From: a phage | Sequence record: PX994957.1 | Direction: 5' to 3' (one strand) | Length of the DNA: 64,000 nucleotides | Shown here: one piece after another, positions 1 through 64,000 of the stretch | How positions within the stretch are numbered: the stretch's first letter is position 1 | How the letters are laid out: each line of letters begins with the position of its first letter | Translations under genes and position numbers: made by a program | Notes under the pieces: model-generated | Databases searched by the model: none | What the model was told of the DNA's origin: nothing | Seen by the model: the letters and a program-made list of their open reading frames with translations, nothing else

Positions 1-56
1 AGTTTAGTTTTCAAAATTTCACGAATTGCTACTTTTTGTTCAGTCGTCAGTTTCAT
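1..56 (-). CDS. 5' end (about 18 codons, start codon at 56..54) of a second copy of the 102-aa ORF; runs off the left edge
   Basis: bases 1-158 are identical to 500-657, so the ATG at 56..54 and the upstream RBS copy those of ORF 247..555. Confidence 0.5.
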   Translation of the reverse strand, partial: MKLTTEQKVAIREILKTK

Positions 57-130
57 TTATTTACCTATCACAGTTTTAATATGAGTTGTTCCACGTTCTT
101 TAAGAGTGGAAAGCAATTTTTGGCATTTTT

Positions 131-190
131 CTAAATCAGATTTCCAACTATATGGTCTGCACGAATTGGTAGCTGTTGTACTTCAGACAT
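131..190 (-). pseudogene. 31: 5' fragment of gene 31 (GroES-like co-chaperonin): native codons MSEVQQLPIR(A), then out-of-frame junction sequence to a stop
   Basis: ATG at 190..188 with AAGGAA RBS; N-terminus matches recalled T4 gp31; duplication junction at 158/159 falls in codon 11. Confidence 0.6.
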
Positions 191-246
191 CGTTTTTCCT
201 TTTTGTTAACAGATGAATTAATAATAACAAATAATTCTTAAAGCAT

Positions 247-555
247 TTATTTACCAATAAATTGGAGTAAATGCTCAACTTTCATACCATTAACAGAAAT
301 CAATTTGTCAATAGAAAAACCTCGCCATGCACCAAGTTCAACATCAAATACTGGAATCATGTCAGTAGATTCTTTCCGAGTCGATTCAGTCAATTTACCA
401 GTTTGCATGGTTGGCATAAAGTCTGCGTCACGAGTACCTTTCATAGTACGAATAGTACCATCAGACTTTTCAAAAACTACGTTTGAAACACCCATGGACA
501 GTTTAGTTTTCAAAATTTCACGAATTGCTACTTTTTGTTCAGTCGTCAGTTTCAT
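247..555 (-). CDS. hypothetical early protein, 102 aa (T4 31.1 position)
   Basis: ORF track; lies wholly inside the duplicated unit. Confidence 0.6.
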   Translation of the reverse strand: MKLTTEQKVAIREILKTKLSMGVSNVVFEKSDGTIRTMKGTRDADFMPTMQTGKLTESTRKESTDMIPVFDVELGAWRGFSIDKLISVNGMKVEHLLQFIGK

Positions 556-792
556 TTATTTACCTATCACAGTTTTAATATGAGTTGTTCCACGTTCTTT
601 AAGAGTGGAAAGCAATTTTTGGCATTTTTCTAAATCAGATTTCCAACTATATGGTCTATCTATACTAGTCCAATCAGTTTTATAATACTGCTTCCATTTA
701 GAGAAAAAATATTTCTTATACTCTACAGCAAATGAGATGTTCTCATTAGAATAAGAACTAATTGCTGTGAGCTTTACCAAACGAAATTTCAT
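556..792 (-). CDS. hypothetical early protein, 78 aa (T4 31.2 position)
   Basis: ORF track; 3' end lies in the duplicated unit; start overlaps the cd stop. Confidence 0.55.
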   Translation of the reverse strand: MKFRLVKLTAISSYSNENISFAVEYKKYFFSKWKQYYKTDWTSIDRPYSWKSDLEKCQKLLSTLKERGTTHIKTVIGK

Positions 793-1373
793 TATTCACC
801 ACAGAATTCGTTGATATTTTCCCAGTTTAACTTATTCAAGTTTTTCTTAGGAACATTAAACACTTCAACACCTGCATTTCGCAGAATATCATCCCAGCCA
901 GGTTTATTTTTATCGTATGTTTCGCAATAAACCAGTTTTTTAATACCAGATTGAGCTATCGCTTTTGCACAATCTGGACAAGGAGAAAGTGTTACATACA
1001 TAGTAGCACCTTCAATAGAAGAACCATTTCGTGCAGCAAACAAAATTGCATTTAGTTCAGCATGAATTTCATTTTTAGACGACCATTCAGAGTGAGCGCT
1101 CCGGTGTTCTTTTGCCAAGACAAAACGATCAGTTGAACCAAATGATACGCATTCAGGCTTATGGCCTTGAATGATAGTATGTTTAGGCTTATTCAGCAAC
1201 CAACCTTGCTCAGCAGCATAATCACAACAGTTCACACCACCAGCAGGTGAACCATTATATCCGGTAGAAATAATACGTCCATTCTTTTCAATTACTGCTC
1301 CTACCTTCCAGGAGCAACATTTTGATTCCTGCGATACTAAATATGCAATTTGAAGTACTGTACTCGCTTTCAT
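792..1373 (-). CDS. cd: dCMP deaminase
   Basis: 193 aa; HAE and PCxxC zinc-binding deaminase motifs; matches recalled T4 Cd. Confidence 0.93.
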   Translation of the reverse strand: MKASTVLQIAYLVSQESKCCSWKVGAVIEKNGRIISTGYNGSPAGGVNCCDYAAEQGWLLNKPKHTIIQGHKPECVSFGSTDRFVLAKEHRSAHSEWSSKNEIHAELNAILFAARNGSSIEGATMYVTLSPCPDCAKAIAQSGIKKLVYCETYDKNKPGWDDILRNAGVEVFNVPKKNLNKLNWENINEFCGE

Positions 1374-1708
1374 TTCATAATCACCAGATAAGCAGATTTA
1401 GCAGTTTCAACACGATAAATTTCGTGACGAAGTTTAGTTATACTTTTAATAACAGAACTAATTATATTCTGCCCATCTTTAAAGCGGTTTTTCTTATCAA
1501 TAAAAATTGCGCCAACCATCTTTTTGTGAAGCTCAACTGGATACTTCGTCACAATAATAGCATCATATACGGAAGGATGAATACTATTTACTAGAGTGTC
1601 ATTCATTAAAGTTATTCTAATGAACTGTGCTGTTTCAGAGTCAAGCGCTCTATGATCGCCAGTATCATTTTCAAGACAATTATCAATTATATCAGTTAAA
1701 TTCATCAT
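1370..1708 (-). CDS. hypothetical early protein, 112 aa
   Basis: ORF track; overlapping stop/start with neighbours. Confidence 0.55.
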   Translation of the reverse strand: MMNLTDIIDNCLENDTGDHRALDSETAQFIRITLMNDTLVNSIHPSVYDAIIVTKYPVELHKKMVGAIFIDKKNRFKDGQNIISSVIKSITKLRHEIYRVETAKSAYLVIMK

Positions 1709-1944
1709 AGTACGCCATACACCCTTTGTGCTTCAACTAATCCATCAAAATCTAATTTAAGATGCGATATTTGATCGCCATCACCTGGATTCACAATTAC
1801 TAATACTGAACGAGGAGTTTCAGTAATAACACGAACCGATGTTTCAGGAAATCGTTCAGAAACCTTATTTACCAATTCCTGTGCAAATAGCTTAACTTTT
1901 TCTTGGAATTCTTTAACAGTAATCGGTTTTTCACTTAGCAGCAT
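1705..1944 (-). CDS. hypothetical early protein, 79 aa
   Basis: ORF track; early promoter immediately upstream. Confidence 0.55.
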   Translation of the reverse strand: MLLSEKPITVKEFQEKVKLFAQELVNKVSERFPETSVRVITETPRSVLVIVNPGDGDQISHLKLDFDGLVEAQRVYGVL

Positions 1945-1973
1945 TTTGTTTTCCTCATTTGTTTGGTAGAGCT

Positions 1974-2003
1974 ATAATATCACAACTCTACCGTAAAGTA
2001 AAC
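1974..2003 (-). promoter_or_regulatory. sigma70-type early promoter (GTTTAC -35, TATTAT -10) flanked by GTAGAG/CTCTAC palindrome
   Basis: minus strand reads GTTTAC-N18-TATTAT upstream of ORF start 1944. Confidence 0.55.
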
Positions 2004-2005
2004 TA

Positions 2006-2281
2006 TTAAATTGCTTTGAATTCTGCTGTCTGCGATTCAAAACGAATATCGCCTTTGATAACTAACTCAGCATCAAGACCGAATACGACAATGATATGCG
2101 CGGAACCTGGATACAACGTGATGGCAACAGAATCCACCTGGTCTGGAAGCAAAGTGTTCAATACATGAGTCACTTGAGCATGAATTCGAAGCTCGGCTGC
2201 GTTATCAAGCTTTTCAAACATATTATTAGCGATAATTTGACTAAACACTACTTCTACAATTTTAGAATAAGTCGGAAACAT
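2006..2281 (-). CDS. hypothetical early protein, 91 aa (start at internal ATG with GAGG RBS)
   Basis: ORF track frame; ATG 2281..2279 preceded by GAGGTAAAT. Confidence 0.5.
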   Translation of the reverse strand: MFPTYSKIVEVVFSQIIANNMFEKLDNAAELRIHAQVTHVLNTLLPDQVDSVAITLYPGSAHIIVVFGLDAELVIKGDIRFESQTAEFKAI

Positions 2282-2283
2282 AT

Positions 2284-2484
2284 TTACCTCACATAATTTT
2301 CTTCGAGCCAATCAATAACATCCAACGCATTATCAAAAGTTGAACCATCTACTTTGTCTTCTGTTTCATAATCAAGAACATCTAAACCTACTCTTCCATT
2401 AACAATAGGCCATAAACAAAACAGGTATTTCTTTTCTTTTTCAATTTTATCACAAAGATGATAAATTTTTTCTATATTATTCAT
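2284..2484 (-). CDS. hypothetical early protein, 66 aa
   Basis: ORF track. Confidence 0.5.
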   Translation of the reverse strand: MNNIEKIYHLCDKIEKEKKYLFCLWPIVNGRVGLDVLDYETEDKVDGSTFDNALDVIDWLEENYVR

Positions 2485-2673
2485 AAGTTTTCCACGGTAA
2501 AGGCAGTTTAGTTTTCTTTACTGTTAGTTCAACATCAGGATTCTTTTCTCTTAATTTAAGGCATTCCTCCCAAGCTCTGATTTCACTAGTGAATACACAA
2601 AATTGCCCATTACTAGTACCGACTAAACCACTATTTACAATAATAATAGCCCAAATTTCATGATGCAAAGCCA

Positions 2674-2674
<1 letters not shown>
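2477..2674 (-). CDS. hypothetical early protein, 65 aa (start overlaps pseT stop)
   Basis: ORF track frame; internal ATG at 2674 abuts pseT stop. Confidence 0.45.
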
Positions 2675-3573
<899 letters not shown>

Positions 3574-3576
3574 TCA

Positions 3577-3879
3577 TCATTTAATTCCTAAGAAAACTTC
3601 AAGAATACGAATATTATGCTCACGCCGTCCTTTGTACAATTCAGCTGTTGATTGATTCGCTGATTTACTCTGAACATTGGATGAAATAAATTTTATCATG
3701 TGATTTTTAAGCTGATACATATCAAGCCCACGAGCTTTCGCTTCTTTTCGCAGGGCTTTACCAGCATCATCTAAAGCTTTAGCATGTTCAATGTCTTCGC
3801 TAATGCTTGATACATTTTCACGGCATACGTCAATGTAACGGTCTGAGCATTCAATATAACGTTCTAACAGAGTTTTCAT
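3577..3879 (-). CDS. hypothetical early protein, 100 aa
   Basis: ORF track; stop overlaps pseT-region ATG (ATGA). Confidence 0.55.
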   Translation of the reverse strand: MKTLLERYIECSDRYIDVCRENVSSISEDIEHAKALDDAGKALRKEAKARGLDMYQLKNHMIKFISSNVQSKSANQSTAELYKGRREHNIRILEVFLGIK

Positions 3880-4106
3880 TTATTTTTCTCAACCAATGAT
3901 TGAATATAATCATGCAGGTCTTTAGATGCTTTACCCCACTTATTTTGATATTCATTTTTGAGATTAGCGCGTGATTGAGCTAATAAAACATCATTAGTTG
4001 GAGGTAAAGATTCTAATCGTTGAATCTGTCGTCCATAAATCATTGCAGCCATCTCGGATTCATAAATTAATCCTTTTAGATGTTCAAATTGATACCATGA
4101 AATCAT
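3876..4106 (-). CDS. hypothetical early protein, 76 aa
   Basis: ORF track. Confidence 0.5.
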   Translation of the reverse strand: MISWYQFEHLKGLIYESEMAAMIYGRQIQRLESLPPTNDVLLAQSRANLKNEYQNKWGKASKDLHDYIQSLVEKNK

Positions 4107-4402
4107 TTACATTTATCCTCTTTTAGCTCTTGACGATAATAACATATCATAGTTTTCTGGTCATGTACATATCGTTTTACATCATTAAGCCAAATACGAA
4201 ATTCCTGAGAATCTTCAAATGGCATACCTACCCAAGCTTTACCATCAATAACTTTAACTTGCCAAGATAGTTTAGCTTCGTCATATGACTTTATTTGCAC
4301 AGGCCAATTAGGATGAACTGTTTCTTTCTTTACTTCTAGAGGCTTTGTCGAACAACCAACTAGAAGACCAATAGATAATATTACTGCAGATAATTTAATC
4401 AT
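4103..4402 (-). CDS. outer-membrane spanin (o-spanin lipoprotein; T4 pseT.2 equivalent)
   Basis: 99 aa; signal peptide with LVGC lipobox; directly downstream of the i-spanin-like ORF. Confidence 0.65.
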   Translation of the reverse strand: MIKLSAVILSIGLLVGCSTKPLEVKKETVHPNWPVQIKSYDEAKLSWQVKVIDGKAWVGMPFEDSQEFRIWLNDVKRYVHDQKTMICYYRQELKEDKCK

Positions 4403-4752
4403 TTAGAAAGGTCCTGGATGTCTTCTGCGAACTTGTTGAAGGAGTTGTTGATTTGTTTTTCAACCAATCCTGGCTTACGAGCCACCACATCCGCCTTCTT
4501 TGCATCTTTGCGCAGTTTTTCATTTTCACGCTCAATAGCAGCAATCGCCTCACGATTTTTATTATTCATCGCATCAATATAATTATACTGAATTCGCAAA
4601 TTATTTAATGCTAAGGCGTTTTCATTGGCCGTTTTTGTAATTTCTACAACAGACGTTTCTAATCTTTCTACCTTATTTTTTAAAATAATAGATGTTCCGC
4701 CAAATGCTATTACAAGTAATAGCAATCCAGCTGTAAAATTACTTACATGCAT
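4399..4752 (-). CDS. inner-membrane spanin (i-spanin; T4 pseT.3 equivalent)
   Basis: 117 aa; N-terminal TM helix then coiled-coil-like charged region; paired with lipoprotein ORF. Confidence 0.6.
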   Translation of the reverse strand: MHVSNFTAGLLLLVIAFGGTSIILKNKVERLETSVVEITKTANENALALNNLRIQYNYIDAMNNKNREAIAAIERENEKLRKDAKKADVVARKPGLVEKQINNSFNKFAEDIQDLSK

Positions 4753-5246
4753 AAAGTTTTAATAACCTCTATAATATCGTCTTGAGAAAGACCGTTAATT
4801 AAAATATGATGTTCAGCCGGAGATTTAGAAATTTTAAAGCACGCCGCAACATCTTCTGCCATATCCGATGCGCTACGATTTGGATTACTAATTCCAAGAC
4901 GATGCTTTCCTGTCAAAGGATTAACGATGATATAGCATTTGCAGCTATTGATATGAACATTAGGTTGAGTCTGATTAATAAACACTTCACAATCATACTT
5001 AGCGAGTTGATTTTCTAAAAAGACTTTCATCTCCTCAACCGCATCAGGAAGCATATCACGGGCTTGCTCAAGACGACGATTTCGATATTCTTTAATGGTC
5101 GTTTTCCGCTTGACTTGCTTAGCTAAATCTTTCTTAAGATCGGTGATATATCCAACTCGACGATTTCCTTTGAATACAGAAATCCCATCTGTAGTATCAC
5201 CGTATGCTTCAACGACCATTTCAGTAGTAATAAGCTGCAAATCCAT
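4743..5246 (-). CDS. alc: Alc, inhibitor of host transcription on cytosine-containing DNA
   Basis: 167 aa; matches recalled T4 Alc; position between pseT block and rnlA. Confidence 0.85.
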   Translation of the reverse strand: MDLQLITTEMVVEAYGDTTDGISVFKGNRRVGYITDLKKDLAKQVKRKTTIKEYRNRRLEQARDMLPDAVEEMKVFLENQLAKYDCEVFINQTQPNVHINSCKCYIIVNPLTGKHRLGISNPNRSASDMAEDVAACFKISKSPAEHHILINGLSQDDIIEVIKTLCM

Positions 5247-5277
5247 CATAAAGTCCTCATGTTATGTCAGTAAGACT

Positions 5278-5307
5278 ACTATAACACAACACGAGGGACT
5301 TGTAAAC
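5278..5307 (-). promoter_or_regulatory. sigma70-type early promoter upstream of alc
   Basis: minus strand GTTTAC-N17-TTATAGT. Confidence 0.5.
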
Positions 5308-5310
5308 AGC

Positions 5311-6898
<1,588 letters not shown>

Positions 6899-6906
6899 AA
6901 TAAAAT

Positions 6907-6920
6907 GGGCCTTGCGGCCC
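6907..6920 (-). terminator. GNRA-tetraloop stem-loop (GGGCC-GCAA-GGCCC) between nrdB stop and denA start; terminator or translation-initiation structure
   Basis: perfect 5-bp stem plus GCAA loop, followed on minus strand by AUUUUAUU and the denA ATG. Confidence 0.5.
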
Positions 6921-6925
6921 ACTCC

Positions 6926-8104
6926 TTAAAAATATTTTTTAAAACTCATCATAACTTTATCATCAACATCATTATCAATCTGTGCTACAAGGTAAGATGA
7001 CAGTTCTACTTCTTGCGGCGCGGATTGAACATTATCAGAATTAAGGTATTCACGAATCCAAGGATATGGATGTTTAACCGGAGCATCGGTAATTGGGCAT
7101 GGAAGACCACACTGTTTCATACGAGATACAGTTAAGTAATCAATAAAGCTCCACATGCTATTTGTATTTAATCCAGGAACATCGCCATCTTTAAATAAAT
7201 GAACTGCCCAATCTTTTTCTTGGCGGTTAACTTCCATGAAAATATCAACTGCTTCTTGTTCACACTCTTGAGCAATTTTAACCCATTCATCACCATCAGT
7301 GCCAAGTTGGAGCTGACGAATAATATACTGGGTGCCTTTAAGGTGGAGTTGTTCGTCTCGAGCAATGAATTTCATAATCTTCGCATTACCTTCCATGATT
7401 TCCATATTTTTATGGAAGTTGAAAGTACATGCAAAGGATACATAAAAACGAATAGCTTCCAGGGCATTGATAACATGAAGGCAGAGATAAAGCGACTTCA
7501 TCAATGCATATTTACATTCTTCCACATGCATAAGACTATTTGAATATGCATCTAAATCATATTCATTTTCGGAAAAACATTTAAAAATTTCTTTTGCATT
7601 TTCCCATTCGCGCGTCTTAACCAGAACATCATCATAATAACGACCAATAGATTCAGCACGTTTCATGATAGCTTTATCTAATACAATCTCATCAAATACC
7701 TTTGACGGATCAGTATAAAGATTTCGCATAATATGAGTGTATGAACGACTGTGAATAGTTTCACTAAAAGTCCATGTAGCAACCCATGTATCAAGACTTG
7801 GGTCTGAAATTAACGACATAAGTACAGCAGACGGTGCACGACCCTGAATGCTATCTAGAAGTGATTGATACTTCAGGTTATTAGTAAAAATATCTTGCTG
7901 ATATTGAGGAAGCTTGTTAAATTGCGCAGCATCCATCATTAAGTTTACTTCTTCAGGACGCCAGAAAAATGACAACTGCTTTTCGGTTAAATCTTCAAAA
8001 ACTTTATGACGTTGAATATCATAACGCGCAATACCAAGACCTGAACCAAAAAACATAGGTTCTTTTAAAACATCAACTGGATTTGTATTAAAAACTGTGC
8101 TCAT
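6926..8104 (-). CDS. nrdB: ribonucleotide reductase small subunit (aerobic), uninterrupted
   Basis: 392 aa continuous ORF; R2 family; T4 synteny. Confidence 0.92.
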   Translation of the reverse strand: MSTVFNTNPVDVLKEPMFFGSGLGIARYDIQRHKVFEDLTEKQLSFFWRPEEVNLMMDAAQFNKLPQYQQDIFTNNLKYQSLLDSIQGRAPSAVLMSLISDPSLDTWVATWTFSETIHSRSYTHIMRNLYTDPSKVFDEIVLDKAIMKRAESIGRYYDDVLVKTREWENAKEIFKCFSENEYDLDAYSNSLMHVEECKYALMKSLYLCLHVINALEAIRFYVSFACTFNFHKNMEIMEGNAKIMKFIARDEQLHLKGTQYIIRQLQLGTDGDEWVKIAQECEQEAVDIFMEVNRQEKDWAVHLFKDGDVPGLNTNSMWSFIDYLTVSRMKQCGLPCPITDAPVKHPYPWIREYLNSDNVQSAPQEVELSSYLVAQIDNDVDDKVMMSFKKYF

Positions 8105-8155
8105 AAATTTTCCGCTTAGTTAATAGTTGGTGACTCGTCCGTGAGTCAAATTATA

Positions 8156-10420
8156 TCATAATTTACAGGATGAACAATCTTCAGCTTTTGGAGTTTCTAT
8201 TTCATAATCATCAGTACCAGAACCGTCACGGGTATTATGATAATAGAAATTTTTTCCGCCAAAATACCAGAAATACAAAAGGTCATCAATCATTATTGAC
8301 ATTGGAACCTTGCCTTTAGGGAAGATTTGGGGGTCATAGTATGTATTCGCCGAAGCTGATTGACAAACCCATTTCAGCATAATAGCTACCTGCGTAAGAT
8401 AAGGTTTATTACCTTTCTTAGCTAATTTCCATGTATAATCATAAAGGTCTATGTTATGCTCAATATTGGGCACGACTTGATTAAAGGAGCCCTCTTTTGA
8501 TTCTTTAACAGAGACTGGTCCACGTGGAGGCTCGATACCGTTTGTACTGTTAGAAACTTGGGAAGATGACTCACATGGCATAAGTGCTGATAATGTGCTA
8601 TTACGGATGCCAAAGAGCTTAAGGTCTTCCCGCAGCGACGACCAGTCACAAACGTATTTTGGAGCTGCGATTTGGTCAATCTTTTTATTGTACCAGTCGA
8701 TAGGTAATTCGCCTCGAGACCAACGAGTGTCTGAATAATATTCACAAGGTCCTTTTTCTTTGGCGAGTTTAATGGATGCTTTAATGAGTCCATACTGTAA
8801 TCTCTCAAATAGTTCATGTGTTAAATCGTTAGCATCTTCATAAGAAGCAAAGTTACTTGCCAACCAAGCTGCATAGTTAGTAACACCTACACCGAGGTTA
8901 CGACGCTTTTTAGCTTTTTCTGCTTCAGGAACTGGATATCCTTGGTAATCCAAAAGATTATCAAGAGCACGAACCTGGACTTCTGCCAATTCATTAATTT
9001 TATCTTGGTCTTGCCAGTCAAAATTATCCAGCACGAATGCAGAGAGAGTACACAATCCAATTTCAGCATCAGGACTATTCACATCATTTGTTGGAATAGC
9101 AATTTCACAGCACAAGTTACTCTGACGAATAGGTGCCTTTTCACGAATAAACGGAGTATAGTTATTCGTATTATCAATGAACTGTACATAAATCCTTGCT
9201 GTTCCTGAGCGTTCAGTCATGAGCAATTCAAATAGTTCACGAGCTTTAATACGCTTTTTACGAATATTAGGGTCTTTTTCTGCGGCTTCATACAATTCAC
9301 GGAAACGGTCTTGGTCTTTAAAATAAGAATAATAAAGCTCTCCGCCCATTTCATGGGGACTGAACAAAGTAATGTAATCGTTCTTTCCAAAACGTTCCAT
9401 CATCAAATCATTCAGTTGAACACCATAATCCATATGACGAATGCGGTTTTCTTCTACGCCTTTGTTATTTTTCAAAACAAGAAGATTTTCAACTTCCAAA
9501 TGCCAAATAGGATAATAAGCAGTAGCAGCGCCGCCACGAATTCCACCCTGTGAGCATGATTTAACAGCAGTCTGAAAATGTTTCCAAAAAGGAATAACAC
9601 CAGTATGGCGTACTTCACCCATGCCAATCTTAGAACCTTCAGCACGAATCATACCAACGTTAATACCAATTCCAGCGCGTTTAGAGATATATTCAACAAT
9701 TGAAGCGGAAGCCTTATTGATAGACTTTAATGAATCACCTGCCTCAATAACAACGCATGAACTAAACTGCCGGGTTGGAGTACGGCAACCAGCCATAATA
9801 GGAGTTGGCAATGAAATCTGTCGAGTAGATACTGCTTCATAAAAACGGATAACGTGTTTTAATCTATCAACAGGTTCATCTTGATGCAATGCCATTCCAA
9901 TAGTCATAAATGCAAACTGTGGAGTTTCATAAATTTGACCAGTGGTTTTATCTTTAACTAGATATTTTTCTTTTAATTGCATCGCCCCGGAATAAGTAAA
10001 TTCCATATCCCGCTCGTGCTTAATTTTTGATTCTAAAAATGTAATTTCTTCTGCAGAATATTTTGACAACAATTCAGGGTCGTATTTACCTTCATTTACA
10101 CAGTAAGAAATATGGTCAATAAATGAACGTGGTTCATACTGCCCATAAACATGCTTACGAAGAGCAAACATTAAACAGCGTGCAGCTACATATTGATAAT
10201 CAGGTTCTTCAACCGAAATAGAATTCGCAGCGGCCTTAATGACAATAGTCTGAATATCATCAGTTGTCATTCCATCACGGAGATAAGATTTAATATTTTC
10301 ATATAATTCATAAGGATCTACTGATGTTCCTTCAGCTGCCCAAGATAAAACTTTAATAATTTTTTGTGGGTCAAAGCTCTGAGAAACACCACTACTTTTG
10401 ATAACATTAATTAATTGCAT
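8156..10420 (-). CDS. nrdA: ribonucleotide reductase large subunit (aerobic)
   Basis: 754 aa; C-terminal CSSCKL tail; T4 synteny. Confidence 0.93.
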   Translation of the reverse strand: MQLINVIKSSGVSQSFDPQKIIKVLSWAAEGTSVDPYELYENIKSYLRDGMTTDDIQTIVIKAAANSISVEEPDYQYVAARCLMFALRKHVYGQYEPRSFIDHISYCVNEGKYDPELLSKYSAEEITFLESKIKHERDMEFTYSGAMQLKEKYLVKDKTTGQIYETPQFAFMTIGMALHQDEPVDRLKHVIRFYEAVSTRQISLPTPIMAGCRTPTRQFSSCVVIEAGDSLKSINKASASIVEYISKRAGIGINVGMIRAEGSKIGMGEVRHTGVIPFWKHFQTAVKSCSQGGIRGGAATAYYPIWHLEVENLLVLKNNKGVEENRIRHMDYGVQLNDLMMERFGKNDYITLFSPHEMGGELYYSYFKDQDRFRELYEAAEKDPNIRKKRIKARELFELLMTERSGTARIYVQFIDNTNNYTPFIREKAPIRQSNLCCEIAIPTNDVNSPDAEIGLCTLSAFVLDNFDWQDQDKINELAEVQVRALDNLLDYQGYPVPEAEKAKKRRNLGVGVTNYAAWLASNFASYEDANDLTHELFERLQYGLIKASIKLAKEKGPCEYYSDTRWSRGELPIDWYNKKIDQIAAPKYVCDWSSLREDLKLFGIRNSTLSALMPCESSSQVSNSTNGIEPPRGPVSVKESKEGSFNQVVPNIEHNIDLYDYTWKLAKKGNKPYLTQVAIMLKWVCQSASANTYYDPQIFPKGKVPMSIMIDDLLYFWYFGGKNFYYHNTRDGSGTDDYEIETPKAEDCSSCKL

Positions 10421-10737
10421 AAGTCCTCAACTTGAAAATCGTCTTTAAACAATCGGTTAACTATATGAGCTATTATATCACCATGACACGGCTTTGGTTT
10501 ACATGTGCATCCTAGCCTCATTCCACGTAAAGGCTCTAAATGTGCTTTAGTTATTTCTCCGGATTTAATTCGACGTATAAAATCTTTTTTGAATAATTCA
10601 ATGGCAGCCTCCCGGCTGCCAGCATCTTTACCGACGTAATTTCCCCAAAATGTACCACGGTGAATATTAACATCAAAGTCGGATTTATATTTATTCACTA
10701 CTCGGCATATACGGCCTGCGCGGTTGTAAGTGTTCAT
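10411..10737 (-). CDS. hypothetical protein, 108 aa (nrdA.1 position)
   Basis: ORF track. Confidence 0.55.
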
Positions 10738-10966
10738 ATTGTTCTTCCGTTAAAACAGTAATATCGTAGTAACAGTCAGAAGAAGTTTTAACTGTGGAAA
10801 TTTTATTATCAAAATACTCACGAGTCATTTTATGAGTATAATATTTTTTGCCATAAATGATAATAGGCTGATTTGGTCCTGGAACTTCTAACTCACTTGG
10901 ATTAGGAAGTGTAAAAAGAACTACACCAGAAGTATCTTTAAATCGTAAAATCATATATCCTCGCAA
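10691..10966 (-). CDS. hypothetical protein, 91 aa (nrdA.2 position)
   Basis: ORF track. Confidence 0.5.
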
Positions 10967-10974
10967 TAATAAAA

Positions 10975-11835
10975 TTACACCGCCATCTTTCCTTTAATAG
11001 GAGGATGTGATTCATAGTTGTTAAGAACAAAATTATGAGGCTTTGCAAATTGACTCAACCAAAATACCTGCGATTCTGTGTCCCATTCATCAAATTCATC
11101 TGGAAATTTTAATTGTAATTCGCATAAATCCATAGGTTCACGACATAAAATTTCTTTACATTGTTCTACGTGATTCATATAGATATGAGTATTACCACCA
11201 GAAAATATCAAATCTCCCGGAATAAGATTACACATCTTAGCTACAATATGAACTAACGTAGCATATGATGCAATATTAAATGGAAGACCGAGGAAAACAT
11301 CTACCGAACGTTGATACCACTGAAGGTCAAGGTATCCATTACGCACATTAAACTGATAGAACATATGACAAGGCGGTAATGCCATATATTTAAGTTCAGC
11401 TGGATTCCACGCAGAAACAATTTGACGCCTATCATTTGGCAGTTTTTTAATACGATCAATAACTTCTATAATTTGATCTACACCGCCAAAATCACGCCAC
11501 TGTTTTCCATAAATTGGACCAAGTTCACCGCTATGGTATCCTAAATCTTTTGCTTGATTTTCGTAATTTTCATCCCAGACTGTTTTGCCTTGAATTAATG
11601 AATCATGTTGAATTAATCGCAAATCATTTACATTTGTGCTTCCTGATAAAAACCATATTAGCTCAGCAATGCATGCATTCCAGGCGAGCTTTTTAGTTGT
11701 TACTGCAGGAAAACCTTTGGTTAAATCCCAACGCAATTTAGTACCGAACAAAGCAATTGTTCCTGTGCCCGTTCGGTCATCGGTTTCATAGCCATTTTCA
11801 AAAATGTCTTTAATTAAATCTTGGTATTGTTTCAT
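10975..11835 (-). CDS. td: thymidylate synthase, uninterrupted (no group I intron)
   Basis: 286 aa continuous ORF; active-site PCH and conserved TS motifs. Confidence 0.93.
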
Positions 11836-11879
11836 TTAGTACCTTATATAAATTATAATACATTTTATGAAGCTAATAA

Positions 11880-12227
11880 TCAATACGGTTTAGCATCAAA
11901 TTTTCTTTCGATTTCAGGAGTGAAATATAATTCTTTACCACGTTTGGAAAAACGACCAATAATATGATAATTATTCTCATCAAACGTGATATTACCAATA
12001 TCCATAGCTTTCAACCAAATATCGATATTTCTATCTAGTTTTATATCAAAATTCCAATACGGAGAACTATTACCAAAAATACTACAAGCGGATTCAGTGA
12101 AACAACTGCTATAAATCTTGTCTTTAGGAACTACTAATTGATAGACACCTTTAATAAACTGAGGACCCTGCCATTTTGGCTGTTTCTCGTCTTTTTCTAA
12201 CAGAATAGGGTAATAATTAAAATTCAT
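11880..12227 (-). CDS. hypothetical protein, 115 aa, between frd and td
   Basis: ORF track; no recognisable motif. Confidence 0.5.
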   Translation of the reverse strand: MNFNYYPILLEKDEKQPKWQGPQFIKGVYQLVVPKDKIYSSCFTESACSIFGNSSPYWNFDIKLDRNIDIWLKAMDIGNITFDENNYHIIGRFSKRGKELYFTPEIERKFDAKPY

Positions 12228-12246
12228 ATTTCCGCCACGCGTTATT

Positions 12247-13076
<830 letters not shown>

Positions 13077-13087
13077 ATTATCTCCTA

Positions 13088-13420
13088 TTAAAAAGGATCA
13101 GGAACATATCCACTAGCTTTAATCATTTTAACTAATGTTACCATTCCTTTGTTAACTGCTTGTGAGATTTCATCAAAAACTTCATCATTAAAAAGTTCTA
13201 GCACACCCTTCTGAACTTTTAATTTACAGCCAACAATTTCGTCATCGCCTATAGTAAATTCATTACCGCCAATTCCACCGAAAAACTTAATTACCCCAGT
13301 TAACTGTTTTCCACGAGAATATGGGTCATGTGATAAAGTAATATGAGTCACCCCAGGTACAGTTTTAAATTGACAGCGAATATTTACTTGTGAAATTCCA
13401 GTTACATGAATGTCAGACAT
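13088..13420 (-). CDS. hypothetical protein, 110 aa (frd.2 position)
   Basis: ORF track. Confidence 0.55.
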   Translation of the reverse strand: MSDIHVTGISQVNIRCQFKTVPGVTHITLSHDPYSRGKQLTGVIKFFGGIGGNEFTIGDDEIVGCKLKVQKGVLELFNDEVFDEISQAVNKGMVTLVKMIKASGYVPDPF

Positions 13421-13430
13421 AATATTTTCC

Positions 13431-13673
13431 TCAAACAGACTTTTTCACAGTTTTCCAATCAGCTTTAAACTGATCAACATCAGAATGGTAAATCCAGAAT
13501 CCTGCGCTTTCTCCATCTTCATAAAGAGGACATCCATCGCATTCATCTTCCCATCCCATATCACGCAAAAGACGTTCAGCTTTTTCAACAAGTTCAGAAT
13601 CTTTACCGATGATATTAAAATACCATTTACCTCTAACTTCTGAATCTTTGATGCTCTGACGTTGTAATCTCAT
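13431..13673 (-). CDS. hypothetical protein, 80 aa (frd.3 position)
   Basis: ORF track. Confidence 0.55.
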   Translation of the reverse strand: MRLQRQSIKDSEVRGKWYFNIIGKDSELVEKAERLLRDMGWEDECDGCPLYEDGESAGFWIYHSDVDQFKADWKTVKKSV

Positions 13674-13782
13674 TTTATTCTCCTTAGCAAGCTTTAATCA
13701 AAAGATATAAACAGACCAACATAACTGCTGCCATAATATAAGGTGCGAACATTTTCTTTTCTCCATTAGTTTTGATAGGGTA

Positions 13783-13812
13783 ATAGTATCACACTACTAC
13801 CCTTCTGTAAAC
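13783..13812 (-). promoter_or_regulatory. sigma70-type early promoter
   Basis: minus strand GTTTAC-N18-GATACTAT. Confidence 0.5.
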
Positions 13813-14192
13813 TACTTTTTGAAAGTTTTTCGCAAAAGTTCAATGATTTCGTCTACATTGTTTTCATCTACAATGCAGTGAATTTTTGTTACGCCAGAAA
13901 CCGGGTCTTTGACTTCATCTTTTTCAGAAGTCGGTTCTTTATACTCACGAAAACAATGAAATTCGTCTTCGCAAATTTCTAAAAGTCTATCTTTGAGGTA
14001 AAAATGTTTTCCATTTGCGCATTCAATGTGTTTTACTGCTTTATATCCATTAGCGACGGAAACTTCTTTAACTTCAAACCATCCGCCATTCTCTCGAATG
14101 GCTTTAACTATTGATGAATTAGAACGTGGGCTATAATTAATAAATGTATCAATAAGTCTTGGAACAAGTTCATACTTTTTACCGGTATACAT
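13812..14192 (-). CDS. hypothetical protein, 126 aa
   Basis: ORF track. Confidence 0.55.
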   Translation of the reverse strand: MYTGKKYELVPRLIDTFINYSPRSNSSIVKAIRENGGWFEVKEVSVANGYKAVKHIECANGKHFYLKDRLLEICEDEFHCFREYKEPTSEKDEVKDPVSGVTKIHCIVDENNVDEIIELLRKTFKK

Positions 14193-14236
14193 TACGGTTT
14201 CCTCATTTTAACGGGGATGTAATAGCCCCTTGATAA

Positions 14237-14464
14237 TTATTGTTCAATCAATCCCATGTAAAATTCTGCGTCTTCAGAATCCATGCCATCGCAATATTCA
14301 TTAGCCATAAAGCGGGTGAGGTCTTCAAGAGGACCTTCAATAACGATTTGAATACTCCAAAACTTAGAATCTTGCACGCTTGTGATACTAAGTTCAGGAT
14401 AACGATTACGAATAATTTCTTCAATATATTCAAAATCAACGATGTCAATATCAACTTTAGCCAT
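14237..14464 (-). CDS. hypothetical acidic protein, 75 aa (start MAKVDID with AAAGAGGA RBS)
   Basis: ORF track frame; internal ATG at 14464 with strong RBS just downstream of early promoter. Confidence 0.55.
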
Positions 14465-14506
14465 ATTATTTTCCTCTTTAACTATCAGCAGTATTGCCGA
14501 TAGTTG

Positions 14507-14537
14507 TATAGTACCATGGAAGGACAAGGATGTAAAC
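14507..14537 (-). promoter_or_regulatory. sigma70-type early promoter with conserved leader box
   Basis: minus strand GTTTAC-N18-TACTAT; shares leader box with other promoters in the window. Confidence 0.55.
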
Positions 14538-14562
14538 CGTTTTGTGAAAAAATTTTTGAAAT

Positions 14563-14588
14563 AAAAAAAGGGGACCCTAGAGGTCCCC
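14563..14588 (-). terminator. rho-independent terminator downstream of gene 32
   Basis: GGGGACC-CUAGA-GGUCCCC hairpin followed by U7 on minus strand. Confidence 0.8.
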
Positions 14589-14610
14589 AATTAATTAGTA
14601 ATATAATCTA

Positions 14611-15519
14611 TTAAAGGTCATTCAAAAGGTCATCCAGGTCCGTGTCATCAGCACTAGATGAACTGCCAGAGCTTGAGCTCATAAAATCATCTTCAGTTTT
14701 TGTTTTGAAGTCATCAACATTGAATGCATCCAAATCATCAGCAACTTTATCAGCTTTCTTAGCAGCAGTTGCAGCGGCACCGCCCATCACAGCAGTTCCC
14801 ATAACTTGACCGAATTTAGTATTCAGTTCTTCAAACGATTTGAATTTATCTTTAGAAGTCATTTCAGAAAGGTCAACCATCTGTTCGAACAGTTCTTTCT
14901 GGAAAGATTCATCGTCAATGTTTGGAATCGCAGATTGATTCAGGAATTTAGATTCATCGTAGTTACTAAATCCAGAAACCTGTTTAACTTTCAGTACAAA
15001 GTTAGCACCTTCCCACGGACAAGTTACATCAACCGGAGTTTCACCCATTTCAACATCAACCGCAATCATCGCGTTGATTTTATCCCAGATTTTCTTACCG
15101 AAACGGTATTTAAATACTTTACCTTCATTTTCTGGAGCAGCTGGGTCTTTTACAACAAGAATGTTAGCCCAGTAAGAAGTTTTACGTTTAACAAGACTGT
15201 ACTCTTTATTGTCAGTGTTGTACAAATCATTTTTACTGATGTACTGACATACTGGACAAGAATCGTAATCACCGTGGGTAGATGAACAGTTTTCAATATA
15301 CCATTTACCATTTTTCTTGAAACCGTGATTTACAAGAATTGCGAATGGTGCTTGTTCATCATTTTTAGACGGAAGAAAACGAATTACTGCTTGACCGTTA
15401 CCCGCATTGTCGAGTTTCAGTTTCCACTCGCCTTTATCTTCAGAAGAAAAACCACCTTTATTTCCAGCCAGTTTAGCCATTTGTGCAGCGAGTTCAGCAG
15501 TAGATTTACGTTTAAACAT
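14611..15519 (-). CDS. 32: single-stranded DNA-binding protein gp32
   Basis: 302 aa; matches recalled T4 gp32 including acidic C-terminal tail. Confidence 0.95.
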
Positions 15520-15602
15520 TTTTATTTCCTTTTTAATTTAATTAACAGTTGGTGCTATGACGATGTATGACCTCATAGCTGGTCAGTGAGATAATTATAA
15601 TT
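15520..15602 (-). promoter_or_regulatory. gene 32 translational operator (5' pseudoknot plus unstructured A/U-rich leader)
   Basis: minus strand reads ACCAGCUAUGAGGUCAUACAUCGUCAUAGCAC then A/U-rich tract to the ATG; matches recalled T4 gene 32 autoregulatory leader. Confidence 0.6.
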
Positions 15603-15610
15603 TATTTATA
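15603..15610 (-). promoter_or_regulatory. late promoter TATAAATA upstream of gene 32
   Basis: exact TATAAATA on minus strand. Confidence 0.55.
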
Positions 15611-15618
15611 ATAAGCAA

Positions 15619-16272
15619 TTAATACTTACAAGATTTCACAGTTTCAATAAAAACTTTTTTAGCTTCCTGTGAATCGATATTTAAAATTTTTCTATAAGCT
15701 TTTAACTTTATAGAATAATTGTTCCAAACTAAATTATCAGTTTGTTCATCATGTTTATCAATTATATTTAAAAACGAATCAAGCAAGATAAACGTCTCAA
15801 ACGAAATTATGTTCGATTGCAGAAGTTTAAAAATATAACTTGATTGAACTTTTGGATTATATTCAAAAATTTCTTTAAAAGCAGAAACTTCAACTTTTTT
15901 ACTAAAATAATAAATGTTGCGAATATCTTCTTCAAACTTAAATTTAATTTGCTTTAAGCGTCCGATATATTCACGATAAAACACAAGTGCATCAGCGTCA
16001 GAGATGTCACCAATCCAAGCATCTTGGTTAGCAACCAAATTACTTATAAAGATTAAAGCAAGTTCCTTTAATTTATATTTTTCTGATAACTTCTGGAAAA
16101 AATACTTATCCCTTCGCTTTTGATAAGCGGCATCAGACACCCGCATGCACCAATTATACTTAATAACATCATACTTTCCATTCATATGCTGTTTTATCAT
16201 TAAGTATAATTTATAAACTGATTTACCATCAATGTATCTTTCACCACCAGCAGGCATGCGGAGTTTAATCAT
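15619..16272 (-). CDS. 59: helicase loader gp59
   Basis: 217 aa; matches recalled T4 gp59. Confidence 0.93.
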   Translation of the reverse strand: MIKLRMPAGGERYIDGKSVYKLYLMIKQHMNGKYDVIKYNWCMRVSDAAYQKRRDKYFFQKLSEKYKLKELALIFISNLVANQDAWIGDISDADALVFYREYIGRLKQIKFKFEEDIRNIYYFSKKVEVSAFKEIFEYNPKVQSSYIFKLLQSNIISFETFILLDSFLNIIDKHDEQTDNLVWNNYSIKLKAYRKILNIDSQEAKKVFIETVKSCKY

Positions 16273-16607
16273 AGCAGAAAATCTAATGTATTAGTTTTTT
16301 CACAACGAACAACAGAAGGACGTAAAAGATTTTCGTCAATGGCTTCTGACTGAATTTTTTCAATTATACCCGAAGGAATAAATTTAGCAAATTGAGTTTC
16401 AGGAATAGAGTTTTCTTCCAAGAATGCTGTCGTAGCTTCAAGATAACTCATTCCAAACTCTTCTACCATTTTTTCAATGATAAATCCATTTTCTTGACGA
16501 TCAAGAAGCTTTACAATTTCATCCTTTTCTTTCTTAATTGAAAGTTCTTTTTCTGAAAGCCCGGCCTCATCGACCGGGCGAATATCATTTAGAGAAAACT
16601 GTGTCAT
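16269..16607 (-). CDS. 33: late transcription co-activator gp33
   Basis: 112 aa from MTQFSLND; matches recalled T4 gp33. Confidence 0.88.
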   Translation of the reverse strand: MTQFSLNDIRPVDEAGLSEKELSIKKEKDEIVKLLDRQENGFIIEKMVEEFGMSYLEATTAFLEENSIPETQFAKFIPSGIIEKIQSEAIDENLLRPSVVRCEKTNTLDFLL

Positions 16608-16854
16608 AAAGTTCAACTACCTCTTCAGTTTCAGCTTCAAACACATCACGATTATCTTTATGATACAAAGCTAATAGACGATTAAACATCTTACCATCAA
16701 CACCAAGTTCATCTTTGGCACGAATTCGAATATCTTTAATCAATTCATTATAACCGGAAATTTTCAGTTTATGATCAGATGCTTCTTTAATAAATTTAGC
16801 CAAGTCTTCGCCATGGATAGCTTCATCAAATTCAACCATTTCTTTTTTAGCCAT
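16585..16854 (-). CDS. dsbA: dsDNA-binding protein DsbA (late transcription enhancer)
   Basis: 89 aa; T4 synteny between rnh and 33. Confidence 0.85.
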   Translation of the reverse strand: MAKKEMVEFDEAIHGEDLAKFIKEASDHKLKISGYNELIKDIRIRAKDELGVDGKMFNRLLALYHKDNRDVFEAETEEVVELYDTVFSK

Positions 16855-16862
16855 TATTCACC

Positions 16863-17780
16863 TCAAAATTCATTAATGCTATTAGTTAATTTAGAAAGAC
16901 CCGCTTTTACAAAATATGAATAAATTTTGCCACGCGGTGGTAATTTATATGAATTATAGTAATTCACAATGTTTGAAGCAATATTATCAGGAATATAATC
17001 AAAATCAATTAGAACTAAATTTTCTTTATAACGATTATATTCAGATTCTGTGAGAAGCACCTTAGCTTGCTCACGGTCATTAGCAATAGCTTCAACGATT
17101 GAAGTTTTCATTGAAGGAGTTCGTTCACCTTCAACTTTGGTAAACCAAAAGTCAGATCGTACTTTAACTGAAGCAACGTTATCCTTTTTATCGCCTTTAA
17201 GGATTTTAGTCATACAGTCAATTTCAGCAGAACCGCTTTTAATTTTAACCCATTTCTTGTGCATCGGTGACCATTGCTTAACATTTGGATATTTGTGAAG
17301 TTGAGTAAAGTCACCATCAGATGAAATGATTAAAATCTTGTGTCCTTCTAAAGAGAACTTTTTAACAAGAACAGCAATGTGGTCATCTGCTTCATACTTA
17401 TCGATATCCATAACAATGTATGGCATATAAGCTTTCAATTCATCTATAACTTTATGACTGGATTCAAAATAACCTTCCCAGTCCCAAGTAGATTCTTCTC
17501 GTGCTTTTCCACGGTTTTTCTTATAATAATACGCGAAATCACGACGCCAATATCCAGATTTCGCATTATCAATACACAGTACAATTTTAGTGTATCCAAG
17601 AGTTTTTGCTTTTTTGACATTAAACTTAATTGAGTTCAATATCAAATGACGAACCATTGATAAATTAATTTTTTCTTTATCTGGAAAGTTTACCAAAGCA
17701 GTTGAAAGCGCAATTTGACTAAAGTCAATAAAGCAAATTCCTTCTTTGTAATCTTCATCCAGCATCATTTCTAAATCCAT
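16863..17780 (-). CDS. rnh: RNase H (5'-3' exonuclease, FEN-1 family)
   Basis: 305 aa from MDLEMM; matches recalled T4 RNase H. Confidence 0.93.
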   Translation of the reverse strand: MDLEMMLDEDYKEGICFIDFSQIALSTALVNFPDKEKINLSMVRHLILNSIKFNVKKAKTLGYTKIVLCIDNAKSGYWRRDFAYYYKKNRGKAREESTWDWEGYFESSHKVIDELKAYMPYIVMDIDKYEADDHIAVLVKKFSLEGHKILIISSDGDFTQLHKYPNVKQWSPMHKKWVKIKSGSAEIDCMTKILKGDKKDNVASVKVRSDFWFTKVEGERTPSMKTSIVEAIANDREQAKVLLTESEYNRYKENLVLIDFDYIPDNIASNIVNYYNSYKLPPRGKIYSYFVKAGLSKLTNSINEF

Positions 17781-17809
17781 ATGAACCTCGTTCAATTAGT
17801 GAGATTTCT

Positions 17810-17839
17810 ATTATATACCATCCAAATCTTAAAGTAAAC
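17810..17839 (-). promoter_or_regulatory. sigma70-type early promoter for rnh
   Basis: minus strand GTTTAC-N17-TATATAAT. Confidence 0.6.
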
Positions 17840-17842
17840 AAG

Positions 17843-17850
17843 TATAAATA
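17843..17850 (+). promoter_or_regulatory. late promoter TATAAATA for gene 34
   Basis: exact TATAAATA 35 nt upstream of the gene 34 ATG; AGGAG RBS. Confidence 0.75.
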
Positions 17851-17884
17851 CTTATTATTGAAAACACAATAGGAGCCCGGGAGA

Positions 17885-20800
17885 ATGGCCGAGATTAAAA
17901 GAAAGTTCAGAGCAGAAGACGGTCTGGACGCAGGTGGTGATAAAATAATCAACGTAGCTTTAGCTGATCGTACCGTAGGAACTGACGGTGTAAACGTTGA
18001 TTACTTAATTCAAGAAAACACAGTTCAACAATATGATCCAACTCGTGGATATTTAAAAGATTTTGTAATCATTTATGATAACCGCTTTTGGGCTGCTATA
18101 AATGATATTCCAAAACCAGCAGGAGCTTTTAATAGCGTACGATGGAGAGCGTTACGCACTGATGCAAACTGGACAACTGTTTCGTCAGGACCTTATCAAT
18201 TAAAATCAGGCGAATCGATTTCAGTTAACACCGCAGCGGGTAATGACATTACATTTACTTTGCCATCTTCTCCAATTGATGGTGATACTATCGTTCTCCA
18301 AGATATTGGAGGAAAACCTGGAGTTAACCAGGTTTTAATTACAGCTCCGGTACAAAGCATTGTAAACTTTAGAGGTCAACAAGTACGCTCAGTACTAATG
18401 ACTCATCCAAAATCACAGATAGTTTTAATTTTTAGTAATCGTCTGTGGCAAATGTATGTTGCTGATTATAGCAGAGAAGCGGCAGTTGTAACACCAGCAA
18501 GTCTTTATCAAGCGCAATCAAACGATTTTATCGTACGTAGATTTACTTCTGCTTCAGCAATTAATATTAAACTTCCTAGATTTGCTAATCATGGGGATAT
18601 TATTAATTTTGTTGATTTAGATAAATTAAATCCACTTTATCACACAATTGTTACCACGTATGATGAAACAACTTCAGTACAAGAAGTTGGAACTCATTCT
18701 ATTGAAGGCCGTACATCTATTGATGGTTTCTTAATGTTTGATGATAATGAGAAATTGTGGAGATTGTTTGACGGGGATAGTAAAGCACGTTTACGCATTA
18801 TAACGACTAATTCTAATATTCGCCCAAATGAAGAAGTCATGGTATTTGGCGCGAATAATGGAACACCCCAAACAATTGAACTTCAGCTTCCAACTGATAT
18901 TTCTATCGGTGATACTGTTAAGATTTCCATGAATTATATGAGAAAAGGACAAACAGTTAAAATCAAAGCTGCCGGTGAAGATAAAATTGCTTCTTCAGTT
19001 CAATTGCTGCAATTTCCAAAACGTTCAGAATACCCACCTGAAACTAAATGGGTGACTGTTCAAGAATTAGTTTTTAATGGCGAAACCAATTATGTTCCAG
19101 TTTTACAGCTTGCTTATATTGAAGATTCCGATGGAAAATATTGGGTTGTACAGCAAAACGTTCCAACTGTAGAAAGAGTAGACTCTTTAAATAATTCTAC
19201 TAGAGCAAGATTAGGCGTAATTGCTTTAGCTACACAGGCTCAAGCTAATGCTGATCTAGAAAATTCTCCACAAAAAGAACTGGCAATTACTCCAGAAACG
19301 TTAGCTAATCGTACTGCTACAGAAACTCGTAGAGGTATTGCAAGAATAGCAACAACTGCGCAAGTAAACCAGGATACCACATTCTCTTTTGCAGATGATA
19401 TTATCATCACTCCTAAAAAGCTGAATGAAAGAACAGCTACTGAAACTCGTAGGGGTGTCGCTGAAATTGCTACGCAGCAAGAAACAAACACAGGAACAGA
19501 TGATACAACCATCATTACTCCTAAAAAGCTTCAAGCTCGTCAAGGTTCTGAATCATTATCTGGTATTGTAACTTTTGTATCTACTGCAGGTGCTACTCCG
19601 GCTTCTAGCCGTGAATTAAATGGTACAAATGTTTATAATAAAAACACTAATAACTTAGTTGTTTCACCTAAAGCATTGGATCAGTATAAAGCTACTCCAA
19701 CGCAACAAGGTGCAGTAATTTTAGCAGTTGAAAGTGAAGTAATTGCTGGTCAAAGTCAAGAAGGATGGGCAAATGCTGTTGTAACGCCAGAAACGTTACA
19801 TAAAAAGACATCAACTGATGGAAGAATTGGTTTAATTGAAATTGCTACGCAAAGTGAAGTTAATACAGGAACTGATTATACTCGTGCAGTCACTCCTAAA
19901 ACTTTAAATGACCGTAGAGCAACTGAAAGTTTAAGTGGTATAGCTGAAATTGCTACACAAGTTGAATTCGACGCAGGCGTCGACGATACTCGTATCTCTA
20001 CACCATTAAAAATTAAAACTAGATTTAATAGTACTGATCGTACTTCTGTTGTTGCTCTATCTGGATTAGTTGAATCAGGAACTCTCTGGGACCATTATAC
20101 CCTTAATATTCTTGAAGCAAATGAGACACAACGTGGTACACTTCGTGTGGCTACACAAGTTGAAGCTGCTGCTGGAAAATTAGATAATGTTTTAATAACT
20201 CCTAAAAAGCTTTTAGGTACTAAATCTACCGAATCGCAAGAAGGTGTTATTAAAGTTGCAACTCAGTCTGAAACTGTGGCTGGAACGTCAGCAAACACTG
20301 CTGTATCTCCAAAAAATTTAAAATGGATTGTACAGAGTGAACCTACCTGGGCAGCTACTACTGCGATAAGAGGTTTTGTTAAAACTTCATCTGGTTCAAT
20401 TACATTTGTCGGTAATGATACAGTCGGTTCTACCCAAGATTTAGAACTGTATGAGAAAAATAGCTATGCAGTATCACCATATGAATTAAACCGTGTATTA
20501 GCAAATTATTTACCGTTAAAAGCAAAAGCTGCTGATAGTAATTTATTGGATGGTCTAGATTCATCTCAGTTCATTCGTAGGGATATTGCACAGACGGTTA
20601 ATGGTTCACTAACCTTAACCCAACAAACGAATCTGAGTGCCCCTCTTGTATCATCTAGTACTGCTACGTTCGGTGGATCAGTTTCAGCAAATAGTACATT
20701 AACTATTTCTAATACTGGAACAGCAACTCGATTGATTTTTGAGAAAGGACCTCAAACTGGAACAAACCCAGCCCAAACGATGACTGTTAGAGTGTGGGGA

Positions 20801-21754
20801 AATCAATTTAGTGGGGAATTAGATACAACACGTTCTACCGTATTTGAAGTTAGTGATGAAACATCTAGTCATTTTTATTCTCAGCGCAATAAAGCCGGAA
20901 ATATAACATTTAATATCAACGGTACAGTAACACCGATAAATGTTAATGCTTCAGGAACATTGAATGCAAATGGCGTAGCAACATTTGGTAATTCAGTCAC
21001 TGCAACTGGTGAAATTATTTCTCGAAGCGCAAATGCTTTCCGTGCTATTAACGGAAATTACGGTTTCATTGTTCGCAATGATGGATCAGTAACGAATTTT
21101 ATGCTTACTGCATCGGGTGATCAGACTGGTGGATTTAATGGATTACGCCCATTAGCTATTAATAATGCATCTGGCCAAGTAACGATTGGTGAAAGCTTAA
21201 TCATTGCCAAAGGTGCTACTATAAATTCAGGTGGTTTGACTGTTAACTCGAGAATTCGTTCTCAAGGTACTAAAACATCTGACTTATATACACGTGCGCC
21301 AACATCTGATACTGTAGGATTCTGGTCAATTGATATTAACGATTCAGCTACTTATAACCAGTTCCCAGGTTATTTTAAAATGGTTGAAAAAACTAATGAA
21401 GTGACTGGTCTTCCATATTTAGAACGTGGCGAAGAAGTTAAATCTCCTGGTACACTGACTCAGTTTGGTAACACACTTGATTCGCTTTACCAAGATTGGA
21501 TTACTTATCCAACAACGCCAGAAGCGCGTACCACTCGCTGGACACGCACATGGCAGAAAACCAAAAATTCTTGGTCAAGTTTTGTTCAGGTATTTGATGG
21601 AGGTAATCCTCCTCAACCATCTGATATTGGTGCTTTACCATCTGATAATGCTACAATGGGTAATCTTACTATTCGTGATTTCTTACGAATTGGTAATGTT
21701 CGCATTATTCCTGACCCAGTGAATAAAACTGTTAAATTTGAATGGGTTGAATAA
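17885..21754 (+). CDS. 34: long tail fibre proximal subunit gp34
   Basis: 1289 aa; internal fibre repeats; T4 synteny. Confidence 0.93.
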   Translation: MAEIKRKFRAEDGLDAGGDKIINVALADRTVGTDGVNVDYLIQENTVQQYDPTRGYLKDFVIIYDNRFWAAINDIPKPAGAFNSVRWRALRTDANWTTVSSGPYQLKSGESISVNTAAGNDITFTLPSSPIDGDTIVLQDIGGKPGVNQVLITAPVQSIVNFRGQQVRSVLMTHPKSQIVLIFSNRLWQMYVADYSREAAVVTPASLYQAQSNDFIVRRFTSASAINIKLPRFANHGDIINFVDLDKLNPLYHTIVTTYDETTSVQEVGTHSIEGRTSIDGFLMFDDNEKLWRLFDGDSKARLRIITTNSNIRPNEEVMVFGANNGTPQTIELQLPTDISIGDTVKISMNYMRKGQTVKIKAAGEDKIASSVQLLQFPKRSEYPPETKWVTVQELVFNGETNYVPVLQLAYIEDSDGKYWVVQQNVPTVERVDSLNNSTRARLGVIALATQAQANADLENSPQKELAITPETLANRTATETRRGIARIATTAQVNQDTTFSFADDIIITPKKLNERTATETRRGVAEIATQQETNTGTDDTTIITPKKLQARQGSESLSGIVTFVSTAGATPASSRELNGTNVYNKNTNNLVVSPKALDQYKATPTQQGAVILAVESEVIAGQSQEGWANAVVTPETLHKKTSTDGRIGLIEIATQSEVNTGTDYTRAVTPKTLNDRRATESLSGIAEIATQVEFDAGVDDTRISTPLKIKTRFNSTDRTSVVALSGLVESGTLWDHYTLNILEANETQRGTLRVATQVEAAAGKLDNVLITPKKLLGTKSTESQEGVIKVATQSETVAGTSANTAVSPKNLKWIVQSEPTWAATTAIRGFVKTSSGSITFVGNDTVGSTQDLELYEKNSYAVSPYELNRVLANYLPLKAKAADSNLLDGLDSSQFIRRDIAQTVNGSLTLTQQTNLSAPLVSSSTATFGGSVSANSTLTISNTGTATRLIFEKGPQTGTNPAQTMTVRVWGNQFSGELDTTRSTVFEVSDETSSHFYSQRNKAGNITFNINGTVTPINVNASGTLNANGVATFGNSVTATGEIISRSANAFRAINGNYGFIVRNDGSVTNFMLTASGDQTGGFNGLRPLAINNASGQVTIGESLIIAKGATINSGGLTVNSRIRSQGTKTSDLYTRAPTSDTVGFWSIDINDSATYNQFPGYFKMVEKTNEVTGLPYLERGEEVKSPGTLTQFGNTLDSLYQDWITYPTTPEARTTRWTRTWQKTKNSWSSFVQVFDGGNPPQPSDIGALPSDNATMGNLTIRDFLRIGNVRIIPDPVNKTVKFEWVE

Positions 21755-21762
21755 GAGGTATT

Positions 21763-22878
21763 ATGGAAAAATTTATGGCAGAGTTTGGACAAGGATATGT
21801 CCAAACGCCATTTTTATCGGAAAGCAATTCAGTAAGATATAAAATAAGTATAGCGGGTTCTTGCCCGCTTTCTACCGCAGGACCATACGTTAAATTTCAA
21901 GATAATCCTGTAGGAAGTCAAACATTTAGTGCAGGTCTTCATTTAAGAGTTTTTGACCCTTCTACAGGAGCATTGGTTGATAGTAAGTCATATGTTTTTT
22001 CTACTTCAAATGATACAACATCTGCTGCTTTTGTTAGTTTCATGAATTCTTTTTCAAGCAATAGACTTGTTGCTATATTAACTAGCGGAAAGGTTAATTT
22101 TCCTCCTGAAGTAGTATCTTGGTTAAGAACGGCAGGAACATCTGCTTTTCCATCTGATTCTTTATTGTCAAGATTTGACGTATCATATGCTGCCTTTTAC
22201 ACTTCTTCTAAAAGAGCTATCGCACTAGAGCATGTTAAACTGAGTAACAGAAAAAGCACAGATGACTATCAAACTATATTAGATGTAGTATTTGATAGTT
22301 TAGAAGATGTTGGAGCGACAGGATTTCCTAAAAGAACATATGAAAGCGTTGAGCAATTTATGTCAGCTGTTGGTGGAACTAATAACGAAATTGCACGTCT
22401 ACCTACAGCATCTGCAATAAGTAAACTTTCTGACTATAATTTAATTCCTGGAGATGTTCTTTATCTTAAAGCACAACTATATGCTGACGCTGATTTATTA
22501 GCGTCGGGAACTACTAATATTTCAATTCGTTTTTATAATGCGTCAAATGGATATATTTCCTCGACACAAGCTGAGTTTACTGGACAGGCTGGGTCTTGGG
22601 AATTAAAGGAAGACTATGTAGTTGTTCCAGAAAATGCAGTTGGATTTACGATATATGCACAGAGAACTGCACAAGCGGGTCAAGGCGGTATGAGAAATTT
22701 AAGCTTTTCTGAAGTGTCAAGAAATGGTGGCATTTCAAAACCTGCTGAGTTTGGCGTCAATGGTATTCGAGTTAATTATATCTGTGAATCTGCTTCACCT
22801 CCTGATATAATGGTACTTCCTACACAAGCATCGTCTAAAACTGGTAAAGTGTTTGGGCAAGAATTTAGAGAAGTTTAA
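21763..22878 (+). CDS. 35: long tail fibre hinge (knee) protein gp35
   Basis: 371 aa; T4 synteny. Confidence 0.88.
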   Translation: MEKFMAEFGQGYVQTPFLSESNSVRYKISIAGSCPLSTAGPYVKFQDNPVGSQTFSAGLHLRVFDPSTGALVDSKSYVFSTSNDTTSAAFVSFMNSFSSNRLVAILTSGKVNFPPEVVSWLRTAGTSAFPSDSLLSRFDVSYAAFYTSSKRAIALEHVKLSNRKSTDDYQTILDVVFDSLEDVGATGFPKRTYESVEQFMSAVGGTNNEIARLPTASAISKLSDYNLIPGDVLYLKAQLYADADLLASGTTNISIRFYNASNGYISSTQAEFTGQAGSWELKEDYVVVPENAVGFTIYAQRTAQAGQGGMRNLSFSEVSRNGGISKPAEFGVNGIRVNYICESASPPDIMVLPTQASSKTGKVFGQEFREV

Positions 22879-22883
22879 ACTGA

Positions 22884-22910
22884 GGGAGCCTTCGGGTTCC
22901 CTTTTTCTTT
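22884..22910 (+). terminator. stem-loop terminator after gene 35 (UUCG tetraloop hairpin plus U-run)
   Basis: GGGAGCC-UUCG-GGUUCCC followed by UUUUUCUUU. Confidence 0.65.
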
Positions 22911-22917
22911 ATAAATA
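22910..22917 (+). promoter_or_regulatory. late promoter TATAAATACTATT for genes 36-37-38-t
   Basis: exact extended late consensus 23 nt upstream of the gene 36 ATG. Confidence 0.8.
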
Positions 22918-22940
22918 CTATTAAAATAAAGGGGCATACA

Positions 22941-23597
22941 ATGGCTGATTTAAAAGTAGGTTCAACAACTGGAGGCTCTGTCATTTGGCATCAAGGAAAT
23001 TTTCCATTGAATCCAGCCGGTGACGATGTACTCTACAAATCATTTAAAATATATTCAGAATATAATAAACCACAAGCAACTGATAACGATTTCGTTTCTA
23101 AAGCTAATGGTGGTACTTATTTAAATAAAGTAATTTTTAATAAAGGAATGACTGTTCCTGGTGCTGGGTCAGGTGACAACGGTATTTTTGCCGGTCCTGG
23201 TGATAATGCCACATATGATACTACAAATATGGATATTGTCTCATGGTATGGTATCGGCTTTAAATCATCACAAGGGGCAGCAGGTAGAACTGTAGTAATT
23301 AACACACGAAACGGAGATATTAGCTCAAAGGGTGTAATTGAAGCATCACAAATACGCGCAACTTCGTTATCACCAGTAAATAATTATGACCTTACGAGAA
23401 AAGATTATGTTGATGGGGCAATAAATATTGTTACAACAAATGCAAACTCTAGAGTATTACGCTCTGGAGACACTATGACAGGAAATTTAACTGCGCCAAA
23501 CCTTTTTTCACAGAATCCTGCATCTCAACCCTCGCATGTTCCGCGATTTGACCAAATCGTAATTAAGGATTCTGTTCAAGATTTCGGCTATTATTAA
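22941..23597 (+). CDS. 36: long tail fibre distal connector gp36
   Basis: 218 aa; T4 synteny. Confidence 0.88.
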   Translation: MADLKVGSTTGGSVIWHQGNFPLNPAGDDVLYKSFKIYSEYNKPQATDNDFVSKANGGTYLNKVIFNKGMTVPGAGSGDNGIFAGPGDNATYDTTNMDIVSWYGIGFKSSQGAAGRTVVINTRNGDISSKGVIEASQIRATSLSPVNNYDLTRKDYVDGAINIVTTNANSRVLRSGDTMTGNLTAPNLFSQNPASQPSHVPRFDQIVIKDSVQDFGYY

Positions 23598-23605
23598 GAG
23601 GACTT

Positions 23606-26600
23606 ATGGCTACTTTAAAACAAATACAATTTAAAAGAAGCAAAACGGCAGGTCAACGTCCAGCTGCTTCAGTATTAGCCGAAGGTGAATTGGCTATAAA
23701 CTTAAAAGATCGTGTACTTTTTACTAAAGATGATCAAGGAAATATTATTGACTTAGGTTTTGCTAAAGGCGGTAGTATTGACGGGAATGTTATTCATAAA
23801 GGTAATTATAACCAAACTGGTGATTATACTTTAAACGGTACATTCACCCAGACTGGTAATTTTAATTTAACTGGTATTGCTCGAGTAACTCGTGATATTA
23901 TTGCTGCTGGGCAGATTATGACTGAAGGCGGAGAACTTATTACAAAAAGTTCAGGTACATCACATGTTCGTTTTCATGATTCAGCTGACCGTGAACGTGG
24001 AATCATTTTTTCTCCTGCTAATGATGGATTAACTACACAAGTAATTAACATCAGAGTTCAAGATTACAAAGCTGGTTCAGAAAGCACTTTCGTTTTTAAT
24101 GGAAATGGTTTGTTTTCTTCACCAGAAGTTTTTGGGTGGAAATCTGTATCAACTCCGGTAATTTATACCAATAAAGTTATCACCAATAAAAAAGTTAAAG
24201 ATGATTATGACATCTATTCGATGGCAGATAATGTTCCATTATCTGAAAGCACTACTGCTATTAATCATCTTCGTGTTATGCGTAATGCAGTTGGTTCTGG
24301 TATTTTCCATGAAGTTAAAGATAATGATGGAATAACATGGTATAGTGGAGATGGATTAGACGCTTATCTTTGGTCATTTACTTGGAGCGGCGGAATTAAA
24401 TCAAGTCACTCAATTTCCATCGGTTTAACACCCGGACCTAAGGATTACTCAATATTAGGACCGTCTAGTATCGCTTTAGGAGATAATGATACTGGATTTA
24501 AATGGCATCAAGACGGATATTATTTCAGTGTTAATAATGGCACAAAAACGTTTTTATTTAGCCCTAGCGAAACAACTAGCCTAAGAAAATTTGTAGCTGG
24601 ATATTCTACTAATGGAACCGATTTAACTACTCCTCCGACTGAAAACTATGCTCTTGCTACTGTCGTGACATATCATGACAATAACGCGTTTGGAGATGGT
24701 CAGACTCTTTTGGGGTATTATCAAGGCGGTAGATATCACCATTACTTTCGCGGAAGAGGAACAACTAATATTAATACTGCTGGAGGGTTATTAGTTACTC
24801 CTGGTAATATTGATGTTATTGGCGGTTCTGTTAATATCGATGGTAGAAATAATGCTTCTACAGCTCTGTTTAAAGGTAACACAACAGGTAGTAGTTCTGT
24901 GGATAACATGACAATTTCTGTGTGGGGTAATACATTTACTAATCCTAGCGAAGGTAATCGCAAAAATGTCATGGAAATTTCCGATGCAACTAGCTGGATG
25001 AGCTATATTCAAAGACTTACTACTGGTGAAGTAGAAATGAACGTTAACGGTTCATTTGAATCATCTGGTGTTACTGCTGGAAATAGAGGAGTTCACACAA
25101 CAGGCGAAATTTCATCTGGAGCAGTGAATGCTCTTCGCATTTGGAATGCAGATTATGGAGCCATTTTTAGACGTTCAGAAGGTAGTCTTCATATTATTCC
25201 AACTGCTTACGGTGAAGGCAAAAATGGTGATATCGGTCCACTTCGTCCATTTAGTATTGCTTTGGATACTGGTAAGGTTGTTATTCCAGATTTAGAATCA
25301 AGTTATAACACGTTTGCTGCAAATGGCTACATTAAATTTGCTGGTCACGGCGCGGGTGCAGGTGGTTATGATATTCAGTATTCACAAGCTGCTCCTATTT
25401 TCCAAGAAATCGATGATGCTGCTGTAAGCAAATATTATCCTATTGTTAAACAGAAGTTTTTAAACGGTAAAGCTGTCTGGTCTTTAGGTACTGAAATTAA
25501 TTCAGGTACATTTGTTTTACATCATCTAAAAGAAGATGGTTCACAAGGCCATACATCAAGATTTAATGCTGATGGTACAGTTAATTTCCCCGATAATGTT
25601 CAAGTCGGCGGCGGTGAAGCTACTATTGCTCGTAATGGTAATATCTTCTCTGATATTTGGAAAACATTTACTTCTGCCGGAGATACTACAAATATTCGCG
25701 ATGCGATAGCTACTCGTGTTGCCAAAGAAGGCGATACGATGACTGGCAAATTAATCGTTAGAAGAGGCTCTGACGCTATTAACATTGCTGCCGATGAAAA
25801 TGATTCTTGCTATTTACTTGGAACATCGGGTGGAGCGAATTCATGGTACATCGGTAAAGGAGGAGCAGATGACACTGCTTCATTTTATAATTTCAAAACT
25901 ACCGCAGGAATTACTCTTAATAGTGTTGGTGATATTGATTTTAACGTCAAAAATCAAGCTACTGCAGCTTCATTAAATTTTTATCGTTTATATTTAAATG
26001 GAAGACAATGGACAGCTACACAAGGTCACGGCTATAATAATCAATGGCAAACAGAAGCCCCATTCTTCGTTGACTTTGGTGAATCTGTTCCGAAAGATAG
26101 TTATATGCCTATAATTAAAGGAAGAAGCCAAATCATTAACGAAGGATATGCCACAAAGGCAGATTTTGGTATTATTCGATTGGGTGGAAATGCTACTTGG
26201 GGAAATGCAGTAATTCGTGTTGGTTCTGCGGAAAGCGGAGATAGCAGCCATCCTAATGCAATATTTGTGTTTCAGGCTAATGGTGATTTTAAAGCTCCGG
26301 CTGGCCTTCGTGCTGGTGTTAACTTGGGCGTCGGCACAATTCCAGTATGGGGTGGAGCATCTATCGCCATCGGGGATGATGATACCGGTTTAGTTCATGG
26401 CGGCGATGGTCGAATTAATATGTATGCTAACGCGCAGCATATAGCATCATGGGGCACGATGTATCAATCTCATCCAGGCCTTTGGGATTCAAATGGAGCT
26501 TTTTGGACAGAAGTTGGCAAAGCAATTATTTCTCATGGCCATTTAGTTCAGGCGAATGACAGCTATTCAACGTATGTCCGCGATGTTTATGTCCGCTCTG

Positions 26601-26932
26601 ATATTCGTGTTAAAAAGGACCTAGTTAAATTTGAAAATGCTTCTGAGAAGCTTTCAAAAATTAATGGTTACACTTATATGCAGAAGCGAGGCCTAGATGA
26701 AGAAGGTAATCAGAAATGGGAACCAAACGCTGGGTTAATTGCTCAAGAAGTTCAAGCTATTTTACCTGAATTGGTTGAAGGCGATCAGGATAGTGAAGCT
26801 TTACTTCGTTTGAACTATAACGGTGTAATTGGTTTAAATACAGCTGCAATCAATGAGCATACTGCAGAAATTGCAGAACTTAAGTCAGAGATTGAAGAGC
26901 TTAAAAAATTAGTTAAATCATTGTTAAAATAA
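23606..26932 (+). CDS. 37: long tail fibre distal subunit gp37 with C-terminal intramolecular chaperone (autoproteolytic) domain
   Basis: 1108 aa; C-terminal RSDIRVKKD ... LNYNGVIGL ... coiled-coil resembles S74-type self-cleaving chaperone domains. Confidence 0.9.
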
Positions 26933-26936
26933 AATG

Positions 26937-26950
26937 AGGGGCTTCGGCCC
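26937..26950 (+). promoter_or_regulatory. UUCG-tetraloop hairpin between gene 37 stop and gene 38 RBS
   Basis: GGGGC-UUCG-GCCCC immediately 5' of GGAGG and the gene 38 ATG. Confidence 0.5.
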
Positions 26951-26963
26951 CTTGGAGGTTTAT

Positions 26964-27758
26964 ATGGCAGTTGAAGGACCGTGGGTAGGATGGTCTGCGA
27001 GGGTACAAACTGGAGACCCTTGGATGGGTGGTGCCGCGCAGAGATTGAGAATGGGAATTCCGTTTTGGATGAGTAATATGATAGGTCGATCTGTTGAAGT
27101 AATTCACACCCTTGGAGCGGACCATAACTTTAATGGTCAATGGTTCCGAGATAGATGTTTTGAGGCAGGTAGTGCACCTATAGTGTTTAATATTACCGGA
27201 AATTTGGTATCATATTCTAGAGACGTTCCTTTATTCTTCATGTACGGAGATACACCTAATGAATATGTTCAGTTGAATATTGGTGGCGGCGTCCATATGT
27301 GGGGTAGAGGTGGACAAGGTGGATGGACTCATTCCGGCGGAGATGGTAATGGTCAACAAGGTGGTCATTGTATTCAAAATGACATCGGTGGACGATTAAG
27401 AATTAATAACGGTGGAGTAATTTGTGGTGGAGGTGGAGGTGGAGGTGGTATCGCTTATCGTCCTCACTCTGGTGCAAATTGGCAAGATATTGGTGGTGGT
27501 GGAGGAAGACCATTTGGCCCAGGAGGAGGCGGAGGTTATTCCGGCGGCGCAGCTTCTTATGATGGCCCAGGAGGTGGTTATAATTATGGTAATGCTCACT
27601 CTGGCCAGGGTGGTGATGCTGGCGCAAATGGACAAAATGCCTGGTATGATGGCGGTAAAGTTCTAAAAGTTGGAGCTGGTGGCGCTGCCGGATATGCTGT
27701 TATAGGATCAGCTCCAACATGGCAAAATGTTGGAGTAATATATGGTCCAAGGGTATAA
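26964..27758 (+). CDS. 38: tail fibre adhesin gp38 (T2-type, glycine-rich)
   Basis: 264 aa from [10 protein letters not shown] with GGAGG RBS; several poly-Gly blocks. Confidence 0.85.
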
Positions 27759-27789
27759 TTTTGAATAAATATCCTTAAAAGGAGGGTCT

Positions 27790-28446
27790 ATGGCAGCACC
27801 TAGAATATCATTTTCGCCCTCTGATATTCTATTTGGTGTTCTAGATCGCTTGTTCAAAGATAACGCTACCGGGAAAGTTCTTGCTTCCCGGGTAGCTGTC
27901 GTAATTCTTTTGTTTATGATGGCGATTGTTTGGTATAGGGGAGATAGTTTCTTTGAGTACTATAAGCAATCAAAGTATGAAACATACAGTGAAATTATTG
28001 AAAAGGAAAGAAATGCACGCTTTGAATCTGTCGTCCTGGAACAACTCCAGATAGTTCACATATCATCTGAGGCAGACTTTAGTGCGGTGTATTCTTTCCG
28101 CCCTAAAAACTTAAACTATTTTGTTGATATTATAGCATATGAAGGAAAATTACCTTCAACAATAAGTGAAAAATCACTTGGAGGATATCCTGTTGATAAA
28201 ACTATGGATGAATATGCAGTTCATTTAAATGGACGTCATTATTATTCCAACTCAAAATTTGCTTTTTTACCAACTAAAAAGCCTACTCCCGAAATAAACT
28301 ACATGTACAGTTGTCCATATTTTAATTTGGATAATATCTATGCTGGAACAATAACCATGTACTGGTATAGAAATGATCATATAAGTAATGACCGCCTTGA
28401 ATCAATATGTGCCCAGGCGGCCAGAATATTAGGAAGGACTAAATAA
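27790..28446 (+). CDS. t: holin T
   Basis: 218 aa; N-terminal TM segment; matches recalled T4 T. Confidence 0.93.
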   Translation: MAAPRISFSPSDILFGVLDRLFKDNATGKVLASRVAVVILLFMMAIVWYRGDSFFEYYKQSKYETYSEIIEKERNARFESVVLEQLQIVHISSEADFSAVYSFRPKNLNYFVDIIAYEGKLPSTISEKSLGGYPVDKTMDEYAVHLNGRHYYSNSKFAFLPTKKPTPEINYMYSCPYFNLDNIYAGTITMYWYRNDHISNDRLESICAQAARILGRTK

Positions 28447-28719
28447 TTATTTGTTCGTATACATCTCTAGATATCGATATACACCCTCAAAACCCTCGTT
28501 GAATTCGTCGATGAGGGTTTTCTTATCTTCTTGAGTTAATTCAGAAACAATTTTACGGAATGAATTCTGATTTAATTTTCTACCTTCATGCATTACTCCA
28601 ATCTCATTCAGAAATGCAATAAAATTAGCACGATTCTCAACAATATCTTCTCTGGAAAATTTAATCAAAATAGACGCAACAGTAATAATTTCACGAACTG
28701 TATCAATATTTTTATTCAT
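28447..28719 (-). CDS. asiA: anti-sigma70 factor AsiA
   Basis: 90 aa; matches recalled T4 AsiA. Confidence 0.92.
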   Translation of the reverse strand: MNKNIDTVREIITVASILIKFSREDIVENRANFIAFLNEIGVMHEGRKLNQNSFRKIVSELTQEDKKTLIDEFNEGFEGVYRYLEMYTNK

Positions 28720-28731
28720 TAACTATACCAC

Positions 28732-28884
28732 TCAATTAGTTGACTTTGTTATAATATCATCAGACGTTTGTTTTGTAAACTGGTCTGTGTTATTTTCTTG
28801 AAAAATTTTTTCTACGAATTCCTTGAACGACTCACGTTCCTGAGCTACATTATGCTCGATTACTTTTTCAAGATTATGACTCAT
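28732..28884 (-). CDS. hypothetical small protein, 50 aa
   Basis: own translation; ATG overlaps the arn stop (ATGA). Confidence 0.4.
   Translation of the reverse strand: MSHNLEKVIEHNVAQERESFKEFVEKIFQENNTDQFTKQTSDDIITKSTN
28750..28780 (-). promoter_or_regulatory. sigma70-type early promoter upstream of asiA
   Basis: minus strand GTTTAC-N18-TATTATAAC. Confidence 0.5.
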
Positions 28885-29159
28885 TCGAAATAATCTTCAA
28901 TTTCATAATCATGGACATAAATCATTATAGTTTTTAATACATCATCAATACTTTTTCCTGGAGCTGGAATTACGTAAAAATATCCTGCTTTTGAGAGGTC
29001 TTTATAAGTTCCAATCAAGAAATCATTATTCTCGAGATGTAGTTCTTCAACTAATTCATTAACAATTGAGTGGTATAAATTTGGTAGAAACTTATACAGC
29101 TTTTCTAGAATATCAATTTTGATTGTGTATTGAACCACAGACTGAGAATCAATAATCAT
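28881..29159 (-). CDS. arn: anti-restriction nuclease Arn (McrBC inhibitor)
   Basis: 92 aa acidic protein; size and position as T4 arn. Confidence 0.75.
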   Translation of the reverse strand: MIIDSQSVVQYTIKIDILEKLYKFLPNLYHSIVNELVEELHLENNDFLIGTYKDLSKAGYFYVIPAPGKSIDDVLKTIMIYVHDYEIEDYFE

Positions 29160-29242
29160 AGACCTTCCCCTTATGTTTCTGTTTGCGATTAGATTCTTTA
29201 AACGCTTTCTTCTTATCCTTATGAACAGAAGCTTTATTAAAA

Positions 29243-29461
29243 TTATGTTTTGCGACTAAATTGTTCATAATGCTGAATTACCTCTCTTAAACATTTGCAT
29301 GTGAATGAGAACTTTTTAGCTACACCACATTCAAATATATGTTCTCTTAAATCACGTATATCAGTATATCCCATCTCAACAATAAAATGCCTTATTAGAT
29401 TTTTATCTTTATCATTGAGAGAATTAAAATAATCAGATTTTGAATTAATTTCCCTGGCCAA
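29243..29461 (-). CDS. hypothetical protein, 72 aa
   Basis: ORF track. Confidence 0.5.
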   Translation of the reverse strand: MAREINSKSDYFNSLNDKDKNLIRHFIVEMGYTDIRDLREHIFECGVAKKFSFTCKCLREVIQHYEQFSRKT

Positions 29462-29741
29462 ATTGAATCACCTTCAGTTGACGTTTTAATTCTTTTATCA
29501 TTTCTTCGTTCATCGCAATATAAAGATCGCGTAAAGCAGGTTTTAGCATTCCATTTACCGGAGAACTAAATGGGCATACATAATCTTTTCCTACAAGCTT
29601 TTTGGTAAATTCCATATCACAAAATTTAAATGCTGGCTCATTCGCATAAATTCCCCAATTAGTTGACATCATTTTATTGGCATATTCCAATGCCTGAATT
29701 TGATTCATAATTCCATCGATTTGAAACTTTTTAATATTCAT
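29445..29741 (-). CDS. hypothetical protein, 98 aa
   Basis: ORF track. Confidence 0.5.
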   Translation of the reverse strand: MNIKKFQIDGIMNQIQALEYANKMMSTNWGIYANEPAFKFCDMEFTKKLVGKDYVCPFSSPVNGMLKPALRDLYIAMNEEMIKELKRQLKVIQFGQGN

Positions 29742-30202
29742 TAGTAAAGGTCCTCAGAGTAAAGTTCTTTTTCACTACCACCACGTTCAATACGTACTTG
29801 TCCAGCGTAAGTTGCAATAATCATTGCTTCTTCACGTGTCCAATAATTACTATATTGGTCAATAAACCCTTGGTCATCATCACAAACTTGTTGAGTAACT
29901 AATTGAGGTTTAACTACATCTAAAACTTCGGCCATATCTTTAGAATAATGACGAGCACCTGGAATAATAAGAGTTCGTCCATCTTTTAATTTAAAACGGT
30001 TGGCTGCGCAGACAATTCGTCGTTGATACTTTTGGTTTTCATCCCAATATGCAGTCTGCCAACATATTTCAGGAACTTCTTTTAGAATATCTTCTTCTGT
30101 GCATTTATAACCATGCGCTTTAAATTTTTCAGCAAGACTTTCTGGAGTTTCACGAGATAAAGGAACATTCAGCATTTTTAAACGATTGATAAATGGGTTC
30201 AT
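29741..30202 (-). CDS. hypothetical protein, 153 aa
   Basis: ORF track. Confidence 0.55.
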
Positions 30203-30528
30203 TTAAACCATCCTTTAATACGTTGCCACAAAGTTTTCTGTTGAGCTTTGTTAACACCAATTGAGCGAATAACTGGTTGAGATTCCTGGAATTCTTTATA
30301 ATCAGCAAGGTAAATTTCGTAAGCTGCATCTGTAAAGGAACTTATCGCTGCCATGAAATTATTGCGAATACCTACTGGAGCATCTTTACTTTCACGAATA
30401 ATCATGTATTTACCAGTCTTAATCTTTACAATAGTTCCAAGATAAGCTCCATGGTACCAAATATCCCAACCCTCTTGAGTAGGTTCTGCACAACGACGAA
30501 GTTCATTGACAATTTCTAACTTGTTCAT
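30199..30528 (-). CDS. hypothetical protein, 109 aa
   Basis: ORF track. Confidence 0.55.
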
Positions 30529-30538
30529 TATTTATTCC

Positions 30539-31174
30539 TCACAGTTCAGATGCTACAGTGATTACAGCTTCAATGTTTTCTGCCGAGCGTTTAATGTCAA
30601 GATACACATTACCGTTTTTAGCGATTTTACATGACATTCCGATATCAGTAAATTTCTGAATATGATGTTCCATCATTTTGTATCCAAAAATTCGCATATT
30701 TCCATTGTTGTTAATTTCAAAATTACGAATTCCGTGAGTACGTTTTTCTAAAATAGCGAGATAGTTACTACGATAAGTTTCAACCTTTTTAAGAACAAAT
30801 CCATTTTCATCTAAAAGTTTTAACATGAGGTCTTTATCTTCTTCCATATCAGAAGTAATTTCGCGAGCTTTACGAGTTGCTCGTTTTTTCAGTAGTTCCG
30901 GAGCATTTTCCTGTGCGTATAAAGTTGCTGCATTTGAAATAATATCCTGAGCTTCACCAGTAATGATTAATCCATCACCTGATTTCTCCACCAGGCCTTT
31001 TTTAATCAACACCCCAATATTACTATTAACTACTGCGTTACCTAAATCTGGATGCACCTCACGAACTTCTGCAGCTGTAATGAAATCTTTCTTAGCAATA
31101 GTAATTAAAATCGCAGCAGTTTTTTCATTCAGAACATCGTTAGAAGCTTTGATGATGTAAGTTACTTTAGACAT
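30539..31174 (-). CDS. motA: middle-transcription activator MotA (intact)
   Basis: 211 aa; matches recalled T4 MotA. Confidence 0.93.
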   Translation of the reverse strand: MSKVTYIIKASNDVLNEKTAAILITIAKKDFITAAEVREVHPDLGNAVVNSNIGVLIKKGLVEKSGDGLIITGEAQDIISNAATLYAQENAPELLKKRATRKAREITSDMEEDKDLMLKLLDENGFVLKKVETYRSNYLAILEKRTHGIRNFEINNNGNMRIFGYKMMEHHIQKFTDIGMSCKIAKNGNVYLDIKRSAENIEAVITVASEL

Positions 31175-31215
31175 TTTCTAATCTCCGTAATTCTGTATCA
31201 GTAGTTGATAGTTGT

Positions 31216-31245
31216 ATAGTACCACAGTATGCTTTGGTTGTAAAC
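31216..31245 (-). promoter_or_regulatory. sigma70-type early promoter for motA with conserved leader box
   Basis: minus strand GTTTAC-N18-TACTAT; leader box gtagttgatagttgtatagtacca. Confidence 0.6.
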
Positions 31246-31271
31246 CGTTTTGTGAAAAAAAAAATTAAAAT

Positions 31272-31297
31272 AAAAAAGGGAGAGCCTCGGCTCTCCC
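31272..31297 (-). terminator. rho-independent terminator (copy A)
   Basis: GGGAGAGCC-GAG-GCUCUCCC followed by U6 on minus strand. Confidence 0.7.
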
Positions 31298-31302
31298 TAA
31301 AA

Positions 31303-31452
31303 TTACTGCATGACTGTGATAACTGTCATGATAACACGTTGAATTCCGAACGCAAGAAGACCTCCTGCTACGGCTGGAACAACACCTAAACCCGCCAGTA
31401 AAATGCTACCGGATACTAATGCAGCGCTTGTAATACCTATGAATGGACTCAT
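31303..31452 (-). CDS. small hydrophobic membrane protein, 49 aa (copy A)
   Basis: own translation MSPFIGITSAALVSG...; ATG overlaps upstream stop (ATGA). Confidence 0.5.
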   Translation of the reverse strand: MSPFIGITSAALVSGSILLAGLGVVPAVAGGLLAFGIQRVIMTVITVMQ

Positions 31453-32174
31453 TTGATTTCCTCTAAATCTTTAGTGTATTCGGTAACTACATTAGTAGTT
31501 TTCCAATATTCGTTTTCTTCTTTCTTAGCTTTAGCTTCTTCAGCAAGTTTCTTTGCTTCGTCGGAAGTCATATGAAAAATATTCATTCCAACTAGTTTAT
31601 CAACATAAGAAGAATACATATCGATTTTCGAAAGTTCTTCGGTCAGTTCTTTGCGAGTTTTACCCTGCACAACGATTTCACCTGAAATTACTTTCTTAAT
31701 GAAATGTGCCTTGGCAAAGGCTAAACGAAAAGCTGACTCAGTTTCTTTGATTTTGTTATCAATTCGTTTTTGGACATAAGTTTTACGAACTTCAACAAAG
31801 TCTTTAATTAAATCAAGTTTTAACATGAGGTCTTTATCTTCTTCCATATCAGAAGTAATTTCGCGAGCTTTACGAGTTGCTCGTTTTTTCAGTAGTTCCG
31901 GAGCATTTTCCTGTGCGTATAAAGTTGCTGCATTTGAAATAATATCCTGAGCTTCACCAGTAATGATTAATCCATCACCTGATTTCTCCACCAGGCCTTT
32001 TTTAATCAACACCCCAATATTACTATTAACTACTGCGTTACCTAAATCTGGATGCACCTCACGAACTTCTGCAGCTGTAATGAAATCTTTCTTAGCAATA
32101 GTAATTAAAATCGCAGCAGTTTTTTCATTCAGAACATCGTTAGAAGCTTTGATGATGTAAGTTACTTTAGACAT
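31449..32174 (-). CDS. chimeric ORF: MotA residues 1-120 fused in frame to gp52 residues 322-442
   Basis: 241-aa ORF; N-terminal half identical to motA, C-terminal half identical to the gene 52 3' end; lies on the duplication junction 31816/31817. Confidence 0.8.
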   Translation of the reverse strand: MSKVTYIIKASNDVLNEKTAAILITIAKKDFITAAEVREVHPDLGNAVVNSNIGVLIKKGLVEKSGDGLIITGEAQDIISNAATLYAQENAPELLKKRATRKAREITSDMEEDKDLMLKLDLIKDFVEVRKTYVQKRIDNKIKETESAFRLAFAKAHFIKKVISGEIVVQGKTRKELTEELSKIDMYSSYVDKLVGMNIFHMTSDEAKKLAEEAKAKKEENEYWKTTNVVTEYTKDLEEIK

Positions 32175-32215
32175 TTTCTAATCTCCGTAATTCTGTATCA
32201 GTAGTTGATAGTTGT

Positions 32216-32245
32216 ATAGTACCACAGTATGCTTTGGTTGTAAAC
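32216..32245 (-). promoter_or_regulatory. duplicate copy of the motA early promoter, now upstream of the chimeric ORF
   Basis: identical to 31216-31245. Confidence 0.6.
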
Positions 32246-32271
32246 CGTTTTGTGAAAAAAAAAATTAAAAT

Positions 32272-32297
32272 AAAAAAGGGAGAGCCTCGGCTCTCCC
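32272..32297 (-). terminator. rho-independent terminator (copy B)
   Basis: identical to 31272-31297. Confidence 0.7.
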
Positions 32298-32302
32298 TAA
32301 AA

Positions 32303-32452
32303 TTACTGCATGACTGTGATAACTGTCATGATAACACGTTGAATTCCGAACGCAAGAAGACCTCCTGCTACGGCTGGAACAACACCTAAACCCGCCAGTA
32401 AAATGCTACCGGATACTAATGCAGCGCTTGTAATACCTATGAATGGACTCAT
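32303..32452 (-). CDS. small hydrophobic membrane protein, 49 aa (copy B)
   Basis: identical to 31303-31452. Confidence 0.5.
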   Translation of the reverse strand: MSPFIGITSAALVSGSILLAGLGVVPAVAGGLLAFGIQRVIMTVITVMQ

Positions 32453-33777
32453 TTGATTTCCTCTAAATCTTTAGTGTATTCGGTAACTACATTAGTAGTT
32501 TTCCAATATTCGTTTTCTTCTTTCTTAGCTTTAGCTTCTTCAGCAAGTTTCTTTGCTTCGTCGGAAGTCATATGAAAAATATTCATTCCAACTAGTTTAT
32601 CAACATAAGAAGAATACATATCGATTTTCGAAAGTTCTTCGGTCAGTTCTTTGCGAGTTTTACCCTGCACAACGATTTCACCTGAAATTACTTTCTTAAT
32701 GAAATGTGCCTTGGCAAAGGCTAAACGAAAAGCTGACTCAGTTTCTTTGATTTTGTTATCAATTCGTTTTTGGACATAAGTTTTACGAACTTCAACAAAG
32801 TCTTTAATTAAATCAACTACGTTATCGTAAACTTGTAGTTTTCCTTTCTCATTAATAACCGTAATATTCTGAGAACGACGCTCAATCAACCCGAAGTCTT
32901 TCATAATTTTTGCATGGCGTTCTTCTTCGTTATCGCTCAAAGAATATTCTTTACGGAATTTAACTTTGAATCCAAAACCATGCTCACCACAAGCATCATC
33001 CCATGTAATGAAGCCTTTATCTTCAAGTGGGTCTAAGATTTTACTCACATAAGTTTCACGATCATACTTATACGGAATCTCAGTGATATGCATTTGAGTT
33101 CGTGAAGTAAACTTATATGTTCCACGAATTTCATATTGGCCATCAATCTCAACGACTTCACCACGAAATTCTGGGAATTCTACCTTCGGTTTAGTTACTT
33201 TCTTTCCTTGAAGAGCTTGTAATACAGCTTTCTTAACAGAAGAAACACTATGAGGAAGAATGTAAGTTGCATAACCAGTTGCAATACCGGAAACACCATT
33301 AAGAAGAACAGTAGGAATAATAGGCAAATAGAAAGCAGGCGGAATGTGTTCTTTATCTTGATGTACCGGAGCATATTCAGTATCTTTATATACGTTATAG
33401 AAATTTTTACTTACACGAGCAAAAATATAACGACTTGCTGCTGCTTTTTGGACGGTACGAGAACCAAAGTTTCCTTGACCATCTAACAGAGGAAAATTAT
33501 TATTCCAAGTGTTAGCCATCAAAGCACCTGCGTCTTGCGCAGAGTTTTCACCATGATGATATCCAAGGTCCGCTACACCACCTGCAATAGAAGCGAGTTT
33601 GTGAAACTTATCTTTATTTCCTCGTGCCAAATCAAGAGCTCGAGCAATAACAAATCGTTGAACTGGCTTAAATCCGTCAATCATATTTGGAATGGCACGA
33701 TTTTCAACCGTGTACATAGCATAAGCCAATGCTTCATTATCAATGATACTTTTTAAATCGCGATTATTCAGTTGCAT
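32449..33777 (-). CDS. 52: DNA topoisomerase II medium subunit gp52 (GyrA-like, intact)
   Basis: 442 aa; catalytic-Tyr region AASRYI; T4 synteny. Confidence 0.93.
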   Translation of the reverse strand: MQLNNRDLKSIIDNEALAYAMYTVENRAIPNMIDGFKPVQRFVIARALDLARGNKDKFHKLASIAGGVADLGYHHGENSAQDAGALMANTWNNNFPLLDGQGNFGSRTVQKAAASRYIFARVSKNFYNVYKDTEYAPVHQDKEHIPPAFYLPIIPTVLLNGVSGIATGYATYILPHSVSSVKKAVLQALQGKKVTKPKVEFPEFRGEVVEIDGQYEIRGTYKFTSRTQMHITEIPYKYDRETYVSKILDPLEDKGFITWDDACGEHGFGFKVKFRKEYSLSDNEEERHAKIMKDFGLIERRSQNITVINEKGKLQVYDNVVDLIKDFVEVRKTYVQKRIDNKIKETESAFRLAFAKAHFIKKVISGEIVVQGKTRKELTEELSKIDMYSSYVDKLVGMNIFHMTSDEAKKLAEEAKAKKEENEYWKTTNVVTEYTKDLEEIK

Positions 33778-33781
33778 AAAT

Positions 33782-33928
33782 TTACCATACTAGTGAATGT
33801 AGTGCCATAATAACATCAGAAATGAAAAGCACGACTTGAATTAATCCGAACATTACTCCATAATATAGTGCTACTAATAAAGTAGCAAGGGCTAATGAAT
33901 AGCCCAAGATTTTCTTAATCATTTTCAT
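33782..33928 (-). CDS. small hydrophobic membrane protein, 48 aa
   Basis: own translation MKMIKKILGYSLALATLLVAL... Confidence 0.4.
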   Translation of the reverse strand: MKMIKKILGYSLALATLLVALYYGVMFGLIQVVLFISDVIMALHSLVW

Positions 33929-34067
33929 TTAATAGCCAAAACAATGATAAAATTGCTAATACGCCTTGAGCTGTTGCTTGTAAAAATACTGAAGTTTCTC
34001 CAGTTATTACTGTTCCGGCGAATAAAAAGGACCAGCAGAAAAAGGCTATACCATAAACAAATTTCAT
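33915..34067 (-). CDS. ac: small hydrophobic membrane protein, 50 aa (position and size like T4 ac)
   Basis: own translation MKFVYGIAFFCWSFLFAG...; immediately downstream of stp. Confidence 0.4.
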   Translation of the reverse strand: MKFVYGIAFFCWSFLFAGTVITGETSVFLQATAQGVLAILSLFWLLNEND

Positions 34068-34074
34068 ATTTTCC

Positions 34075-34155
34075 TCACTGGCGTCCGAAGACGCCTTTAG
34101 TTTTAAAATTATTACGATAGAACTGCATCACATGTTCGTTATGGAAATTACTCAT
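34075..34155 (-). CDS. stp: Stp peptide (26 aa)
   Basis: own translation [26 protein letters not shown] matches recalled T4 Stp; ATG overlaps the ndd stop. Confidence 0.7.
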
Positions 34156-34613
34156 TAATATGCCTGCAAAACGAATTTAAAGTTATCAGCCAACATACGG
34201 TTCATTTCTTCAAGTGTTTGATACTCAGAATGATGATTACGAGTAAACGCTAAAGCTAACTGTCCTTTTCCAAATCCCGTCGTCAGAGGTTTCATCTTAG
34301 AAGCAGGCAGATAAAACACTGTGTATGGAACATTGTTATTTGCAATAGTACGTGCAAGCTGAGACCGACGTTGACGAATATGACTTAGAACTGCACTGAA
34401 TCCTTGCTTAGAACGCTGATTACCTACATAAAATCGTGCTGACACACATGGATTACTAAATGGACGACCATCTAATTTACTTACTAAAAAGTAAAATCCA
34501 GGTTTAGATAAAATATCTTTATGCGGAGTTCCCAAAAACCACTCACCGCCCTTGATTGTACCAATAACAGTAGCACCTGCATCATTCAGATCAGTAACAG
34601 TCATATATTTCAT
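34155..34613 (-). CDS. ndd: nucleoid disruption protein Ndd
   Basis: 152 aa from MKYMTVTDL; matches recalled T4 Ndd. Confidence 0.88.
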
Positions 34614-34673
34614 ATTAATTTCCTCTAAATTATTTTCTACTCCAAGGCCGCATGAATACACACGGCCATTAAA

Positions 34674-34889
34674 TTAATCGTCGCAGTCGACGCTCAATTC
34701 CCAAAACTCTTCTACGGTATAAGTTTCAGTATCATTTTCAATACAGAAACGTTCATTACTGTTATTTGCTAAAGTAGCGTTAACTGTCGGTTTCTCGCTA
34801 GTGCTCTTAAGAGGTGAAATACGAATTAACTGATCACCGTTATCTAAACAGAAAATTTCACCAACTTTTACATCTTTAAAACTTTTCAT
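34674..34889 (-). CDS. hypothetical protein, 71 aa
   Basis: ORF track. Confidence 0.5.
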   Translation of the reverse strand: MKSFKDVKVGEIFCLDNGDQLIRISPLKSTSEKPTVNATLANNSNERFCIENDTETYTVEEFWELSVDCDD

Positions 34890-35004
34890 AATTCACCTCA
34901 AGGAGTATAAAATCCAAATGCAGTTGTTGACCATCCCATCCAATATGGAAAATTTGCACCAATGTAAAACATAAGAATATAAAACCAACCGCTCAACAAA
35001 TTCA

Positions 35005-35223
35005 TCATTTTACACCATTCCAAATTGTTTCAACTACTGATTTTAAACCATTTTGATAAATATCCATTCCGACTACTGCCATCAAATAGATTCCAACTAC
35101 AACTGAACCTAAGGCGAAAATCAGCATAAAAATAAATAAAGTCGGAAAAATATTATCGAAAAACCATTCAATAAATGTAAAAGCACCGCGTTTACGCTTC
35201 ATATTTTCCTCACATAAATCCAA
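35005..35223 (-). CDS. small membrane protein, 72 aa
   Basis: ORF track; hydrophobic. Confidence 0.5.
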   Translation of the reverse strand: MDLCEENMKRKRGAFTFIEWFFDNIFPTLFIFMLIFALGSVVVGIYLMAVVGMDIYQNGLKSVVETIWNGVK

Positions 35224-35323
35224 AATAAGCGTTTAACATATCAATCATTAAAACGATTGGGAATATACTCAAAACTATTAGTATTATAACTACATTCCAT
35301 ATAGCTTTAACAATCTTTTTCAT
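35210..35323 (-). CDS. small membrane protein, 37 aa (MKKIVKAIWNVVIILIVL...)
   Basis: internal ATG with GGAGGAA RBS directly downstream of early promoter. Confidence 0.45.
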   Translation of the reverse strand: MKKIVKAIWNVVIILIVLSIFPIVLMIDMLNAYFGFM

Positions 35324-35350
35324 TTTGTGTTCCTCCGTAGTTGATAGTTG

Positions 35351-35381
35351 TATAGTACCACAGAGGAACAGTCTTGTAAAC
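35351..35381 (-). promoter_or_regulatory. sigma70-type early promoter with conserved leader box
   Basis: minus strand GTTTAC-N18-TACTAT. Confidence 0.55.
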
Positions 35382-35598
35382 AACTTTTTTAAAAATATTC
35401 GTAATAAATGTGAATACCAACTACTACCGCTGAAACCTGTGCAACCCACCACGCGCAAGCAATAAGTACAGAATTAAAAATTTTCATAATAACCTCATCA
35501 CAAAAGTAAATGTTAAACAAATTAATGGAATACTAATTAACCAAACAAAACACCACCATAATGAACTCATAGTTCAATCTCAACGATTTTCATTTTAC

Positions 35599-35817
35599 TC
35601 AATAATCCGCTAAAAGATCGACGATTGCATCACGAAGACACTTATTCGCAATACGTTTAAGAGCAATTTCAGTTTCTGGAGCATTTTGAATAATCATTGA
35701 ATTCAATTCAGCCTCAGCAAACTGAAGTTCTTTAACTAATTCAGCTTTATATTTTCCTTGCCCTTTCTTAGCTTTTGCTCGTTTTAATTCAGCTGTAGTA
35801 AACATTTTATTCTCCAA
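35599..35817 (-). CDS. hypothetical basic protein, about 69-72 aa
   Basis: ORF track. Confidence 0.5.
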   Translation of the reverse strand: MENKMFTTAELKRAKAKKGQGKYKAELVKELQFAEAELNSMIIQNAPETEIALKRIANKCLRDAIVDLLADY

Positions 35818-35838
35818 ATCCGTATCAGTTGATAGTTG

Positions 35839-35869
35839 TATATTACCACAGTCCTTGTGGTATGTAAAC
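35839..35869 (-). promoter_or_regulatory. sigma70-type early promoter with CCACA-N5-TGTGG palindrome between -35 and -10
   Basis: minus strand GTTTAC ... CCACAAGGACTGTGG TAATAT. Confidence 0.55.
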
Positions 35870-35884
35870 CGTTTGTGAAAATTT

Positions 35885-36442
35885 TTAAATGGAAAGATAC
35901 CATCCGTTGTAGTTGCTTTTTCTTACAACCTTACGAAGGTCTTCTCTGTCACCGATGAACTTCGGAGTGTACTGGATGACACCTGGATGAATTTCTTTAG
36001 TGTTGAATATAATTATACAGTCAGCGACTTGATGATTTAGAATGGGCCCTAAATTTATTCCAGAACCATATGGATACTCTCCGCTGCATCCCGTTGTTAC
36101 CGAAATCCAACGCGAGTCAGTTTGATGTGTTTTGACTTCTACACGAAGCCCGCAATATTTTGGATGCGCTAAAACATCCCATGCATACGTGTACGGGTCA
36201 TTAACGTCCTCTTGGCCTTTGTTAACATACCCGCTTAGCCAATCTGCTACAAAAAACTCTGCGTACACCGCGATACGGCATCTTTCGATAACTTCTGCTT
36301 TATCCTGGTTCGGGTTTTGTTTTAAAGAGTATCTTGCTGTATCAGCAATTTTGACCTTCATTTCACTAGTCAAATCACTGTTCGATAGGGTAAATGTCGG
36401 AATCTGAAATAGTCTCTGTAAACCCGGATTCGTTTTCTGCAT
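35885..36442 (-). CDS. denB: endonuclease IV
   Basis: 185 aa; size and position as T4 denB. Confidence 0.8.
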   Translation of the reverse strand: MQKTNPGLQRLFQIPTFTLSNSDLTSEMKVKIADTARYSLKQNPNQDKAEVIERCRIAVYAEFFVADWLSGYVNKGQEDVNDPYTYAWDVLAHPKYCGLRVEVKTHQTDSRWISVTTGCSGEYPYGSGINLGPILNHQVADCIIIFNTKEIHPGVIQYTPKFIGDREDLRKVVRKSNYNGWYLSI

Positions 36443-36704
36443 TTAGACTTTCCTTTTTACCGCTGAGATAAGCGTTATATACTTTAAGAGTGCCGTAATA
36501 AATTCGGTCATTTTCATCTAAAGACTCACGGTCAAGTTCATCGAGTTCCTTTTTATCCATGACTATAACATCATTGCAATAAAGAAACCCAAGTTTTTTG
36601 TGTCCAAACTCAAATTTATTACAGTACACAATATTAGCGTGATGATTACCATGTAGAGAAATTTCTTTTATGTCGGAATCACCGATATTCATACAATAAA
36701 TCAT
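36375..36704 (-). CDS. hypothetical protein, about 105-109 aa; 3' end overlaps the denB start by 68 nt
   Basis: ORF track. Confidence 0.45.
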   Translation of the reverse strand: MIYCMNIGDSDIKEISLHGNHHANIVYCNKFEFGHKKLGFLYCNDVIVMDKKELDELDRESLDENDRIYYGTLKVYNAYLSGKKESLNAENESGFTETISDSDIYPIEQ

Positions 36705-36723
36705 AATTCACCTTAAAACAAAA

Positions 36724-36735
36724 GGGCCGAAGCCC
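36724..36735 (-). terminator. stem-loop GGGC-CGAA-GCCC flanked by U-runs (possibly bidirectional)
   Basis: perfect hairpin read in sequence. Confidence 0.5.
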
Positions 36736-36740
36736 TTATT

Positions 36741-36935
36741 TTATTTGAATTGTGCAATTCTTTTCTCTAGACACTCAGCATAAGATTTCATTGAGATGAA
36801 CTGTGAAAGCAGCAGTTCTTGCTCAACTGCACTAACCGTTAGAAACTTTGTGCTTTCTAAAAATTTGCTCAGTGCATTAATTTTGAGCATTAATTGATCG
36901 TATTCTTCTTTTACTCGTGCTTGATAACCTAACAT
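36741..36935 (-). CDS. hypothetical protein, 64 aa
   Basis: ORF track. Confidence 0.5.
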   Translation of the reverse strand: MLGYQARVKEEYDQLMLKINALSKFLESTKFLTVSAVEQELLLSQFISMKSYAECLEKRIAQFK

Positions 36936-36963
36936 AATTTTCCTTAGTTAAGGGCCGAAGCCC

Positions 36964-37902
36964 TTATTTAAATTGTTCAGTAACGTCTTCAATTACTTCG
37001 TATTGGCAGGTACGCATTTTAGCGTCGTTGTAATCAATCGGAATTGATACTACATCACGAGGATGAACTTTAACTTTTACAACTCGGCTGGTTGAACCAC
37101 CGAAGTGACGAATATAAGATTTAGAACACACATGCAGACCACGAGAACAAGTTTGTGTATCATCGTCATTCACACGAGTACGCGGCATTTTAACTACTTT
37201 ACCAGGACTGTTATCAAAGGTATTTGAGTGACAGTCAAAGTAATTGCTGCGAACTACTTTCCAAGCATAGAAGTAACCATCTTCTGTAATTTCAATATCG
37301 TTTGCTACCAAGAAATCAAAAAGTCGAGATACCGCTTTCTGGCTTGGGTTTTCCAGCAGATTTTCCAAGAACGGAAAATAAACTTCAAAGTTTTCGCCTT
37401 TTTCCATCGAATCAAGAATACGATCAACCAAACCAGACCGCAATTCAATATTTTGATAGAATAAGCTTCCACCTTCAATTCGAACATCGCCGGAAATATA
37501 TTTTTCAACAGCGCGACGAACATTAATTTTTTGTGCCGCTTCTTCCAGCTTATCCGCTACAAGCAGATTGAGAATTTCCTGGAAGTTTGAATGAGTATTA
37601 GGTGTTGCATTATAAGTTACACCATCGACAGTAATCGAAATGAATTTTTTAGATGCATTCCAAATAATGTCAGATTTAGTAACTGGAGCAATAACTGCAT
37701 CGCTATTAACTTTAACTGTAATATCACCGCTAATAGTAACTTTAGAGCGTTTAGCTTCTTCAGCATTTTTCAAAACACGACGGATTGTATCAACCGATAC
37801 ACCTTGCCAATCAGCCAATTCCTGCTGAGTATAATTACCGCTTGAATACAGTTTAACAATTTCAGCTTGTTCGTTTTTGGTCAGGCATTTAATATTGTAC
37901 AT
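36964..37902 (-). CDS. rIIB: rapid-lysis protein rIIB
   Basis: 312 aa; N-terminus MYNIKCLTKNEQAEIV matches recalled T4 rIIB. Confidence 0.93.
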   Translation of the reverse strand: MYNIKCLTKNEQAEIVKLYSSGNYTQQELADWQGVSVDTIRRVLKNAEEAKRSKVTISGDITVKVNSDAVIAPVTKSDIIWNASKKFISITVDGVTYNATPNTHSNFQEILNLLVADKLEEAAQKINVRRAVEKYISGDVRIEGGSLFYQNIELRSGLVDRILDSMEKGENFEVYFPFLENLLENPSQKAVSRLFDFLVANDIEITEDGYFYAWKVVRSNYFDCHSNTFDNSPGKVVKMPRTRVNDDDTQTCSRGLHVCSKSYIRHFGGSTSRVVKVKVHPRDVVSIPIDYNDAKMRTCQYEVIEDVTEQFK

Positions 37903-37913
37903 AATTTTCCTTA

Positions 37914-40091
37914 TTAGGCCGCAAGGGCCTTCATAGTTTTAGCGATTTGGGAAACTTCATCATCACTTAAAGAGTTGCGATATCCGATGAAGTCGGAAAC
38001 AATACGGAATTTCTTGGTAAACTCAGCAACCATTTTATCACTGTTTTTTGAAGCATTATTTGATAATACATCAAAAAGATTAGTTACTGTCCAGATATCA
38101 TGACCGATGGTATCTTTTCCACCATTAAAATATACACCGCGCAATGAACTAACTATATTAGCGAGTCGTGTATATTCTTCAGAAACTTCATCTGTACTGA
38201 AGTACTTCATCATAAAATCTAGCTCAGGATACTTGATAATTTTATCAATATATCGTTGAGCTGAACTTGAATAACCTACATACTTATCATAATCTACATC
38301 ATCAAAAGCATCTACATATAAATCACGCAAAGCTTCAAAAATACATTGGCACTGACCGAGTTCTTTTACCTTTTTCTGTAAAAGCGGACGAATAACATAA
38401 AATTCATTAATGCCAATAAGATTAGCCATACGAATCAAAATATTCATAGATGGATGACAAAGTGATGTAGTACCATCCATAGAGAAAATATCAGAACGAT
38501 GCATATACGCTACATAACCAGTAATTTCATCTGCTTCTGACGTAAGTGTAAATAGTTCCTCTTTTTCCCAGCGCCCATCTTTAATTTCAAATTTAAATGC
38601 TGTAGCAGCTTTAGGACGAGGAGCTTTACTTTTAACTACCTTTGGAATATAACTTTTAACCAAAGCTTCAATTTCTGACAAATAGTGAATGTTAACTTCA
38701 TCACTTTCAAACATCGCCATAATATCAGGGAGTAAATCAATCTGCGATTCTACTTCCGGATTAATAAACAGAAGACGCTCATTGTGATGAATATTCAAAG
38801 TGTTATTAAATTCACTATCATCTAACGCGTGTGCTAATCCACGGACAATATTAACACGATTTTTAATATTATCAATAACGATATTAATTTTTGTTGTATT
38901 AATACCAAACAGACGATAACTTGATGCAACGGCTGAAGTTTCATGACTTTGCTTAATGCGTTTCAGTCGAGGGTCAAGATTTACTTCATACACCACGCCT
39001 GCATTACATAACTTACTGTCAGGTTCAAACATGCTCTGCATCTTCTTATATGACAGATTTTTAGTCGTGAATTTGACTGAATTACTAATCATATAATCTC
39101 GAGCAGAATAGCCCATTTTCATTAACTCGCGATACGTATGGCGAGGAGATGTAGATTCTTTAAATCGTTTTACATCTTCATTAAATGCTTTCTCACTAAG
39201 CTCTTTAACTCGTTCAATAATATTTTTACGAGTACGATCATCCAATGAAAGAGCTTCACGTGATGGAGCAATATCAAGTGAACCCATTGGAAACTTAATG
39301 TAATTCACTTCATTGCGAATGCTTAGCCAGTTACGGTCTCTAATAACACCATCGATAGGATAAACAATACCGCCATAGATAGCATATAATCCACCACGAT
39401 CAGGCCAGTATCTTTCTGGATTTACACCGTAATAATCATCAAAATCCGGAAAATAATCAATTTCACGGTCAAGACCATTAATAATAGCCAAATCTTTGAA
39501 CGGTCGCATGATATAAGAAACTTCATAAGCAAAGTTTCTAAAGTCTTTTTCTTCAACTGGAACTACGATTTCAATACCAGTTTTATCATCTGGACCCATT
39601 TCTTTTACGAATGTAGGTTTAATCTGTGGGCCATCACCATCCATGTAAGCTACATAACCACGAATTTCACCTTTATGATACGAAGTAATACTAAACGTAT
39701 CAGTATAACTAAACGGAGATTTAGAACCTAAACCAAATCCGCCAATGAAATCGTTAGATTCAGCCTTAGATGAACTGAAGTATGAATTATACAAACCAGG
39801 AGAATTATCATCACCCTGAATATCAAAATCACTCATACCCGGACCAAAATCTCGGCAAACAAATCGTGGATCTAAACGTCCAGGAACTTGAATGATAAAT
39901 TTTTCAGGATTTCCATTGAGAGCATGGGCATCAATCATGTTGGTAATCAATTCACGAACAACTGCGCGAATCTTATTTGTATACAAATCAGATGATAAGA
40001 TTTTAAATACTTTAGGAGATGCTGTGATGCTAAATGCTTTTGATTTAGAACCATTACCAAGAATTGTTTCTTTTTCAGTGGTGATAATCAT
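37914..40091 (-). CDS. rIIA: rapid-lysis protein rIIA
   Basis: 725 aa; GHKL-ATPase-like N-terminal motif; T4 synteny. Confidence 0.93.
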
Positions 40092-40101
40092 AATTTCCTC
40101 A

Positions 40102-40305
40102 TTAATTCATATTACGCTTAATAACTTCAGCAACTTCTAGTAGTTCGTCTTTAGTTGCGGTGTCGGATTGAATTTTATCTCTAATATCTTTAAAGCGGTT
40201 TTTAAATTCTTCGGCTTCTCCCATATCGAAAAAGCGTTGAATGATTCTATATTCTCGATGAACTGCTTTATCAAAAAGTTCTAAATTTACTTTATATGAT
40301 TTCAT
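40102..40305 (-). CDS. hypothetical protein, 67 aa (rIIA.1 position)
   Basis: ORF track. Confidence 0.6.
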
Positions 40306-40330
40306 TCCAATATCCTCATTTGCCCAATTA

Positions 40331-40360
40331 ATTATACCACATCCTTGTGGTAAAGTAAAC
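40331..40360 (-). promoter_or_regulatory. sigma70-type early promoter with extended -10 (TGTGGTATAAT) and CCACA-N4-TGTGG palindrome
   Basis: minus strand GTTTAC-N17-TATAAT. Confidence 0.65.
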
Positions 40361-42180
40361 TACTGGCTCATCCATTCTTTACGAAGGTCAGCATTATCTC
40401 CCATGAGCATTTCAAAAAGCTCTTTCCAGTTCTCAGGAAGTTTAACAACATCATATACTGGATTTTGAATCATCTCACGATATTCAGATTTTTCCAAAGA
40501 GCCAAGTCCCTTAATATAACGGATGCTATGTTTAGGTAGAGCATCTTTAGCACTCTCATATTCAGCGACTGTATAAAACCATTCTTGTTTTTTACCGACC
40601 TGAGCGATGATTACAGGAGTTTTGACAAAGCGAATTCGTCCTTGCTCAAACAATTCTGGCCAATTACTAAAAAATCCGAGCAGAGAAGGATAAATGCTTC
40701 CTAGACCATCATGGTCAGCATCGGTCATAATAGCAATATTATGATAATTCAAGTTTTCAGCTTTTTCACCAAGAACTAATCCAGTGATTGCGCAAATATC
40801 AAACAGTTCTTTGTTTTTAAGCATATCAGCATATGACATACCCCAACTGTTGAGAACTTTACCACGCAATGGATAACCACCGTGAAGTTCTTTATCACGA
40901 ACATCAATAAGATATCCGATAGCAGAATCACCCTCAGTCAAGAAAAGAGTAGTGTCAGCATCTTTACCACAAAGATTCGCTTTGATATGTTTATGAACCT
41001 TAGCTTTAGAAGCCTTTTTAGCTGCTTTAGTTTCTGCCGCTTTTTCTGCTGCCAATTTACGGGCCAAGGCAGCTTCAATAATTGGCATCAAAATAGCTTC
41101 ATTATTTAGAATAGCGCGTGAAATCTTTTTAGCATCAAGTTGAATATGACTACGAATTTCGCCAAATGGAGAAGTCAAACGCTCTTTAGTCTGAGAATCA
41201 AATCGCATGTTTTTCATATCACGAACAAACATAACGATAGTCAAACATTCTTTAACACGTGCTTTAGTCACATCAATTTTGAACTTACGTTTGATTTGTG
41301 GAATAAGGTCTTCACAAATATCATCCATAACACAGTCAATGTGATGGCCACCATTCTTAGTGTGAATGTTATTCACATAAGTTAATTGACGAAATCCATC
41401 CGGTGAACGACCAACAGCAATAGAACAATTTTCTTGTTCTTGAACAATAGCATGCTCATCATATTGGCGTGCATATTTCTTAAAATTACCCTGAACCTTT
41501 TTACCATTAAAGGTAAATTGAATATCAGGATAAACGACAGCAAGTGTCTGGAGACGATCCAGTGTAATGTCAAGATAAACCTGAGACAGCTCATTAGTTT
41601 CAAATGACATAAAATCAGGAATGAAAGTAACACGAGTTCCTTTCCATTTTCCAGGAATAGTTTCCCAGGATTTATTTTCCATACCATTTGAACAACGAAC
41701 TACAATATTATTTTGACCATCGCCAGTTTCACCGACAAACATCACAGAAAAAATGTTTGTCAAACTAGAACCAACACCATTCATACCACCGGTGACGCGT
41801 TCTTTATCATCACCGAAGTTACCACCTGCTTTTGGAATAGTCCAGGCAGCAACAGGACCAGGAATTTCTTCACCGGTAGGTGTTTTAACCATCGCTTGTG
41901 GAATACCGCGACCGTTATCTTCAACTGTTACCTGATTATTTTTAATGGTAACATTAATTTTATTCGCGAATTTAAACTTAGTACGAATACCTTCATCTAC
42001 TGAGTTATCGATAATTTCATCAATAAGCTTAACAAGACCAGGTACATACTGAACACTTTCCCATTTACCAAACAGAAAGCGCTCATGCATTTCATTAGCA
42101 GAAGAGCCAATATACATGCCGCTACGCTTTTTGATATGTTCAATATCGCTCAGAATTTTAATTTCATTCTTAATCATCAC
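40360..42180 (-). CDS. 39: DNA topoisomerase II large subunit (GyrB-like ATPase plus Toprim), single uninterrupted gene
   Basis: 606 aa continuous; covers what T4 splits into genes 39 and 60. Confidence 0.93.
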   Translation of the reverse strand: MMIKNEIKILSDIEHIKKRSGMYIGSSANEMHERFLFGKWESVQYVPGLVKLIDEIIDNSVDEGIRTKFKFANKINVTIKNNQVTVEDNGRGIPQAMVKTPTGEEIPGPVAAWTIPKAGGNFGDDKERVTGGMNGVGSSLTNIFSVMFVGETGDGQNNIVVRCSNGMENKSWETIPGKWKGTRVTFIPDFMSFETNELSQVYLDITLDRLQTLAVVYPDIQFTFNGKKVQGNFKKYARQYDEHAIVQEQENCSIAVGRSPDGFRQLTYVNNIHTKNGGHHIDCVMDDICEDLIPQIKRKFKIDVTKARVKECLTIVMFVRDMKNMRFDSQTKERLTSPFGEIRSHIQLDAKKISRAILNNEAILMPIIEAALARKLAAEKAAETKAAKKASKAKVHKHIKANLCGKDADTTLFLTEGDSAIGYLIDVRDKELHGGYPLRGKVLNSWGMSYADMLKNKELFDICAITGLVLGEKAENLNYHNIAIMTDADHDGLGSIYPSLLGFFSNWPELFEQGRIRFVKTPVIIAQVGKKQEWFYTVAEYESAKDALPKHSIRYIKGLGSLEKSEYREMIQNPVYDVVKLPENWKELFEMLMGDNADLRKEWMSQ

Positions 42181-42231
42181 TTATCCTCGTTTGGTTTCGG
42201 GAATATTATACTCCGGCAATCATAAAGCTAA

Positions 42232-42243
42232 AGGCCCGAAGGC
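42232..42243 (-). terminator. stem-loop GGCC-CGAA-GGCC with flanking U-runs
   Basis: hairpin read in sequence. Confidence 0.45.
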
Positions 42244-42246
42244 CTT

Positions 42247-42516
42247 TTATTTAAAACGAATAGTTGAATCCTTAAAGAACAACCCAGAACATACTGTTCC
42301 TTCTACTTTCTGCCCAGTAGGTCCAATAGCACGAAATCCAGTATGTTGGAAATCATTTTCAGAGCAACCGAACCAATTATATCCAGTGATTTCAATATTC
42401 GTAAAACCACTCGATGATAAAATTTTAGTTGCATTATCAGCATCAGTACATCCTACTAAAGATACTGCTAATACTAATGCTGCAATAGAACGATTAATAT
42501 ATTTCATAGTTTTCAC
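42247..42516 (-). CDS. predicted lipoprotein, 89 aa
   Basis: signal peptide with LVGC lipobox. Confidence 0.55.
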   Translation of the reverse strand: MKTMKYINRSIAALVLAVSLVGCTDADNATKILSSSGFTNIEITGYNWFGCSENDFQHTGFRAIGPTGQKVEGTVCSGLFFKDSTIRFK

Positions 42517-42893
42517 TTAAATTTAATGGCTTGAAGGAGACTAATAATTCTCAAACGGCTTCTTTCATCTTTAACTGTAAAAGAAAGAGGGTCGCCAGAT
42601 TTCATAGTGATAGTGCATTCAAAATCAAAATCTTCAGGAACTTCTTCGAAGAAGTCAAATTCTTCATCATAAATTAGAACTTCACTCCGCAGACTGTGAA
42701 GAATTTTTCCAGCATTTCTGCTAGTTGCTGTACTAATCATTGTAACATTATGACCTTTCATATCTTCAACGATAAATTCGCTTGTAGATATTACGGCATT
42801 AATAGAACCATTCCTATTACTAGCAGAAAGTAGATATTTCTTTTCTTCACCTTCGCGAACACGATATTTCTTACCGATTTTAAACATAATCAC
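42513..42893 (-). CDS. hypothetical protein, 126 aa (GTG or nearby ATG start)
   Basis: ORF track. Confidence 0.5.
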   Translation of the reverse strand: MIMFKIGKKYRVREGEEKKYLLSASNRNGSINAVISTSEFIVEDMKGHNVTMISTATSRNAGKILHSLRSEVLIYDEEFDFFEEVPEDFDFECTITMKSGDPLSFTVKDERSRLRIISLLQAIKFK

Positions 42894-43066
42894 CCTTTAA
42901 GTAAATCGTAAAAACCGCCATTCACATGCTTAGGAGCAGAAGGCCGACGAGTAGACAAACGATGACATTTAGGGCAAACATCATTTTCTCGTTCAGAAAT
43001 CTTTTTAATTTTTTCATATTCATGCCCGCAATCTTCGGATTGGCATTTATAATCATACATTGGCAT
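42890..43066 (-). CDS. zinc-ribbon mini-protein, 58 aa (CxxC ... CxxC)
   Basis: own translation MPMYDYKCQSEDCGHEYEKIKKISERENDVCPKCHRL... Confidence 0.5.
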   Translation of the reverse strand: MPMYDYKCQSEDCGHEYEKIKKISERENDVCPKCHRLSTRRPSAPKHVNGGFYDLLKG

Positions 43067-43068
43067 AA

Positions 43069-43494
43069 TTATTCCTTAAAGTGTGCTTTCAACATCTGAT
43101 ACAAAGACCATGCCTGTTCATTATTTTCAATAGTAACTTTCATGACCGGGAATTCTGTGAAATCTTCTATTTGTTCTTGCTCTTTCTCTTCCTGCTCTTG
43201 CTCTTCAGCTGCCTGGTATGGATTTTCCACTTCATCAAAGAACACAGCTTCACTCGTTGAAAGCCAGATAAAATCTTCATCCAAAATATCTTTACCAGAA
43301 GATAACGCCAATTTTCCACTAGATGTCACAAGTTTAGTAGGACGACCAAGATAGTCAATATCTGTAACTCTAAAAGGTTCCATACCAAGACGTCGTGCAT
43401 AAATTCCGTTTTCAGTATGGTCCTTGATAAAATCTTCTTGAGCTTGTTTATTTTTAAATTGATACCATTTATTAACTTCAAATTTAATAGCCAT
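43069..43494 (-). CDS. hypothetical acidic protein, 141 aa (size and position compatible with T4 goF)
   Basis: ORF track frame with start at MAIKFEV. Confidence 0.5.
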
Positions 43495-43709
43495 TAATAA
43501 GTTTCCTTCCAATAAGTTGTACCATCTTCAGTAATTTCGCGAAACACACCATAAATTGGTTGTTTATCACCAACTTTTTCGTACACATAAACCGAAGTCA
43601 AGTGAGTAAACTTATTAGTATGTTCCTTTTGAACTACTACAAGATTTGGATCAAATAATACATCTTCAAATTCGTCATTAGTGCAATTCTGAACAATTTT
43701 ACGTTTCAT
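43494..43709 (-). CDS. hypothetical protein, 71 aa
   Basis: ORF track. Confidence 0.5.
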
Positions 43710-43722
43710 TACAATTTCCTCA

Positions 43723-44004
43723 TTAATTGAACAGTGGAGCGATGCGTTTCAGAAGAGTAGCAGCACCTTTAGCGAATTTTACATCATGAAAAACAGTTTC
43801 TTCTTCCGTTACAACACGAGCTTTAATGTTTTCACAATCCCAATTTTTGCGAACAATCTTCAAAAGCTGCAGTAAATCTTTACATTCAGCAATATCGATA
43901 ACACATCCACGAGAATCTTCCATTATTGCACGATAACCGTAAGCCATACCATAATCGTTGAAAGATTGCTCGATGATAATTAAGTTTTCCATTTTATTCT
44001 CCAA
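43723..44004 (-). CDS. hypothetical protein, 93 aa
   Basis: ORF track; promoter-like leader box upstream. Confidence 0.55.
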   Translation of the reverse strand: MENKMENLIIIEQSFNDYGMAYGYRAIMEDSRGCVIDIAECKDLLQLLKIVRKNWDCENIKARVVTEEETVFHDVKFAKGAATLLKRIAPLFN

Positions 44005-44088
44005 GTTATTTTCTGTATCAGTAGTTGATATTGATATAGTACCATAATCAACTACTGATGTATATAGTTTTATGAAAAAATTTAAACT

Positions 44089-44586
44089 TTATGCACAGCG
44101 AGCTTTGCTATAGTGTTTAATCCAGCTTTCAGGAATGACTTTGTATGTTCCTAAAAATACCGCGTTGTACAGCTTAACACCGTCTTCTACCCACTGATCG
44201 GTAATGTATGCGCACATAGCACGAGTACGGTGTTTTTGAACAACCCCTTCCTCATCTTCAGTAAATTCGAATTCATAAGGAGCAACGAACTTAATAGCCT
44301 GACCGAGTTTCCACTTAAAGTATACACCTACATGCGAAGTATCAATCGTTTCAATTCCTTTAGCAGGAACAGCTTTCAAAAACGCAGATTCAAGAAATTT
44401 CGCACGAACATAGCCAAACTGAGGTTTAGACTTTCCATCTTTAGGAATGATACGCACTTTTACTTCAGAATCTTCATCTTTAACGCCGTGTTTAAGCTGA
44501 ATGCTTACAATTTCGACCAATTTTCCTGCTGCTTTAGAACGGGATTTATCAGATACACGAGCAATTTCACCAATATTAATAATCAT
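44089..44586 (-). CDS. hypothetical protein, 165 aa; shares a C-terminal module with ORF 44663..45202
   Basis: ORF track; shared motif ITDQWVEDGVKLYNAVF. Confidence 0.6.
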   Translation of the reverse strand: MIINIGEIARVSDKSRSKAAGKLVEIVSIQLKHGVKDEDSEVKVRIIPKDGKSKPQFGYVRAKFLESAFLKAVPAKGIETIDTSHVGVYFKWKLGQAIKFVAPYEFEFTEDEEGVVQKHRTRAMCAYITDQWVEDGVKLYNAVFLGTYKVIPESWIKHYSKARCA

Positions 44587-44630
44587 AGTTATCTCTCACT
44601 TGTTAAAAAGATTTTATACTCCACAGGACC

Positions 44631-44660
44631 ATTATACTCTGGTCCCAAGAGTTTGTAAAC
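44631..44660 (-). promoter_or_regulatory. sigma70-type early promoter with GGACC palindrome around -10
   Basis: minus strand GTTTAC-N18-TATAAT. Confidence 0.55.
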
Positions 44661-44662
44661 TA

Positions 44663-45202
44663 TTAATTCAAAATAGCTACCACTGCACTACGAGGTACTA
44701 CGCTAAAATCACCTGCATGAACAACGTTCAGAAGTTCAACACCATCTTCAATCCATTGGTCTGTTACCCAACCACAGACCGAAATAAATGGAGTCTTGAT
44801 AGCTACCGCACGAGTTAAAAGGTCAGTAGGATCGCATTCTTGAAAGAGGATGAACTCTGCTTCAAAGACTATAGTTTTAATTACTTCATCATTATCTAAG
44901 CGATGTGCTCGAATCACGTAAGCTTTATTTTTATCATACCAGTTACTTTTTGAAAAGCTTTTAACCACAAACTCACCTTCACCAAAAACACTAGTCAATG
45001 CTTTATAACCCAAATTTAGTTCAGTTGTTTTAATTTCAGTTTCAACTAGTTTGTAGGTTTTGCCGATTTCAATAGCGGTAGTCATAGTAGGTTCCTTAAT
45101 TTCCAGTGGTTTAACAGGGCATACATAAGTGCTTACAACATCAAAATCAATCAGTTTAGCTACCGGATTTGGTATGTATTCAGGATTATAATTAAATTTC
45201 AT
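44663..45202 (-). CDS. hypothetical protein, 179 aa; paralogue of ORF 44089..44586 in the C-terminal region
   Basis: ORF track; shared motif VTDQWIEDGVELLNVV. Confidence 0.6.
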   Translation of the reverse strand: MKFNYNPEYIPNPVAKLIDFDVVSTYVCPVKPLEIKEPTMTTAIEIGKTYKLVETEIKTTELNLGYKALTSVFGEGEFVVKSFSKSNWYDKNKAYVIRAHRLDNDEVIKTIVFEAEFILFQECDPTDLLTRAVAIKTPFISVCGWVTDQWIEDGVELLNVVHAGDFSVVPRSAVVAILN

Positions 45203-45204
45203 AA

Positions 45205-45705
45205 TTATCTCATTTCAATAAAATCTACAAGTTCAGCATGGGATTTACGGAACATTACTTGATGCCCACCAATAATAACTTGGTCATCTGGTACTTCGTA
45301 TACAGCAAGATAAAATCCTTTCGAAGATAATTCTTCACGCTCTTCTCGTGTGAACCATCTCATCATATCATATTCGCTAGCAAAAGCAAAATGATAAAGA
45401 GCTATAAACCATCCGGGAATATGATATTCTACTCCAACATAATCTTTCTTGAACTTAGTATTAATTACGATATTAGCATTTTTAACTAATAGTTTATCTT
45501 CGTGTGGTAAAGGAATTCTTTTATTATTATCGCTATGATGCATAAAATTAGGTCTGTCATAACCTACGTGTAATAGCCACTCTTCGCTCCATGAATCTAT
45601 TATACTCCTGTACGGCGTTATTTGAACACAAAGATTTCGACGTATTGTTATAGCATCTTCATAATCAAGAATACTAAACGATGATTCAACACGATAAATT
45701 TTCAT
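45205..45705 (-). CDS. hypothetical protein, about 166 aa (start MKIYRVESS with GAGGA RBS)
   Basis: ORF track frame; the upstream ATG would lie 5' of the promoter-predicted transcript start. Confidence 0.5.
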   Translation of the reverse strand: MKIYRVESSFSILDYEDAITIRRNLCVQITPYRSIIDSWSEEWLLHVGYDRPNFMHHSDNNKRIPLPHEDKLLVKNANIVINTKFKKDYVGVEYHIPGWFIALYHFAFASEYDMMRWFTREEREELSSKGFYLAVYEVPDDQVIIGGHQVMFRKSHAELVDFIEMR

Positions 45706-45730
45706 TTTATTATCCTCAGTAGCTATGGTG

Positions 45731-45762
45731 TTATAATACCACAACTAACCGAGGAAGTAAAC
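45731..45762 (-). promoter_or_regulatory. sigma70-type early promoter
   Basis: minus strand GTTTAC-N18-TATTATAAC. Confidence 0.5.
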
Positions 45763-45768
45763 AACTTT

Positions 45769-46452
45769 TTATCGTTTTGTTGGAAGAGATAGAGGATCGC
45801 ATTCTTCCTCTGATGGAGCGTCTTCAAGACCCATAGCATACCGCAAAGCATACTTCATCATCAGGATGTCTTTCGCACAGTCATGAATAGAATCATGTGC
45901 AACGAATCCATCTAAAGTTCCCTTTGGAAGAGGACAAGTGGTCATATCACGAACAAGTAGAAGTGCTTCAATTCTGGTACGAATATCACGCTGATTCCAG
46001 AATTTACACGGTTCTAACTTAAATGTATCAAGCTCATTCTCGGAAACGCCATTAAGACGTTGAATATCACGAATGAGATCGACTAAAATTGGAAAATCAA
46101 ACGACATTCCACGGCACCAACCCTGAGATTTCCAAGGATCGATATTATGCGCATTGATGTAATCATTGAATTTTGCAATACCATCAATAGTGCTTACATC
46201 TTCATCTGACGGTGCAATATTTTTTCGAGCTTCAGGGGATTGATTCTTCCACCATTCGATAGTGCTTTTAGTAAAAAGACGATGTCCTTTTTGGCTTTTT
46301 AAATCAAATTTGATTTTAATGCCACGTGAAACTAATTCATCGAATGTTTCAACGACTTCTGGATTAGGGTCAAAAGCAATTACAGCTAAATCAATAACAG
46401 CTGCCTTTTCGCCGCTTCCCATTGTTTCAAAATCTATAATAAAATCAAACAT
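45769..46452 (-). CDS. dexA: exonuclease A (DEDDh 3'-5' exonuclease)
   Basis: 227 aa; N-terminal DFETMG exonuclease motif. Confidence 0.85.
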   Translation of the reverse strand: MFDFIIDFETMGSGEKAAVIDLAVIAFDPNPEVVETFDELVSRGIKIKFDLKSQKGHRLFTKSTIEWWKNQSPEARKNIAPSDEDVSTIDGIAKFNDYINAHNIDPWKSQGWCRGMSFDFPILVDLIRDIQRLNGVSENELDTFKLEPCKFWNQRDIRTRIEALLLVRDMTTCPLPKGTLDGFVAHDSIHDCAKDILMMKYALRYAMGLEDAPSEEECDPLSLPTKR

Positions 46453-46694
46453 TAAATTTTCCTTGCTAAATCGCGAATTTGACCTACAGTATAGTCTTGA
46501 ATATAAACTTTATTAATAGGCTCATCAATAAATTTTGCAATAGATTCAATGTCTTTTTGTATCTCTTCAAGACTGTATACTATCTTTGAAGCTTTTTCGC
46601 GAATAGTAATATTTTCAGGACCCGGATTTTCTTCAATGACAGCTTTAACATTTGTCATAAGAGATTTAAACTGACACCAACTTAATTCAATCAT
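46452..46694 (-). CDS. hypothetical protein, 80 aa
   Basis: ORF track. Confidence 0.5.
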   Translation of the reverse strand: MIELSWCQFKSLMTNVKAVIEENPGPENITIREKASKIVYSLEEIQKDIESIAKFIDEPINKVYIQDYTVGQIRDLARKI

Positions 46695-46947
46695 TAATAA
46701 TCGCCTTATAAAGATAGCTAATTTCGCCTAAAATATAATCATTGATTGTAACAGTTTTCACTTCACCACAAAAGAATTCTAACGCAATTAAATCTCGTTC
46801 AATTTCTTCTAATTGAAGCCTCAACTTACTAGATTCTATTTTTACAGTTTCACGATTTTTGCTATAAGCAATTTCATAAATTTCGCTTACTTTATCTTGA
46901 AGAAGATAAAACTGATCTTTAGTTATTTCCACGAATAGCTTCCTCAA
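46687..46947 (-). CDS. hypothetical protein, 86 aa
   Basis: ORF track. Confidence 0.5.
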   Translation of the reverse strand: MRKLFVEITKDQFYLLQDKVSEIYEIAYSKNRETVKIESSKLRLQLEEIERDLIALEFFCGEVKTVTINDYILGEISYLYKAIIND

Positions 46948-47179
46948 ATTTAATTAGTAATTTACAGACACTTTCATCTAGTGTAATTACCGTATCTGTA
47001 TTACTGTGATATGATTGTTTTTCAATTCGTTTAATTGCTAATATAGTATCACTTATAAGATAAAGCTTATGAAGGAGCTCAGCTCCTGTTACCATAACAT
47101 TAAGATTATCTTGCTTATTAGTATGCTTCCTTATACCATCTATTAGACGATTTAAATATTTTGAATTGATGTTAATCAT
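46919..47179 (-). CDS. hypothetical protein, 86 aa
   Basis: ORF track. Confidence 0.5.
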   Translation of the reverse strand: MININSKYLNRLIDGIRKHTNKQDNLNVMVTGAELLHKLYLISDTILAIKRIEKQSYHSNTDTVITLDESVCKLLIKFEEAIRGNN

Positions 47180-47185
47180 ATATCC

Positions 47186-48505
47186 TCACACATAAAATAC
47201 GTCATAACGACCACGGGTAACACCAACATAAAGAAGCTGCTGAGCTAGTTCAGCATCTGCATAATGAATACAAGGCGTATAAATGAAAGCACGGTCTACA
47301 GACATACCCTGAGCTTTATGGAATGTTGATGCAGGAAGCGCTTTCACTTTACTAAACTGTGATTTAGCATCCCAAAAATCACTCCACGGAGCTTTTCCGC
47401 CTTTATTCCAATTTTTATAAGTTTCTGCCGTTTTACCTAAAAACAGGTTAAACTTATATAGCTCTTCATCAGATGAAATTATTTTAATCTTTTCACGATA
47501 ATATTCATCATCGCCGTAAGTTTCTACTGTTAAATCCCAATGACGAATTAAGTATTCTCCAGGAACACCACGAGCTTTAACAAACGTTGATGTATACTCT
47601 GCTTCTATAATACGAACTAATTGTCCATTATTAAAAATAATTTCTGATACAGGCTTTCCATCAATTTTATATGTTTTAATTAATGGTTCCTGCATTACAA
47701 TAATTTCACCGACAATAAAATCTTTATCAGTTTCAAAAATCTTTTTACGAATAATGCTATTTAACTTATCAACAGATTTATTCGTAAATGCCATTACGCG
47801 ATTTTCAAACAAATCATCTAAAGATTTGACGATTGAAAAATAATTTACCATAAAATCGCGTAAAGCGGTATCACCAGTAAATCCACGTACTCCATGCCCG
47901 TCAACAACTTTATCATAAATCCACTTACCGTTACGAACATCAGTAGCTACATCAATAATAGGAGCATTACTGCGTTTAACTTCAGTAAGTTCACATTGAT
48001 AAAAATCTTTGTGTGTAAAGAATGGACTGATATAAGCAGTATTTTCTCCTGGATCAACAGGTCTAATTTGCTTATTATCACCTATTCCAATTATTGTGCA
48101 CCACGGCGGAATAGTTGAAAGCAGAATTTTAAATAGCTTTCTATCATACATTGACACTTCGTCGCAGATTAATACCCTGCATTTAGCTAAATCTGGTACT
48201 TCCTTCTGTTCAAAAAGAACGTTTTCTTCATACGTAACTGGGTTAATTTTAAGAATACTGTGAATAGTACTCGCTTCTTTCCCCGACAGTTTTGAAAGAA
48301 TCTTTTTAGCTGCATGAGTAGGAGCTGCCAAAATGATACCAGTTTCACCCGTAGATATTAAAGCTTCAATGATGAACTTAGTAAGAGTAGTCTTACCAGT
48401 ACCAGCAGGTCCATTAATAGTTACATGATGTTTCTTTTCTTTAATAGCCCTCATAACGATGTTAAAGGCATTTTTCTGGCCTTCTGTCAAATCATCAAAT
48501 GTCAT
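47186..48505 (-). CDS. dda: Dda DNA helicase (SF1B)
   Basis: 439 aa; Walker A GPAGTGKT; T4 synteny. Confidence 0.93.
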   Translation of the reverse strand: MTFDDLTEGQKNAFNIVMRAIKEKKHHVTINGPAGTGKTTLTKFIIEALISTGETGIILAAPTHAAKKILSKLSGKEASTIHSILKINPVTYEENVLFEQKEVPDLAKCRVLICDEVSMYDRKLFKILLSTIPPWCTIIGIGDNKQIRPVDPGENTAYISPFFTHKDFYQCELTEVKRSNAPIIDVATDVRNGKWIYDKVVDGHGVRGFTGDTALRDFMVNYFSIVKSLDDLFENRVMAFTNKSVDKLNSIIRKKIFETDKDFIVGEIIVMQEPLIKTYKIDGKPVSEIIFNNGQLVRIIEAEYTSTFVKARGVPGEYLIRHWDLTVETYGDDEYYREKIKIISSDEELYKFNLFLGKTAETYKNWNKGGKAPWSDFWDAKSQFSKVKALPASTFHKAQGMSVDRAFIYTPCIHYADAELAQQLLYVGVTRGRYDVFYV

Positions 48506-48813
48506 CGGAAAGTCCCTGCAATTGGAATACTAACAATACGCCCAGTATCTAGAATTCGTTGATATAATCTTTGTGTATCTACATCAGGCTTAACATGTTT
48601 AACTTCTATTTTATTAAACCAAAACTTGCGTGGAGTCTCAACTAGTCTTGGAATTCCCATACCTAAAGCTAGTTTATATTGGTCTTTGAGAGTAGTAAAA
48701 ACTCTATCAGCAATCTCTCTTTCAAAAAATACAGCAGGACGATGTTCATCAAGTGGAACTGGCGCCGTAAATCCGTCTTTGTCTCGGTAAACTATCGCAT
48801 ATACATAAACCAT
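48502..48813 (-). CDS. hypothetical protein, 103 aa (dda.1 position)
   Basis: ORF track. Confidence 0.55.
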   Translation of the reverse strand: MVYVYAIVYRDKDGFTAPVPLDEHRPAVFFEREIADRVFTTLKDQYKLALGMGIPRLVETPRKFWFNKIEVKHVKPDVDTQRLYQRILDTGRIVSIPIAGTFR

Positions 48814-48814
48814 A

Positions 48815-49561
48815 TTATCCTCGGATAAGTTTAAAAATTGAACAATTTAGTGGGTATCCTCTTTTCAGTTTAAGTTTATCAATAAAAGACAAGTTTTGAT
48901 ACCGCTCTACACCTTGAATAATTTTATCACACATATCATATTGCATTTCTGCTTCTGACAACTTTTTCACAATTTTCCAATCCGAGCCTTTAAGAAGAAC
49001 GTTCAGTTTAACAACTTCAGCGCCTTCTGCTATGCGAGAACCATCAATACGAGCTTTAAGTGCTATAATCCTTAGCTTAATGTCAGAGGTCTGTTTTGAT
49101 TTAGAAAGCTGAGAAATGTGTTCAATTCGATTTTCACGCTTTTTCTGTATAGCTTTAATTTGATTATAAGTCTTTTTGATTTTAGCCCATTTCTTTTCAT
49201 CTAAATTTAGTTTATGAACTTTTTTCGCAGATGAACGACCAATTCGCAAAGCAAATAAATCCCGTTTTTCAATCAACTCTTCTAAAGTATAATCAGAACG
49301 AAATGTATTATACTTTTTCTTTACTGCAATAACGTTCCCTTTAATGTATCCAATGTTATTATCAAAACGTTCTAATGATAATTTCTCTCCTTCAATACGA
49401 TTATCAAAAGGTTCTCCTGAATAGGCACAAACTTTTTGATCTAAAATGTTCTTAATGTAATTGAAGTCTAAGTTAAAATCTTTAGAACGTCTTTTTGCAG
49501 ATGCCTGAGTATGCTCTAAACGACGTTTAATTTTACGAATTTGGTTATTAGACAGTTTCAT
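48815..49561 (-). CDS. srd: basic 248-aa protein at the T4 srd position (Srd-like); assignment is positional
   Basis: size and synteny between dda.1 and modA; early promoter upstream. Confidence 0.45.
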   Translation of the reverse strand: MKLSNNQIRKIKRRLEHTQASAKRRSKDFNLDFNYIKNILDQKVCAYSGEPFDNRIEGEKLSLERFDNNIGYIKGNVIAVKKKYNTFRSDYTLEELIEKRDLFALRIGRSSAKKVHKLNLDEKKWAKIKKTYNQIKAIQKKRENRIEHISQLSKSKQTSDIKLRIIALKARIDGSRIAEGAEVVKLNVLLKGSDWKIVKKLSEAEMQYDMCDKIIQGVERYQNLSFIDKLKLKRGYPLNCSIFKLIRG

Positions 49562-49590
49562 ATTTTTCTCACGGACGGTTAACTTACTTA

Positions 49591-49621
49591 TACTATATCA
49601 TTTTTACTTCAGCTTGTAAAC
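49591..49621 (-). promoter_or_regulatory. sigma70-type early promoter
   Basis: minus strand GTTTAC-N18-TATAGT. Confidence 0.5.
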
Positions 49622-49677
49622 AACTTTATGTAAAATGCTTTAAAACTTTCGTGGTATAATGAATCTAAGTCCTTCCA

Positions 49678-50280
49678 TTATAGATTAAATCCTTCAAAAT
49701 CAAGAGTATAGATAGTGTATGTTGAATACTTTTTATACTCATATCTATCTGCAATTCTAAATACACTTCCAGCTGGTATCATTACTTCTTGTTCATCTGA
49801 AACTAATTCCATATTACGATAACGATGGCTATCCGGAAACTTAAAGTTTGGATTGTATTCTTTACAGCGTAGAGCTTTTATAGCATACTCCTGGAAATTG
49901 AATACCATAGGAGCTTTGAATTCAAAAATAACCTGTGTGTTATACTCTAAACCGGAAGCAAAATGTAGAGCTATATTTTTATCATATGAAGCTGATACTA
50001 CTTTATCAAATGTAATAATATCAATTCCTTGATTTAACACTTGCTTAGTCTCGACTGGAACACCTCTCCAAAGAGGTTTATCGTTTGGTTCCAAACGAGA
50101 TTTGATTATTTCATTTAACCAAGTATGGTCATCTGGTTTGTTGGTAATACAATGAATTAAAAGTTCAATTTCAGATAAATTAAACCCTTCAGAAAGTAAT
50201 TCTTCACGAATAGAAGCACGCACCGATGCATCCATTGATTTTATTTTAAAATCTTTTAGTTGCATTACTGAGTATTTCAT
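49678..50280 (-). CDS. modA: ADP-ribosyltransferase ModA
   Basis: 200 aa; T4 synteny; paralogue of the adjacent ModB. Confidence 0.8.
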   Translation of the reverse strand: MKYSVMQLKDFKIKSMDASVRASIREELLSEGFNLSEIELLIHCITNKPDDHTWLNEIIKSRLEPNDKPLWRGVPVETKQVLNQGIDIITFDKVVSASYDKNIALHFASGLEYNTQVIFEFKAPMVFNFQEYAIKALRCKEYNPNFKFPDSHRYRNMELVSDEQEVMIPAGSVFRIADRYEYKKYSTYTIYTLDFEGFNL

Positions 50281-50900
50281 TCAACTACCTCAATATCATA
50301 AACTTTAAATGTTCCAAATGAATCGTGTAATTTTTCTTTTGAAATAGAAGTTATTTTATACTTTCCAATTGGAATCATCCATTCTTGTTCACGCACAATC
50401 ATCATTAAGTTATCAGTTCTTTCTGAATCTAACCCGTCAGTATCTTCATACGTGTACTTAAACTCAGTATTAGGAGAAGAAAGTATAATATCGCTGATAT
50501 GGTCAGAATAATTAAAAGCTTTATCAGTTTTTAAGCGAAAAATTATTTCAGTGAAATATTCAGCATAAGAAAAAGAACACGCTGTATGCAAACTAGTAGT
50601 AAATGAATCTACCCTGTTCGTTGAAAACACTTCTCCAACTTGTAAATCTTTAATGAGTTCTTTTGTCGATTTTGATATACCACGATATAATTGATAAGGC
50701 GATTTAATTAAATGCTTTTTAATGATTTTATTCAACTGTCTGTGAAGAGCTTCATTCTTTTTGGCTTCCATACATTGCCAAAGAACAGACTGCTCAAAGT
50801 CAGTAAATTTTTCACAGACCTTTTTATACATATCATATTGAAAATCAACGCTTTCAGCTTTTATAGATAACTGTTCAACATCTGCAAGATTAATAATCAT
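50277..50900 (-). CDS. modB: ADP-ribosyltransferase ModB
   Basis: 207 aa; T4 synteny. Confidence 0.8.
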   Translation of the reverse strand: MIINLADVEQLSIKAESVDFQYDMYKKVCEKFTDFEQSVLWQCMEAKKNEALHRQLNKIIKKHLIKSPYQLYRGISKSTKELIKDLQVGEVFSTNRVDSFTTSLHTACSFSYAEYFTEIIFRLKTDKAFNYSDHISDIILSSPNTEFKYTYEDTDGLDSERTDNLMMIVREQEWMIPIGKYKITSISKEKLHDSFGTFKVYDIEVVE

Positions 50901-50927
50901 GATAGCCTCCGTATACTTCAGAAGCTA

Positions 50928-50956
50928 TCATATCATCGTTAGAAAGGAAAGTAAAC
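50928..50956 (-). promoter_or_regulatory. sigma70-type early promoter upstream of modB
   Basis: minus strand GTTTAC-N18-TATGAT. Confidence 0.5.
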
Positions 50957-50967
50957 AACTTTTTGAA

Positions 50968-51150
50968 TTATTTTGCCCAGGGAGCCCAAGGCGGAGGGTC
51001 AAGATGGTATGAAGCTAGTTCTTCTAGAAGAGCATCTGGAGCTTCAATTCCATAATTCTGTAATACTATACGGTATTCTTTCTTATAATCACTAGAATCA
51101 TTCTGGTTATTCGTAGAATGATTATCTTCTAACATCTCAAATAAATCCAT
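50968..51150 (-). CDS. hypothetical protein, 60 aa
   Basis: ORF track. Confidence 0.45.
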   Translation of the reverse strand: MDLFEMLEDNHSTNNQNDSSDYKKEYRIVLQNYGIEAPDALLEELASYHLDPPPWAPWAK

Positions 51151-51158
51151 ATTAATTC

Positions 51159-51629
51159 CTAGCGATAAAAACCAAATTGACGATTAGCTTCAACAATCTT
51201 TCTTTCTTCTTCAGACATTCTCCAGCGTAGTCCAACGTCAAAATGAGCCCAGACCATCTTAACAAATGCATTTATATCTTTAATATCTTCAATAATGAAT
51301 GTTTTACTTTTCGAAGGTTGACTCGCTAATTTAACTTTATCATCTTCAAACAGGTCAAAAAGACCATATTCATGAGCTCTTTTATAGCCTTTAATAGTTA
51401 AAGCTTCAGAAGAAGAAAACGGTGAATCAGTATTCTGCAAAATATCTTCAGTATGCTTTATAATTAGAATAACATTTTCTGGATATTTTCTTTCTTTTAT
51501 ATCTTTAATTAAAAAATCCGGATTTTCTGCTAAAGGAATAATTAACGAGCATTTTTTACCAAGAGTATTTACTGATTTACCTTCTTTAGACATAAATTCT
51601 ATTGAATAATGTTTTGCTACTTCAATCAT
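51159..51629 (-). CDS. hypothetical protein, 156 aa (mrh region)
   Basis: ORF track. Confidence 0.55.
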
Positions 51630-51782
51630 GTGATTTCCTTTTGCCTACTAATGGACCGTCGGGAATTTTGTTTTCCTGGATATATTTCTCATTTTCTTCC
51701 ATCATTTTACTACCGATTTTAAGAAGCAAATCCATTGCTTCATTTGCTTTAGCTTTAGCCTCTTCTAACGTCATATCTTTGT

Positions 51783-51986
51783 TCATGATTTATCACCATA
51801 GATGTCTCTCATCAATTTAAGCGCTGAGCGTTCTAATTTCTTTTCTTTCTCAGCACTAATCATTGATTTCATCCATTCTTCCGATTCGTTCTGCATTTCT
51901 TTATTTGCTTGTTCAACCCAGCCATCATCAATATACATTGAGTTTGGTCGATTAAACCATTCAAATATTTTCTTTAGGACTTTCAT
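51783..51986 (-). CDS. hypothetical protein, 67 aa
   Basis: ORF track. Confidence 0.5.
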
Positions 51987-52467
51987 TCATTTTACCTAAA
52001 ACAATAGTAGGAGCATCGTCAAATTTATGAATTTTTAGCAAATTTGGAGTTAATTTATTCCATAAAGAAGTAATAAAATATGATAGCGCAATTTCTTCCG
52101 CAATTATGAATTTATTTCCCTTATCTCCCTTATCTATTTTCCAGTCATGTACTGAATCATATGAATAGAAGGACAGCGGTTTATTGTTATAAAATGCTTC
52201 ACCAACATCAATATAGTTAGATTTAGTAAATGCTTGAATTGACGTAAATGGAGAATTTTGTACAGTTTCAATAATTCCGATCTTTTTAAGTTTTATTTCA
52301 ACATCTTCTGGAACTGGCATTGAAATAAAATCTTCTACTAGATACATGCTATTGTCATATCTTTTGTCAATCATTACTGCTACAGTAATTGGAACATCCT
52401 TGACAAACGCCATACTAATACTATTAATAAACATTTCAAACAAAATTGCTTCCATAATTTTCCTCAA
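51961..52467 (-). CDS. hypothetical protein, 168 aa
   Basis: ORF track. Confidence 0.55.
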
Positions 52468-52796
52468 TCACAAGATGTAGATGAACAACTAGAATCACAA
52501 GAACTTCCGCATGAATCACTTGCCCATACGTGAACAGGAACATTTGTATCATATGAAGAATTAGAACTTTTAACTTCGTTAGAAGATGTAGGTACTGACC
52601 ATCGCCAAGGATTTTTATAATATTCTTGGGCTTCTTCATAAGTCATAGTAACTGCTTCTACTGTTCCATCTCCCATATAAACATACTCAACTACAGTTAA
52701 AGGAAGGTAGTCATTTGAAATAGGAACTACACCTTCCCCAGGAGTCGTAGAGAAAAAATCCGTAAAGAAACTTTTAAACCAATTAAAGATAAACAC
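52464..52796 (-). CDS. hypothetical protein, 110 aa, with Cys/Ser-rich C-terminal tail
   Basis: ORF track; tail [18 protein letters not shown]. Confidence 0.5.
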
Positions 52797-53002
52797 TACA
52801 AAAAACCTCTCTTGAATTCAACTTGCTTCTCGCCATAATCATATCGAATCTCTGCATTAAATTCGACAGAACCATCTGCGTACATCATAAATGAATGCAC
52901 AACAACTTCTGTGGACCATGGCTGCAGTTCATATTTCTTCATTACATGTCGTGAAATGATAATATCTAAATCTTCATTTGGTTTAATCCAACGATTTAAC
53001 AT
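52796..53002 (-). CDS. hypothetical protein, 68 aa
   Basis: ORF track; early promoter upstream. Confidence 0.5.
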   Translation of the reverse strand: MLNRWIKPNEDLDIIISRHVMKKYELQPWSTEVVVHSFMMYADGSVEFNAEIRYDYGEKQVEFKRGFL

Positions 53003-53028
53003 AGTGCTCTCCTCTATAAGATAATTTT

Positions 53029-53057
53029 ATTATACCATACTCATTTTGGAAAGTAAA
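53029..53057 (-). promoter_or_regulatory. sigma70-type early promoter (TGGTATAAT extended -10)
   Basis: minus strand GTTTAC-N18-TATAAT. Confidence 0.55.
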
Positions 53058-53068
53058 CCGGTAAAATG

Positions 53069-53092
53069 AAAAAGGACTCCCTAGGGAGTCCT
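53069..53092 (-). terminator. rho-independent terminator downstream of soc
   Basis: perfect palindrome AGGACUCCC-UA-GGGAGUCCU followed by U-run on minus strand. Confidence 0.75.
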
Positions 53093-53099
53093 TGAATTA

Positions 53100-53336
53100 T
53101 TAACCACCTATTTCTGTAGGCGTAAACATTGCAGCATTCTTAGTTTTCCAAGTTGCTGCATCGGAAACTACATCAGAATAAGCTGCTTTTTCTGACGGAA
53201 AGATTTGATAATGAGAATCTGCAATACGGTGTTCATTTGAATATACATCAAATGCTACAGAAACTTCCATACCTTTAACTTCTTTGCCTTCACCTGCTGG
53301 ATGAGTAAAGGTCTTGATGTTAACGAAACCACCCAT
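53100..53336 (-). CDS. soc: small outer capsid protein Soc
   Basis: 78 aa; VNIKTF ... SVAF ... HYQ.FPSEKAAYS pattern matches recalled T4 Soc. Confidence 0.85.
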   Translation of the reverse strand: MGGFVNIKTFTHPAGEGKEVKGMEVSVAFDVYSNEHRIADSHYQIFPSEKAAYSDVVSDAATWKTKNAAMFTPTEIGG

Positions 53337-53367
53337 AATAAACTCCTTTATTGTTTAATTACAGGTG

Positions 53368-53375
53368 TATTTATA
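53368..53375 (-). promoter_or_regulatory. late promoter TATAAATA upstream of soc
   Basis: exact TATAAATA on minus strand 32 nt upstream of the soc ATG. Confidence 0.65.
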
Positions 53376-53517
53376 ACTTACAATTTAGCGGCTTTCCAGA
53401 GTTGTTCAATAATCTCTTGGTCTATTTCTTTAGTTATTTCATTACGTAATAAAGCAGTAAGGGCTTTCGCCCTTTTCTTATTCAACTTTTTGAGTTGACG
53501 TTTATTTAAACAAGCCA

Positions 53518-54036
53518 TTAATAACCTCGGTCTTGACGTGCGAAATTTTCAGCATTTTTCAGGTAATAAAGTTTAAAGATTTCTTCTGCTGTAAGACCAA
53601 GACCTTGGAACATGTTCAGAACGAAATGGAGAATATCAATCATTTCAAACTTAATTTCCAGTTGGTCTTGTGGAGACAAATCAGTAATCAGAGTTTCACG
53701 GCGTTCACCATGCTGCGACTTCCAAGGCTTCCATACAGCAGATGCATCTTTTTCACCATTGCTCATACCACCAAGAGAAGTCAGAAGTTCACGGAATTCA
53801 TCATCAATATAATCTTTCTGATTACGCAACCAATCAACAACTTCACCGGCAGTAGCCAAGTCATCAGGATGACGATTATATTCAGGTTTATCTTTAGCTA
53901 AACGAATTTGCAGAGATTTCTGCATGTCAAGCATTACCTGCAGCGGGTCTTTTTCATCACCGAGAATATCCCAATATTCATTTTGAGCTTTATCAGCGCC
54001 TTCGATCAGTTGACTACATTCGTTGAAATGTGGCAT
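53518..54036 (-). CDS. 56: dCTPase/dUTPase gp56 (MazG-like pyrophosphatase)
   Basis: 172 aa; T4 synteny. Confidence 0.88.
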   Translation of the reverse strand: MPHFNECSQLIEGADKAQNEYWDILGDEKDPLQVMLDMQKSLQIRLAKDKPEYNRHPDDLATAGEVVDWLRNQKDYIDDEFRELLTSLGGMSNGEKDASAVWKPWKSQHGERRETLITDLSPQDQLEIKFEMIDILHFVLNMFQGLGLTAEEIFKLYYLKNAENFARQDRGY

Positions 54037-54109
54037 GTTATTTTTCCTTTCAATTCATGGGTTAGTAGATTAATTATACAATAAATATATAAAGCAATAA
54101 GGAGGACAT

Positions 54110-54310
54110 ATGGTACAAAAATTAATGGCACTTGTTAATGCCATAAAAGGTAATAAAAAACGTATAGCTTTTACTATTTCTGCTATGGTAGGAATTTTAC
54201 TCTGGAACTTTATTCTATCACCTGTTGCAATTGCGCATGGTATTAATATTCCAGTAGTTACTCTTGATACATTTGTAGATTTAGCATTTGCTTTAGTTGG
54301 GTTAATTTAA
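54110..54310 (+). CDS. small predicted membrane protein, 66 aa, on the opposite strand between genes 56 and 61
   Basis: ATG preceded by AAGGAGGA RBS; two hydrophobic segments; fills the gap exactly. Confidence 0.5.
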   Translation: MVQKLMALVNAIKGNKKRIAFTISAMVGILLWNFILSPVAIAHGINIPVVTLDTFVDLAFALVGLI

Positions 54311-55335
54311 ATCTTAGCATATTTAGATAGCCGCATTTTAGCCATCAACCCCTGGGCAATATTATTTTTCATATATTCCATAATTTGTTCAGGGGTTGCA
54401 CCTTCCTTTCTAATCATATCATTAACATCTTTTGATTTCCAGGGAGATTTATCCCAAAACATAACCCTTTCTCCTGCATCAACTAATTTAGTCATTCGCT
54501 TAATAGTGTCAGGATGACGAGGTTCATTATCTAAGACCCACACACGCCTATCTTTAAATGGAACAACTTCTAGGTCTAATTGACCACCCGTAATAGCTAT
54601 ACCATTTTCAATAAAAAGTGAATCTATAGGTCCTTCTAGAACATATACATCGCCATCTTTAACTCGTTCAACACCGTAAATTTTTGTTGCCTCAGGATAA
54701 GCTTTAATGGTGATATATTTTTGAGGAGCATCTTTCTTTAATGCACGTCCTTGAAAAGACTCAGCTTTTCCATTAGCATTATAAATTGGAATAACAAGAC
54801 GAGGCTCAGAAATTTCCTTTTTGTATGTTCCCGGTGCTATGCTATTAACTAATTTAGGCCATTCGGTTGTAAACCAAAGATATTTCCATTTATCCTTTGG
54901 AATACAACGAGCTTTTACATATTTTATAATTGGATGGTCTTCCGCCAGTTTATCTAATCTAACACACGACGGAAGAGATTTAATTATTTTCTTCTCAGGT
55001 TGTTTAGGAAGTTCTTTAGGTTTTTCTACTGGACGACTTTTACCTTTTTCTTTTCTTATTTCAAAGATATACTCACGATATAAATCGGGTTCAAACTCCT
55101 TTAAATATATTCCGATTGGTGCATGATAGTTACAGTTATAACAATGAATATTTCCTTCATTATTATCACCATAATACCATCCACGAGCTTTATTCTGATC
55201 GGTTTTTGAATCTCCACAAACAGGGCATCTAAACCGCAATTTAAAAGTTGAACTATTATTTACTTGTGTGAATTTAGGTAAATGAGCTAATGCACGATAC
55301 GCAAACTCATTATCAATCCAAGGTATTGATGACAT
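54307..55335 (-). CDS. 61: DNA primase gp61
   Basis: 342 aa; zinc-ribbon CPVCGDSK ... CYNC; Toprim region. Confidence 0.93.
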   Translation of the reverse strand: MSSIPWIDNEFAYRALAHLPKFTQVNNSSTFKLRFRCPVCGDSKTDQNKARGWYYGDNNEGNIHCYNCNYHAPIGIYLKEFEPDLYREYIFEIRKEKGKSRPVEKPKELPKQPEKKIIKSLPSCVRLDKLAEDHPIIKYVKARCIPKDKWKYLWFTTEWPKLVNSIAPGTYKKEISEPRLVIPIYNANGKAESFQGRALKKDAPQKYITIKAYPEATKIYGVERVKDGDVYVLEGPIDSLFIENGIAITGGQLDLEVVPFKDRRVWVLDNEPRHPDTIKRMTKLVDAGERVMFWDKSPWKSKDVNDMIRKEGATPEQIMEYMKNNIAQGLMAKMRLSKYAKI

Positions 55336-55503
55336 TTTTACTCTTCTTTTTCTTTAGATTCCTCTTTCTTCTTTTTAGGAATCTGTTCAGGACCTTTATT
55401 TACTACAGCGCCCGACGTTGTTCCAGTAGAGATATTTTCAGGATTACCACCTGAATCTCCAGCGACCATATCTTCTTTGATAAATTCTTTATATGTTTTC
55501 ATA

Positions 55504-55860
55504 TTAACCTCTATTCATAAAAGCATTAAAAATTTGGTCATCAATAGATGGAATAGCAACCTTTTCGGCATCATTTAGCAAATCATTAATTTCATCAGAT
55601 AGCATAACACATGTGCCTTTATTTCCTGTAATTGTTACTGCGCAATTACGAACGTTTTCTTTATCAAATTTTAGGTTAATATTTTCGTAGTGAAAATCCT
55701 TTAATGCCGAATATATCTTTAAAATGAAATTGTCTTTTACTACAATAAACCCAACCTCACTATTAAAACGTGGTTCATGGAAACTGTAATAAACCTTTTC
55801 ATCTATAAAATCGTATGAAATTTTTTCCATTTTTAAATATGAAAATTCAGAACTATACAT
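55504..55860 (-). CDS. hypothetical protein, 118 aa (61.1 position); shares a C-terminal tail with the next ORF
   Basis: ORF track; tail SIDDQIFNAFMNRG. Confidence 0.55.
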   Translation of the reverse strand: MYSSEFSYLKMEKISYDFIDEKVYYSFHEPRFNSEVGFIVVKDNFILKIYSALKDFHYENINLKFDKENVRNCAVTITGNKGTCVMLSDEINDLLNDAEKVAIPSIDDQIFNAFMNRG

Positions 55861-55861
55861 A

Positions 55862-56503
55862 TTAACCTTTATTCATAAAAGCATTAAAAATTTGATCATC
55901 AATAGAAACATTTACTTTAGACTGTTTTTCTGATGGTAATTCATATCCACATATTACAATTTTGTGATCAATATCAAAATACACAGAAGCAATATGATTA
56001 ATGATGTTTTCAGTAAAGTCTAAATCAACATCAATATCTTTTTGACCACAGCCCAAAGGATAAATAATGCGAGTAATTCGATTATCTTTAACAAATATTC
56101 CACCGACATACTCTGTGCTGCGTTTAAAGTTTACACGTTTCCTAAATGAAAAATATTCAGGTTCTTTATGAGCCCGACTCATAGGACACAATGAGTAGCT
56201 AGAATAAGAGATGTCAAATCCTACACCTTCAATATGAGCCAACGCGTCATGATTAAACCAATTATAATCATATGCCAAATCCATTATATTGTAATATGTG
56301 AAAGGCACCGGATTAACATCATGTGTTGTACCTTTAAAATCTGCCCAGGCAACGATTTCGTTATCTTTAACAATTACAAAAATTGTGTCAATAAGATATC
56401 CACGGTTATTTTCATCAGGCGTTATATTATAACATTGTGCATCAGGAAATTTACCGTATTTAAACGGTGGATTTTTGTGCATATAATAAATCATATTATT
56501 CAC
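55862..56503 (-). CDS. hypothetical protein, 213 aa (61.2 position)
   Basis: ORF track; tail SIDDQIFNAFMNKG. Confidence 0.55.
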   Translation of the reverse strand: MNNMIYYMHKNPPFKYGKFPDAQCYNITPDENNRGYLIDTIFVIVKDNEIVAWADFKGTTHDVNPVPFTYYNIMDLAYDYNWFNHDALAHIEGVGFDISYSSYSLCPMSRAHKEPEYFSFRKRVNFKRSTEYVGGIFVKDNRITRIIYPLGCGQKDIDVDLDFTENIINHIASVYFDIDHKIVICGYELPSEKQSKVNVSIDDQIFNAFMNKG

Positions 56504-56789
56504 CTGTGATTTCGGTTACGATATTTTTGTTATTAAAGTTTTTATCGCAATACAGAACATAATTATACTGCATTACACCACCAAACTTAAGTTGTTTTTG
56601 CACTTCAGCTTTCATTTTAGGACGATCGCGCTCAACAATATTCATAATATCCGCTTCAATTTGAGTTTCAACTTCAGTCTGATCTGCAGTCATAGACCAT
56701 TCACACAAGTCTTTATCATATCCTGCCATAGCAGGCTGAGCAGCACAAGAAGCCAAAGTAAAAATTGTAGCAAAAATAAATTTTTTCAT
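56496..56789 (-). CDS. sp: secreted/periplasmic 97-aa protein, probably spackle (61.3)
   Basis: 97 aa with cleavable signal peptide; size and position as T4 sp. Confidence 0.55.
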   Translation of the reverse strand: MKKFIFATIFTLASCAAQPAMAGYDKDLCEWSMTADQTEVETQIEADIMNIVERDRPKMKAEVQKQLKFGGVMQYNYVLYCDKNFNNKNIVTEITGE

Positions 56790-56849
56790 GATAATCTCCT
56801 CAGTAGTTTATGTTTATATAATATCTCAATTTCCAACAAAAGTAAACAG

Positions 56850-57107
56850 CTATTTTAAAACTTCTGCATAATCACATGTTACAAACTGTTTCTCTAGCTT
56901 AACGATCTTACGAAAGTATCTTTTGCATTGACGAATCTGCCGTTTCGTAGGACGTACAGCAAACTTAATAAATTCCACTCGACCAAATGGAGGGCTTTCT
57001 TCTGCCGGAATATCTAACACCAATTCCCACGTATCCGCAATAAGTGCTTTGAATTGAGTATTTTTCCTGACGTTATACGGAGTAGGTTTAAATAAAACAA
57101 TATGCAT
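56850..57107 (-). CDS. hypothetical basic protein, 85 aa (61.4 position)
   Basis: ORF track. Confidence 0.5.
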   Translation of the reverse strand: MHIVLFKPTPYNVRKNTQFKALIADTWELVLDIPAEESPPFGRVEFIKFAVRPTKRQIRQCKRYFRKIVKLEKQFVTCDYAEVLK

Positions 57108-57108
57108 A

Positions 57109-57291
57109 TTATCCTCGGCAATCTACTTCACATACTTTCTTGTCATCAATGAAAGCTTTAACTAATGCTTTATTAACTTCAGCATATTGAGTAGTAGCCC
57201 ATTGAACGTCATCTTTCATCATTGTGGTTTCTTTAGTAAACATGCTTTCATTCTTAAACCACCCCATAAAAACTACCTTTACCAATTCCAT
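57109..57291 (-). CDS. dmd: Dmd antitoxin (discrimination of mRNA degradation, 61.5)
   Basis: 60 aa; size and position immediately before gene 41 as T4 dmd; sequence fits recollection. Confidence 0.6.
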   Translation of the reverse strand: MELVKVVFMGWFKNESMFTKETTMMKDDVQWATTQYAEVNKALVKAFIDDKKVCEVDCRG

Positions 57292-57321
57292 AACAATCTC
57301 CTCATTTAACCAACAAGACTA

Positions 57322-57350
57322 CTATACCATAGTCTTGTCAGTTTGTAAAC
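57322..57350 (-). promoter_or_regulatory. sigma70-type early promoter with CAAGACTA/TAGTCTTG palindrome over the -10
   Basis: minus strand GTTTAC-N18-TATAGT. Confidence 0.55.
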
Positions 57351-58777
57351 TAAAATTTTAATTCATTTGCCAAAGCATCTAACTGAGCTCGAGTGGATTC
57401 ATTTCTTTGATAGCGATTCTGTTCAGCCTGAATCTGTTGTGAACCTGCTACTTCACTCACTTCAGTTGGAGTAGAATCTTGTTCAATTTCTACCCATTTT
57501 TGATTTCCTTTTTGAACACCCATCAAAAACTTATTCCACTTATTCTTATCACCATATCGTGATTTGATTTGCTTAATAAGTTGTTGTTCAGCAGCTGCTA
57601 GCTCCTCGGTTTCAATGACCGCAAGCATAAAATCAGCTGTTGCTGGAAGACCAGCAGATTCTGCAATATCGCTCATGTTAACATCGGAAGAGTCCCAAGC
57701 TTGTTTACCGACCTGTGCTGCAGTCCAAAGAACAGTTTCGGTTTCAACAGCCAGAGCACGCAATTCCTCTGCGATAGCTTTAACAGTTGTGTAACTATTT
57801 TCTGAATAAACTCTAATGCGGCAAGATTTACAAATACCTAGATAGTCGACAATAATGATTGTTGGAACAAAATTCTTCTTGAGCTTCAATTCATTCAAGA
57901 GAGACCTGAATGTGTTAGCATCTGCCCCACCAGTGGGATACTGTTTAACGATTAAACGACCAAGAGTAGATTTCTCACGCCATTTTTCCATTTTTCCTTT
58001 ATACTCAGCGTAAGAAATATGCCCATCATCAATGTCATCAAGAGAAACATCAAGCATATTAGCATCAATACGCTTAGCACAGACTTCTTCTGCCATTTCC
58101 ATGGAAATGTAAAGAACATTATGTCCGAGCTGCAAATAATCTGCTGCCAATGAACAAAGTCCTAATGATTTACCAACGTTAACGCCAGCCATTAAAACGT
58201 TCAGTGTCCCAGTCTCAGCTCCGCCTTTAGTAATTTTGTTTAGAATTCTGAGTTTAAATGGAACCTTACGAGCTTTATTCATATAAGATAGCCAACGTGC
58301 TTCGTAGTCATCCATCCAATCATGACCAACGTAACTATCAAATGAAATTGATAATGCTTGGCGCATGATGTCAGGAATAGCACCAACGTCCGGCATTTTC
58401 TTATTTCGTTTTTCCGGAGGAAGCTCAGCATTAGTTTGAATTTCGATTATTTTAGACGTAGCATTAAACATCGCCCTTTGCTGAACATATTTTTCTGTTT
58501 CTTTTACTAACCAGCTGTGGTCTTCCGGAGAATCAGCTAGTTTTGAAATAAGTGTTTTTACACCAGAATATTCTGTTTCAGTAAATGAACTATTTTCTAA
58601 TGCAACATTTAACGCATTAATAGATGGAACGCTATGGTACTCGTTAACATGAGATTTAATTAATTTGAACGTATTTTTAGCTGGACCACTTTCAAAATAT
58701 TCTGAATCCATATATGGCCAAACTTTTGAAAAATAAGCTTGATCAAATATGAGATGAGAAAGAATAATTTCTACCAC
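57350..58777 (-). CDS. 41: replicative DNA helicase gp41 (DnaB-like)
   Basis: 475 aa; Walker A GVNVGKS; T4 synteny. Confidence 0.93.
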   Translation of the reverse strand: MVEIILSHLIFDQAYFSKVWPYMDSEYFESGPAKNTFKLIKSHVNEYHSVPSINALNVALENSSFTETEYSGVKTLISKLADSPEDHSWLVKETEKYVQQRAMFNATSKIIEIQTNAELPPEKRNKKMPDVGAIPDIMRQALSISFDSYVGHDWMDDYEARWLSYMNKARKVPFKLRILNKITKGGAETGTLNVLMAGVNVGKSLGLCSLAADYLQLGHNVLYISMEMAEEVCAKRIDANMLDVSLDDIDDGHISYAEYKGKMEKWREKSTLGRLIVKQYPTGGADANTFRSLLNELKLKKNFVPTIIIVDYLGICKSCRIRVYSENSYTTVKAIAEELRALAVETETVLWTAAQVGKQAWDSSDVNMSDIAESAGLPATADFMLAVIETEELAAAEQQLIKQIKSRYGDKNKWNKFLMGVQKGNQKWVEIEQDSTPTEVSEVAGSQQIQAEQNRYQRNESTRAQLDALANELKF

Positions 58778-58786
58778 ACTTACTCC

Positions 58787-59149
58787 TTAAAAGAATTTAA
58801 ACTTTTTCTTTGACCTTTTATTAAATGCATCTTGTAGTTGCATTGTAATACATTTTTCTACATGAGGAGCTAACTCAGCTTTTCTTTTTTGGTCAAGAAC
58901 AGCAAAGTCCATTACGACTTTTCCATCAACCCAATCTAATTTTGTCACATACACAATATGTGTAGAACCATCTTCTAGTTTAATGACAATCTCCTGGATA
59001 ACATTTTCCATGGCAGATTTAATTATCTTAAGAGATTCATTAAAAAGACGTTCTTTTCTTTCTTCTTCCCCCTCCGAAGAGGGGGATTCATCGATAATTT
59101 CTAGATCTAAATCTAAATCATCTTTATTCATTAAATTCTTCCATATCAC
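58787..59149 (-). CDS. 40: head vertex assembly chaperone gp40
   Basis: 120 aa; T4 synteny between 41 and uvsX. Confidence 0.7.
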   Translation of the reverse strand: MIWKNLMNKDDLDLDLEIIDESPSSEGEEERKERLFNESLKIIKSAMENVIQEIVIKLEDGSTHIVYVTKLDWVDGKVVMDFAVLDQKRKAELAPHVEKCITMQLQDAFNKRSKKKFKFF

Positions 59150-60305
59150 TTAACTGCTCGAGGTCAGTTTCTAAATCAGCTGCTGATTTACTTTTACTTT
59201 CTGGAGATTTAAATTTTTCAACCTTTGAGTTAATCAATTCATCAACTTCAGCTTCAACAATTTCATTACTATCAATAGCACCTAACTGATAAGCACGTTT
59301 AATAGCATCTCGGAATGGTTGATGCTTAAATAAAGGACCCCAGAATGTAGTGCAGTTGGTATCTTTTGCACGCCAAGATTTTTCTTCGCGAATCATCTCG
59401 CCGGTTTCTTCGTCAAGAAATTCACGAGCATACCAACCATTCTTAGGTTTTACTACAAATCCTAATTCTAGAGCCATATCTAACAATCCAGAATAAGGAT
59501 CGATACCACCGTCAAATTTAACATCAATAAAGAATTTACTTTTTTCTTTAACGGTACGAGATTTTTCTACATTTAGAACAAATTGATACCCCTGAAGATC
59601 AGAACCATCTTTAATCTGACGCTTACCGATAATGAATACAGTATCAGCCGAATACATTACGCCTGTACCACCTGTCATCACGGTTTTACTAAACATTTCA
59701 ATTGTTTCAATTGTATGGTTAACCGCAACACATGGAATATTTTTAATGCTAAAATAAGGAGTAACAATACGAAATAATGACTTCAGTGATTTAGCACGAG
59801 TCATATCTGCCACAGATTTTTCATTCAAGGCGTCTTCCGTTTCTTTCTTAGAAGCCATATTACCGATTGAGTCGATGAATACAATAACCTTTTCACCACG
59901 CTCAATAGCTTCAAGTTGATTCACCATATCAATTTTCAGCTGTTCAACTGACTGAATTGGCGTATGAATTACTCGTTCCGGGTCAACTCCCATGGATCGC
60001 AAATAAGCTGGAGTAATACCAAATTCGCTATCATAGAATAGACAAACCGCGTCAGGATATTTGTTCAAATATGCCGCAACCATAGTCAAAGACATATTTG
60101 ATTTAAAGTGTTTAGAAGGCCCTGCGAAAATAGTTAAACCAGACTGCATACCGCCATCAATCGCACCAGAAATAGCAATATTCAGCATTGGAATTTTTGT
60201 ACGGATTACATCCTTTTCATTAAAGAATTTAGATGTAGTCAGTTCAGCAGTCATTTTAGAAGTGGAAGCTTTAATCAAACGGGATTTTAAATCTGCAATA
60301 GACAT
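59124..60305 (-). CDS. uvsX: RecA-like recombinase UvsX
   Basis: 393 aa; Walker A GPSKHFKS; matches recalled T4 UvsX. Confidence 0.93.
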   Translation of the reverse strand: MSIADLKSRLIKASTSKMTAELTTSKFFNEKDVIRTKIPMLNIAISGAIDGGMQSGLTIFAGPSKHFKSNMSLTMVAAYLNKYPDAVCLFYDSEFGITPAYLRSMGVDPERVIHTPIQSVEQLKIDMVNQLEAIERGEKVIVFIDSIGNMASKKETEDALNEKSVADMTRAKSLKSLFRIVTPYFSIKNIPCVAVNHTIETIEMFSKTVMTGGTGVMYSADTVFIIGKRQIKDGSDLQGYQFVLNVEKSRTVKEKSKFFIDVKFDGGIDPYSGLLDMALELGFVVKPKNGWYAREFLDEETGEMIREEKSWRAKDTNCTTFWGPLFKHQPFRDAIKRAYQLGAIDSNEIVEAEVDELINSKVEKFKSPESKSKSAADLETDLEQLSDMEEFNE

Positions 60306-60384
60306 TCATTTTTTTTCCATAGGCATCATTATATTTTCCTCACTGGTTAAAGATAGAGTAATTATAACACAATAAATTTAGGCA

Positions 60385-61233
60385 TTAATCAACTGCTATT
60401 GGATGAATAGCATTAAACTTATGAAATGCTTCTGATTTTTCTTTACGTGAAACGCACATGCGAAGAACCTTTAATGGCTCGTCTTCTTCACCCAACGATT
60501 TTCGTTTTTCAATATTCGACGTTTTCCAACGAGCTTGCTCTGGAAACTCTCTATTGATTTGCTCAAGCGCTCTATTATGTTTAGAATTACTACGAATTGA
60601 ACTGCACCCGCCAGGAGCTTGTGCTTTTCCAGATACAACCAGATATTTGAACAAGGCCAAATGCGGATAACCTTGATTAATTAAATTGAGAAATGCATAC
60701 ATATCTTCGCACAAATCAATTTTTCCATACCCAATTTGTTCTGTCGTAAGTTTTCCAAGGTCATACCATGTATTCGTGAATCCATATGAATTTTCACGAT
60801 AATTACCCCAAGATGAAGTAATTTTAAAAATAGGTAGACGAGCATGACCATGATAATACCCGCAATCCATGGCATCTTCGACGTATTGAATCAATTCATA
60901 GAACTGTTCATGAGTCAATTGATTAACTTTATCCACACAACGACGGTCATCTCTTTTTCGCATTGAACTCATACGAATAGTAGTATCATCGTCAATCATC
61001 CAGATTCGTTGACCTGCATACATATCAGTAATTGCTTTACGAGTACCGGCAATTCCGTTTACATCATCAGGAATAGTTATAATTTTAGCTCTAGACCCAT
61101 AGGCATCATAATAAGCTTTTTCTTCATGTTCACGCACTACAATATGGGGTTCATAATCAGTCGGAAACATATCAAGGGCAGAAACTGCCCCGACACGCTG
61201 ATAACTTGGAATTACGAATTGAATCATTTCCAC
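60385..61233 (-). CDS. putative hmC-DNA glycosyltransferase (DxD motif) in the slot occupied by beta-gt in T4
   Basis: 282 aa; WMIDDDTTI DxD-like motif; not the T4 beta-gt sequence; lies between uvsX and 42. Confidence 0.45.
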   Translation of the reverse strand: MEMIQFVIPSYQRVGAVSALDMFPTDYEPHIVVREHEEKAYYDAYGSRAKIITIPDDVNGIAGTRKAITDMYAGQRIWMIDDDTTIRMSSMRKRDDRRCVDKVNQLTHEQFYELIQYVEDAMDCGYYHGHARLPIFKITSSWGNYRENSYGFTNTWYDLGKLTTEQIGYGKIDLCEDMYAFLNLINQGYPHLALFKYLVVSGKAQAPGGCSSIRSNSKHNRALEQINREFPEQARWKTSNIEKRKSLGEEDEPLKVLRMCVSRKEKSEAFHKFNAIHPIAVD

Positions 61234-61964
61234 TCACCTTTATAGTCTTTTTTCACAATATGAGTTTCGCCAGTATTCCACCAATGATCAACCAAGTAAA
61301 AATGACGAGAATATACATGAAGACTTCCGACATTCCATATAATAGAACCTGCTTTATACTGACGAGTTGAATCGCCGGCATTCAAATCAGATACTAATTT
61401 ATCTAATACGTATTTTTGCCATGCATAATCATTACGGAATCCGAAGACTACGTCATTTGAGCGCATGCTTACTACTGCATTGACTTTCTTATCACGAATC
61501 AGGTACTGTACTGTATTAGTACACATGAAATCTGACATGCCATCTTTATTGTAGTCAAATTGCATGGATGGACGAGTATAAATCATGATACCACGTCGAG
61601 AATCAGGATTTTGACCAAGTTCAGCTAAACACATATCATACTGAGCATAGTTATCTTCTGACCAAATAGCCCAACCATAATTCGAGTTAATTTCGCCTTT
61701 AGAAGATGCTACCTGCTGCCAAATCTTTGGTGTTTCACCTGGAATATCTTTAACAAACAAGCTCTTAGATTTATACCATTCAAGTTCGCGCTGAATGTAT
61801 TCATCATTAAGAGCGCCAAAAATAAACGGTTCATCTGCTACAAATGATGCGCCAATAATTTCAATAGTTTTAACACCAGTTTTATCAACTACGAAATCTT
61901 TTTCCTTTAATGCAGTTCCCAAATAAAAACGGATTTCTTCAACTGTCATAGAGTCATTAATCAT
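61224..61964 (-). CDS. 42: dCMP hydroxymethylase gp42
   Basis: 246 aa; near-identical to recalled T4 gp42. Confidence 0.93.
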   Translation of the reverse strand: MINDSMTVEEIRFYLGTALKEKDFVVDKTGVKTIEIIGASFVADEPFIFGALNDEYIQRELEWYKSKSLFVKDIPGETPKIWQQVASSKGEINSNYGWAIWSEDNYAQYDMCLAELGQNPDSRRGIMIYTRPSMQFDYNKDGMSDFMCTNTVQYLIRDKKVNAVVSMRSNDVVFGFRNDYAWQKYVLDKLVSDLNAGDSTRQYKAGSIIWNVGSLHVYSRHFYLVDHWWNTGETHIVKKDYKGEWK

Positions 61965-61971
61965 TTAAACC

Positions 61972-62121
61972 TCAATTGATGCATTCATATTTAAATTGTA
62001 ACAGTAATAAACCCCACCCTATGATAAGAGTTGGAATCATAGCAGGAACTGTTACGCTATAGTATATACTTATTATAACCATCAAGATTAAAAGCAACAC
62101 TGTTATAATTTTGCTTTTCAT
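61972..62121 (-). CDS. small hydrophobic membrane protein, 49 aa
   Basis: own translation MKSKIITVLLLILMVIISIYY...; ATG overlaps the imm stop. Confidence 0.45.
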   Translation of the reverse strand: MKSKIITVLLLILMVIISIYYSVTVPAMIPTLIIGWGLLLLQFKYECIN

Positions 62122-62369
62122 TCCTTCTCTCTGATGATAATTACTTGATTTGGTTGTGCGGATTTTTTAGTTTCACCCGCAATTGACCAAATAAATGTAA
62201 TAAACCAACCAATAATTGACCAGTTAAACAGTAAAGATGTGAAAAAGATTCCTACTGTTGATTTTGACCCACGCATCAAGGCGATGAACCATGGAAGCAT
62301 GTATATAATAATAGCCAACACACCTGAAACTAAAACCATAAAAATTGAACCTGCTACTAAAGTTTCCAT
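62118..62369 (-). CDS. imm: superinfection immunity protein Imm
   Basis: 83 aa; two TM helices; T4 synteny. Confidence 0.85.
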   Translation of the reverse strand: METLVAGSIFMVLVSGVLAIIIYMLPWFIALMRGSKSTVGIFFTSLLFNWSIIGWFITFIWSIAGETKKSAQPNQVIIIREKE

Positions 62370-62376
62370 GCTTTCC

Positions 62377-62757
62377 TCACTTAGTCAAATTTTTTACACA
62401 TGAATTATAAGAATTCACTACATACTCCATCGGAGCATTTTTACCAGTACGCCATTGGTAATTATTAGCCCAATTAGCCCAAAGTTCGGCGCAGTAGTTT
62501 TCAATTTTTTCTTCGCGTGTAATTACATCTGAATTACGATATGCTTGAGCAGATTCATCTGGACGAATAGCTTCGTCAAAATTTGCCTGCATTTGTTCTA
62601 CTGTTTGCTTTGGAGCTTCTTTATAACACTTGACATTAGGATTATAAAACTTGCTTGAACAGTTTACAATTTTTCCTACATCAGACTGATTTACTACCGG
62701 TCCTTGAGCCACACAACCAGTAAGACCTAATGCAATAACCAAAATAGCGATTTTCAT
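62377..62757 (-). CDS. predicted lipoprotein, 126 aa
   Basis: signal peptide with LTGC lipobox. Confidence 0.55.
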   Translation of the reverse strand: MKIAILVIALGLTGCVAQGPVVNQSDVGKIVNCSSKFYNPNVKCYKEAPKQTVEQMQANFDEAIRPDESAQAYRNSDVITREEKIENYCAELWANWANNYQWRTGKNAPMEYVVNSYNSCVKNLTK

Positions 62758-62767
62758 AATAATTTCC

Positions 62768-63004
62768 TCAAATGCAAGTAGTAATTACTCCAGTAGTGCT
62801 TATGCAGGTATTACCAATTTGCACACCTAAAGATCCATTTGTATTCACATGAAGATTATCATCAATTTTAACTGATATTTTACCATTAGTGTGAATAACG
62901 GTGCTAGATTCAATCACAGGTTGAGTATCATTTTCAACACTAACAAATGGAACTGCTGCTAATGCAACTAAACAAACTGCTAAGCATCCCATAACAATTT
63001 TCAT
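62768..63004 (-). CDS. secreted/membrane protein, about 78 aa (start MKIVMG with GGAG RBS)
   Basis: ORF track frame; signal-peptide-like N-terminus; early promoter upstream. Confidence 0.5.
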   Translation of the reverse strand: MKIVMGCLAVCLVALAAVPFVSVENDTQPVIESSTVIHTNGKISVKIDDNLHVNTNGSLGVQIGNTCISTTGVITTCI

Positions 63005-63040
63005 TTTATTCTCCAAATCCGTATCAGTAGTTGATAGTTG

Positions 63041-63071
63041 TATAGTACCATGGAAGAACATTCTTGTAAAC
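63041..63071 (-). promoter_or_regulatory. sigma70-type early promoter with conserved leader box
   Basis: minus strand GTTTAC-N18-TACTAT. Confidence 0.55.
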
Positions 63072-63158
63072 AGTTTTGTGAAAATTTTTTAGGGAATTTT
63101 AAATGTCCAGAATCATCTGTTTTTCATAAGTATAGATTTATATTACTTGTATGAAAAA

Positions 63159-63174
63159 GGGACCCGGAGGTCCC
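63159..63174 (-). terminator. rho-independent terminator downstream of gene 43
   Basis: GGGACC-UCCG-GGUCCC followed by U5 on minus strand. Confidence 0.7.
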
Positions 63175-63187
63175 TAGATTTATTCTA

Positions 63188-64000
63188 TCAGCCAAACAGG
63201 AAGTCTAACGAAGCTTTTTCTTCATAGTCCATACCAGCCGATTCACACATGCCCGCAAGCGGTTTAACAAACGATTTTTGGAACAAAGTTGAGTAGTCAA
63301 TCCAAAACAGTACGTCAGAACGAATTTCTTTTGGAAGTTCTGTACCCGACGGCCAAGCAATGCATTTGTCACCAAATGGATTTCCTTCACGCAATGGAAG
63401 AACCATTACTTTATTTCCATCCAAAATTGGAGCTACACCTAAACCGCTAACAGCTCGACGATAAGTTAGCACACCACGAATATGGAACGGACATTTAAAT
63501 CCTGGCCAACCTTTATCATCATATTTCGCTATATCGTTCGCAGTTTTTACTTCAGCAATAACTTTATAATCAAGTTGACGATATTCTTTCTCAAAGTTCT
63601 TGTAGTATTCTTGGACAGACTCTTCACCTTCTTGAAGAATACGACGAATACTTTCTTCGAGAGCTTCTTGGACCGCTTTAGGCGTTGAACTCTGCTGAGT
63701 TTCCATACCCATGATTTTTAGATGTGGTTCAGCAAAACGCTTATCTTCCATATCATAAACGTTCAGAGCATAACGCTTTTTCGCTTTCCAAAATCCACCA
63801 ACACCCTTTGAACCAAGCGGAGGGCAAGAAATAGCTTCACGGTCCATATGCATCAGATGCTCGCGGTTATTCATATAATCACATAACTCACGATATGCAA
63901 CATCAATCATAGGTTCCATCTTTTTCTTACCAAACTGATTCATGAATTCAACTAAATCATTTTGTTCTTTAAAGCGGTCAAGACCTACTTTTTCAATTAC
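63188..64000 (-). CDS. 43: DNA polymerase gp43, C-terminal part (gene continues beyond the right edge)
   Basis: frame open to 64000; C-terminal clamp-binding tail ...KASLDFLFG. Confidence 0.9.
   Translation of the reverse strand, partial: VIEKVGLDRFKEQNDLVEFMNQFGKKKMEPMIDVAYRELCDYMNNREHLMHMDREAISCPPLGSKGVGGFWKAKKRYALNVYDMEDKRFAEPHLKIMGMETQQSSTPKAVQEALEESIRRILQEGEESVQEYYKNFEKEYRQLDYKVIAEVKTANDIAKYDDKGWPGFKCPFHIRGVLTYRRAVSGLGVAPILDGNKVMVLPLREGNPFGDKCIAWPSGTELPKEIRSDVLFWIDYSTLFQKSFVKPLAGMCESAGMDYEEKASLDFLFG

Follow-up and report, generated by a model that had tools for sequence, protein, structure and literature searches.

Introduction

Phage T4 early (Pe) promoters have been catalogued by Liebig & Rueger (1989), Wilkens & Rueger (1994) and Miller et al. 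(2003), works to which the account of early transcription in Hinton (2010, PMC2988021) refers. Their consensus is an 'uber' UP/-35/TGn/-10 promoter, with GTTTAC at -36 to -31 and TGTG(A/G)TA(C/T)(A/T)AT further downstream (Hinton 2010, PMC2988021; Nolan 2006). A differential RNA-seq data set for T4 is available (bioRxiv 10.1101/2024.04.04.588121, GSE255091).

The promoter-early stem-loop (PeSL) cassettes were described in RB49/phi1 (Arbiol 2010, PMC2839356), and crossovers of the RB49 mini-circles were mapped between the -10 and the Shine-Dalgarno (SD)/ATG (Arbiol 2010, PMC2839356). Comeau, Arbiol & Krisch (2014, PMC4122927) reported PeSLs in T4/PST and nt-1/KVP40, gave the T4/PST consensus as TTTACW-N17-TAYWAT within an alignment that starts at the AT-rich region and ends with the start codon, found PeSLs enriched in hyperplastic regions, and illustrated an exchange at ndd.4/ndd.5. 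Both papers allow 'homologous or site-specific' recombination (PMC2839356; PMC4122927). The efficient site for RegB/S1 in T4 is the 11-nt GGAGAAUAAAA, of the general form GGAGRAYARAA, which must be single-stranded; RNA of motA is among the good substrates of RegB (Durand 2006, PMC1702504).

Here we analyse a 64,000-nt stretch of phage DNA (record PX994957.1), referred to below as the window. An initial annotation of this stretch had drawn attention to a recurrent box at early promoters, and had raised the possibility that the promoters are PeSL-like cassettes, a kind of repeat that has been proposed to mediate modular shuffling in T4-type phages.

Results

Identity and integrity of the window

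The window is a segment of a Tequatrovirus (T4-like) genome. Megablast of positions 30000-34000 matched 948 phage records, nearly all of them T4-like, the closest being the Escherichia phages CAM-21, G157lw and wV7 (97-99% identity). The T4 gene order is kept, from 31.1/cd through frd, 32, 59, 33, dsbA and rnh, then 34-38 and t, followed by asiA, arn, motA, 52, ac, ndd, denB, rIIB, rIIA, 60/39, cef, motB, dexA and dda, and on to 43. The box was read on the minus strand, because this is the strand of the prereplicative genes. Relatives were compared through INPHARED records, and a pattern scan of IMG/VR yielded 12 loci on a few contigs. Identity to G157lw is 100% over positions 1-1300, 93.7% across the frd.3 promoter locus (14440-14580) and 99.3% between 30 and 34 kb, so that the window genome is a mosaic when set against its closest relatives in the database.

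Positions 30815-31814 are repeated exactly at 31815-32814, a 1000-bp tandem duplication which, as the initial annotation had noted, includes one copy of the box (at 32195). The duplication creates a chimeric ORF made up of the 5' portion of motA and the 3' portion of gene 52. It is absent from CAM-21, in which 52-motA.1-motA occur without a repeat, and among the related records listed (out of 478 that match most of a 4001-nt query) the match is in two pieces over about 3001 nt. It has the look of an artefact, produced by assembly or by the construction of the window, and not of a biological feature. Since it is absent from relatives, the copy at 32195 is not a natural independent member of the family. 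At the left end, positions 1-158 are an exact copy of 500-657. A 1300-nt query from this end covers only 1142 nt in relatives, among them G157lw with 100% identity over the query, which indicates that the first 158-nt copy is extra; T4 has the junction at 500 as a natural one.

A conserved box in seven promoter copies

The box is present in seven minus-strand copies sharing TGGTACTAT-ACAACTATC(AACTAC(TGATAC)), six of them natural and one within the tandem duplication. A repeat search returned seven in-register copies, at 14495, 31203, 32203, 35339, 35827, 44023 and 63029, in agreement to within a few bases with the positions given in the initial annotation. That annotation had called for a motif scan; over the window, GTATCAGTAGTTGATAGTTGTATAGTACCA is found as an exact 30-mer at three places (31195, 32195 and 63021) and at 44015 with three mismatches, against a chance expectation of 0.00. 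Chance or compositional repetition as the source of the box was ruled out by shuffles. The shared length is 30 nt in the motA copy, its duplicate and the copy at 63021, 24 nt at 35339, where the box stops at ACTAC, and 18 nt at 14499; the copy at 35827 has a 3-nt deletion and one change in the -10. The copies are intergenic, oriented with the genes and situated 22-37 nt 5' of an SD and ATG, with none outside promoters. The 20-nt leader part of the box likewise did not occur in the window away from these promoters.

About 19 early-promoter-like sites are present on the minus strand of the window, and the box occurs on six natural ones. A simple sigma-70 scan finds the box sites, and five of the six TG-extended -10 matches in 30.5-36.5 kb are box copies. 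Mean pairwise identity within the box family, compared with that among the 13 other early-promoter-like sites, is 0.74 versus 0.56 for the UP/-35 block, 0.96 versus 0.73 for the TGn/-10 block, and 0.80 versus 0.34 for the block from -6 to +9, whereas the spacer is at background in both sets (0.35 versus 0.32). Thus the box family shares two blocks, but not the spacer between them. Random-like spacers (0.35) between near-identical blocks are not what simple recent duplication or long-tract conversion would leave, and call for block selection or short tracts.

Promoter anatomy of the box modules

Read on the minus strand, the copies follow one plan, namely an UP element (AAAATTTTTTCACAAAAC), G-TTTACA, a 17-nt spacer, TGG-TACTAT, ACAACT, A(+1)TCAACTACTGATAC, GGAG and ATG (Table 1). 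All copies thus have T4 early-promoter anatomy with a predicted +1, which bears out the placing of the box over the -10 region and the first transcribed bases in the initial annotation. The box is likely to comprise the TGn/-10 element, the discriminator and the initial ~15 transcribed bases that characterise a single paralogous subfamily among the immediate-early promoters of Tequatrovirus. Beyond general knowledge on motA, we infer the +1 A and the early activity of these promoters.

Table 1. Coordinates of the box promoter modules and of the small ORFs behind them (positions in the window).
Feature	Coordinates	Strand	-35	-10	Predicted +1	ATG	Other elements
frd.3 module	14464..14588	-	GTTTACA 14531-14537	TGn/-10 TGGTACTAT 14508-14516	A 14501	14464	
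frd.3 module, upstream part		-					gene 32 terminator hairpin 14570-14588 and T-run; UP element 14537-14558
motA early promoter module	31174..31298	-	31239-31244	TACTAT 31216-31221	31209	31174	
motA module, upstream part		-					terminator 31277-31298; UP element 31245-31266
Duplicate motA module	32174..32298	-					exact copy within the 1000-bp tandem duplication; chimeric ORF 31449..32174 downstream
ndd.4 module	35323..35402	-	35375-35380	35352-35357	35345	35323	
68-aa accessory ORF (MFTTAELK...)	35599..35805	-					first gene behind the 35868 promoter; not in T4, FL12, HY03
Module downstream of denB	35805..35890	-	35863-35868	TAATAT 35840-35845	35833	35805	
89-aa ORF (MENLIIIEQ...)	43723..43992	-					behind the cef-side promoter
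Variant module upstream of cef	43992..44086	-	TATACA 44059-44064	44036-44041	44029	43992	
78-aa accessory ORF (MKIVMGCLAV...)	62768..63004	-					between promoter and imm.1; not in T4
Module upstream of imm.1	63004..63092	-	63065-63070	63042-63047	63035	63004	

An A/T-rich UP element (about -40 to -60), AAAAATTTTTTCACAAAAC or AATATTTTTAAAAAAGTT, lies 5' of every -35. The initial annotation had placed a GTTTAC -35 next to each copy; GTTTAC(A) with a 17-nt spacer was found in six of the seven, but the cef-side copy (44015) has TATACA. The extended -10 is TGGTACTAT in all copies except one, which has TGGTAATAT. Leaders are 22-37 nt long and end in a GGAG Shine-Dalgarno followed by ATG, except for the frd.3 copy, which lacks GGAG. 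Genes behind the promoters, motA included, were assigned by synteny with T4 and CAM-21.

The full 30-nt box is present in the motA module, whose 35-nt leader carries GGAGAUUAGAA, and in the imm.1-side module, where a terminator hairpin (63159-63174) lies ~70 nt upstream and the 78-aa ORF follows the promoter. The frd.3 module, with a 37-nt leader and an 11-bp hairpin, shares the box only up to ACAACTATC. The ndd.4 promoter overlaps the end of ndd.5 and has the 22-nt leader AUCAACUACGGAGGAACACAAA; no terminator or stem-loop was found at this promoter. Its -35 (35380) is 488 bp from that of the denB-side promoter (35868), which drives the 68-aa ORF between denB and ndd.6, and which has a spacer hairpin (TACCACA/TGTGGTA) in addition to the 3-nt deletion in its box. 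The cef-side module contains in its spacer an inverted copy of the leader box, which gives a 13-bp inverted repeat (44017-44029 / 44046-44058), and its promoter is followed by the 89-aa ORF, upstream of cef. The denB-side, cef-side and imm.1-side leaders all terminate in GGAGAAUAAAAUG.

Three further observations concern the promoters themselves. A single type of spacer hairpin, TACCACAAGGA(C/T)GTGGTA, recurs in the box promoter at 35868 and the non-box promoter at 40359; it extends over the TGn of the -10 and resembles the stem-loops between -35 and -10 of the RB49 PeSLs. At the cef-side promoter (window 44017-44058; also T4 ~6580-6625, FL12 and HY03) the inverted leader box replaces the -35/spacer, and the perfect 13-bp inverted repeat, ATCAGTAGTTGAT / ATCAACTACTGAT, flanks the -10; its folding energy within a read-through RNA is -20.2 kcal/mol (z = -5.4). 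This repeat could be a quasi-palindrome-templated rearrangement, or a processing or stability signal for the motB 3' end. The -10/leader GATACTATTACCCTATCAA marks a second subfamily of early promoters, with members at 13811 (-35) in the window, at the T4 ndd.4 promoter, in HY03 (L023:37834) and in FL12 (L022:37620). T4 ndd.4 uses this type, and the window has the canonical box there.

Mosaic promoters indicative of gene conversion

Among the copies, identical UP/-35 and -10/leader blocks are joined to unrelated spacers, and spacer and distal-leader types assort independently. In T4, the frd.3 and nrdC.10 promoters agree at 72 of 73 positions between the terminator T-run and ACAACTATC. At the same locus the window has an e.8-type spacer (1 mismatch) in flanks that are 97-100% identical to T4, while HY03 has the window type and FL12 a third type. 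Over 540 records, the 141-nt frd.3 locus of the window is matched at no less than 95% identity in 253, at 90-95% in 143 and at 80-90% in 142 (T4 at 89%).

At ndd.4, the window has the canonical box where T4 has TACTATTACCCTATCAACTAT, with five clustered differences in surrounding DNA that is ~97% identical. From -35 to ATG the window ndd.4 promoter matches the T4 nrdC.8 promoter at 59 of 60 nt, and nrdC.8 promoters in IMG/VR are nearly identical too. The presence of different paralogue-type patches at orthologous loci (frd.3, ndd.4) in different phages indicates promoter-to-promoter gene conversion; judged from the alignments, the patch replacements, bounded as they are by shared blocks, would have arisen by homologous recombination. 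The RB49 crossovers mapped between the -10 and the SD/ATG (PMC2839356) fit the patch exchange seen at the box promoters.

The family in T4 and other genera

Outside its 100-110 kb interval, T4 has ~10 copies, at motA, the ndd.6 side, ndd.4 (diverged), cef (variant), imm.1, nrdC.8, nrdC.10, mobD.5, e.8 and frd.3; the box core is matched with one mismatch at mobD.5 and with three at denV. The 30-mer was matched in 799 phage records, and occurs at 7-9 places per genome in most Tequatrovirus among the records listed. In Mosigvirus, Dhakavirus, Jiaodavirus and Karamvirus the motA promoter still has GTTTACA and the -10, and past the -10 it has only (C)CTATCAA or CATCAA in common with T4. A Mosigvirus -10/leader 30-mer, GATATTATAGACCTATCAAAACAAATAC, occurs 7-11 times per Mosigvirus genome. 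This family resembles that of the box in being multi-copy, in including the motA promoter and in its position relative to the -10, but its sequence departs beyond CTATCAA, and the long box is therefore genus-specific. Each genus has a homogenised -10/leader family of its own, a pattern characteristic of concerted evolution or of selection specific to the lineage.

Selection could be acting on a protein site. The box from -6 to +15 would then be a cis-acting element just 3' of the start in a subset of early promoters, bound by a phage or host protein, for example in their shut-off after a few minutes or in the response to Alt/ModA-modified polymerase, and it would be kept by selection and not by recombination. 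The box matches the -10 in conservation, next to a spacer at background, it is never found outside promoters, and it contains a small dyad, TATCA-N5-TGATA; moreover, the mechanism of the abrupt early-promoter shut-off is stated to be unexplained (Hinton 2010, PMC2988021; Uzan & Miller 2010, PMC3014915). We nevertheless consider a protein site distinctly unlikely. The dyad is cut or altered in natural copies, including by the 3-nt deletion at 35868 and in T4 nrdC.10, and the box stops at ACTAC in ndd.4 and nrdC.8 and gives way to other sequence after ATC in frd.3. The majority of this phage's early promoters do without the box, the motA promoters of other genera differ at box positions, and no candidate binding protein was identified. 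Highly improbable, too, is the proposal that the Tequatrovirus-specific box (ACAACTATCAACTACTGATAC, with the same dyad) is a putative factor-bound site controlling a subset of immediate-early promoters (the motA, imm.1, ndd, nrdC and e.8 sides), for example in their shut-off; if true, each genus would have co-evolved a box of its own. Short conversion tracts, together with selection for an open, A/C/U-rich mRNA start, are sufficient to explain the conserved first ~15 transcribed bases.

Leader RNA and the RegB site

The exact GGAGAAUAAAA is present, followed by UG, in three modules (35868, 44064 and 63070), the leaders of which have the 3' end UUGGAGAAUAAAAUG, containing this site. Other versions are GGAGAUUAGAA at motA and GGAGGAACACA at ndd.4, and the frd.3 leader has no GGAG or RegB site. 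The RegB/S1 target thus corresponds to the distal leader part of the modules, and not to the box of the initial annotation. Judging by these motifs, the leaders of the box promoters are probably RegB-sensitive.

The predicted 5' end of the transcripts, AUCA-ACUAC-UGAU, can pair from its first nucleotide, and the box might accordingly encode a 5'-terminal RNA hairpin that protects the mRNA from 5'-end-dependent decay. The canonical hairpin amounts to about -0.6 kcal/mol, the leaders, with two exceptions, are no more stably folded than shuffled sequence (z = +0.5 to +1.3), copies that end at ACUAC are unable to form it, and an Rfam scan of the whole window gave no match. In favour of such a structure is the frd.3 leader of the window (14476-14503), in which an 11-bp hairpin, AACUAUCGGCA/UGCUGAUAGUU, begins inside the box (-14.2 kcal/mol, z = -4.1); this hairpin is degraded by substitutions and deletions in T4, FL12 and HY03, and is therefore probably not essential. 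A role for leader RNA structure is thus largely refuted by folding, which offered nothing for the canonical copies, and a protective hairpin is very improbable.

First genes behind the box promoters

In a blastn alignment with T4, the part of the window from 27.7 to 64 kb shows 11 indels or replacements. For three of these, the exact starting point is the start codon that follows a box promoter (35868, 44064 and 63070). When 17 promoters were compared with three genomes (T4, FL12 and HY03), three of the six box promoters and none of the 11 other early promoters had a first ORF whose initial 200 coding nt are lacking from T4, and from FL12 and HY03 where covered (Fisher one-sided p = 0.03). The non-box promoters 44659 and 53057 have variable DNA on their upstream side, and the association is therefore not exclusive to the box subfamily.

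The denB-side promoter is followed by an 8-codon remnant in T4, by the 68-aa ORF in the window and by an unrelated ORF of ~87 aa in FL12 and HY03. The 68-aa ORF was found in 129 records (including T2, RB6 and RB10, and with 63% identity in Gelderlandvirus, another genus), and it lies ~2 kb from the record end, at the same locus, wherever the layout of the record permits comparison. The 89-aa ORF behind the cef-side promoter has lost ~200 bp out of frame in T4, where a remnant is left, and its first 200 coding nt are also absent from FL12 and HY03. The first gene of box transcription units is thus frequently lost or replaced. As for cassette mobility, the 68-aa ORF, through which it was traced, has an unchanged locus in the 129 records; movement of cassettes between loci is without support, and the fixed position suggests that the ORF has been lost or replaced and not moved as a cassette.

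Where ORF indels could be read, their junctions fall on 7-8-nt microhomologies at start codons. These are AAUAAAAUG / AGUAAAAUG for the 68-aa ORF and ATGAAAAT / ATGAAAAT for the 78-aa ORF, the latter read as AUGAAAAU on either side of the insert, while the cef junction is an out-of-frame GAAAA(C/T)U microhomology. Microhomology for ORF-precise deletion is apparently provided by the repeated SD-ATG context, which is the RegB-site consensus. Box-to-box recombination as the origin of the ORF indels was rejected, the junctions being read at the start-codon microhomologies.

Two side observations were made. The 68-aa and 78-aa ORFs are presence/absence differences from T4 that comprise whole small ORFs, and their junctions coincide exactly with consecutive start codons (TAAAATG / TAAAATG and ATGAAAAT / ATGAAAAT, respectively). 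In the 61.1/61.2 region, 49-nt direct repeats (55500-55548 / 55858-55906, 96% identical), each with a minus-strand SD and start codon, flank ~310 bp that are absent from T4.

Although site-specific exchange has been allowed for PeSLs and the first ORFs behind box promoters are variable, it is scarcely credible that the boxes are sites of a dedicated, integron-like recombination system moving ORF cassettes, as opposed to general homologous recombination, because the indel junctions lie at differing microhomologies at or just inside start codons (TAAAATG, ATGAAAAT, GAAAAyT), the conversion patches differ in extent, the accessory 68-aa ORF keeps its locus, and T4-type phages are not known to have an integrase-like enzyme.

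Discussion

The element studied here is already known, and the finding of the box amounts to a rediscovery of T4 early promoters, or PeSL cassettes, in another Tequatrovirus. Like the Pe promoters of T4, the box promoters have an UP element, a GTTTAC -35, a 17-nt spacer, TGn with a TAnnnT -10 and an A start, and lie upstream of prereplicative genes; the motA, imm.1, frd.3, nrdC and e.8 copies are at corresponding positions in T4. They differ in forming one high-identity subfamily (TGGTACTATACAACTATC...), whereas most Pe promoters have a TAtAAT-like -10 and an initial transcribed sequence unrelated to the box.

The likeness to PeSLs extends to the succession of AT-rich region, early promoter, SD and ATG, and to the repetition in hyperplastic regions beside indels and replacements. 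The box modules carry TTTACW-N17-TAYWAT followed by an SD and start codon, and are located beside indels or replacements between close relatives (three of six first ORFs, and the polymorphic frd.3/ndd.4 patch). The PeSL-like cassettes proposed in the initial annotation are thus supported, by an anatomy that fits the T4/PST consensus and by the already published exchange in the same ndd region (PMC4122927). Unlike PeSLs, the modules have an upstream terminator hairpin at only three of six loci (frd.3, motA and, ~70 nt away, the imm.1 side), the 35868 promoter having its spacer hairpin and the cef-side promoter its inverted repeat, and the ORF indels end at start-codon microhomologies. A further difference is that RB49 gave mini-circles, whereas here patch conversion between paralogous promoters is seen directly. 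The proposal that promoter cassettes mediate modular shuffling agrees with the patch exchange at frd.3 and ndd.4 and with the variable first ORFs at three of six loci; the ORF indels that were read, which are not box-to-box, and the traced ORF, which is fixed in place, give no support for mobile cassettes.

We put at about 80% the probability that the box belongs to a promoter/leader module, the T4/PST form of PeSL, whose copies are kept alike by gene conversion. The mechanism that we infer draws on the anatomy of the modules and on published T4 biology. E. coli sigma-70 RNA polymerase would bind the near-consensus UP element (AAAAATTTTTTCACAAAAC), the -35 GTTTACA and, across the 17-nt spacer, the extended -10 (TGgTACTAT), and would give a very strong immediate-early start of transcription at the A seven bases 3' of the -10 (AUCAACUAC...). 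The product would be a short, G-poor, unstructured leader with a terminal GGAG Shine-Dalgarno, which would be translated efficiently. Cleavage by RegB within the Shine-Dalgarno (GGAGAAUAAAA in several copies) may then lead to inactivation after the burst of early expression.

The copies would descend from a single promoter/5'-UTR module. Homologous tracts of a few tens of base pairs are reportedly enough for T4 recombination. The identical tracts of 30-73 bp may serve as substrates for the very active homologous recombination of T4, such that patches would be exchanged between copies by gene conversion. Conversion would keep the UP/-35 and the -10/leader blocks the same while reshuffling the variants of spacer and distal leader, and the first gene behind the module would be gained, lost or replaced unusually often.

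For the window, the consequence is a correct annotation of six intergenic regions as immediate-early promoters, with leaders that are probably RegB-sensitive. To the published picture our analysis adds details, namely the subfamily with identical -6 to +15 sequence, the swapping of spacer alleles at orthologous loci and the junctions at start-codon microhomologies, which refine that picture and do not change it. The results support the published PeSL idea of genome plasticity in T4-type phages without altering it. Of wider interest is the contrast between a freely varying spacer and the identity maintained over the first ~15 transcribed bases, and the box modules are a small, clear case in which promoter modules are themselves substrates for recombination.

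Follow-up and report, generated by a model that had tools for sequence, protein, structure and literature searches.

The closest described counterpart of the locus analyzed here is the "sa" deletion region of phage T4 (NC_000866, 165209..166996), which carries genes 52.1, ac, stp, ndd, and ndd.1 to ndd.6. The block is nonessential on laboratory strains, and the sa-delta-9 deletion, which removes all of it, abolishes phage-induced phosphatidylglycerol synthesis (PMC6071114). T4 Ndd disrupts the nucleoid, T4 Stp inhibits type Ic restriction (EcoprrI and EcoR124I) and thereby activates the PrrC anticodon nuclease (PMC3014915), and T4 Ac sensitizes infection to acriflavine, for which a block of AcrAB-TolC has been proposed (bioRxiv 10.1101/2025.06.30.662393; PMC13250531). 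The T4 proteome study classed the transcripts of all these genes as early; by mass spectrometry, it found Ndd.1 early, and the products of 52.1, ac, stp, and ndd.2 to ndd.6 were missing from the proteins identified. Also known from this phage group are C(UUCG)G hairpins, a hallmark of T4 mRNA first described in T4 in 1988 (PMC4371310), and the PeSL (promoter-early stem-loop) cassettes of T4-type hyperplastic regions, in which repeated early promoters flank variable ORFs (PMC2839356, PMC4122927).

The window studied here (the whole 64,000-nucleotide stretch from record PX994957.1) belongs to a Tequatrovirus, a T4-like phage, and shows 99.8% DNA identity to phage vB_EcoM-G157lw. The flagged stretch within it is the classical nonessential sa region, gene 52 to denB, and has gene order, strand, overlaps, and promoters in common with T4. 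We found nine small ORFs of 26 to 71 amino acids (aa), all on the minus strand and flanking ndd (34155..34613, minus strand), whose 152-aa nucleoid disruption protein is 99% identical to T4 Ndd and has matches in 1080 phage records. The nine correspond to T4 52.1, ac, stp, ndd.1, ndd.2, ndd.2a (fused with ndd.3), ndd.4, ndd.5, and ndd.6. Protein identity to T4 is 92 to 98% for 52.1, stp, ndd.1, ndd.2, ndd.4, ndd.5, and ndd.6. The window differs from T4 in carrying another ac allele, RB69-like and 38 to 40% identical to T4 Ac, in having ndd.2a and ndd.3 as a single 65-aa ORF, and in possessing an additional 68-aa ORF (RB32ORF266c-like) and a duplicated promoter between ndd.6 and denB. A PHROG match was obtained for 10/10 small proteins tested and a Pfam match for three (52.1, Stp, and Ndd.2a).

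The preliminary description of this DNA had reported a cluster of at least eight small genes around stp and ndd, most of them for transmembrane peptides. Such a cluster is present: every ORF listed there exists on the minus strand, and ndd.1 completes the set of nine around ndd. Its placement of the cluster downstream of gene 52 (32449..33777, minus strand; topoisomerase II medium subunit of 442 aa, 100% identical to T4 gp52 by tblastn and annotated in relatives) was wrong. Because all the small genes are on the minus strand and are transcribed towards gene 52, they lie upstream of this anchor gene, which forms the 3′ end of the transcription unit. The cluster is already known, and the observation is correct but ordinary; since each member already bears a gene name in T4 and falls into a PHROG or Pfam family, it is not a discovery. 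The best explanation overall, to which we assign a probability of about 0.9, is a T4-type sa accessory block that encodes Ndd and nine mini-proteins, putative membrane effectors among them, and bears a hairpin that may act at the RNA level.

Several lines of evidence indicated that the nine small ORFs are genuine conserved early genes. ATG-initiated ORFs with a minimum length of 25 aa account for 91% of the sense strand versus 28.5 ± 10.9% (maximum, 61.5%) in 500 dinucleotide shuffles, and for only 16% of the antisense strand. A Shine-Dalgarno (SD) motif precedes six of the ORFs, compared with 0.4 expected (maximum, 3) in the shuffles, and every small ORF either has a strong GAGG-type ribosome-binding site or overlaps its neighbor at the stop and start codons. 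When pooled over the hydrophobic ORFs, polymorphic sites were distributed over the three codon positions as 26/11/54 (p = 1.5e-7). In-genus pN/pS ranged from 0.04 to 0.13 for stp, ndd.1, ndd.2, ndd.2a/3, ndd.5, and ndd.6 and was 0.27 for 52.1, while selection was only weakly resolved for ndd.4 (0.57, with 7 polymorphic sites) and for the window ac allele (0.76, among 4 sequences). These statistics cover 11 in-genus sequences plus the window, because a search of IMG/VR for Ndd yielded only 5 loci. Between genera, nucleotide identity peaks at codon position 2 and, except in ndd.6, is lowest at position 3, and amino acid conservation was seen at syntenic positions for most of the small ORFs. Conservation of the frames in relatives, the check put forward in the preliminary description itself, thus gave a positive answer, with 494 to 813 phage records for the two genes counted, matches in several other Tevenvirinae genera, and purifying selection. 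A literature search found no relevant paper on T4 ribosome profiling (Ribo-seq), and the main text of the CRISPRi-ART paper makes no mention of these genes.

The same data bear on the possibility that the frames are chance ORFs in a T-rich noncoding or regulatory spacer from which no peptides are made. They are indeed very short, T-rich sequence favors hydrophobic codons, automatic gene calling left several of them out of related records, and the T4 proteins went undetected by mass spectrometry. However, an ORF coverage of 91% versus 28% in shuffled sequence, the enrichment of SD motifs, the bias of polymorphism toward third positions together with low pN/pS, the syntenic amino acid conservation across genera, and the classical genetics of ac and stp effectively refute this explanation, whose probability we consider negligible. 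The frames had also been described as mostly below the usual annotation thresholds. T4 RefSeq annotates all nine, so this does not hold for the reference genome, but it does hold for close records, several of which omit some of the genes: the closest one, G157lw, lacks 52.1, stp, and ndd.6, as does AREG1, and RB32 lacks ndd.6. Automatic annotation of close T4 relatives therefore still loses real mini-genes, as it does for 52.1, stp, and ndd.6 in the nearest GenBank record.

A further alternative is that translation alone matters, the ORFs acting as relays that pass ribosomes along the polycistronic early mRNA as far as ndd and gene 52, with products that have no function of their own. Four starts that are without a good SD motif overlap the previous stop (UAAUG, AUGA twice, and a 14-nucleotide [nt] ac/52.1 overlap), and gene 52, which has no obvious SD motif, starts 4 to 5 nt after 52.1 in all genera examined, as a relay would lead one to expect. 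Nevertheless, the peptides are under purifying selection and are kept between genera despite diverged synonymous sites, missense alleles of ac and stp show phenotypes, and a pure relay would give no reason for hydrophobic helices to be maintained, all of which makes this alternative very improbable. The ORFs belong to a tightly packed minus-strand early gene run led by two sigma-70-type early promoters, and we favor the reading that they encode functional mini-proteins, with translation initiated either at strong GAGG-type ribosome-binding sites or through overlap of the start with the stop of the preceding gene.

Judged by sequence, seven of the nine peptides should partition into membranes (52.1, Ac, Ndd.2, Ndd.2a/3, Ndd.4, Ndd.5, and Ndd.6); the hydrophobic character initially ascribed to the cluster applies to these seven and not to Stp and Ndd.1, which are hydrophilic. 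The gene nearest to gene 52 is 52.1 (33782..33922, minus strand), encoding a 46-aa two-helix membrane peptide that matches Pfam DUF7396 (81.7 bits versus a cutoff of 27) and PHROG 3595. The ORF had been listed as 33782..33928, and an ATG at 33928 would indeed yield 48 aa, but relatives keep the second ATG, at 33922, as the start. This start overlaps the ac stop, and the 52.1 stop lies 4 nt ahead of the gene 52 ATG, a spacing that is 4 to 5 nt in seven other genera. Matches to 52.1 were found by tblastn in 813 phage records, and its conservation reaches Winklervirus.

The ORF listed at 33915..34067 (minus strand) is ac, which has a strong ribosome-binding site, GUGAGGAAAAUAUG. It represents the RB69-like allele and encodes a membrane peptide of 50 aa and two helices (PHROG 2501, E = 8.7e-23 over residues 1 to 49), with hydrophobic segments at residues 3 to 22 and 27 to 46 separated by a short polar turn. 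Identity to T4 Ac is 38% by BLASTP (E = 8e-9) and 40% by tblastn, and the QA-AQG motif is kept: in the BLASTP alignment, G35 of the window protein (QATAQG) corresponds to G38 of T4 Ac (QALAQG), the residue whose replacement in G38R confers acriflavine resistance (bioRxiv 10.1101/2025.06.30.662393). By sequence, the window protein is a member of the acridine sensitivity protein family, at only 38 to 40% identity to the experimentally tested T4 Ac. Among bacterial small membrane-protein regulators, AcrZ is a 49-aa partner of AcrB. Ac and AcrZ are alike in size and in having one or two transmembrane helices, and Ac has been proposed to target this pump as well; they differ in that Ac is a proposed inhibitor rather than a tuner.

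As had been noted from the sequence, the cluster includes Stp and a GGCGUC-UUCG-GACGCC hairpin in the 3′ end of its gene. The stp gene (34075..34155, minus strand) encodes a hydrophilic 26-aa peptide, and its start overlaps the ndd stop (UAAUG). The peptide matches Pfam PF08133 (anticodon nuclease activator) with 71.2 bits against a cutoff of 25, all of residues 1 to 26 being covered, and PHROG 6763. It agrees with T4 Stp at 25/26 residues, with residues 1 to 16 and 18 identical; the single difference, L17F, is common to wV7 and other natural isolates. Its pN/pS is 0.04. By its match to the Stp family, the window peptide is a predicted type Ic restriction inhibitor and PrrC activator. In T4, loss-of-function mutations map to residues 4 to 14, within the conserved N-terminal 18 residues, and the final 8 codons are largely dispensable for peptide activity (PMC3014915).

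The hairpin (34080..34095, minus strand) occupies stp codons 21 to 26 and forms six pairs. Its local fold has a free energy of −11.5 kcal/mol, with a UUCG loop, a C-G closing pair, and a Watson-Crick stem, and it ends 3 nt ahead of the ac SD motif (GAGG). Ten C(UUCG)G hairpins are present in the window versus 0.75 expected. The one in stp resembles those of T4 mRNA in its C-G-closed UUCG loop and 6-bp GC-rich stem, and it differs from at least two of the nine others (36722-36737 and 36949-36966), which lie between ORFs, in being intracoding. It is invariant in the window and in 10/11 of the Tequatrovirus sequences compared, and the variants seen are compatible with the structure (a G.U stem closure in wV7, a G.U pair in EcWhh-1, and a UUUG loop in VR26). 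Third positions vary at 5 sites in 20 stp codons and at 0 in the 5 hairpin codons, a sample too small to be informative, and the conservation could stem from the conserved GVFGR peptide and the short evolutionary distances.

The hairpin may also be viewed as ending transcription, be it of the early minus-strand unit or of antisense RNA read from the plus strand. A simple scan flagged the plus strand, where GGCGTCCGAAGACGCC is followed by TTTAGTTTTA, and a T-rich tail occurs only on that strand; yet there is neither a plus-strand gene nor a late promoter nearby. In the mRNA orientation, AGUGAGGAAAAUAUG comes after the hairpin, and since this contains no U-run, the reading as an intrinsic (Rho-independent) terminator was rejected for that strand; furthermore, ac, 52.1, and 52, which lie downstream, require read-through. 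A role in termination thus appears improbable. We reasoned instead that the hairpin could serve as an RNA-level element which would stabilize or punctuate the ndd-stp mRNA and leave the ac ribosome-binding site exposed.

On the other side of ndd, ndd.1 (34674..34889, minus strand) encodes a 71-aa acidic soluble protein (PHROG 2183; pN/pS, 0.10) that shows 45 to 56% identity in Gaprivervirus, Dhakavirus, and Mosigvirus. A homologue search with Ndd.1 returned only close relatives, at least 79% identical, and the AlphaFold model available from these is poor (pLDDT, 57), an all-beta sketch. Two strong stem-loops occupy the ndd.1/ndd junction (34646..34700, minus strand; −26.1 kcal/mol, z = −3.9), and 0/200 shuffles folded as well. 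The second consists of GGCCGUGUG-UAUU-CAUGCGGCC, and both sides of its stem are changed in SYGD1, IMGVR16, and IMGVR18. The candidates of 28 to 36 aa that had been mentioned outside the list of ORFs proved to be ndd.2, ndd.5, and ndd.6. The 36-aa product of ndd.2 (34898..35008, minus strand; PHROG 4135; pN/pS, 0.13) contains zero charged residues and 33% aromatic ones, with a Wimley-White value of −14.6 kcal/mol for its best 19 residues, and the ndd.2 start overlaps the ndd.2a stop (AUGA).

The ORF given at 35005..35223 exists as a version extended to a TTG; relatives annotate the 65-aa form (35005..35202, minus strand), whose ATG at 35202 is preceded by GAGGAAAAU. This gene, ndd.2a fused with "ndd.3," encodes a KRKR N terminus, a run of some 30 hydrophobic residues, and a tail of 18 residues, and its product matches PHROG 2401 and Pfam DUF7248 (67.3 bits versus a cutoff of 27, with residues 13 to 63 covered). 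Its pN/pS is 0.09, with polymorphic sites at the three codon positions numbering 5/2/21. The ndd.2a/ndd.3 split in the T4 reference corresponds to a 1-nt deletion, an extra G after ATGAA being present in 408/411 records, and the "ndd.3" of that reference is most probably an artifact of this single-base deletion.

The remaining genes each encode a single-pass membrane peptide. The ORF reported at 35210..35323 (minus strand) is ndd.4 (37 aa; PHROG 3098), with 56 to 58% identity in Gaprivervirus, Dhakavirus, and Kanagawavirus. The 32-aa ndd.5 (35389..35487, minus strand; PHROG 5011) is restricted to Tequatrovirus, where it is present in 11/11 in-genus sequences, with a pN/pS of 0.08 and polymorphic sites of 1/0/7 by codon position. 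A tblastn search of the phage collection with Ndd.5 gave zero matches even though every in-genus locus compared has the gene, which we attribute to the low-complexity filter acting on a 32-aa hydrophobic query. The stop of the 28-aa ndd.6 (35484..35570, minus strand; PHROG 8851) overlaps the ndd.5 start (AUGA). It has 494 records at 85% identity or more and weaker syntenic matches in Mosigvirus, Gaprivervirus, Dhakavirus, and Kanagawavirus; these cross-genus matches are short, and hydrophobic composition could account for part of them.

Two early sigma-70-type promoters with a TG element were found on the minus strand. One (35352..35380; TTTACA-N17-TACTAT) drives ndd.4 and the genes downstream, and the other (35840..35868; TTTACA-N17-TAATAT) lies just downstream of denB. 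The former matches the T4/PST PeSL consensus, TTTACW-N17-TAYWAT (PMC4122927), the latter has one mismatch to it, and a 25-nt repeat is common to both. The 68-aa hydrophilic ORF (35599..35805, minus strand; PHROG 4535), just beyond the range originally flagged, lies between these repeated promoters; it is annotated in RB32, G157lw, and VR26 and is missing in T4 and wV7. The arrangement resembles PeSL cassettes, of which the ndd.4/.5 exchange between T4 and PST is a published example (PMC4122927). PeSL cassettes also carry an adjacent terminator-like stem-loop; the likeness of the window rests on the promoters and the 25-nt repeat. Other genera have a promoter upstream of ndd whose −10 box lies within a hairpin loop; at this place Tequatrovirus retains the hairpin alone. 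The late-promoter motif TATAAATA was absent in and near the region, a simple MotA-box regex revealed no middle promoter, and an Rfam scan of 33000-36600 gave no known RNA family with E up to 1. The content of the block is mosaic, with alternative ac alleles, alternative 2-TM cassettes in other genera, and inserted ORFs in AREG1.

This mosaicism (with the ac alleles, 2-TM cassettes, AREG1 insertions, and ndd.4/.5 exchange [PMC4122927]), along with the nonessentiality of the block on laboratory strains and the neighboring Stp being itself a defense-related effector, would fit hydrophobic peptides that are host-specific superinfection-exclusion, anti-defense, or decoy factors, or mild membrane toxins, and not modulators of host machinery. 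However, 52.1 is far more widely and stably conserved than usual arms-race genes, and the phospholipid phenotype of sa-delta-9 suggests a physiological role, so that we regard this alternative as possible but on balance unlikely. Our preferred interpretation is that the uncharacterized hydrophobic peptides may be inner-membrane host-takeover effectors acting on host envelope machinery. In a more speculative extension, 52.1, Ndd.2, Ndd.2a/3, and Ndd.4 to Ndd.6 would each have a specific partner among the inner-membrane machines of the host, on the model proposed for Ac and AcrAB-TolC, and the long-sought cause of T4-induced phosphatidylglycerol synthesis would be one of these peptides. On this view, gp52.1, whose translation would always be coupled to that of gene 52, would act as a tether or regulator of the membrane-associated phage topoisomerase, and the stp 3′ hairpin with the UGAGGAAAAUAUG junction would be a conserved recombination joint for swapping alternative small-membrane-protein cassettes. 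We consider this extension unlikely.

The genes, Stp, and the UUCG hairpins all belong to textbook knowledge of T4, and nothing about them is new as a finding. Their interest lies in the compact 1.8-kb sa block as a whole, which is a place to seek the cause of phage-induced phosphatidylglycerol synthesis and to look for the targets of six conserved membrane peptides.

A 2.2-kb query spanning the cluster of small ORFs matched 571 phage records, nearly all of them Tequatrovirus (T4-like coliphages), and its best match was Escherichia phage vB_EcoM-G157lw, with 99.8% identity. The cluster is flanked by gene 52 (32449..33777, minus strand), encoding the topoisomerase subunit gp52 (100% identity to T4 gp52), and by the denB ORF for endonuclease IV (35885..36442); judged from these flanking ORFs, the stretch is the block known in T4 genetics as the sa or D region, which lies between gene 52 and denB/rIIB. 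All genes of the sa block lie on the minus strand and are transcribed toward gene 52, so the placement "downstream of gene 52" in the preliminary description is true in plus-strand coordinates only.

The ORFs were placed against the T4 reference annotation and the records of RB32, G157lw, and UFV-AREG1, and every ORF listed previously was present. Those on the minus strand are 52.1 (33782..33922, 46 aa, or 48 aa if translation began at an upstream ATG, specific to the window, at 33928), ac (33915..34067, 50 aa), stp (34075..34155, 26 aa), ndd (34155..34613, 152 aa), ndd.1 (34674..34889, 71 aa), ndd.2 (34898..35008, 36 aa), ndd.2a fused with "ndd.3" (termed ndd.2a3; 35005..35202, 65 aa, the end at 35223 reported before being a TTG extension), ndd.4 (35210..35323, 37 aa), ndd.5 (35389..35487, 32 aa), ndd.6 (35484..35570, 28 aa), and a 68-aa ORF with a PHROG family match (35599..35805). 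PHROG families were matched by all 10 small proteins submitted, including the 68-aa ORF (E values of 1e-17 to 1e-38), and Pfam matches over curated cutoffs were obtained for 52.1 (DUF7396), Stp (PF08133), and Ndd.2a (DUF7248). The G157lw and UFV-AREG1 records lack 52.1, stp, and ndd.6, and the RB32 record lacks ndd.6; the mini-genes missing from these nearest GenBank records are real genes. In public records, homologues of the 71-aa acidic protein Ndd.1 frequently bear the name "naphthalene 1,2-dioxygenase," apparently through a mis-annotation that has spread; the AlphaFold model of Ndd.1, built from a shallow alignment, was poor (pLDDT 57).

Could such short frames be chance ORFs? ATG-ORFs covered 91% of the sense strand, versus 28.5 ± 10.9% (maximum, 61.5%) in 500 dinucleotide shuffles and just 16% on the opposite strand, and a Shine-Dalgarno motif was found at six ORFs where 0.4 was expected. 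ORF packing is far above chance. Seven starts, those of ndd and the 68-aa ORF counted, have a strong, correctly spaced GAGG-type site, and the other four overlap the upstream stop, as UAAUG (ndd/stp), as AUGA (ndd.2a/ndd.2 and ndd.6/ndd.5), or by 14 nt (ac/52.1). Stop/start overlap of this kind is how translational coupling is usually arranged in T4. An origin by chance is effectively refuted.

In the window plus 11 Tequatrovirus sequences, pN/pS was 0.04 for stp, 0.10 for ndd.1, 0.13 for ndd.2, 0.09 for ndd.2a3, 0.08 for ndd.5, 0.11 for ndd.6, and 0.27 for 52.1, compared with 0.01 for gene 52 and 0.04 for denB; the in-genus values for ndd.4 (0.57) and the window-type ac allele (0.76) come from just 7 variable sites and just 4 sequences, respectively. 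When the seven hydrophobic ORFs were pooled, variable sites at codon positions 1, 2, and 3 numbered 26, 11, and 54 (chi-square P = 1.5e-7). Outside the genus, 52.1 occurs in Gaprivervirus, Dhakavirus, Mosigvirus, Jiaodavirus, Kanagawavirus, and Winklervirus (43 to 89% identity) and ndd.4 in Gaprivervirus, Dhakavirus, and Kanagawavirus (56 to 58%); ndd.2a3, ndd.2, ndd.1, ac, and stp are each carried by two or three other genera, ndd.6 has weaker syntenic matches, and ndd.5 is limited to Tequatrovirus in this comparison. Nucleotide identity across genera was highest at codon position 2 and, save in ndd.6, lowest at position 3, the pattern expected of conserved hydrophobic codons. Searches with tblastn retrieved 52.1 from 813 phage records and ndd.6 from 494. 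By the preliminary description's own terms, a lack of conservation of the frames would have refuted it; the cross-genus, pN/pS, and tblastn comparisons show conservation.

A second possibility is that only translation matters, with the ORFs acting as relays that feed ndd and gene 52. The gap between 52.1 and gene 52 is 4 to 5 nt in every genus examined, and coupling of the two may be real in addition to a peptide role; nevertheless, the relay explanation is contradicted by selection at the peptide level. In time-resolved omics of T4 (PMC9697503, Table S2), the transcripts of all these genes are early; at the protein level, Ndd and Ndd.1 were detected, and 52.1, Ac, Stp, and Ndd.2 to Ndd.6 went undetected. 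With high confidence, we take the mini-ORFs to be real genes and the region to be the known T4-type early accessory block.

In the T4 reference (NC_000866; 4433..4629 of the comparison locus L004), ndd.2a (40 aa) and ndd.3 (26 aa) are annotated as two distinct genes that overlap, and alignment revealed one base missing just past the start (ATGAA-CGT versus ATGAAGCGT). Since this 1-base deletion occurs in only 3 of 411 matching records (X75802, AF158101, and NC_000866), the extra base being present in resequenced T4 genomes (OZ209023 and OZ209057) and in T4T, "ndd.3" is in all likelihood an artefact; the real gene would encode the 65-aa DUF7248 protein of the window.

Stp is both required and sufficient for activation of the latent PrrC anticodon nuclease. 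It works by inhibiting EcoprrI, a type Ic restriction enzyme, and the N-terminal 18 residues of Stp are its critical part (PMC3014915). The hairpin GGCGUC-UUCG-GACGCC reported at the 3′ end of stp is present at 34080..34095 (minus strand), where it forms codons 21 to 26 (GGC GUC UUC GGA CGC C) and is followed by AGUGAGGAAAAUAUG, the ribosome-binding site and start of ac. An identical 16-mer (mRNA sense, GUGAGGAAAAUAUGAA), at 34063..34078 and 35198..35213, provides ac and ndd.2a3 alike with their ribosome-binding site and start. The stp hairpin was rejected as an intrinsic terminator on the mRNA strand, since no U-run follows it; a terminator-like call was made on the opposite strand only. Its stem is unchanged in the window and 10 of 11 Tequatrovirus sequences. 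The variants all preserve the structure: wV7, in which Stp is also shortened to 25 aa, has a terminal G.U pair; EcWhh-1 has a G.U pair; and the loop of VR26 is UUUG. Given that loss of the last 8 Stp codons causes just a moderate drop in activity (PMC3014915), we infer that the RNA structure itself constrains these codons.

Counting stems of 4 bp or more, the window holds ten C(UUCG)G hairpins, that of stp included, versus 0.75 in shuffles, and CUUCGG is its commonest hairpin with a 4-nt loop. This type of hairpin is the classic T4 feature by which the UUCG tetraloop was discovered (PMC4371310). The nine further hairpins have stems of 4 to 9 bp (e.g., 22882..22903, 26935..26954, 36722..36737, 36949..36966, 42230..42247, and 59067..59086). 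The Dhakavirus EcWhh-1 (L012; record marked UNVERIFIED) carries, at 3441..3521 and about 3739..3830, an intact VR26-type stp and a second, start-less, truncated T4-type remnant. The remnant has the same UUCG hairpin, ribosome-binding site, and UGAGGAAAAUAUG junction, and after it comes a different 53-aa ORF with two transmembrane segments (2-TM). This arrangement suggests recombination within stp.

Two early-type promoters on the minus strand, at 35380..35352 (TTTACA-N17-TACTAT) and 35868..35840 (TTTACA-N17-TAATAT), each with an upstream TG, fit the T4/PST consensus of the promoter-early stem-loop cassette, TTTACW-N17-TAYWAT (PMC4122927). They share a 25-nt direct repeat (35339..35363 and 35827..35851, 96% identity) that spans the −10 region and leader, and its copies bracket the 68-aa ORF, ndd.6, and ndd.5. 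Between ndd.1 and ndd lie two strong stem-loops (34646..34700, minus strand; −26.1 kcal/mol, z = −3.9), the second with a 9-bp stem (GGCCGUGUG/CAUGCGGCC) altered on both sides in some Tequatroviruses, whereas other genera have a promoter at this site with its −10 box inside a hairpin loop. Because Stp has been described as delayed-early (PMC3014915), this stem-loop may mark the division between immediate-early and delayed-early expression. Scans of the region found no late promoter, no MotA box, and no Rfam family.

The content of the block is mosaic. The ac gene of the window is an RB69/Mosigvirus-like allele (60% identity to JS09 and 96% to wV7), and its product is just 38 to 40% identical to T4 Ac, retaining the QA-AQG motif and its glycine, while the neighbours stp and 52.1 are 96 to 98% identical to T4; from these identities, it looks like a local allelic replacement. 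Unrelated 2-TM cassettes occupy the same place in other genera. UFV-AREG1 has an additional 57-aa 2-TM ORF between ndd and stp (native L003 1249..1422, minus strand; 2780..2953 in the sense-oriented, reverse-complemented locus). Directly after ndd, several genera without stp carry a 57- to 61-aa 2-TM family of pattern M..F.MGYL...FER.CK.CGVY. (comparison loci L007, 3438..3623; L011, 3444..3617; L008, 3438..3611; L009, 2981..3154), to which the UFV-AREG1 ORF also belongs. In other genera, the ac position is taken by a separate family of about 46 to 54 aa with a TG.W.P turn. The 68-aa ORF is missing from T4 and wV7, and shuffling in exactly this region, of ndd.4/.5 between T4 and PST, has already been published (PMC4122927). 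In view of this mosaicism, a role in defence or exclusion on particular hosts is a live alternative for some members.

Kyte-Doolittle windows gave two hydrophobic segments each for 52.1 and Ac, one long segment for Ndd.2a3, and one each for Ndd.4, Ndd.5, and Ndd.6; Ndd.2 lacks charged residues, one-third of its residues are aromatic, and its Wimley-White octanol score is −14.6 kcal/mol. The description of the peptides as mostly single- or double-TM is therefore right for seven of nine by hydrophobicity scales, Stp and Ndd.1 being hydrophilic, as is the 68-aa ORF. Ac is the sole experimentally studied membrane peptide of the block: T4 with ac deleted or mutated is acriflavine resistant, Ac expression makes E. 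coli acriflavine sensitive, and the proposed mechanism is blockage of AcrAB-TolC (bioRxiv 10.1101/2025.06.30.662393; the proposal is repeated in PMC13250531). The sa-delta-9 deletion, which takes out 52.1, ac, stp, ndd, ndd.1 to ndd.6, and denB, leaves a viable phage with about half the yield and abolishes the postinfection stimulation of phospholipid synthesis, especially of phosphatidylglycerol (PMC6071114). The seven uncharacterised mini-proteins would act as small effectors in the inner membrane, being produced within the first minutes after infection and modifying functions of the host envelope.

Taken together, the preliminary observation was correct and its interpretation sound. Cluster, Stp peptide, and hairpin class alike are established T4 features.

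Follow-up and report, generated by a model that had tools for sequence, protein, structure and literature searches.

Stem-loops superimposed on early promoters of a T4-like phage: probable composite modules acting on read-through RNA

What is a perfect inverted repeat doing between the -35 and -10 elements of a strong early promoter? The question is raised by positions 40331-40360 of a 64,000-nucleotide stretch of phage DNA (PX994957.1; the window below is this whole stretch), where the initial annotation noticed a CCACA/TGTGG palindrome in the spacer of a predicted early promoter, listed similar palindromes in or over the -10 of other promoters, and offered operator sites or RNA 5' stem-loops as explanations. 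The window belongs to a Tequatrovirus: a 3-kb piece of it shares 99.2% identity with Escherichia phage vB_EcoM-Sa45lw and 95-99% with some 490 further T4-like genomes. It extends from rIII via rIIB and rIIA as far as gene 43, the early genes lying on the minus strand. A search for related loci based on RIIA yielded just five, all nearly identical and of no use for covariation, and comparisons were instead drawn from pattern scans and from chosen genomes of other genera.

The promoters themselves are of a well-defined class. Scanning the window for GTTTAC-N16-19-TAnnnT gave 22 matches (3.8 expected), 20 of them on the minus strand, and 19 have the canonical form GTTTAC-N18-TAnnnT, preceded by AT-rich tracts. 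Their consensus, tgTGgTAttAT, contains a TGn extended -10 (TG at -15/-14 before TAnnnT), in agreement with the description of T4 early promoters as being of the UP/-35/TGn/-10 type (PMC2988021). The original proposal that the 3' arm TGTGGTA forms the extended -10 agrees with this consensus (tgTGgTA). Since TGTGG(TA) is thus what any promoter of the class tends to carry, only the complementary 5' arm is an added, informative feature. The T4 GenBank records NC_000866 and AF158101 carry no promoter annotations, and Rfam yielded zero family matches across the whole window. One of the promoters, that upstream of motA, occurs twice (31245 and 32245) together with its upstream terminator, as a consequence of an exact tandem duplication of 1000 bp (30815-31814 and 31815-32814, with an identity run of 1002 bp). 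Sa45lw and T4 have a single copy of this region (window 30815-32814), and such a round length suggests that the duplication arose in assembly or construction and is not biological.

The palindromes listed initially do exist, each where it had been placed or within a few bases of it, and all are read on the minus strand. The early promoter upstream of rIIA.1 (40331-40360, minus strand; -35 GTTTAC at 40355-40360, -10 TATAAT at 40331-40336) reads GTTTAC-tt-TACCACA-agga-TGTGGTA-TAAT from 40360 to 40331 and is identical in T4; the G of its -35 doubles as the final base of the gene 39 TAG stop. Its spacer hairpin, UACCACA-AGGA-UGUGGUA (40335-40352, minus), has 7 bp and a predicted energy of -8.2 kcal/mol (z = -2.4), and its 3' arm consists of the TGn element and the initial two bases of the -10. 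The early promoter downstream of denB (35840-35869, minus; -10 TAATAT), whose -35 lies 18 nt downstream of the denB stop, reads GTTTAC-a-TACCACA-aggac-TGTGGTA-ATAT from 35869 to 35840 and holds the hairpin UACCACA-AGGAC-UGUGGUA (35844-35862, minus; 7 bp, -8.3 kcal/mol, z = -2.1); the T4 counterpart has CGTGG, which leaves a stem of 6 bp. Both focal hairpins are short, with only four G-C pairs among their 7 bp, and both are perfect Watson-Crick palindromes, so that by themselves they have no strand polarity. Neither touches the Shine-Dalgarno (SD) sequence. A third case lies after the denA stop and upstream of rnlA, in a candidate middle-type promoter with a MotA-box-like TGCTT (6462-6487, minus): it reads TGCTT-CCACA-tggag-TGTGG-TACTAT from 6487 to 6462, that is, TGCTT-N15-TACTAT with a TGn. 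Its hairpin CCACA-UGGAG-UGUGG (6468-6482) folds weakly (z = -1.1), and the published table of identified middle promoters of T4 (PMC2988021) does not list the candidate.

Two simple readings of the focal hairpins were dropped. The consensus terminator scan of the window did not call them as intrinsic terminators, and no U-tract follows the stem (UAUAAU... follows it; tails UAUAAUUAAUU and AUAUACAACUAU). The 5' arm might also be an opposite-strand promoter of the form TGTGGTAnnnT, which fits only the 40360 case (TAAAGT) and by inspection fails at 35869 and in most other members of the family.

The hairpins described as lying over the -10 are likewise present (1965-1992, 44618-44652 and 57308-57343), and the arms are longer than was claimed: 7 bp in the two focal promoters, and 12-15 bp in the others when G.U pairs are included. 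The promoter of dmd (57350) stands directly after the gene 41 stop, and its hairpin (57308-57343, minus; arms ACAAGACTA/TAGTCTTGT) spans the -10 with 15 bp and -18.9 kcal/mol, the z of the 50-nt fold being -5.5; relative to T4 it shows two differences, both neutral for pairing (A-U to G.U and G.U to G-C). The motB promoter (44660) has a -10-spanning hairpin with arms GGGACCA/TGGTCCT (44618-44652, minus; -17.4 kcal/mol, z -3.9), the promoter between cd.3 and cd.2 (2003) one with arms GGTAGAG/CTCTACC (1965-1992, minus; -16.3 kcal/mol, z -5.0; 12 bp, three of them G.U), and the promoter after frd.2 (13812) a fourth (13769-13812, minus; -16.6 kcal/mol, z -3.4). The cd.3-cd.2 hairpin coincides with a curiosity of the T4 record: 14 nt (T4 133300-133313, positions 13301-13314 of the T4 stretch used here, L005), orthologous to window 1979-1992, had previously been published inverted and complemented, and the revision is noted as 'correcting' the early promoter Pe133295. 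These 14 nt are exactly the loop between the GGTAGAG/CTCTACC arms, and the discrepancy reflects either a real flip between inverted repeats or a sequencing artefact of the hairpin.

A further set of four hairpins reaches into the translation signals of the next gene. They would mask an SD, through pairing with the spacer or the -10 region: a long hairpin joins the spacer of the alc promoter (5307) to the alc SD GAGGA (5251-5301, minus; -24.4 kcal/mol); after dexA (45762), the spacer UUCCUC pairs with the downstream SD GAGGA (45713-45755, minus; -23.7 kcal/mol); at 35381, the spacer GUUCCUC pairs with the SD GGAGGAAC (35328-35370, minus; -20.2 kcal/mol); and at 50956 the -10 region pairs with the SD and AUG of modB (50892-50937, minus; -20.8 kcal/mol). 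The 50-nt folds give -23.1 kcal/mol (z -5.6) for 45762, -12.8 (z -2.9) for 5307 and -12.5 (z -2.2) for 35381, and longer fold windows strengthen the last two, to -24.4 and -20.2 kcal/mol, respectively.

In all these promoters the 5' arm lies upstream of the expected start site, which was inferred to lie some 7 nt past the -10. One of the two explanations initially offered, a stem-loop at the 5' end of the RNA made from the promoter itself, is therefore rejected, and the hairpin can form only when transcription arrives from a promoter further upstream. What stands of that explanation is a role at the level of RNA; the other one, an operator, is poorly supported, as discussed below.

The initial annotation had named beforehand a comparison with shuffled controls as the test that could overturn it, and the palindromes are enriched over such controls in the window and in wider sets. 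Within the window, the 18 non-redundant GTTTAC-N18-TAnnnT promoters were set against column-permuted versions, in which the base composition at each position is preserved. In the real promoters the longest inverted repeat averages 5.33, against 4.56 +/- 0.22 in these controls (n=18; p<0.001); arms of at least 6 bp occur in 8 promoters where 2.7 are expected (n=18, column-permuted; p=0.001), and arms of at least 7 bp in 4 where 0.7 are expected (n=18, column-permuted; p=0.003). Against random genomic 50-mers, the p-values for the window promoter palindromes are 0.004-0.014. The arm sequences vary from one window promoter to the next (TACCACA, GGTAGAG, ACAAGACTA and so on). The enrichment also has a polarity. 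Among 78 dereplicated promoters from outside the window, unselected for palindromes, the mean fold of the sense strand is 7.0 sd below the column-permuted mean and that of the antisense strand 3.4 sd below the control mean; in the window, the mean fold z is -1.44 for sense and -0.61 for antisense. Antisense folds are weaker because G.U pairs lengthen the stems in sense RNA only.

The presence of a hairpin is associated with the closeness of the preceding gene. When the promoter lies within 25 nt of a same-strand upstream stop codon, an embedded hairpin of -8 kcal/mol or better is found in 10 of 11 cases, against none of the seven remaining window promoters (Fisher p=0.00025). Among these seven, four (63071, 53058, 32245 with its duplicate 31245, and 14537) have a canonical GC-rich hairpin and T-run just upstream of the UP element, and two (28780 and 17839) have no same-strand upstream gene. 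For promoter 53058, itself without an embedded hairpin, this terminator is at 53069-53092 (minus), and the equivalent upstream terminators are at 63154-63174, 32272-32297, 31272-31297 and 14563-14588. Terminator-like sequences of another sort occur in the rIIB-denB region, where hairpins with UUCG/GAAG-type tetraloops (36722-36737 and 36949-36966; AAGGGC-TTCG-GCCCTT) are flanked by T-runs on both strands and look like bidirectional terminator-like elements. The association with stop codons holds more widely: in 97 dereplicated promoters from all fetched loci, unselected for palindromes, hairpins are found in 21 of the 46 near a stop and in 9 of the 51 others (p=0.004), and the mean energies are -9.6 and -6.0 kcal/mol, respectively (Mann-Whitney p=0.007).

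Could the focal palindromes be incidental, the promoters sharing nothing but a spacer copied from a common source? The focal promoters do have the 10-mer ACCACAAGGA in common, and copying of promoter/leader cassettes from gene to gene is evident. Unrelated genes are preceded by near-identical cassettes of this kind, in line with a shuffling of regulatory modules in cassette form. The alc cassette, for example (window 5251-5307, T4 L005 3041-3094), recurs in T4 at a second locus near alt, and a leader ACAACTATCAACTACTGATACGGATTTGGAGAATAAAATG after TACTAT is common to several promoters (leaders compared: 63071, 35869, 35381, 32245 and 14537). Chance combined with shared descent is nonetheless very unlikely, and is largely refuted by the controls. 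When IMG/VR was scanned for GTTTAC-N1-5-CCACA-N3-7-TGTGGTA, 77 stretches were recovered, corresponding to 43 distinct contexts, 34 of which have the 18-nt spacing and a TAnnnT. With non-complementary arms of equal composition, 6 (CAACC) and 1 (CCAAC) contexts of this kind were recovered, making the complementary arm 6 to 34 times commoner than scrambled arms in viral contigs. The stem, moreover, runs beyond the pattern searched for: among 28 dereplicated promoters, CCACA is preceded by A 20 times and by G 8 times, with C and T absent (p=3e-8), and the next base out is T in 22 of 28 (p=6e-5), so that the real element is U-R-CCACA / UGUGG-U-A with G.U allowed. The covariation of other hairpins, described below, and the association with upstream stops also argue against chance and descent.

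The same family bears on the operator hypothesis, in which a dimeric phage or host protein would bind TACCACA-N4-5-TGTGGTA and switch the promoters off or on. With half-sites about 11 bp apart, the geometry would suit a helix-turn-helix dimer; both the arms and the loop are conserved across several T4-like genera, in no fewer than 16 different gene contexts; and the shut-off of T4 early promoters is incompletely understood (PMC3014915). We nevertheless hold an operator to be highly improbable for several reasons: (i), the site is present in only 2 of the 19 window early promoters, the others having unrelated palindromes without a shared site. (ii), 8 of 28 cases have G for A in the 5' half-site and so lose the symmetry, and T4 has CGTGG at one site (the counterpart of 35869). 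(iii), the stems accept G.T(U) pairs and are lengthened by them, and such pairs suit sense-strand RNA alone. (iv), orthologous promoters keep a hairpin but swap its sequence and even its position and, (v), the presence of a hairpin follows the closeness of the upstream stop codon.

The CCACA family falls into two parts. The first comes from T4-like genera, where it occupies many gene contexts and where the end of a co-directional upstream ORF lies 2-19 nt before the -35 in all assessable cases. The second is made up of contigs from aquatic metagenomes. At least one of these, L065, encodes gp46/47-like, gp23-like and gp22-like proteins, which identifies it as a distant member of the T4 superfamily. 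In such distant aquatic contigs (L016, L019, L025, L028, L029, L036, L037, L039, L042, L064, L065, L078, L080 and L086 of the IMG/VR set), the promoters are of the form GTTTAC-N18-TATAAT with very short leaders (ATG about 6-15 nt after the -10). Many of them contain a CCACA-N3-4-TGTGG spacer hairpin, and within one orthologous series of aquatic promoters C-G, U.G and U-A are all seen at one stem position. In at least one distant contig, L086, a canonical terminator lies about 45 nt upstream of the hairpin promoter, so that little read-through RNA is expected there, which counts against a role in such RNA.

The aquatic contigs lend some weight to another alternative, a DNA-level promoter element. 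The spacer palindrome, or phased flexible CA/TG steps with a GGA near -20, would tune polymerase binding or melting independently of RNA. Several observations fit: polymerase contacts the 3' arm (TGn/-10), remote contigs of the T4 superfamily, whose leaders are very short, keep the CCACA/TGTGG design, and the focal hairpins are symmetric Watson-Crick palindromes. A spacer GGA (positions 13-18 after the start of the -35, about -23 to -18) is found in 5 of the 18 window promoters, among them the rnh promoter 17839, which has neither a same-strand upstream gene nor a strong hairpin. We still regard such an element as unlikely. Most early promoters lack it and yet fit the strong consensus, and the arm sequences differ freely among promoters. 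When CCAYA was allowed to face TRTGG, the promoter-like contexts among the matches listed (at least 120) divided into C-G 19, U.G 8, U-A 3 and C.A 2, a trend whose direction, within those matches, fits pairing in sense RNA but which falls short of significance (p=0.31) and is not taken as evidence of covariation; the G.U tolerance and the bias of U.G (8) over C.A (2) among them suit sense RNA, not duplex DNA.

Comparison with other genera weakens the case for a DNA element further, since hairpins are kept where the promoter is not and, it seems, where its -35 is not. After the gene 39 stop, which in the window merges into the rIIA.1 promoter, Mosigvirus has GCTCC-TTCG-GGAGC and a T-run without a promoter, annotated as a terminator in PhAPEC2. 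At the same stop, Serratia phage CBH8, Edwardsiella phage PEi20 and Gaprivervirus TH22 have unrelated hairpins of about 10 bp with the SD directly after, and the genera with an unrelated post-gene-39 hairpin and no promoter are Winklervirus, Kanagawavirus and Gaprivervirus. The hairpin also seems to persist across a change of -35. In contig L083, the promoter before a 374-aa ORF carries CCACAAGGATTGTGG with a GTTTAC -35; from its length and the presence of an alc-orthologous promoter about 1.2 kb downstream, we read this ORF as a putative rnlA. If it is rnlA, the hairpin has been kept while the -35 of the window and T4 is MotA-box-like, and the hairpin would not be tied to recognition of the -35.

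Elsewhere the promoter is kept and the hairpin is rebuilt. After denB, Mosigvirus phiEC1 retains the promoter with a hairpin that spans the -10 (TAGGACTAT/ATAGTCCTA), and TH22 has its -10 paired with the SD. The Mosigvirus orthologue of 45762 has entirely new arms, TTCTCCTCTGGTT/AACCAGAGGAGAA, that again join the spacer to the SD. Other stems have changed base by base. Across orthologues of the motB-promoter stem, 35 of 35 cells are paired (31-51% in slid controls), and 3 of the 7 pairs are altered on both sides (C-G to G-C, C-G to U-A and A-U to G-C). In five relatives, all 3 substitutions in the 35381 stem keep pairing through G.U, the loop being more variable, and in the L083 orthologue of the 1965-1992 hairpin the changes are A-U to G.U and U.G to U-A. 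The feature is thus real, enriched and evolutionarily maintained.

We think it fairly probable that these are composite modules of promoter and stem-loop, a T-even counterpart of the PeSL cassettes of RB49 and phi1, acting on read-through RNA. The genes of this phage are packed tightly, and an early promoter often begins at the same-strand upstream stop or within about 20 nt of it. With no separate place left for it between the genes, the intercistronic RNA hairpin would then be written into the promoter, with its 5' arm in the -35/-10 spacer. The 3' arm would take one of three forms, namely the TGn/-10 element (the CCACA...TGTGG pair), the first transcribed bases (the hairpins that span the -10) or the SD region of the next gene. 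As the promoter's own transcript would begin inside or after the hairpin, the structure would be present in read-through RNA only. There it may attenuate or pause read-through transcription, protect the 3' end of the upstream message or serve in processing; in the SD-paired cases, it would keep read-through RNA from being translated at the downstream gene and make that gene dependent on its own promoter.

The PeSL cassettes of RB49 and phi1 are the closest precedent. They were proposed to terminate or attenuate upstream transcription and to be copied between genes, and one PeSL stem-loop lowered the expression of a downstream reporter behind a strong promoter (Arbiol et al. 2010, PMC2839356). 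A part in recombination and in the shuffling of flanking genes also belongs to the PeSL concept. The likeness is one of layout: an early promoter of the sigma-70 type, strong and preceded by an AT-rich tract, is placed between an upstream stop and a downstream SD/ATG, and its stem-loop occupies the -35/-10 spacer, overlaps one of these elements or lies just outside them. The two differ in that PeSL stems are typically polyG/polyC, whereas those of the window are short, AT-richer and without sequence homology to them, and in that the window promoters are of the T4 GTTTAC/TGn type. The authors of the PeSL study regarded the T-even elements as analogues rather than homologues, with weaker, AT-richer stems, and mentioned internal-protein loci only (PMC2839356).

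For the SD-paired hairpins, a second precedent is found in T4 itself, where promoters lying within hairpins control the ribosome binding sites of e, soc, 49 and I-TevI: the short transcripts are translatable (Uzan & Miller 2010, PMC3014915), and only the longer read-through transcripts fold and stay translationally silent (PMC3014915). The hairpins at 5251-5301, 45713-45755, 35328-35370 and 50892-50937 have the same design, with the 5' arm at the promoter and the 3' arm at the SD/AUG. The published nested promoters are late, the early read-through RNA being silent, whereas those of the window are early promoters of the GTTTAC/TGn type. The resemblance to intrinsic terminators is more partial: the hairpin comes right after a stop, and a true UUCG terminator occupies the gene 39 position in Mosigvirus, but the focal hairpins have no U-run and fail the consensus scan. 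Finally, CT-rich (anti-SD) motifs within sigma-54 promoters are reported to provide translational insulation (bioRxiv 10.1101/086108). There too, an in-promoter sequence lowers downstream expression from read-through transcripts, although the promoter class and the organisms are different.

One property of the focal family is left over. The loop of the spacer hairpin is nearly invariant in T4-like phages, NGGA across different stems, whereas the aquatic relatives have variable A/T loops. AGGA is found in 12 contexts, and TGGA, CGGA, AGGAC, AGGAT, UGGAG and AAGGAA also occur; the stems that bear GGA are CCACA/TGTGG, AACCA/TGGTT, ATCCA/TGGAT and ACACC/GGTGT. In the window, GGA loops lie at 40342-40345, 35851-35855 and 6473-6477, and others are at about 15446 in locus L011, at the motB promoter in L012 and L011, and at 2698 in L083. 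A conserved (A)AGGA loop on different stems is unexplained by a purely structural hairpin. For the T4 endoribonuclease RegB, GGA is the minimal target, and the enzyme alone cuts well if the GGA is unpaired and the fourth base constrained (PMC3014915); AAGGA is, besides, SD-like. The hairpin might accordingly be a display element that presents an unpaired GGA as a dedicated site of cleavage or ribosome capture, an idea that we rate as distinctly unlikely; if it is true, display hairpins would cut or mark read-through early transcripts exactly where the next transcription unit begins. The GGA loop may equally stem from a sequence preference at the level of the promoter.

Composite modules of promoter and stem-loop would not overturn the current understanding; they would extend the logic of the PeSL cassettes and of the T4 promoters within hairpins to ordinary T-even early promoters. 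Promoters and intercistronic RNA hairpins would be routinely superimposed in T-even phages, and spacers considered 'neutral' would thus be under selection at the RNA level. The point is relevant to the annotation of promoters and terminators in many T4-like genomes, and to the synthetic re-use of these very strong promoters, with which a built-in insulator would come along. For the reading of transcription maps, it would mean that the expression of a gene from read-through RNA and from its own promoter can differ.

Follow-up and report, generated by a model that had tools for sequence, protein, structure and literature searches.

A gene 39.2 ortholog encoding a 58-residue FmdB-family zinc-ribbon protein in a T4-like phage

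The 39.2 locus and its gene order

The window, by which we mean the whole 64,000-nucleotide stretch of phage DNA analysed here (record PX994957.1), carries on its minus strand a short gene lying between goF and a 124-aa open reading frame (ORF), with an AAGGA stretch resembling a Shine-Dalgarno (SD) sequence ahead of its start codon (Table 1). The original prediction, made by eye, had placed a mini-protein of 58 aa at 42890-43066, and both these coordinates and the quoted sequence were borne out; the frame runs on the minus strand, which the prediction had left unspecified, and falls below the 60-aa default minimum of the ORF lister. The same prediction described the frame as tightly packed between its neighbours, with overlapping stop and start codons. 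The packing is indeed tight, but the overlap did not hold up: with the annotated starts, the gene is separated from its neighbour by 2 nt on each side. At the upstream junction, the goF stop codon TAA (43069-43071) is followed by TT and then by the 39.2 ATG at 43066 (coding strand, ...AAG GAA TAA tt ATG CCA...), and this AAGGAATAATTATG junction is also found in T4. At the downstream junction, the TGA of 39.2 is followed by TT, after which the downstream gene begins with its ATG at 42887 (coding strand, ...AAA GGG TGA tt ATG TTT...). The RB51 annotation likewise has 2-nt spacing at these junctions and does not use the GTG start. A stop/start overlap (GTGA) arises only when the downstream gene is started from an alternative codon, the GTG at 42893, which was the choice of the mechanical ORF lister.

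Table 1. Features of the 39.2 locus, in window coordinates
Feature	Coordinates	Strand	Description and basis
Gene 39.2 ortholog, CDS	42890..43066	minus	58 codons from the ATG start, plus TGA stop (42890-42892); translation MPMYDYKCQSEDCGHEYEKIKKISERENDVCPKCHRLSTRRPSAPKHVNGGFYDLLKG
Upstream neighbour, goF	43069..43494	minus	141 aa from ATG; annotated goF in RB51 and T4; matches to PHROG 622 and goF PHROGs
Downstream neighbour, 124-aa ORF (RB32ORF005c / RB69ORF005c type)	42513..42887	minus	PHROG 622, E = 2e-30
Shine-Dalgarno-like AAGGA	43073..43077	minus	6 nt ahead of the 39.2 ATG, within the final goF codons; sequence read directly
Zinc-ribbon domain, residues 1-41	42944..43066	minus	PF09723, TIGR02605, AF2; N-terminal MPxYxYxC, two metal knuckles
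Knuckle 1, C8-x4-C13 (CQSEDC)	43028..43045	minus	Sequence
Knuckle 2, C31-x2-C34 (CPKC)	42965..42976	minus	Sequence; C34 invariant, C31 at least 90% conserved
C-terminal tail, residues 43-58 (SAPKHVNGGFYDLLKG)	42893..42940	minus	Conserved; motif [ST]APxx[VI]xGG[FY]YD

Over the 1.2 kb surrounding the ORF, two Escherichia phages, vB_EcoM-Sa45lw and vB_EcoM-G157lw, matched the window at 100% identity, and wV7 did so at 99.9%; all three are T4-like phages of the genus Tequatrovirus. RB51 was 96.8% identical, and its syntenic 177-nt CDS carries the annotation gene 39.2. The gene order in RB51 is rIIA, rIIA.1, 39, 39.1, ORF005c, 39.2, goF, cef, motB..., dexA, and the window ORFs follow one another in the same order. 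The gene keeps its place immediately after goF and ahead of topoisomerase gene 39, all on one strand. T4 and RB69, as well as the distant phages RB49 and RB43, have a homologue a short way upstream of gene 39.

Several observations concern the genes around 39.2. The 124-aa downstream ORF is missing from T4, in which 39.1 directly follows 39.2. This ORF and goF both match PHROG 622 (E = 6e-40 for goF), and the 124-aa ORF also matches goF-named PHROGs weakly. The 124-aa ORF may be very distantly related to goF; we do not call the two genes paralogs outright because BLASTP of the 124-aa ORF against goF gave no alignment. Topoisomerase gene 39 (window 40360-42180, minus strand) is one unbroken ORF (about 605 aa), which is also its state in RB51 and RB69. 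In T4, the topoisomerase gene is split into 39 and 60, with a mobA/60.1 insertion and a 50-nt translational bypass; the gene 60 hop element is therefore missing from the window phage. The N-terminus of Gp39.1 (window 42247-42507, minus strand; 86 aa counted from MKYINRS...) resembles a lipoprotein signal peptide with its lipobox (AVSLVGC), although the protein's matches to NCBIfam lipoprotein signal-region models were all below threshold (LptM, E = 0.076); Gp39.1 also matches PHROG 902, of unknown function. The PADLOC defence models matched neither 39.2 nor its two neighbours, and neither the Rfam scan nor the tRNA scan gave any hit across the entire window.

Coding evidence and the state of the frame in relatives

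A tblastn search with the 39.2 protein matched 886 phage records, 852 of which cover at least 80% of the query. When ten distinct T-even orthologous sequences were compared, 39 out of 57 variable nucleotide columns fell at codon position 3 of the 39.2 frame, and the other two phases lacked this pattern. Pairwise dN/dS values against orthologs were 0.03-0.10, with dS of 1.52 and dN of 0.128 between the window and T4 39.2, and dS of 0.56 and dN of 0.042 between the window and RB69 39.2. The 39.2 frame is a real gene under strong purifying selection.

An ORF of only 58 aa might have arisen by chance in an AT-rich phage genome and carry its cysteine pattern fortuitously, particularly as it is overlapped in other frames by small ORFs of 44 aa (minus strand) and 57 aa (plus strand). 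The evidence against a chance origin is of several kinds: the low dN/dS values, the concentration of variable columns at position 3 in the 39.2 frame alone, scores above curated HMM cut-offs (see below), the 886 matched phage records and a place upstream of gene 39 that is kept in distant genera. We therefore reject a chance ORF, and the codon-position pattern and conservation likewise led us to reject the overlapping 44-aa and 57-aa frames.

Interruption of the frame in relatives would have spoken against the original prediction. Instead, the frame was open in relatives except in the older RefSeq record for T4 and in two rare cluster representatives that carry frameshifts, P0005 (Shigella phage vB_SsoM_113) and P0007 (Salmonella phage Manna). 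These two representatives are 47-aa frameshifted versions of 39.2 that switch to an alternative frame past CP/CL (...NVIVCLLVGLLLLSM), and the tblastn match in Shigella phage vB_SsoM_113 came in two pieces. Either assembly error or rare pseudogenisation could account for the two frameshifts.

In the T4 RefSeq record NC_000866.4, 39.2 is annotated as only 45 aa, a truncation shared by the Swiss-Prot entry Q01434, and 39.1 is annotated as 65 aa rather than 86 aa. Comparison of NC_000866.4/AF158101 (5640-5860) with MT984581 (601-820) and HM137666 gave 96.4% identity, corresponding to about 8 differing positions in 221 nt, one of which, an extra T in NC_000866.4 (GCTTCC versus GCTCC), breaks the 39.2 frame. 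By contrast, resequenced T4 genomes (HM137666 T4T, KJ477684-6, MT984581 and others) encode an intact 58-aa protein, MPLYDYKCQSKDCAKEYEKIKKISERDTDVCPDCHRLAVRLVSAPKHVNGGFYDLLKG. We attribute the truncated 39.2 and the shortened 39.1 of NC_000866.4 to old sequence differences, which are missing from every resequenced T4 genome examined.

The zinc ribbon and the conserved tail

Profile searches against zinc-ribbon families, which had been proposed as a check of the original prediction, placed the protein above both curated cut-offs. Residues 1-41 scored 45.7 bits against Pfam PF09723 (Zn_ribbon_8; gathering score 34.4; E = 6.7e-12) and 44.9 bits against NCBIfam TIGR02605 (FmdB-family zinc ribbon; cut-off 31.3; E = 8.7e-12), and the protein also matched PHROG 1076. 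When 1.84 billion cluster representatives were searched exhaustively with phmmer, 155 relatives were obtained at E <=1e-3; a word-indexed homologue search returned only 7 near-identical proteins. Together with the predicted structure, the conserved ligands and the open frame, the PF09723 and TIGR02605 scores uphold the initial reading of the frame as a zinc-ribbon mini-protein.

The protein has exactly four cysteines, C8/C13 and C31/C34. These had been described as two CxxC pairs, which is correct for the second (CPKC) but not for the first, where the spacing is C-x4-C (CQSEDC). The canonical first knuckle of the FmdB family is CxxC, whereas the C-x4-C of the window protein is common to 46 out of 146 small relatives; among the same 146, the first-knuckle spacing was x2 in 81 and x1 in 9. 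About 6 of the 146, including the RB49 homologue, have a single Cys and a His (C-x2-H) at this knuckle. In the RB49 homologue (5128-5301, minus strand) and in P0014, P0017, P0031 and P0052, the first knuckle reads C-x2-H-G, giving the ligand set C/H/C/C, and RB43-type homologues have CxxC plus CxC.

Loss of the cysteines in relatives would have counted against a zinc ribbon, but they proved to be conserved. In an alignment of 113 sequences, M1 and C34 were invariant and P2, Y4, Y6, C8, C13, C31 and P32 were at least 90% conserved. In an alignment of 15 sequences, M1, P2, Y4, Y6, K7 and C8 were invariant, as were C13 and C34, and C31 was shifted by 2 residues solely in C-x4-C variants. Where relatives lose a Cys, another metal ligand takes its place. 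The four ligands C8, C13, C31 and C34 presumably hold one Zn2+.

Several features link the window protein to FmdB-family zinc ribbons in general, namely the N-terminal MPxYxYxC, the two metal knuckles and the small size. The N-terminal family signature MPxY(E/D)YxC is present, as the protein opens with MPMYDYKC. A Gly-aromatic motif follows the ribbon in both cases, as GGFYD in the window protein and as KGxG[FW]YxTDY in many cellular members. Unlike TIGR02605 (CxxC_CxxC_SSSS) members with their Ser-rich tail, the window protein has no such tail. Cellular FmdB-family proteins are not known to have an established function.

The AF2 model built from the 113-sequence alignment had a mean pLDDT of 83.7. 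Its residues 1-40, with block-mean pLDDT values of 90-93 and strands at 3-8, 16-20, 28-30 and 37-40, are modelled as a confident four-strand zinc ribbon. Residues 41-58 had block-mean values of 63-68, consistent with a flexible tail. A single-sequence AF2 model was poor (pLDDT 58.8) and was superseded by the alignment-based model. In BFVD, T4 Q01434 ranked first, with E = 2.6e-5, an rmsd of 1.3 A and a TM of 0.89 (by target length); its entry is titled 'Uncharacterized 5.1 kDa protein in Gp39-comCA intergenic region', and the next matches were phage proteins labelled FmdB zinc ribbon. Foldseek against the PDB gave no significant match (best E = 0.23), the non-significant neighbours all being zinc ribbons (for example, the MCM N-terminal domain, RbpA and RpoP). 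A sequence search of the PDB gave only a chance-level match to bL31 (E = 0.78).

The window protein shares its entire C-terminal tail with the T4 and RB51 proteins, whereas the RB69 tail has one extra Lys. Members of this small 39.2 subfamily can be recognised by the signature MPxYxYxC ... (K/R)ISER(D/E) ... CPxC ... [ST]APxx[VI]xGG[FY]YD; in the window protein, residues 22-27 (KISERE) and 43-54 (SAPKHVNGGFYD) carry the two subfamily motifs. The motif [ST]APxx[VI]xGG[FY]YD occurs in RB49 and 16 cluster representatives. The tail core GG[FY][YF]D was found in 16 out of 139 small cluster representatives, which come from a library that gives no source, so that their phage origin is not established. 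The homologues of RB49 (MPLYDYSCEEHGQFQKIRKISEREKAECPECGKECKQGLTAPRGINGGYYDKNVRVS) and RB43 (MPTYTYKCTKCEKEFSKMSSIATRDAPKDCECGGEAHRTVDKPQMVKGGFPYV) retain a GG[FY] tail. The conserved tail of the 39.2 proteins may be the partner-contacting element.

Orthology, GroEL and expression

The window gene is the ortholog of T4 gene 39.2 (NwgI) and is syntenic with 39.2 of T4 and RB69. When compared with resequenced T4 Gp39.2 (MT984581, HM137666), the window protein was identical at 47 out of 58 residues (81%), and the 11 differences all lie in residues 3-42. T4 Gp39.2 is likewise 58 aa long, occupies the same slot right after goF and upstream of gene 39, and has the same ligand spacing (C-x4-C ... C-x2-C), the KISER motif and the same C-terminal 16 residues; T4 differs in lacking the extra ORF that separates 39.2 from 39.1 in the window phage. 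Identity to the RB69 homologue was 54 out of 58 aligned residues (93%), and identity to the RB51 homologue was 57 out of 58. RB69 ORF006c (RB69p006) has the same neighbours as the window gene, including the ORF005c-type gene downstream, but is 59 aa long rather than 58 aa, owing to its additional Lys near the C-terminus. The homologues of RB49 (Krischvirus; 57 aa) and RB43 (Pseudotevenvirus; 53 aa) are similar in size and lie just upstream of gene 39, with one small ORF between, although they are far more divergent (related Krischvirus phages showed 44% identity by tblastn) and their ligand arrangements differ from that of the window protein, the second ligand being His in RB49 and the second pair being CxC in RB43.

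The gene is thus already known, being annotated in many T4-like genomes and having a T4 ortholog with a published function, an identity that the original prediction had not recognised. In the 2012 work of Ang and Georgopoulos, gene 39.2 was reportedly first recovered from RB69 in a GroEL selection, its T4, RB43 and RB49 homologues are said to act alike, and overproduction is said to be lethal to the host.

Georgopoulos 2015 (PMC5153855) and Mattenberger et al. 2015 (PMC4396842), both citing Ang & Georgopoulos, Genetics 190:989, 2012, describe the product of T4 39.2 as a 58-aa peptide that subtly modulates GroES/GroEL. According to both, genetic and biochemical data suggest that T4 Gp39.2 moves GroEL toward an 'open' conformation competent to bind the co-chaperonins of host and phage, and phage T4 deleted for 39.2 is fully blocked on specific groEL mutant hosts, whereas its parent is not (PMC5153855; PMC4396842).

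Taking these accounts together with the features of the window protein, we consider it very probable that the gene is a T4 39.2 (NwgI) ortholog encoding a zinc ribbon with a tail, expressed early and acting on host GroEL. We infer the same GroEL-modulating activity for the window allele because of its 81% identity to T4 and 93% identity to RB69 and its identical ligand geometry and tail. In the mechanism we propose, residues 1-41 would form the FmdB-family zinc ribbon and residues 43-58 a flexible tail, and the protein would bias host GroEL toward the open form that binds a co-chaperonin (host GroES or phage gp31). The gp31/GroEL-dependent folding of phage proteins would thus stay efficient on hosts with suboptimal GroEL.

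The zinc ribbon might instead be an adaptor with another primary host target, with the T4 GroEL phenotypes being indirect and arising, for example, from an altered GroEL substrate load. Zinc ribbons are generic modules for protein or nucleic-acid interaction, and a lethal effect of overproduction, as reported, would suit a target other than the chaperonin. However, genetic and biochemical studies, as related in PMC5153855, both indicate a shift in GroEL conformation, and the deletion phenotype described there is confined to specific groEL mutant hosts; these two points argue for a direct effect. We consider a different primary target unlikely.

Names in the databases suggest another function. 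The product name 'FmdB-like transcriptional regulator' is given in PHROG 1076 and in the RefSeq records NC_012635, NC_000866, NC_004928, NC_005066 and NC_007023, and would imply that the ribbon binds DNA or RNA polymerase and alters gene expression. Some weak structural neighbours are ribbons associated with RNA polymerase, namely RbpA (8dy7_G), RpoP (8cro_P) and a YdjO-SigA model (9a6i_A), but all have E >=0.28, and none of the structural matches in the PDB is significant. The name is inherited from the family label, no DNA-binding domain could be recognised in the protein apart from the ribbon, and a literature search on FmdB function found nothing that demonstrates a regulatory activity for zinc ribbons of this family. 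The label also conflicts with the sole experimental data, which concern the T4 protein and identify it as a GroEL modulator. A role as a transcriptional regulator is therefore highly unlikely. Two annotation problems should be fixed, namely this product name and the truncated 39.2 and shortened 39.1 of the T4 RefSeq record. As a discovery, the locus carries little weight, since a small phage protein that tunes host GroEL/GroES has been published for the T4 ortholog; it does provide a calibration point, in that a frame of under 60 aa spotted by eye was a true gene.

A broader proposal concerns the tail. The GroES mobile loop includes ...SAGGIVL..., and the tail SAPKHVNGGFYDLL might contact GroEL in a substrate-like or GroES-mobile-loop-like manner on a zinc-ribbon scaffold. 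The tail of cellular FmdB-family proteins (KGxG[FW]YxTDY) is related, and the whole family could therefore consist of chaperonin modulators. We regard this proposal as speculative and unlikely. A genome scan with the 15-sequence alignment, the 113-sequence alignment being too diverse, supplied 80 cellular loci encoding FmdB relatives, and their flanks (up to 8 kb on each side) were searched with approximate GroEL and GroES queries. With a GroEL query that had no positive control, groEL was found in 0 out of 80 loci. The GroES query found groES in 2 out of 80, these being related loci in which groES stands alone about 2.2 kb away. The synteny result lends no support to a family-wide chaperonin role, yet it is weak evidence, as the queries were approximate and the hypothesis does not require synteny. 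The two loci with groES are on Verrucomicrobiia and Acidiferrales metagenome-assembled genome (MAG) contigs, where about 2.2 kb separate the FmdB-family gene from a groES-like gene downstream of it (locus approximately 8001-10780). No groEL was detected at these loci by tblastn and, in the one inspected, none follows groES. The proximity of the FmdB-family gene and groES in these 2 out of 80 loci is probably coincidental.

Early expression of the window gene, through co-transcription with cef and goF, is the likeliest arrangement. The gene would belong to a leftward polycistronic unit (...cef-goF-39.2-ORF-39.1-39) transcribed from an upstream early promoter, with 39.2 translated from its own SD. 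This transcription unit is put forward as a candidate only, because promoter scans near the gene gave nothing above chance. No minus-strand match to the MotA-box middle-promoter pattern was found from 43066 to 54000, and no terminator-like sites were found in 42000-45300. A weak sigma-70-like site at 43092-43065 was not credited. Sigma-70-like sites were not enriched (8 found versus 12.1 expected); the best of them, located upstream of the motB-like gene, is TTTACA-17-TATAAT (44659-44631, minus strand).

Follow-up and report, generated by a model that had tools for sequence, protein, structure and literature searches.

A small C-terminal module shared by MotB and a long-form MotB.1-like protein of a T4-like phage

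Two neighbouring phage genes that end in closely related segments and begin with quite different ones raise the question of what the genes are, whether their tails have a common origin, and what such a tail might do behind two different heads. The case considered here lies in a 64-kb stretch of phage DNA that was analysed as a whole (PX994957.1; the window), in which a first-pass annotation had delimited two early genes with a duplicated C-terminal domain. Both open reading frames are indeed present on the minus strand, at 44089..44586 (165 aa) and 44663..45202 (179 aa). The region 43000-46500 showed 100% DNA identity to Escherichia phage vB_EcoM-G157lw and 94-99% identity to many other Tequatrovirus records; judged by its sequence, the source genome of the window is a Tequatrovirus (T4-like) phage. 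The minus strand carries every gene in this part of the window, in the order topoisomerase gene 39, small ORFs, a goF-like gene, cef, a 93-aa ORF, the two ORFs of interest, a motB.2-like ORF (45205-45744, minus strand, adjoining the second ORF), dexA (45769..46452, minus strand), three small ORFs and dda, which agrees with the T4 order cef, motB, motB.1, motB.2, dexA, dexA.1, dexA.2, dda. The pair is almost certainly motB together with a long form of motB.1, and the early character that had been proposed for it holds for the T4 counterparts of both genes, which are early genes.

Patterson-West et al. 2021 reported that MotB and MotB.1 have a C-terminal domain (CTD) in common and differ in their N-terminal domains (NTDs), that motB.1 lies directly upstream of motB, that one gene is possibly a duplicate of the other, and that both genes are found in 40 other phages (PMC7827196). 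The MotB/MotB.1 relation, the different NTDs and the duplication hypothesis are thus already known (PMC7827196); what is added here is the distribution of the module, its three architecture classes including hybrids, its charge, and an extra G in the T4 reference.

The assignment of the first ORF to MotB rests on Pfam, PHROG and synteny. The protein matched Pfam PF17613 (motB) over its full length (E 9.9e-98, 325 bits, residues 1-163 against model positions 1-160 of 162; the gathering cut-off is 25 bits) and PHROG 1671 (MotB-like) with an E-value of 1.5e-75, and the position of the gene relative to cef and dexA is identical in T4 and in the window. T4 MotB is 90% identical to it, belongs to the same length class, sits at the same locus and has the same combination of a KOW-like head and a C-terminal barrel, which makes the two proteins orthologues; they differ in length (162 aa in T4 against 165 aa) and by a few substitutions in the middle region, and otherwise in nothing substantial. 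The AF2 model of the window protein (mean pLDDT 82) consists of an N-terminal barrel at residues 1-67, a disordered linker at 70-83 and an all-beta C-terminal domain at 97-159. The N-terminal KOW/SH3-like barrel (residues 1-68; 44383..44586, minus strand) is basic, with a net charge of +5 and a pI of 9.8, and carries the family motif VSDKSRSKAAG. The shared C-terminal module, of the 'KLYN' subtype, covers residues 122-158 (44113..44223, minus strand) according to BLASTP, hhalign and AF2. Upstream of motB, a 76-nt gap almost identical in sequence to that of T4 contains a putative sigma-70-like promoter, TTTACA-17-TATAAT (44631..44659, minus strand), which matched the consensus at 11 of 12 positions and was the top-scoring site of the region in a consensus scan; this is the sort of site that would be expected for a T4 early promoter.

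T4 MotB is an abundant early protein that binds DNA tightly without sequence specificity and is toxic in E. coli; it doubles the burst size, and H-NS and StpA co-purify with it only when DNA is present (PMC6070864, PMC7827196). Given the 90% identity, we infer that non-specific DNA binding, toxicity and co-purification with H-NS/StpA carry over to the window protein.

The second ORF has a domain in common with MotB, and we rejected it as a MotB orthologue. Its match to PF17613 was only partial (34.3 bits, solely residues 141-174 against model positions 120-153), PHROG 1671 matched it solely in the tail (residues 124-177, E 1.5e-16), and the KOW head motif VSxxSRSKxAG is absent from it. PHROG 2333 covered the protein from end to end (E 1.5e-82, residues 1-179 against profile positions 1-210), and the gene occupies the slot of T4 motB.1, directly upstream of motB and between motB and motB.2; on these grounds it is annotated as a motB.1-like gene encoding a long-form MotB.1. 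There are 120 close full-length relatives, sized 176-183 aa. Both the window protein and T4 MotB.1 contain DPTDLL and an ELLNVVH-type module and stand in the same published relation to MotB. With DPTDLL followed by an ELLNVVH-type barrel, the CTD of the 179-aa protein is closer to that of MotB.1 than to that of MotB, and its tail is almost identical to the last 29 residues of T4 MotB.1, including the part that is frameshifted in T4. The differences lie further upstream: BLASTP aligned T4 MotB.1 with the 179-aa protein at 52% identity over residues 111-151 only, with no alignment before residue 111, and the window protein, unlike T4 MotB.1 (143 aa when intact and 119 aa as annotated in the reference), begins with a disordered stretch of 41 residues that includes a DxDVxxTY motif. 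MotB.1-like proteins have been described with at least two NTD types (categories 2 and 4), in addition to a 29-aa RB69 peptide (category 3) (PMC7827196), and the window protein probably falls in the other-NTD category of that study.

In its AF2 model (mean pLDDT 69), the MotB.1-like protein is disordered at residues 1-41, has an alpha/beta domain at 49-123 and ends in a beta unit at 132-178 (pLDDT about 75-84). In the same model the putative LSm-like alpha/beta head (44834..45079, minus strand) is made up of a strand at 49-52, a helix at 60-73, strands at 77-85, 95-101 and 106-111, and a helix at 114-119 (pLDDT 68-83). It is followed by the DPTDLL motif (residues 124-129; 44816..44833, minus strand), a hallmark of the MotB.1-type tail, and then by the module, here of the 'ELLNVVH' subtype (residues 140-176; 44675..44785, minus strand).

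Kim et al. 2025 predicted that the MotB.1 head (residues 1-82) has an LSm-like/SH3-like fold common to GoF and Frd.2 (PMC12152347). The window head, too, is small and of alpha/beta type and closes with a hydrophobic-acidic strand (IVFEAEFILFQE), as in GoF and in a 126-aa GoF-like ORF at 42513..42893 (minus strand), which the head HMM found as a paralogue with an E-value of 1e-4; the two share an IGKxYxL start and the hydrophobic-acidic strand YDEEFDFFEEV. The occurrence of head paralogues in the window fits a multi-copy GoF/MotB.1/Frd.2 LSm-like family, in which the kinship concerns the N-terminal head only: GoF and Frd.2 lack a MotB-type tail, no third module match being found in the window. 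A weak, possible further head paralogue was seen at 13815..14207 (minus strand; head HMM E 2.5).

The tails of the two proteins can be compared more directly. The peptides that the first-pass annotation had quoted as closely related, AYITDQWVEDGVKLYNAVFLGTYKVIPESW at residues 126-155 of MotB and GWVTDQWIEDGVELLNVVHAGDFSVVPRSA at residues 144-173 of the MotB.1-like protein, are present, and their relationship was confirmed by three comparisons: BLASTP of the pair gave a single significant segment with 16/32 identical and 24/32 positive positions (E 5e-11), the tail of the second protein reached 34.3 bits with PF17613, as mentioned above, and hhalign of an 80-sequence MotB alignment against a 50-sequence alignment of the second family gave a probability of 98% and an E-value of 1.2e-13 over 37 columns. 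The likeness covers only about 37 residues, as it might if it were due to chance or to a convergent short motif instead of homology. Such an origin is nevertheless extremely improbable in view of the BLASTP and hhalign E-values, a Pfam score above the gathering threshold, the identical secondary-structure register of the two tails and the next match in the window, at E 0.37; the alignment is short yet highly significant, and extends beyond the motif itself. Homology is restricted to the last ~40-55 codons of both genes, with a module length of ~37 aa. A longer homology, reaching into the N-terminal halves, was rejected since hhalign aligned 37 columns only; no similarity of the N-terminal halves was detectable by this comparison of both family alignments, and their earlier description as unrelated stands.

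When the module profile was searched against the six-frame translation of the 64-kb window, exactly two copies were found (E 1e-28 and 1e-26) and no further ones. The DNA of the two modules is ~48% identical and synonymous sites differ throughout, which points to an old duplication whose copies were kept similar at the protein level; recent gene conversion was rejected as the cause of the likeness on account of this low DNA identity. The residues D, W, E, L, N, V and V are invariant across both subfamilies, and G, Q, G and G nearly so. On the sequence evidence, a small C-terminal beta-barrel was duplicated long ago and gave rise to the tails of motB and motB.1. The duplicated domain in adjacent genes that had been proposed is thus upheld by BLASTP, Pfam, PHROG, hhalign and AF2, and matches the account of T4 MotB/MotB.1 given by Patterson-West et al. 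2021.

Structure prediction for the shared domain led to the same result. AF2 modelled the MotB tail (pLDDT 86-97) as strands at residues 115-134, 137-144, 147-152 and 156-159, with a 3-10 turn at 153-155, and the tail of the MotB.1-like protein as strands at 141-152, 155-162, 165-170 and 174-178, with a 3-10 turn at 171-173. Compared as the secondary-structure register of two models, the tails coincide residue for residue with an offset of 18, MotB strands 137-144, 147-152 and 156-159 and turn 153-155 corresponding to 155-162, 165-170, 174-178 and 171-173 of the MotB.1-like protein. SH3-like small barrels are characterised by short strands and a 3-10 turn ahead of the last strand. By this prediction the tail would supply strands beta2 to beta5 of a small SH3/Tudor-like barrel, beta5 being preceded by the 3-10 turn; for such a barrel, the description as an 'effector or binding domain' in the first-pass annotation would be plausible. 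Known SH3-like adaptor barrels (Tudor, KOW of NusG/Spt5, PWWP, chromo and the PcrA C-terminal Tudor) have 6-23% sequence identity to the module, a likeness of fold class only that is no evidence of membership or of common ligands. A sequence-profile search of PDB chains gave no match for either family (best E 0.86, plus an unrelated kinase at E 0.0034).

The CTD has previously been read as an OB-fold resembling cold-shock DNA-binding domains (PMC7827196). If the module itself were a nucleic-acid-binding domain of this type, its duplication would have provided two proteins with different regulatory heads that bind DNA or RNA alike. We did not find structural similarity of the CTD to the OB-fold or cold-shock domain, and the charge of the module points elsewhere. 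MotB residues 1-96 have a net charge of +7 and the module of MotB a net charge of 0; in the MotB.1-like protein, with a pI of 4.9 as a whole, the module has a net charge of -4 and a pI of 4.1. Being neutral to acidic, it is likelier to be a protein-binding or oligomerisation module than a DNA-binding part, and we consider nucleic-acid binding by the module rather unlikely.

We tentatively favour a different reading, to which we give a fair chance, if somewhat short of an even one: the heads contact nucleic acid, and the common tail is a protein-binding module through which the two proteins self-associate or dock to a partner that they share, probably a basic one. The non-specific DNA binding of MotB would then most likely reside in the basic residues 1-96, and MotB.1 would possibly bind RNA or another ligand through its LSm-like head, nucleic-acid contact being carried by the N-terminal domains. 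The D-x-W-x-E spacing on one strand would put the D, W and E side chains on one face, and a neutral-to-acidic barrel with this invariant face could serve as a protein-protein module in both proteins. It may self-associate, giving homo- or hetero-oligomers of MotB and MotB.1; alternatively, it may bring the two to a single basic partner from the host or the phage, such as H-NS/StpA-DNA complexes. The charge distribution and the predicted fold together offer a testable division of labour, with heads for nucleic acid and a tail for protein.

How widely the module occurs was examined with a 48-position profile built from both subfamilies and searched against 1.84 billion cluster representatives. 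The matches at E<=1e-3 came to 33 proteins, of which 25 scored E<1e-8 and about 27 genuinely carry the module; those traced to records or named belong to T4-like phages. The six proteins that matched in several stretches are unrelated repeat proteins and were rejected as module carriers. Four of these (P0262, P0263, P0268 and P0269; 532-862 aa) have fibre-like GYATEQWVExKGYLTEHQ repeats with 12-14 positions matched per repeat, a resemblance that we judged to be due to chance; their scores came from the GYITDQWVEDG segment of the profile. The proteins matched in a single stretch span 43-251 aa, and in 23 of the 27 the match ends six residues or less from the C-terminus, the others (P0252, P0258, P0260 and P0265) ending 7-15 residues before it. 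By tblastn the module was found in 768 phage records, and those examined are Straboviridae (Tequatrovirus, Mosigvirus and Kanagawavirus). In a BFVD fold search, the significant matches were all MotB-family proteins of T4-like phages.

A motif table of these proteins separated three architectures. The MotB type has the KOW head motif VSxxSRSKxAG and an 'xLYN' tail. The MotB.1 type is without the KOW motif and often has D-x-D-V-x-x-M-Y, followed by DPTDLL and an 'ELLNVV' tail; its heads are of the T4 type (P0247, 144 aa) or the window type (P0041, 180 aa), or two heads occur in tandem (P0244, 251 aa; P0246, 246 aa). Hybrids, with seven representatives, combine a KOW head with D-x-D-V-x-x-M-Y, DPTDLL and an ELLN tail. 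DPTDLL was present in every MotB.1-type and hybrid representative but P0243, and missing from MotB-type proteins. In the Klebsiella phage vB_KM5a1-KLB31 (Kanagawavirus; L004 3001-3456), a single 151-aa hybrid gene lies between the ORF at the motB.2 position and cef, filling the slot that is held by motB and motB.1 in Tequatroviruses; it may have arisen by fusion, or may reflect the state before duplication. The 'diversified partners' of the first-pass annotation are therefore real at the level of fused domains, these being a KOW-like barrel, one or two LSm-like domains, or a KOW head joined to a MotB.1 tail. By all indications, the module closes the protein and was recombined with different heads within T4-like phages. 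The hybrids show that the tail cassette is exchangeable, and they can serve as natural domain-swap controls.

An exchangeable C-terminal piece could also be a structural cap or stability element that has no partner of its own, kept for good folding and passed between adjacent early genes by illegitimate recombination. The C-terminal position of the module behind several heads, including that of a 43-aa deletion product in which a MotB.2 start is joined to the module tail, is in keeping with this, as is the dispensability of both motB and motB.1 under laboratory conditions; deletion of motB.1 had no laboratory phenotype (PMC12152347). However, residues of a surface type (D, Q, W, E, D/E, G and N) have been under strong purifying selection across both lineages despite the ~48% DNA identity, and the KLYN and ELLN subtypes stay distinct across several genera, which suggests specific, separate constraints. 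We consider a mere cap quite unlikely. In the 43-aa product itself (P0261, metagenomic), residues 1-17 encoded by the motB.2-like ORF (MKIYRVESSFSILDYED) are fused to the module tail (GVELLNVVHAGDFSVVPRSAVVAILN); compared with window positions 45205-45744 and 44663-44760, it is apparently a natural deletion of most of motB.2 and motB.1.

The long form of MotB.1 differs from the T4 protein also by its N-terminal extension (residues 1-41; 45080..45202, minus strand), which is predicted to be disordered (pLDDT 34-36) and contains the motif DFDVVSTY..PVKPLEIKE at residues 19-37. Its reading frame is kept in relatives, with amino-acid substitutions. The core of the motif, D-x-D-[VILT]-x-x-[MTA]-Y (45125-45148, residues 19-26), usually followed by ..P-x-K-P-L, was found in 11 of the 29 tabulated proteins (10 representatives and the window's own protein) and in one of 1189 six-frame fragments of the window. 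Some proteins have it at the N-terminus, others between DPTDLL and the preceding KOW or LSm-like head, and in the disordered N-terminus it resembles a short linear interaction motif of a portable kind. Within the extension, the Met40 codon (window position 45085) has a strong AAGGA Shine-Dalgarno sequence ahead of it and is equivalent to the start of T4 MotB.1, so that a 140-aa product could be made alongside the one of 179 aa; in one database entry, P0110, the annotation gives the shorter form. A promoter-like site, ATGAGA-17-TATAAT (10/12; 45185-45213), overlaps the annotated start of the 179-aa ORF.

The intact MotB.1 tail is obscured in the T4 reference. In NC_000866.4 (~7142-7650; L001 2143-2651), motB.1 contains one extra G (TGGATTGGAAGATGG vs TGGATTGAAGATGG; the window counterpart is 44663-44800), which truncates the annotated protein inside the module, at 119 aa and with the ending ...TDQWIGRWR*; the next frame still contains the other 28 codons (EDGVELLNVVHAGEYSVVPRSAVVAILN) intact. 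The extra G occurs in AF158101 and NC_000866 only, and 13 other records, eleven of T4 or T4T together with RB55 and RB59, are one base shorter; MT984581 annotates a 143-aa MotB.1 that includes the full module. The extra base in the T4 reference is probably a sequencing error. Kim et al. 2025, whose study deals with the MotB.1 head and is almost silent on the tail, had the gene synthesised from reference coordinates and quoted a monomer of 13.8 kDa; the expressed protein was almost wholly insoluble (PMC12152347). Since 13.8 kDa is the size of the 119-aa frame, this construct was probably without most of the module. As the reference form stops inside the module, functional tests would better be made with the 143-aa form of T4 or the 179-aa form of the window phage.

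One may speculate beyond the reading favoured above that the barrel is a dedicated oligomerisation or docking module that couples DNA-bound MotB, with H-NS/StpA, to MotB.1 or sends both proteins to one host target, that it was overlooked because the T4 reference, and apparently the MotB.1 construct, are truncated inside it, and that D-x-D-V-x-x-M/T-Y...P-x-K-P-L, in disordered regions of MotB.1-type and hybrid proteins, is a further docking site; taken as a whole, we regard this as unlikely. The side observations are of housekeeping use to T4 researchers, and the pair itself changes nothing.

In RB69 (NC_004928.1; L005 1231-1727), motB.1 is annotated as a 132-aa ORF directly followed by a 29-aa ORF and then by two copies of motB. 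The simplest reading is that the 29-aa ORF is a motB.1 tail separated from its gene by a split like that in the T4 reference, which would account for the 'Category 3' peptide described by Patterson-West et al. 2021.
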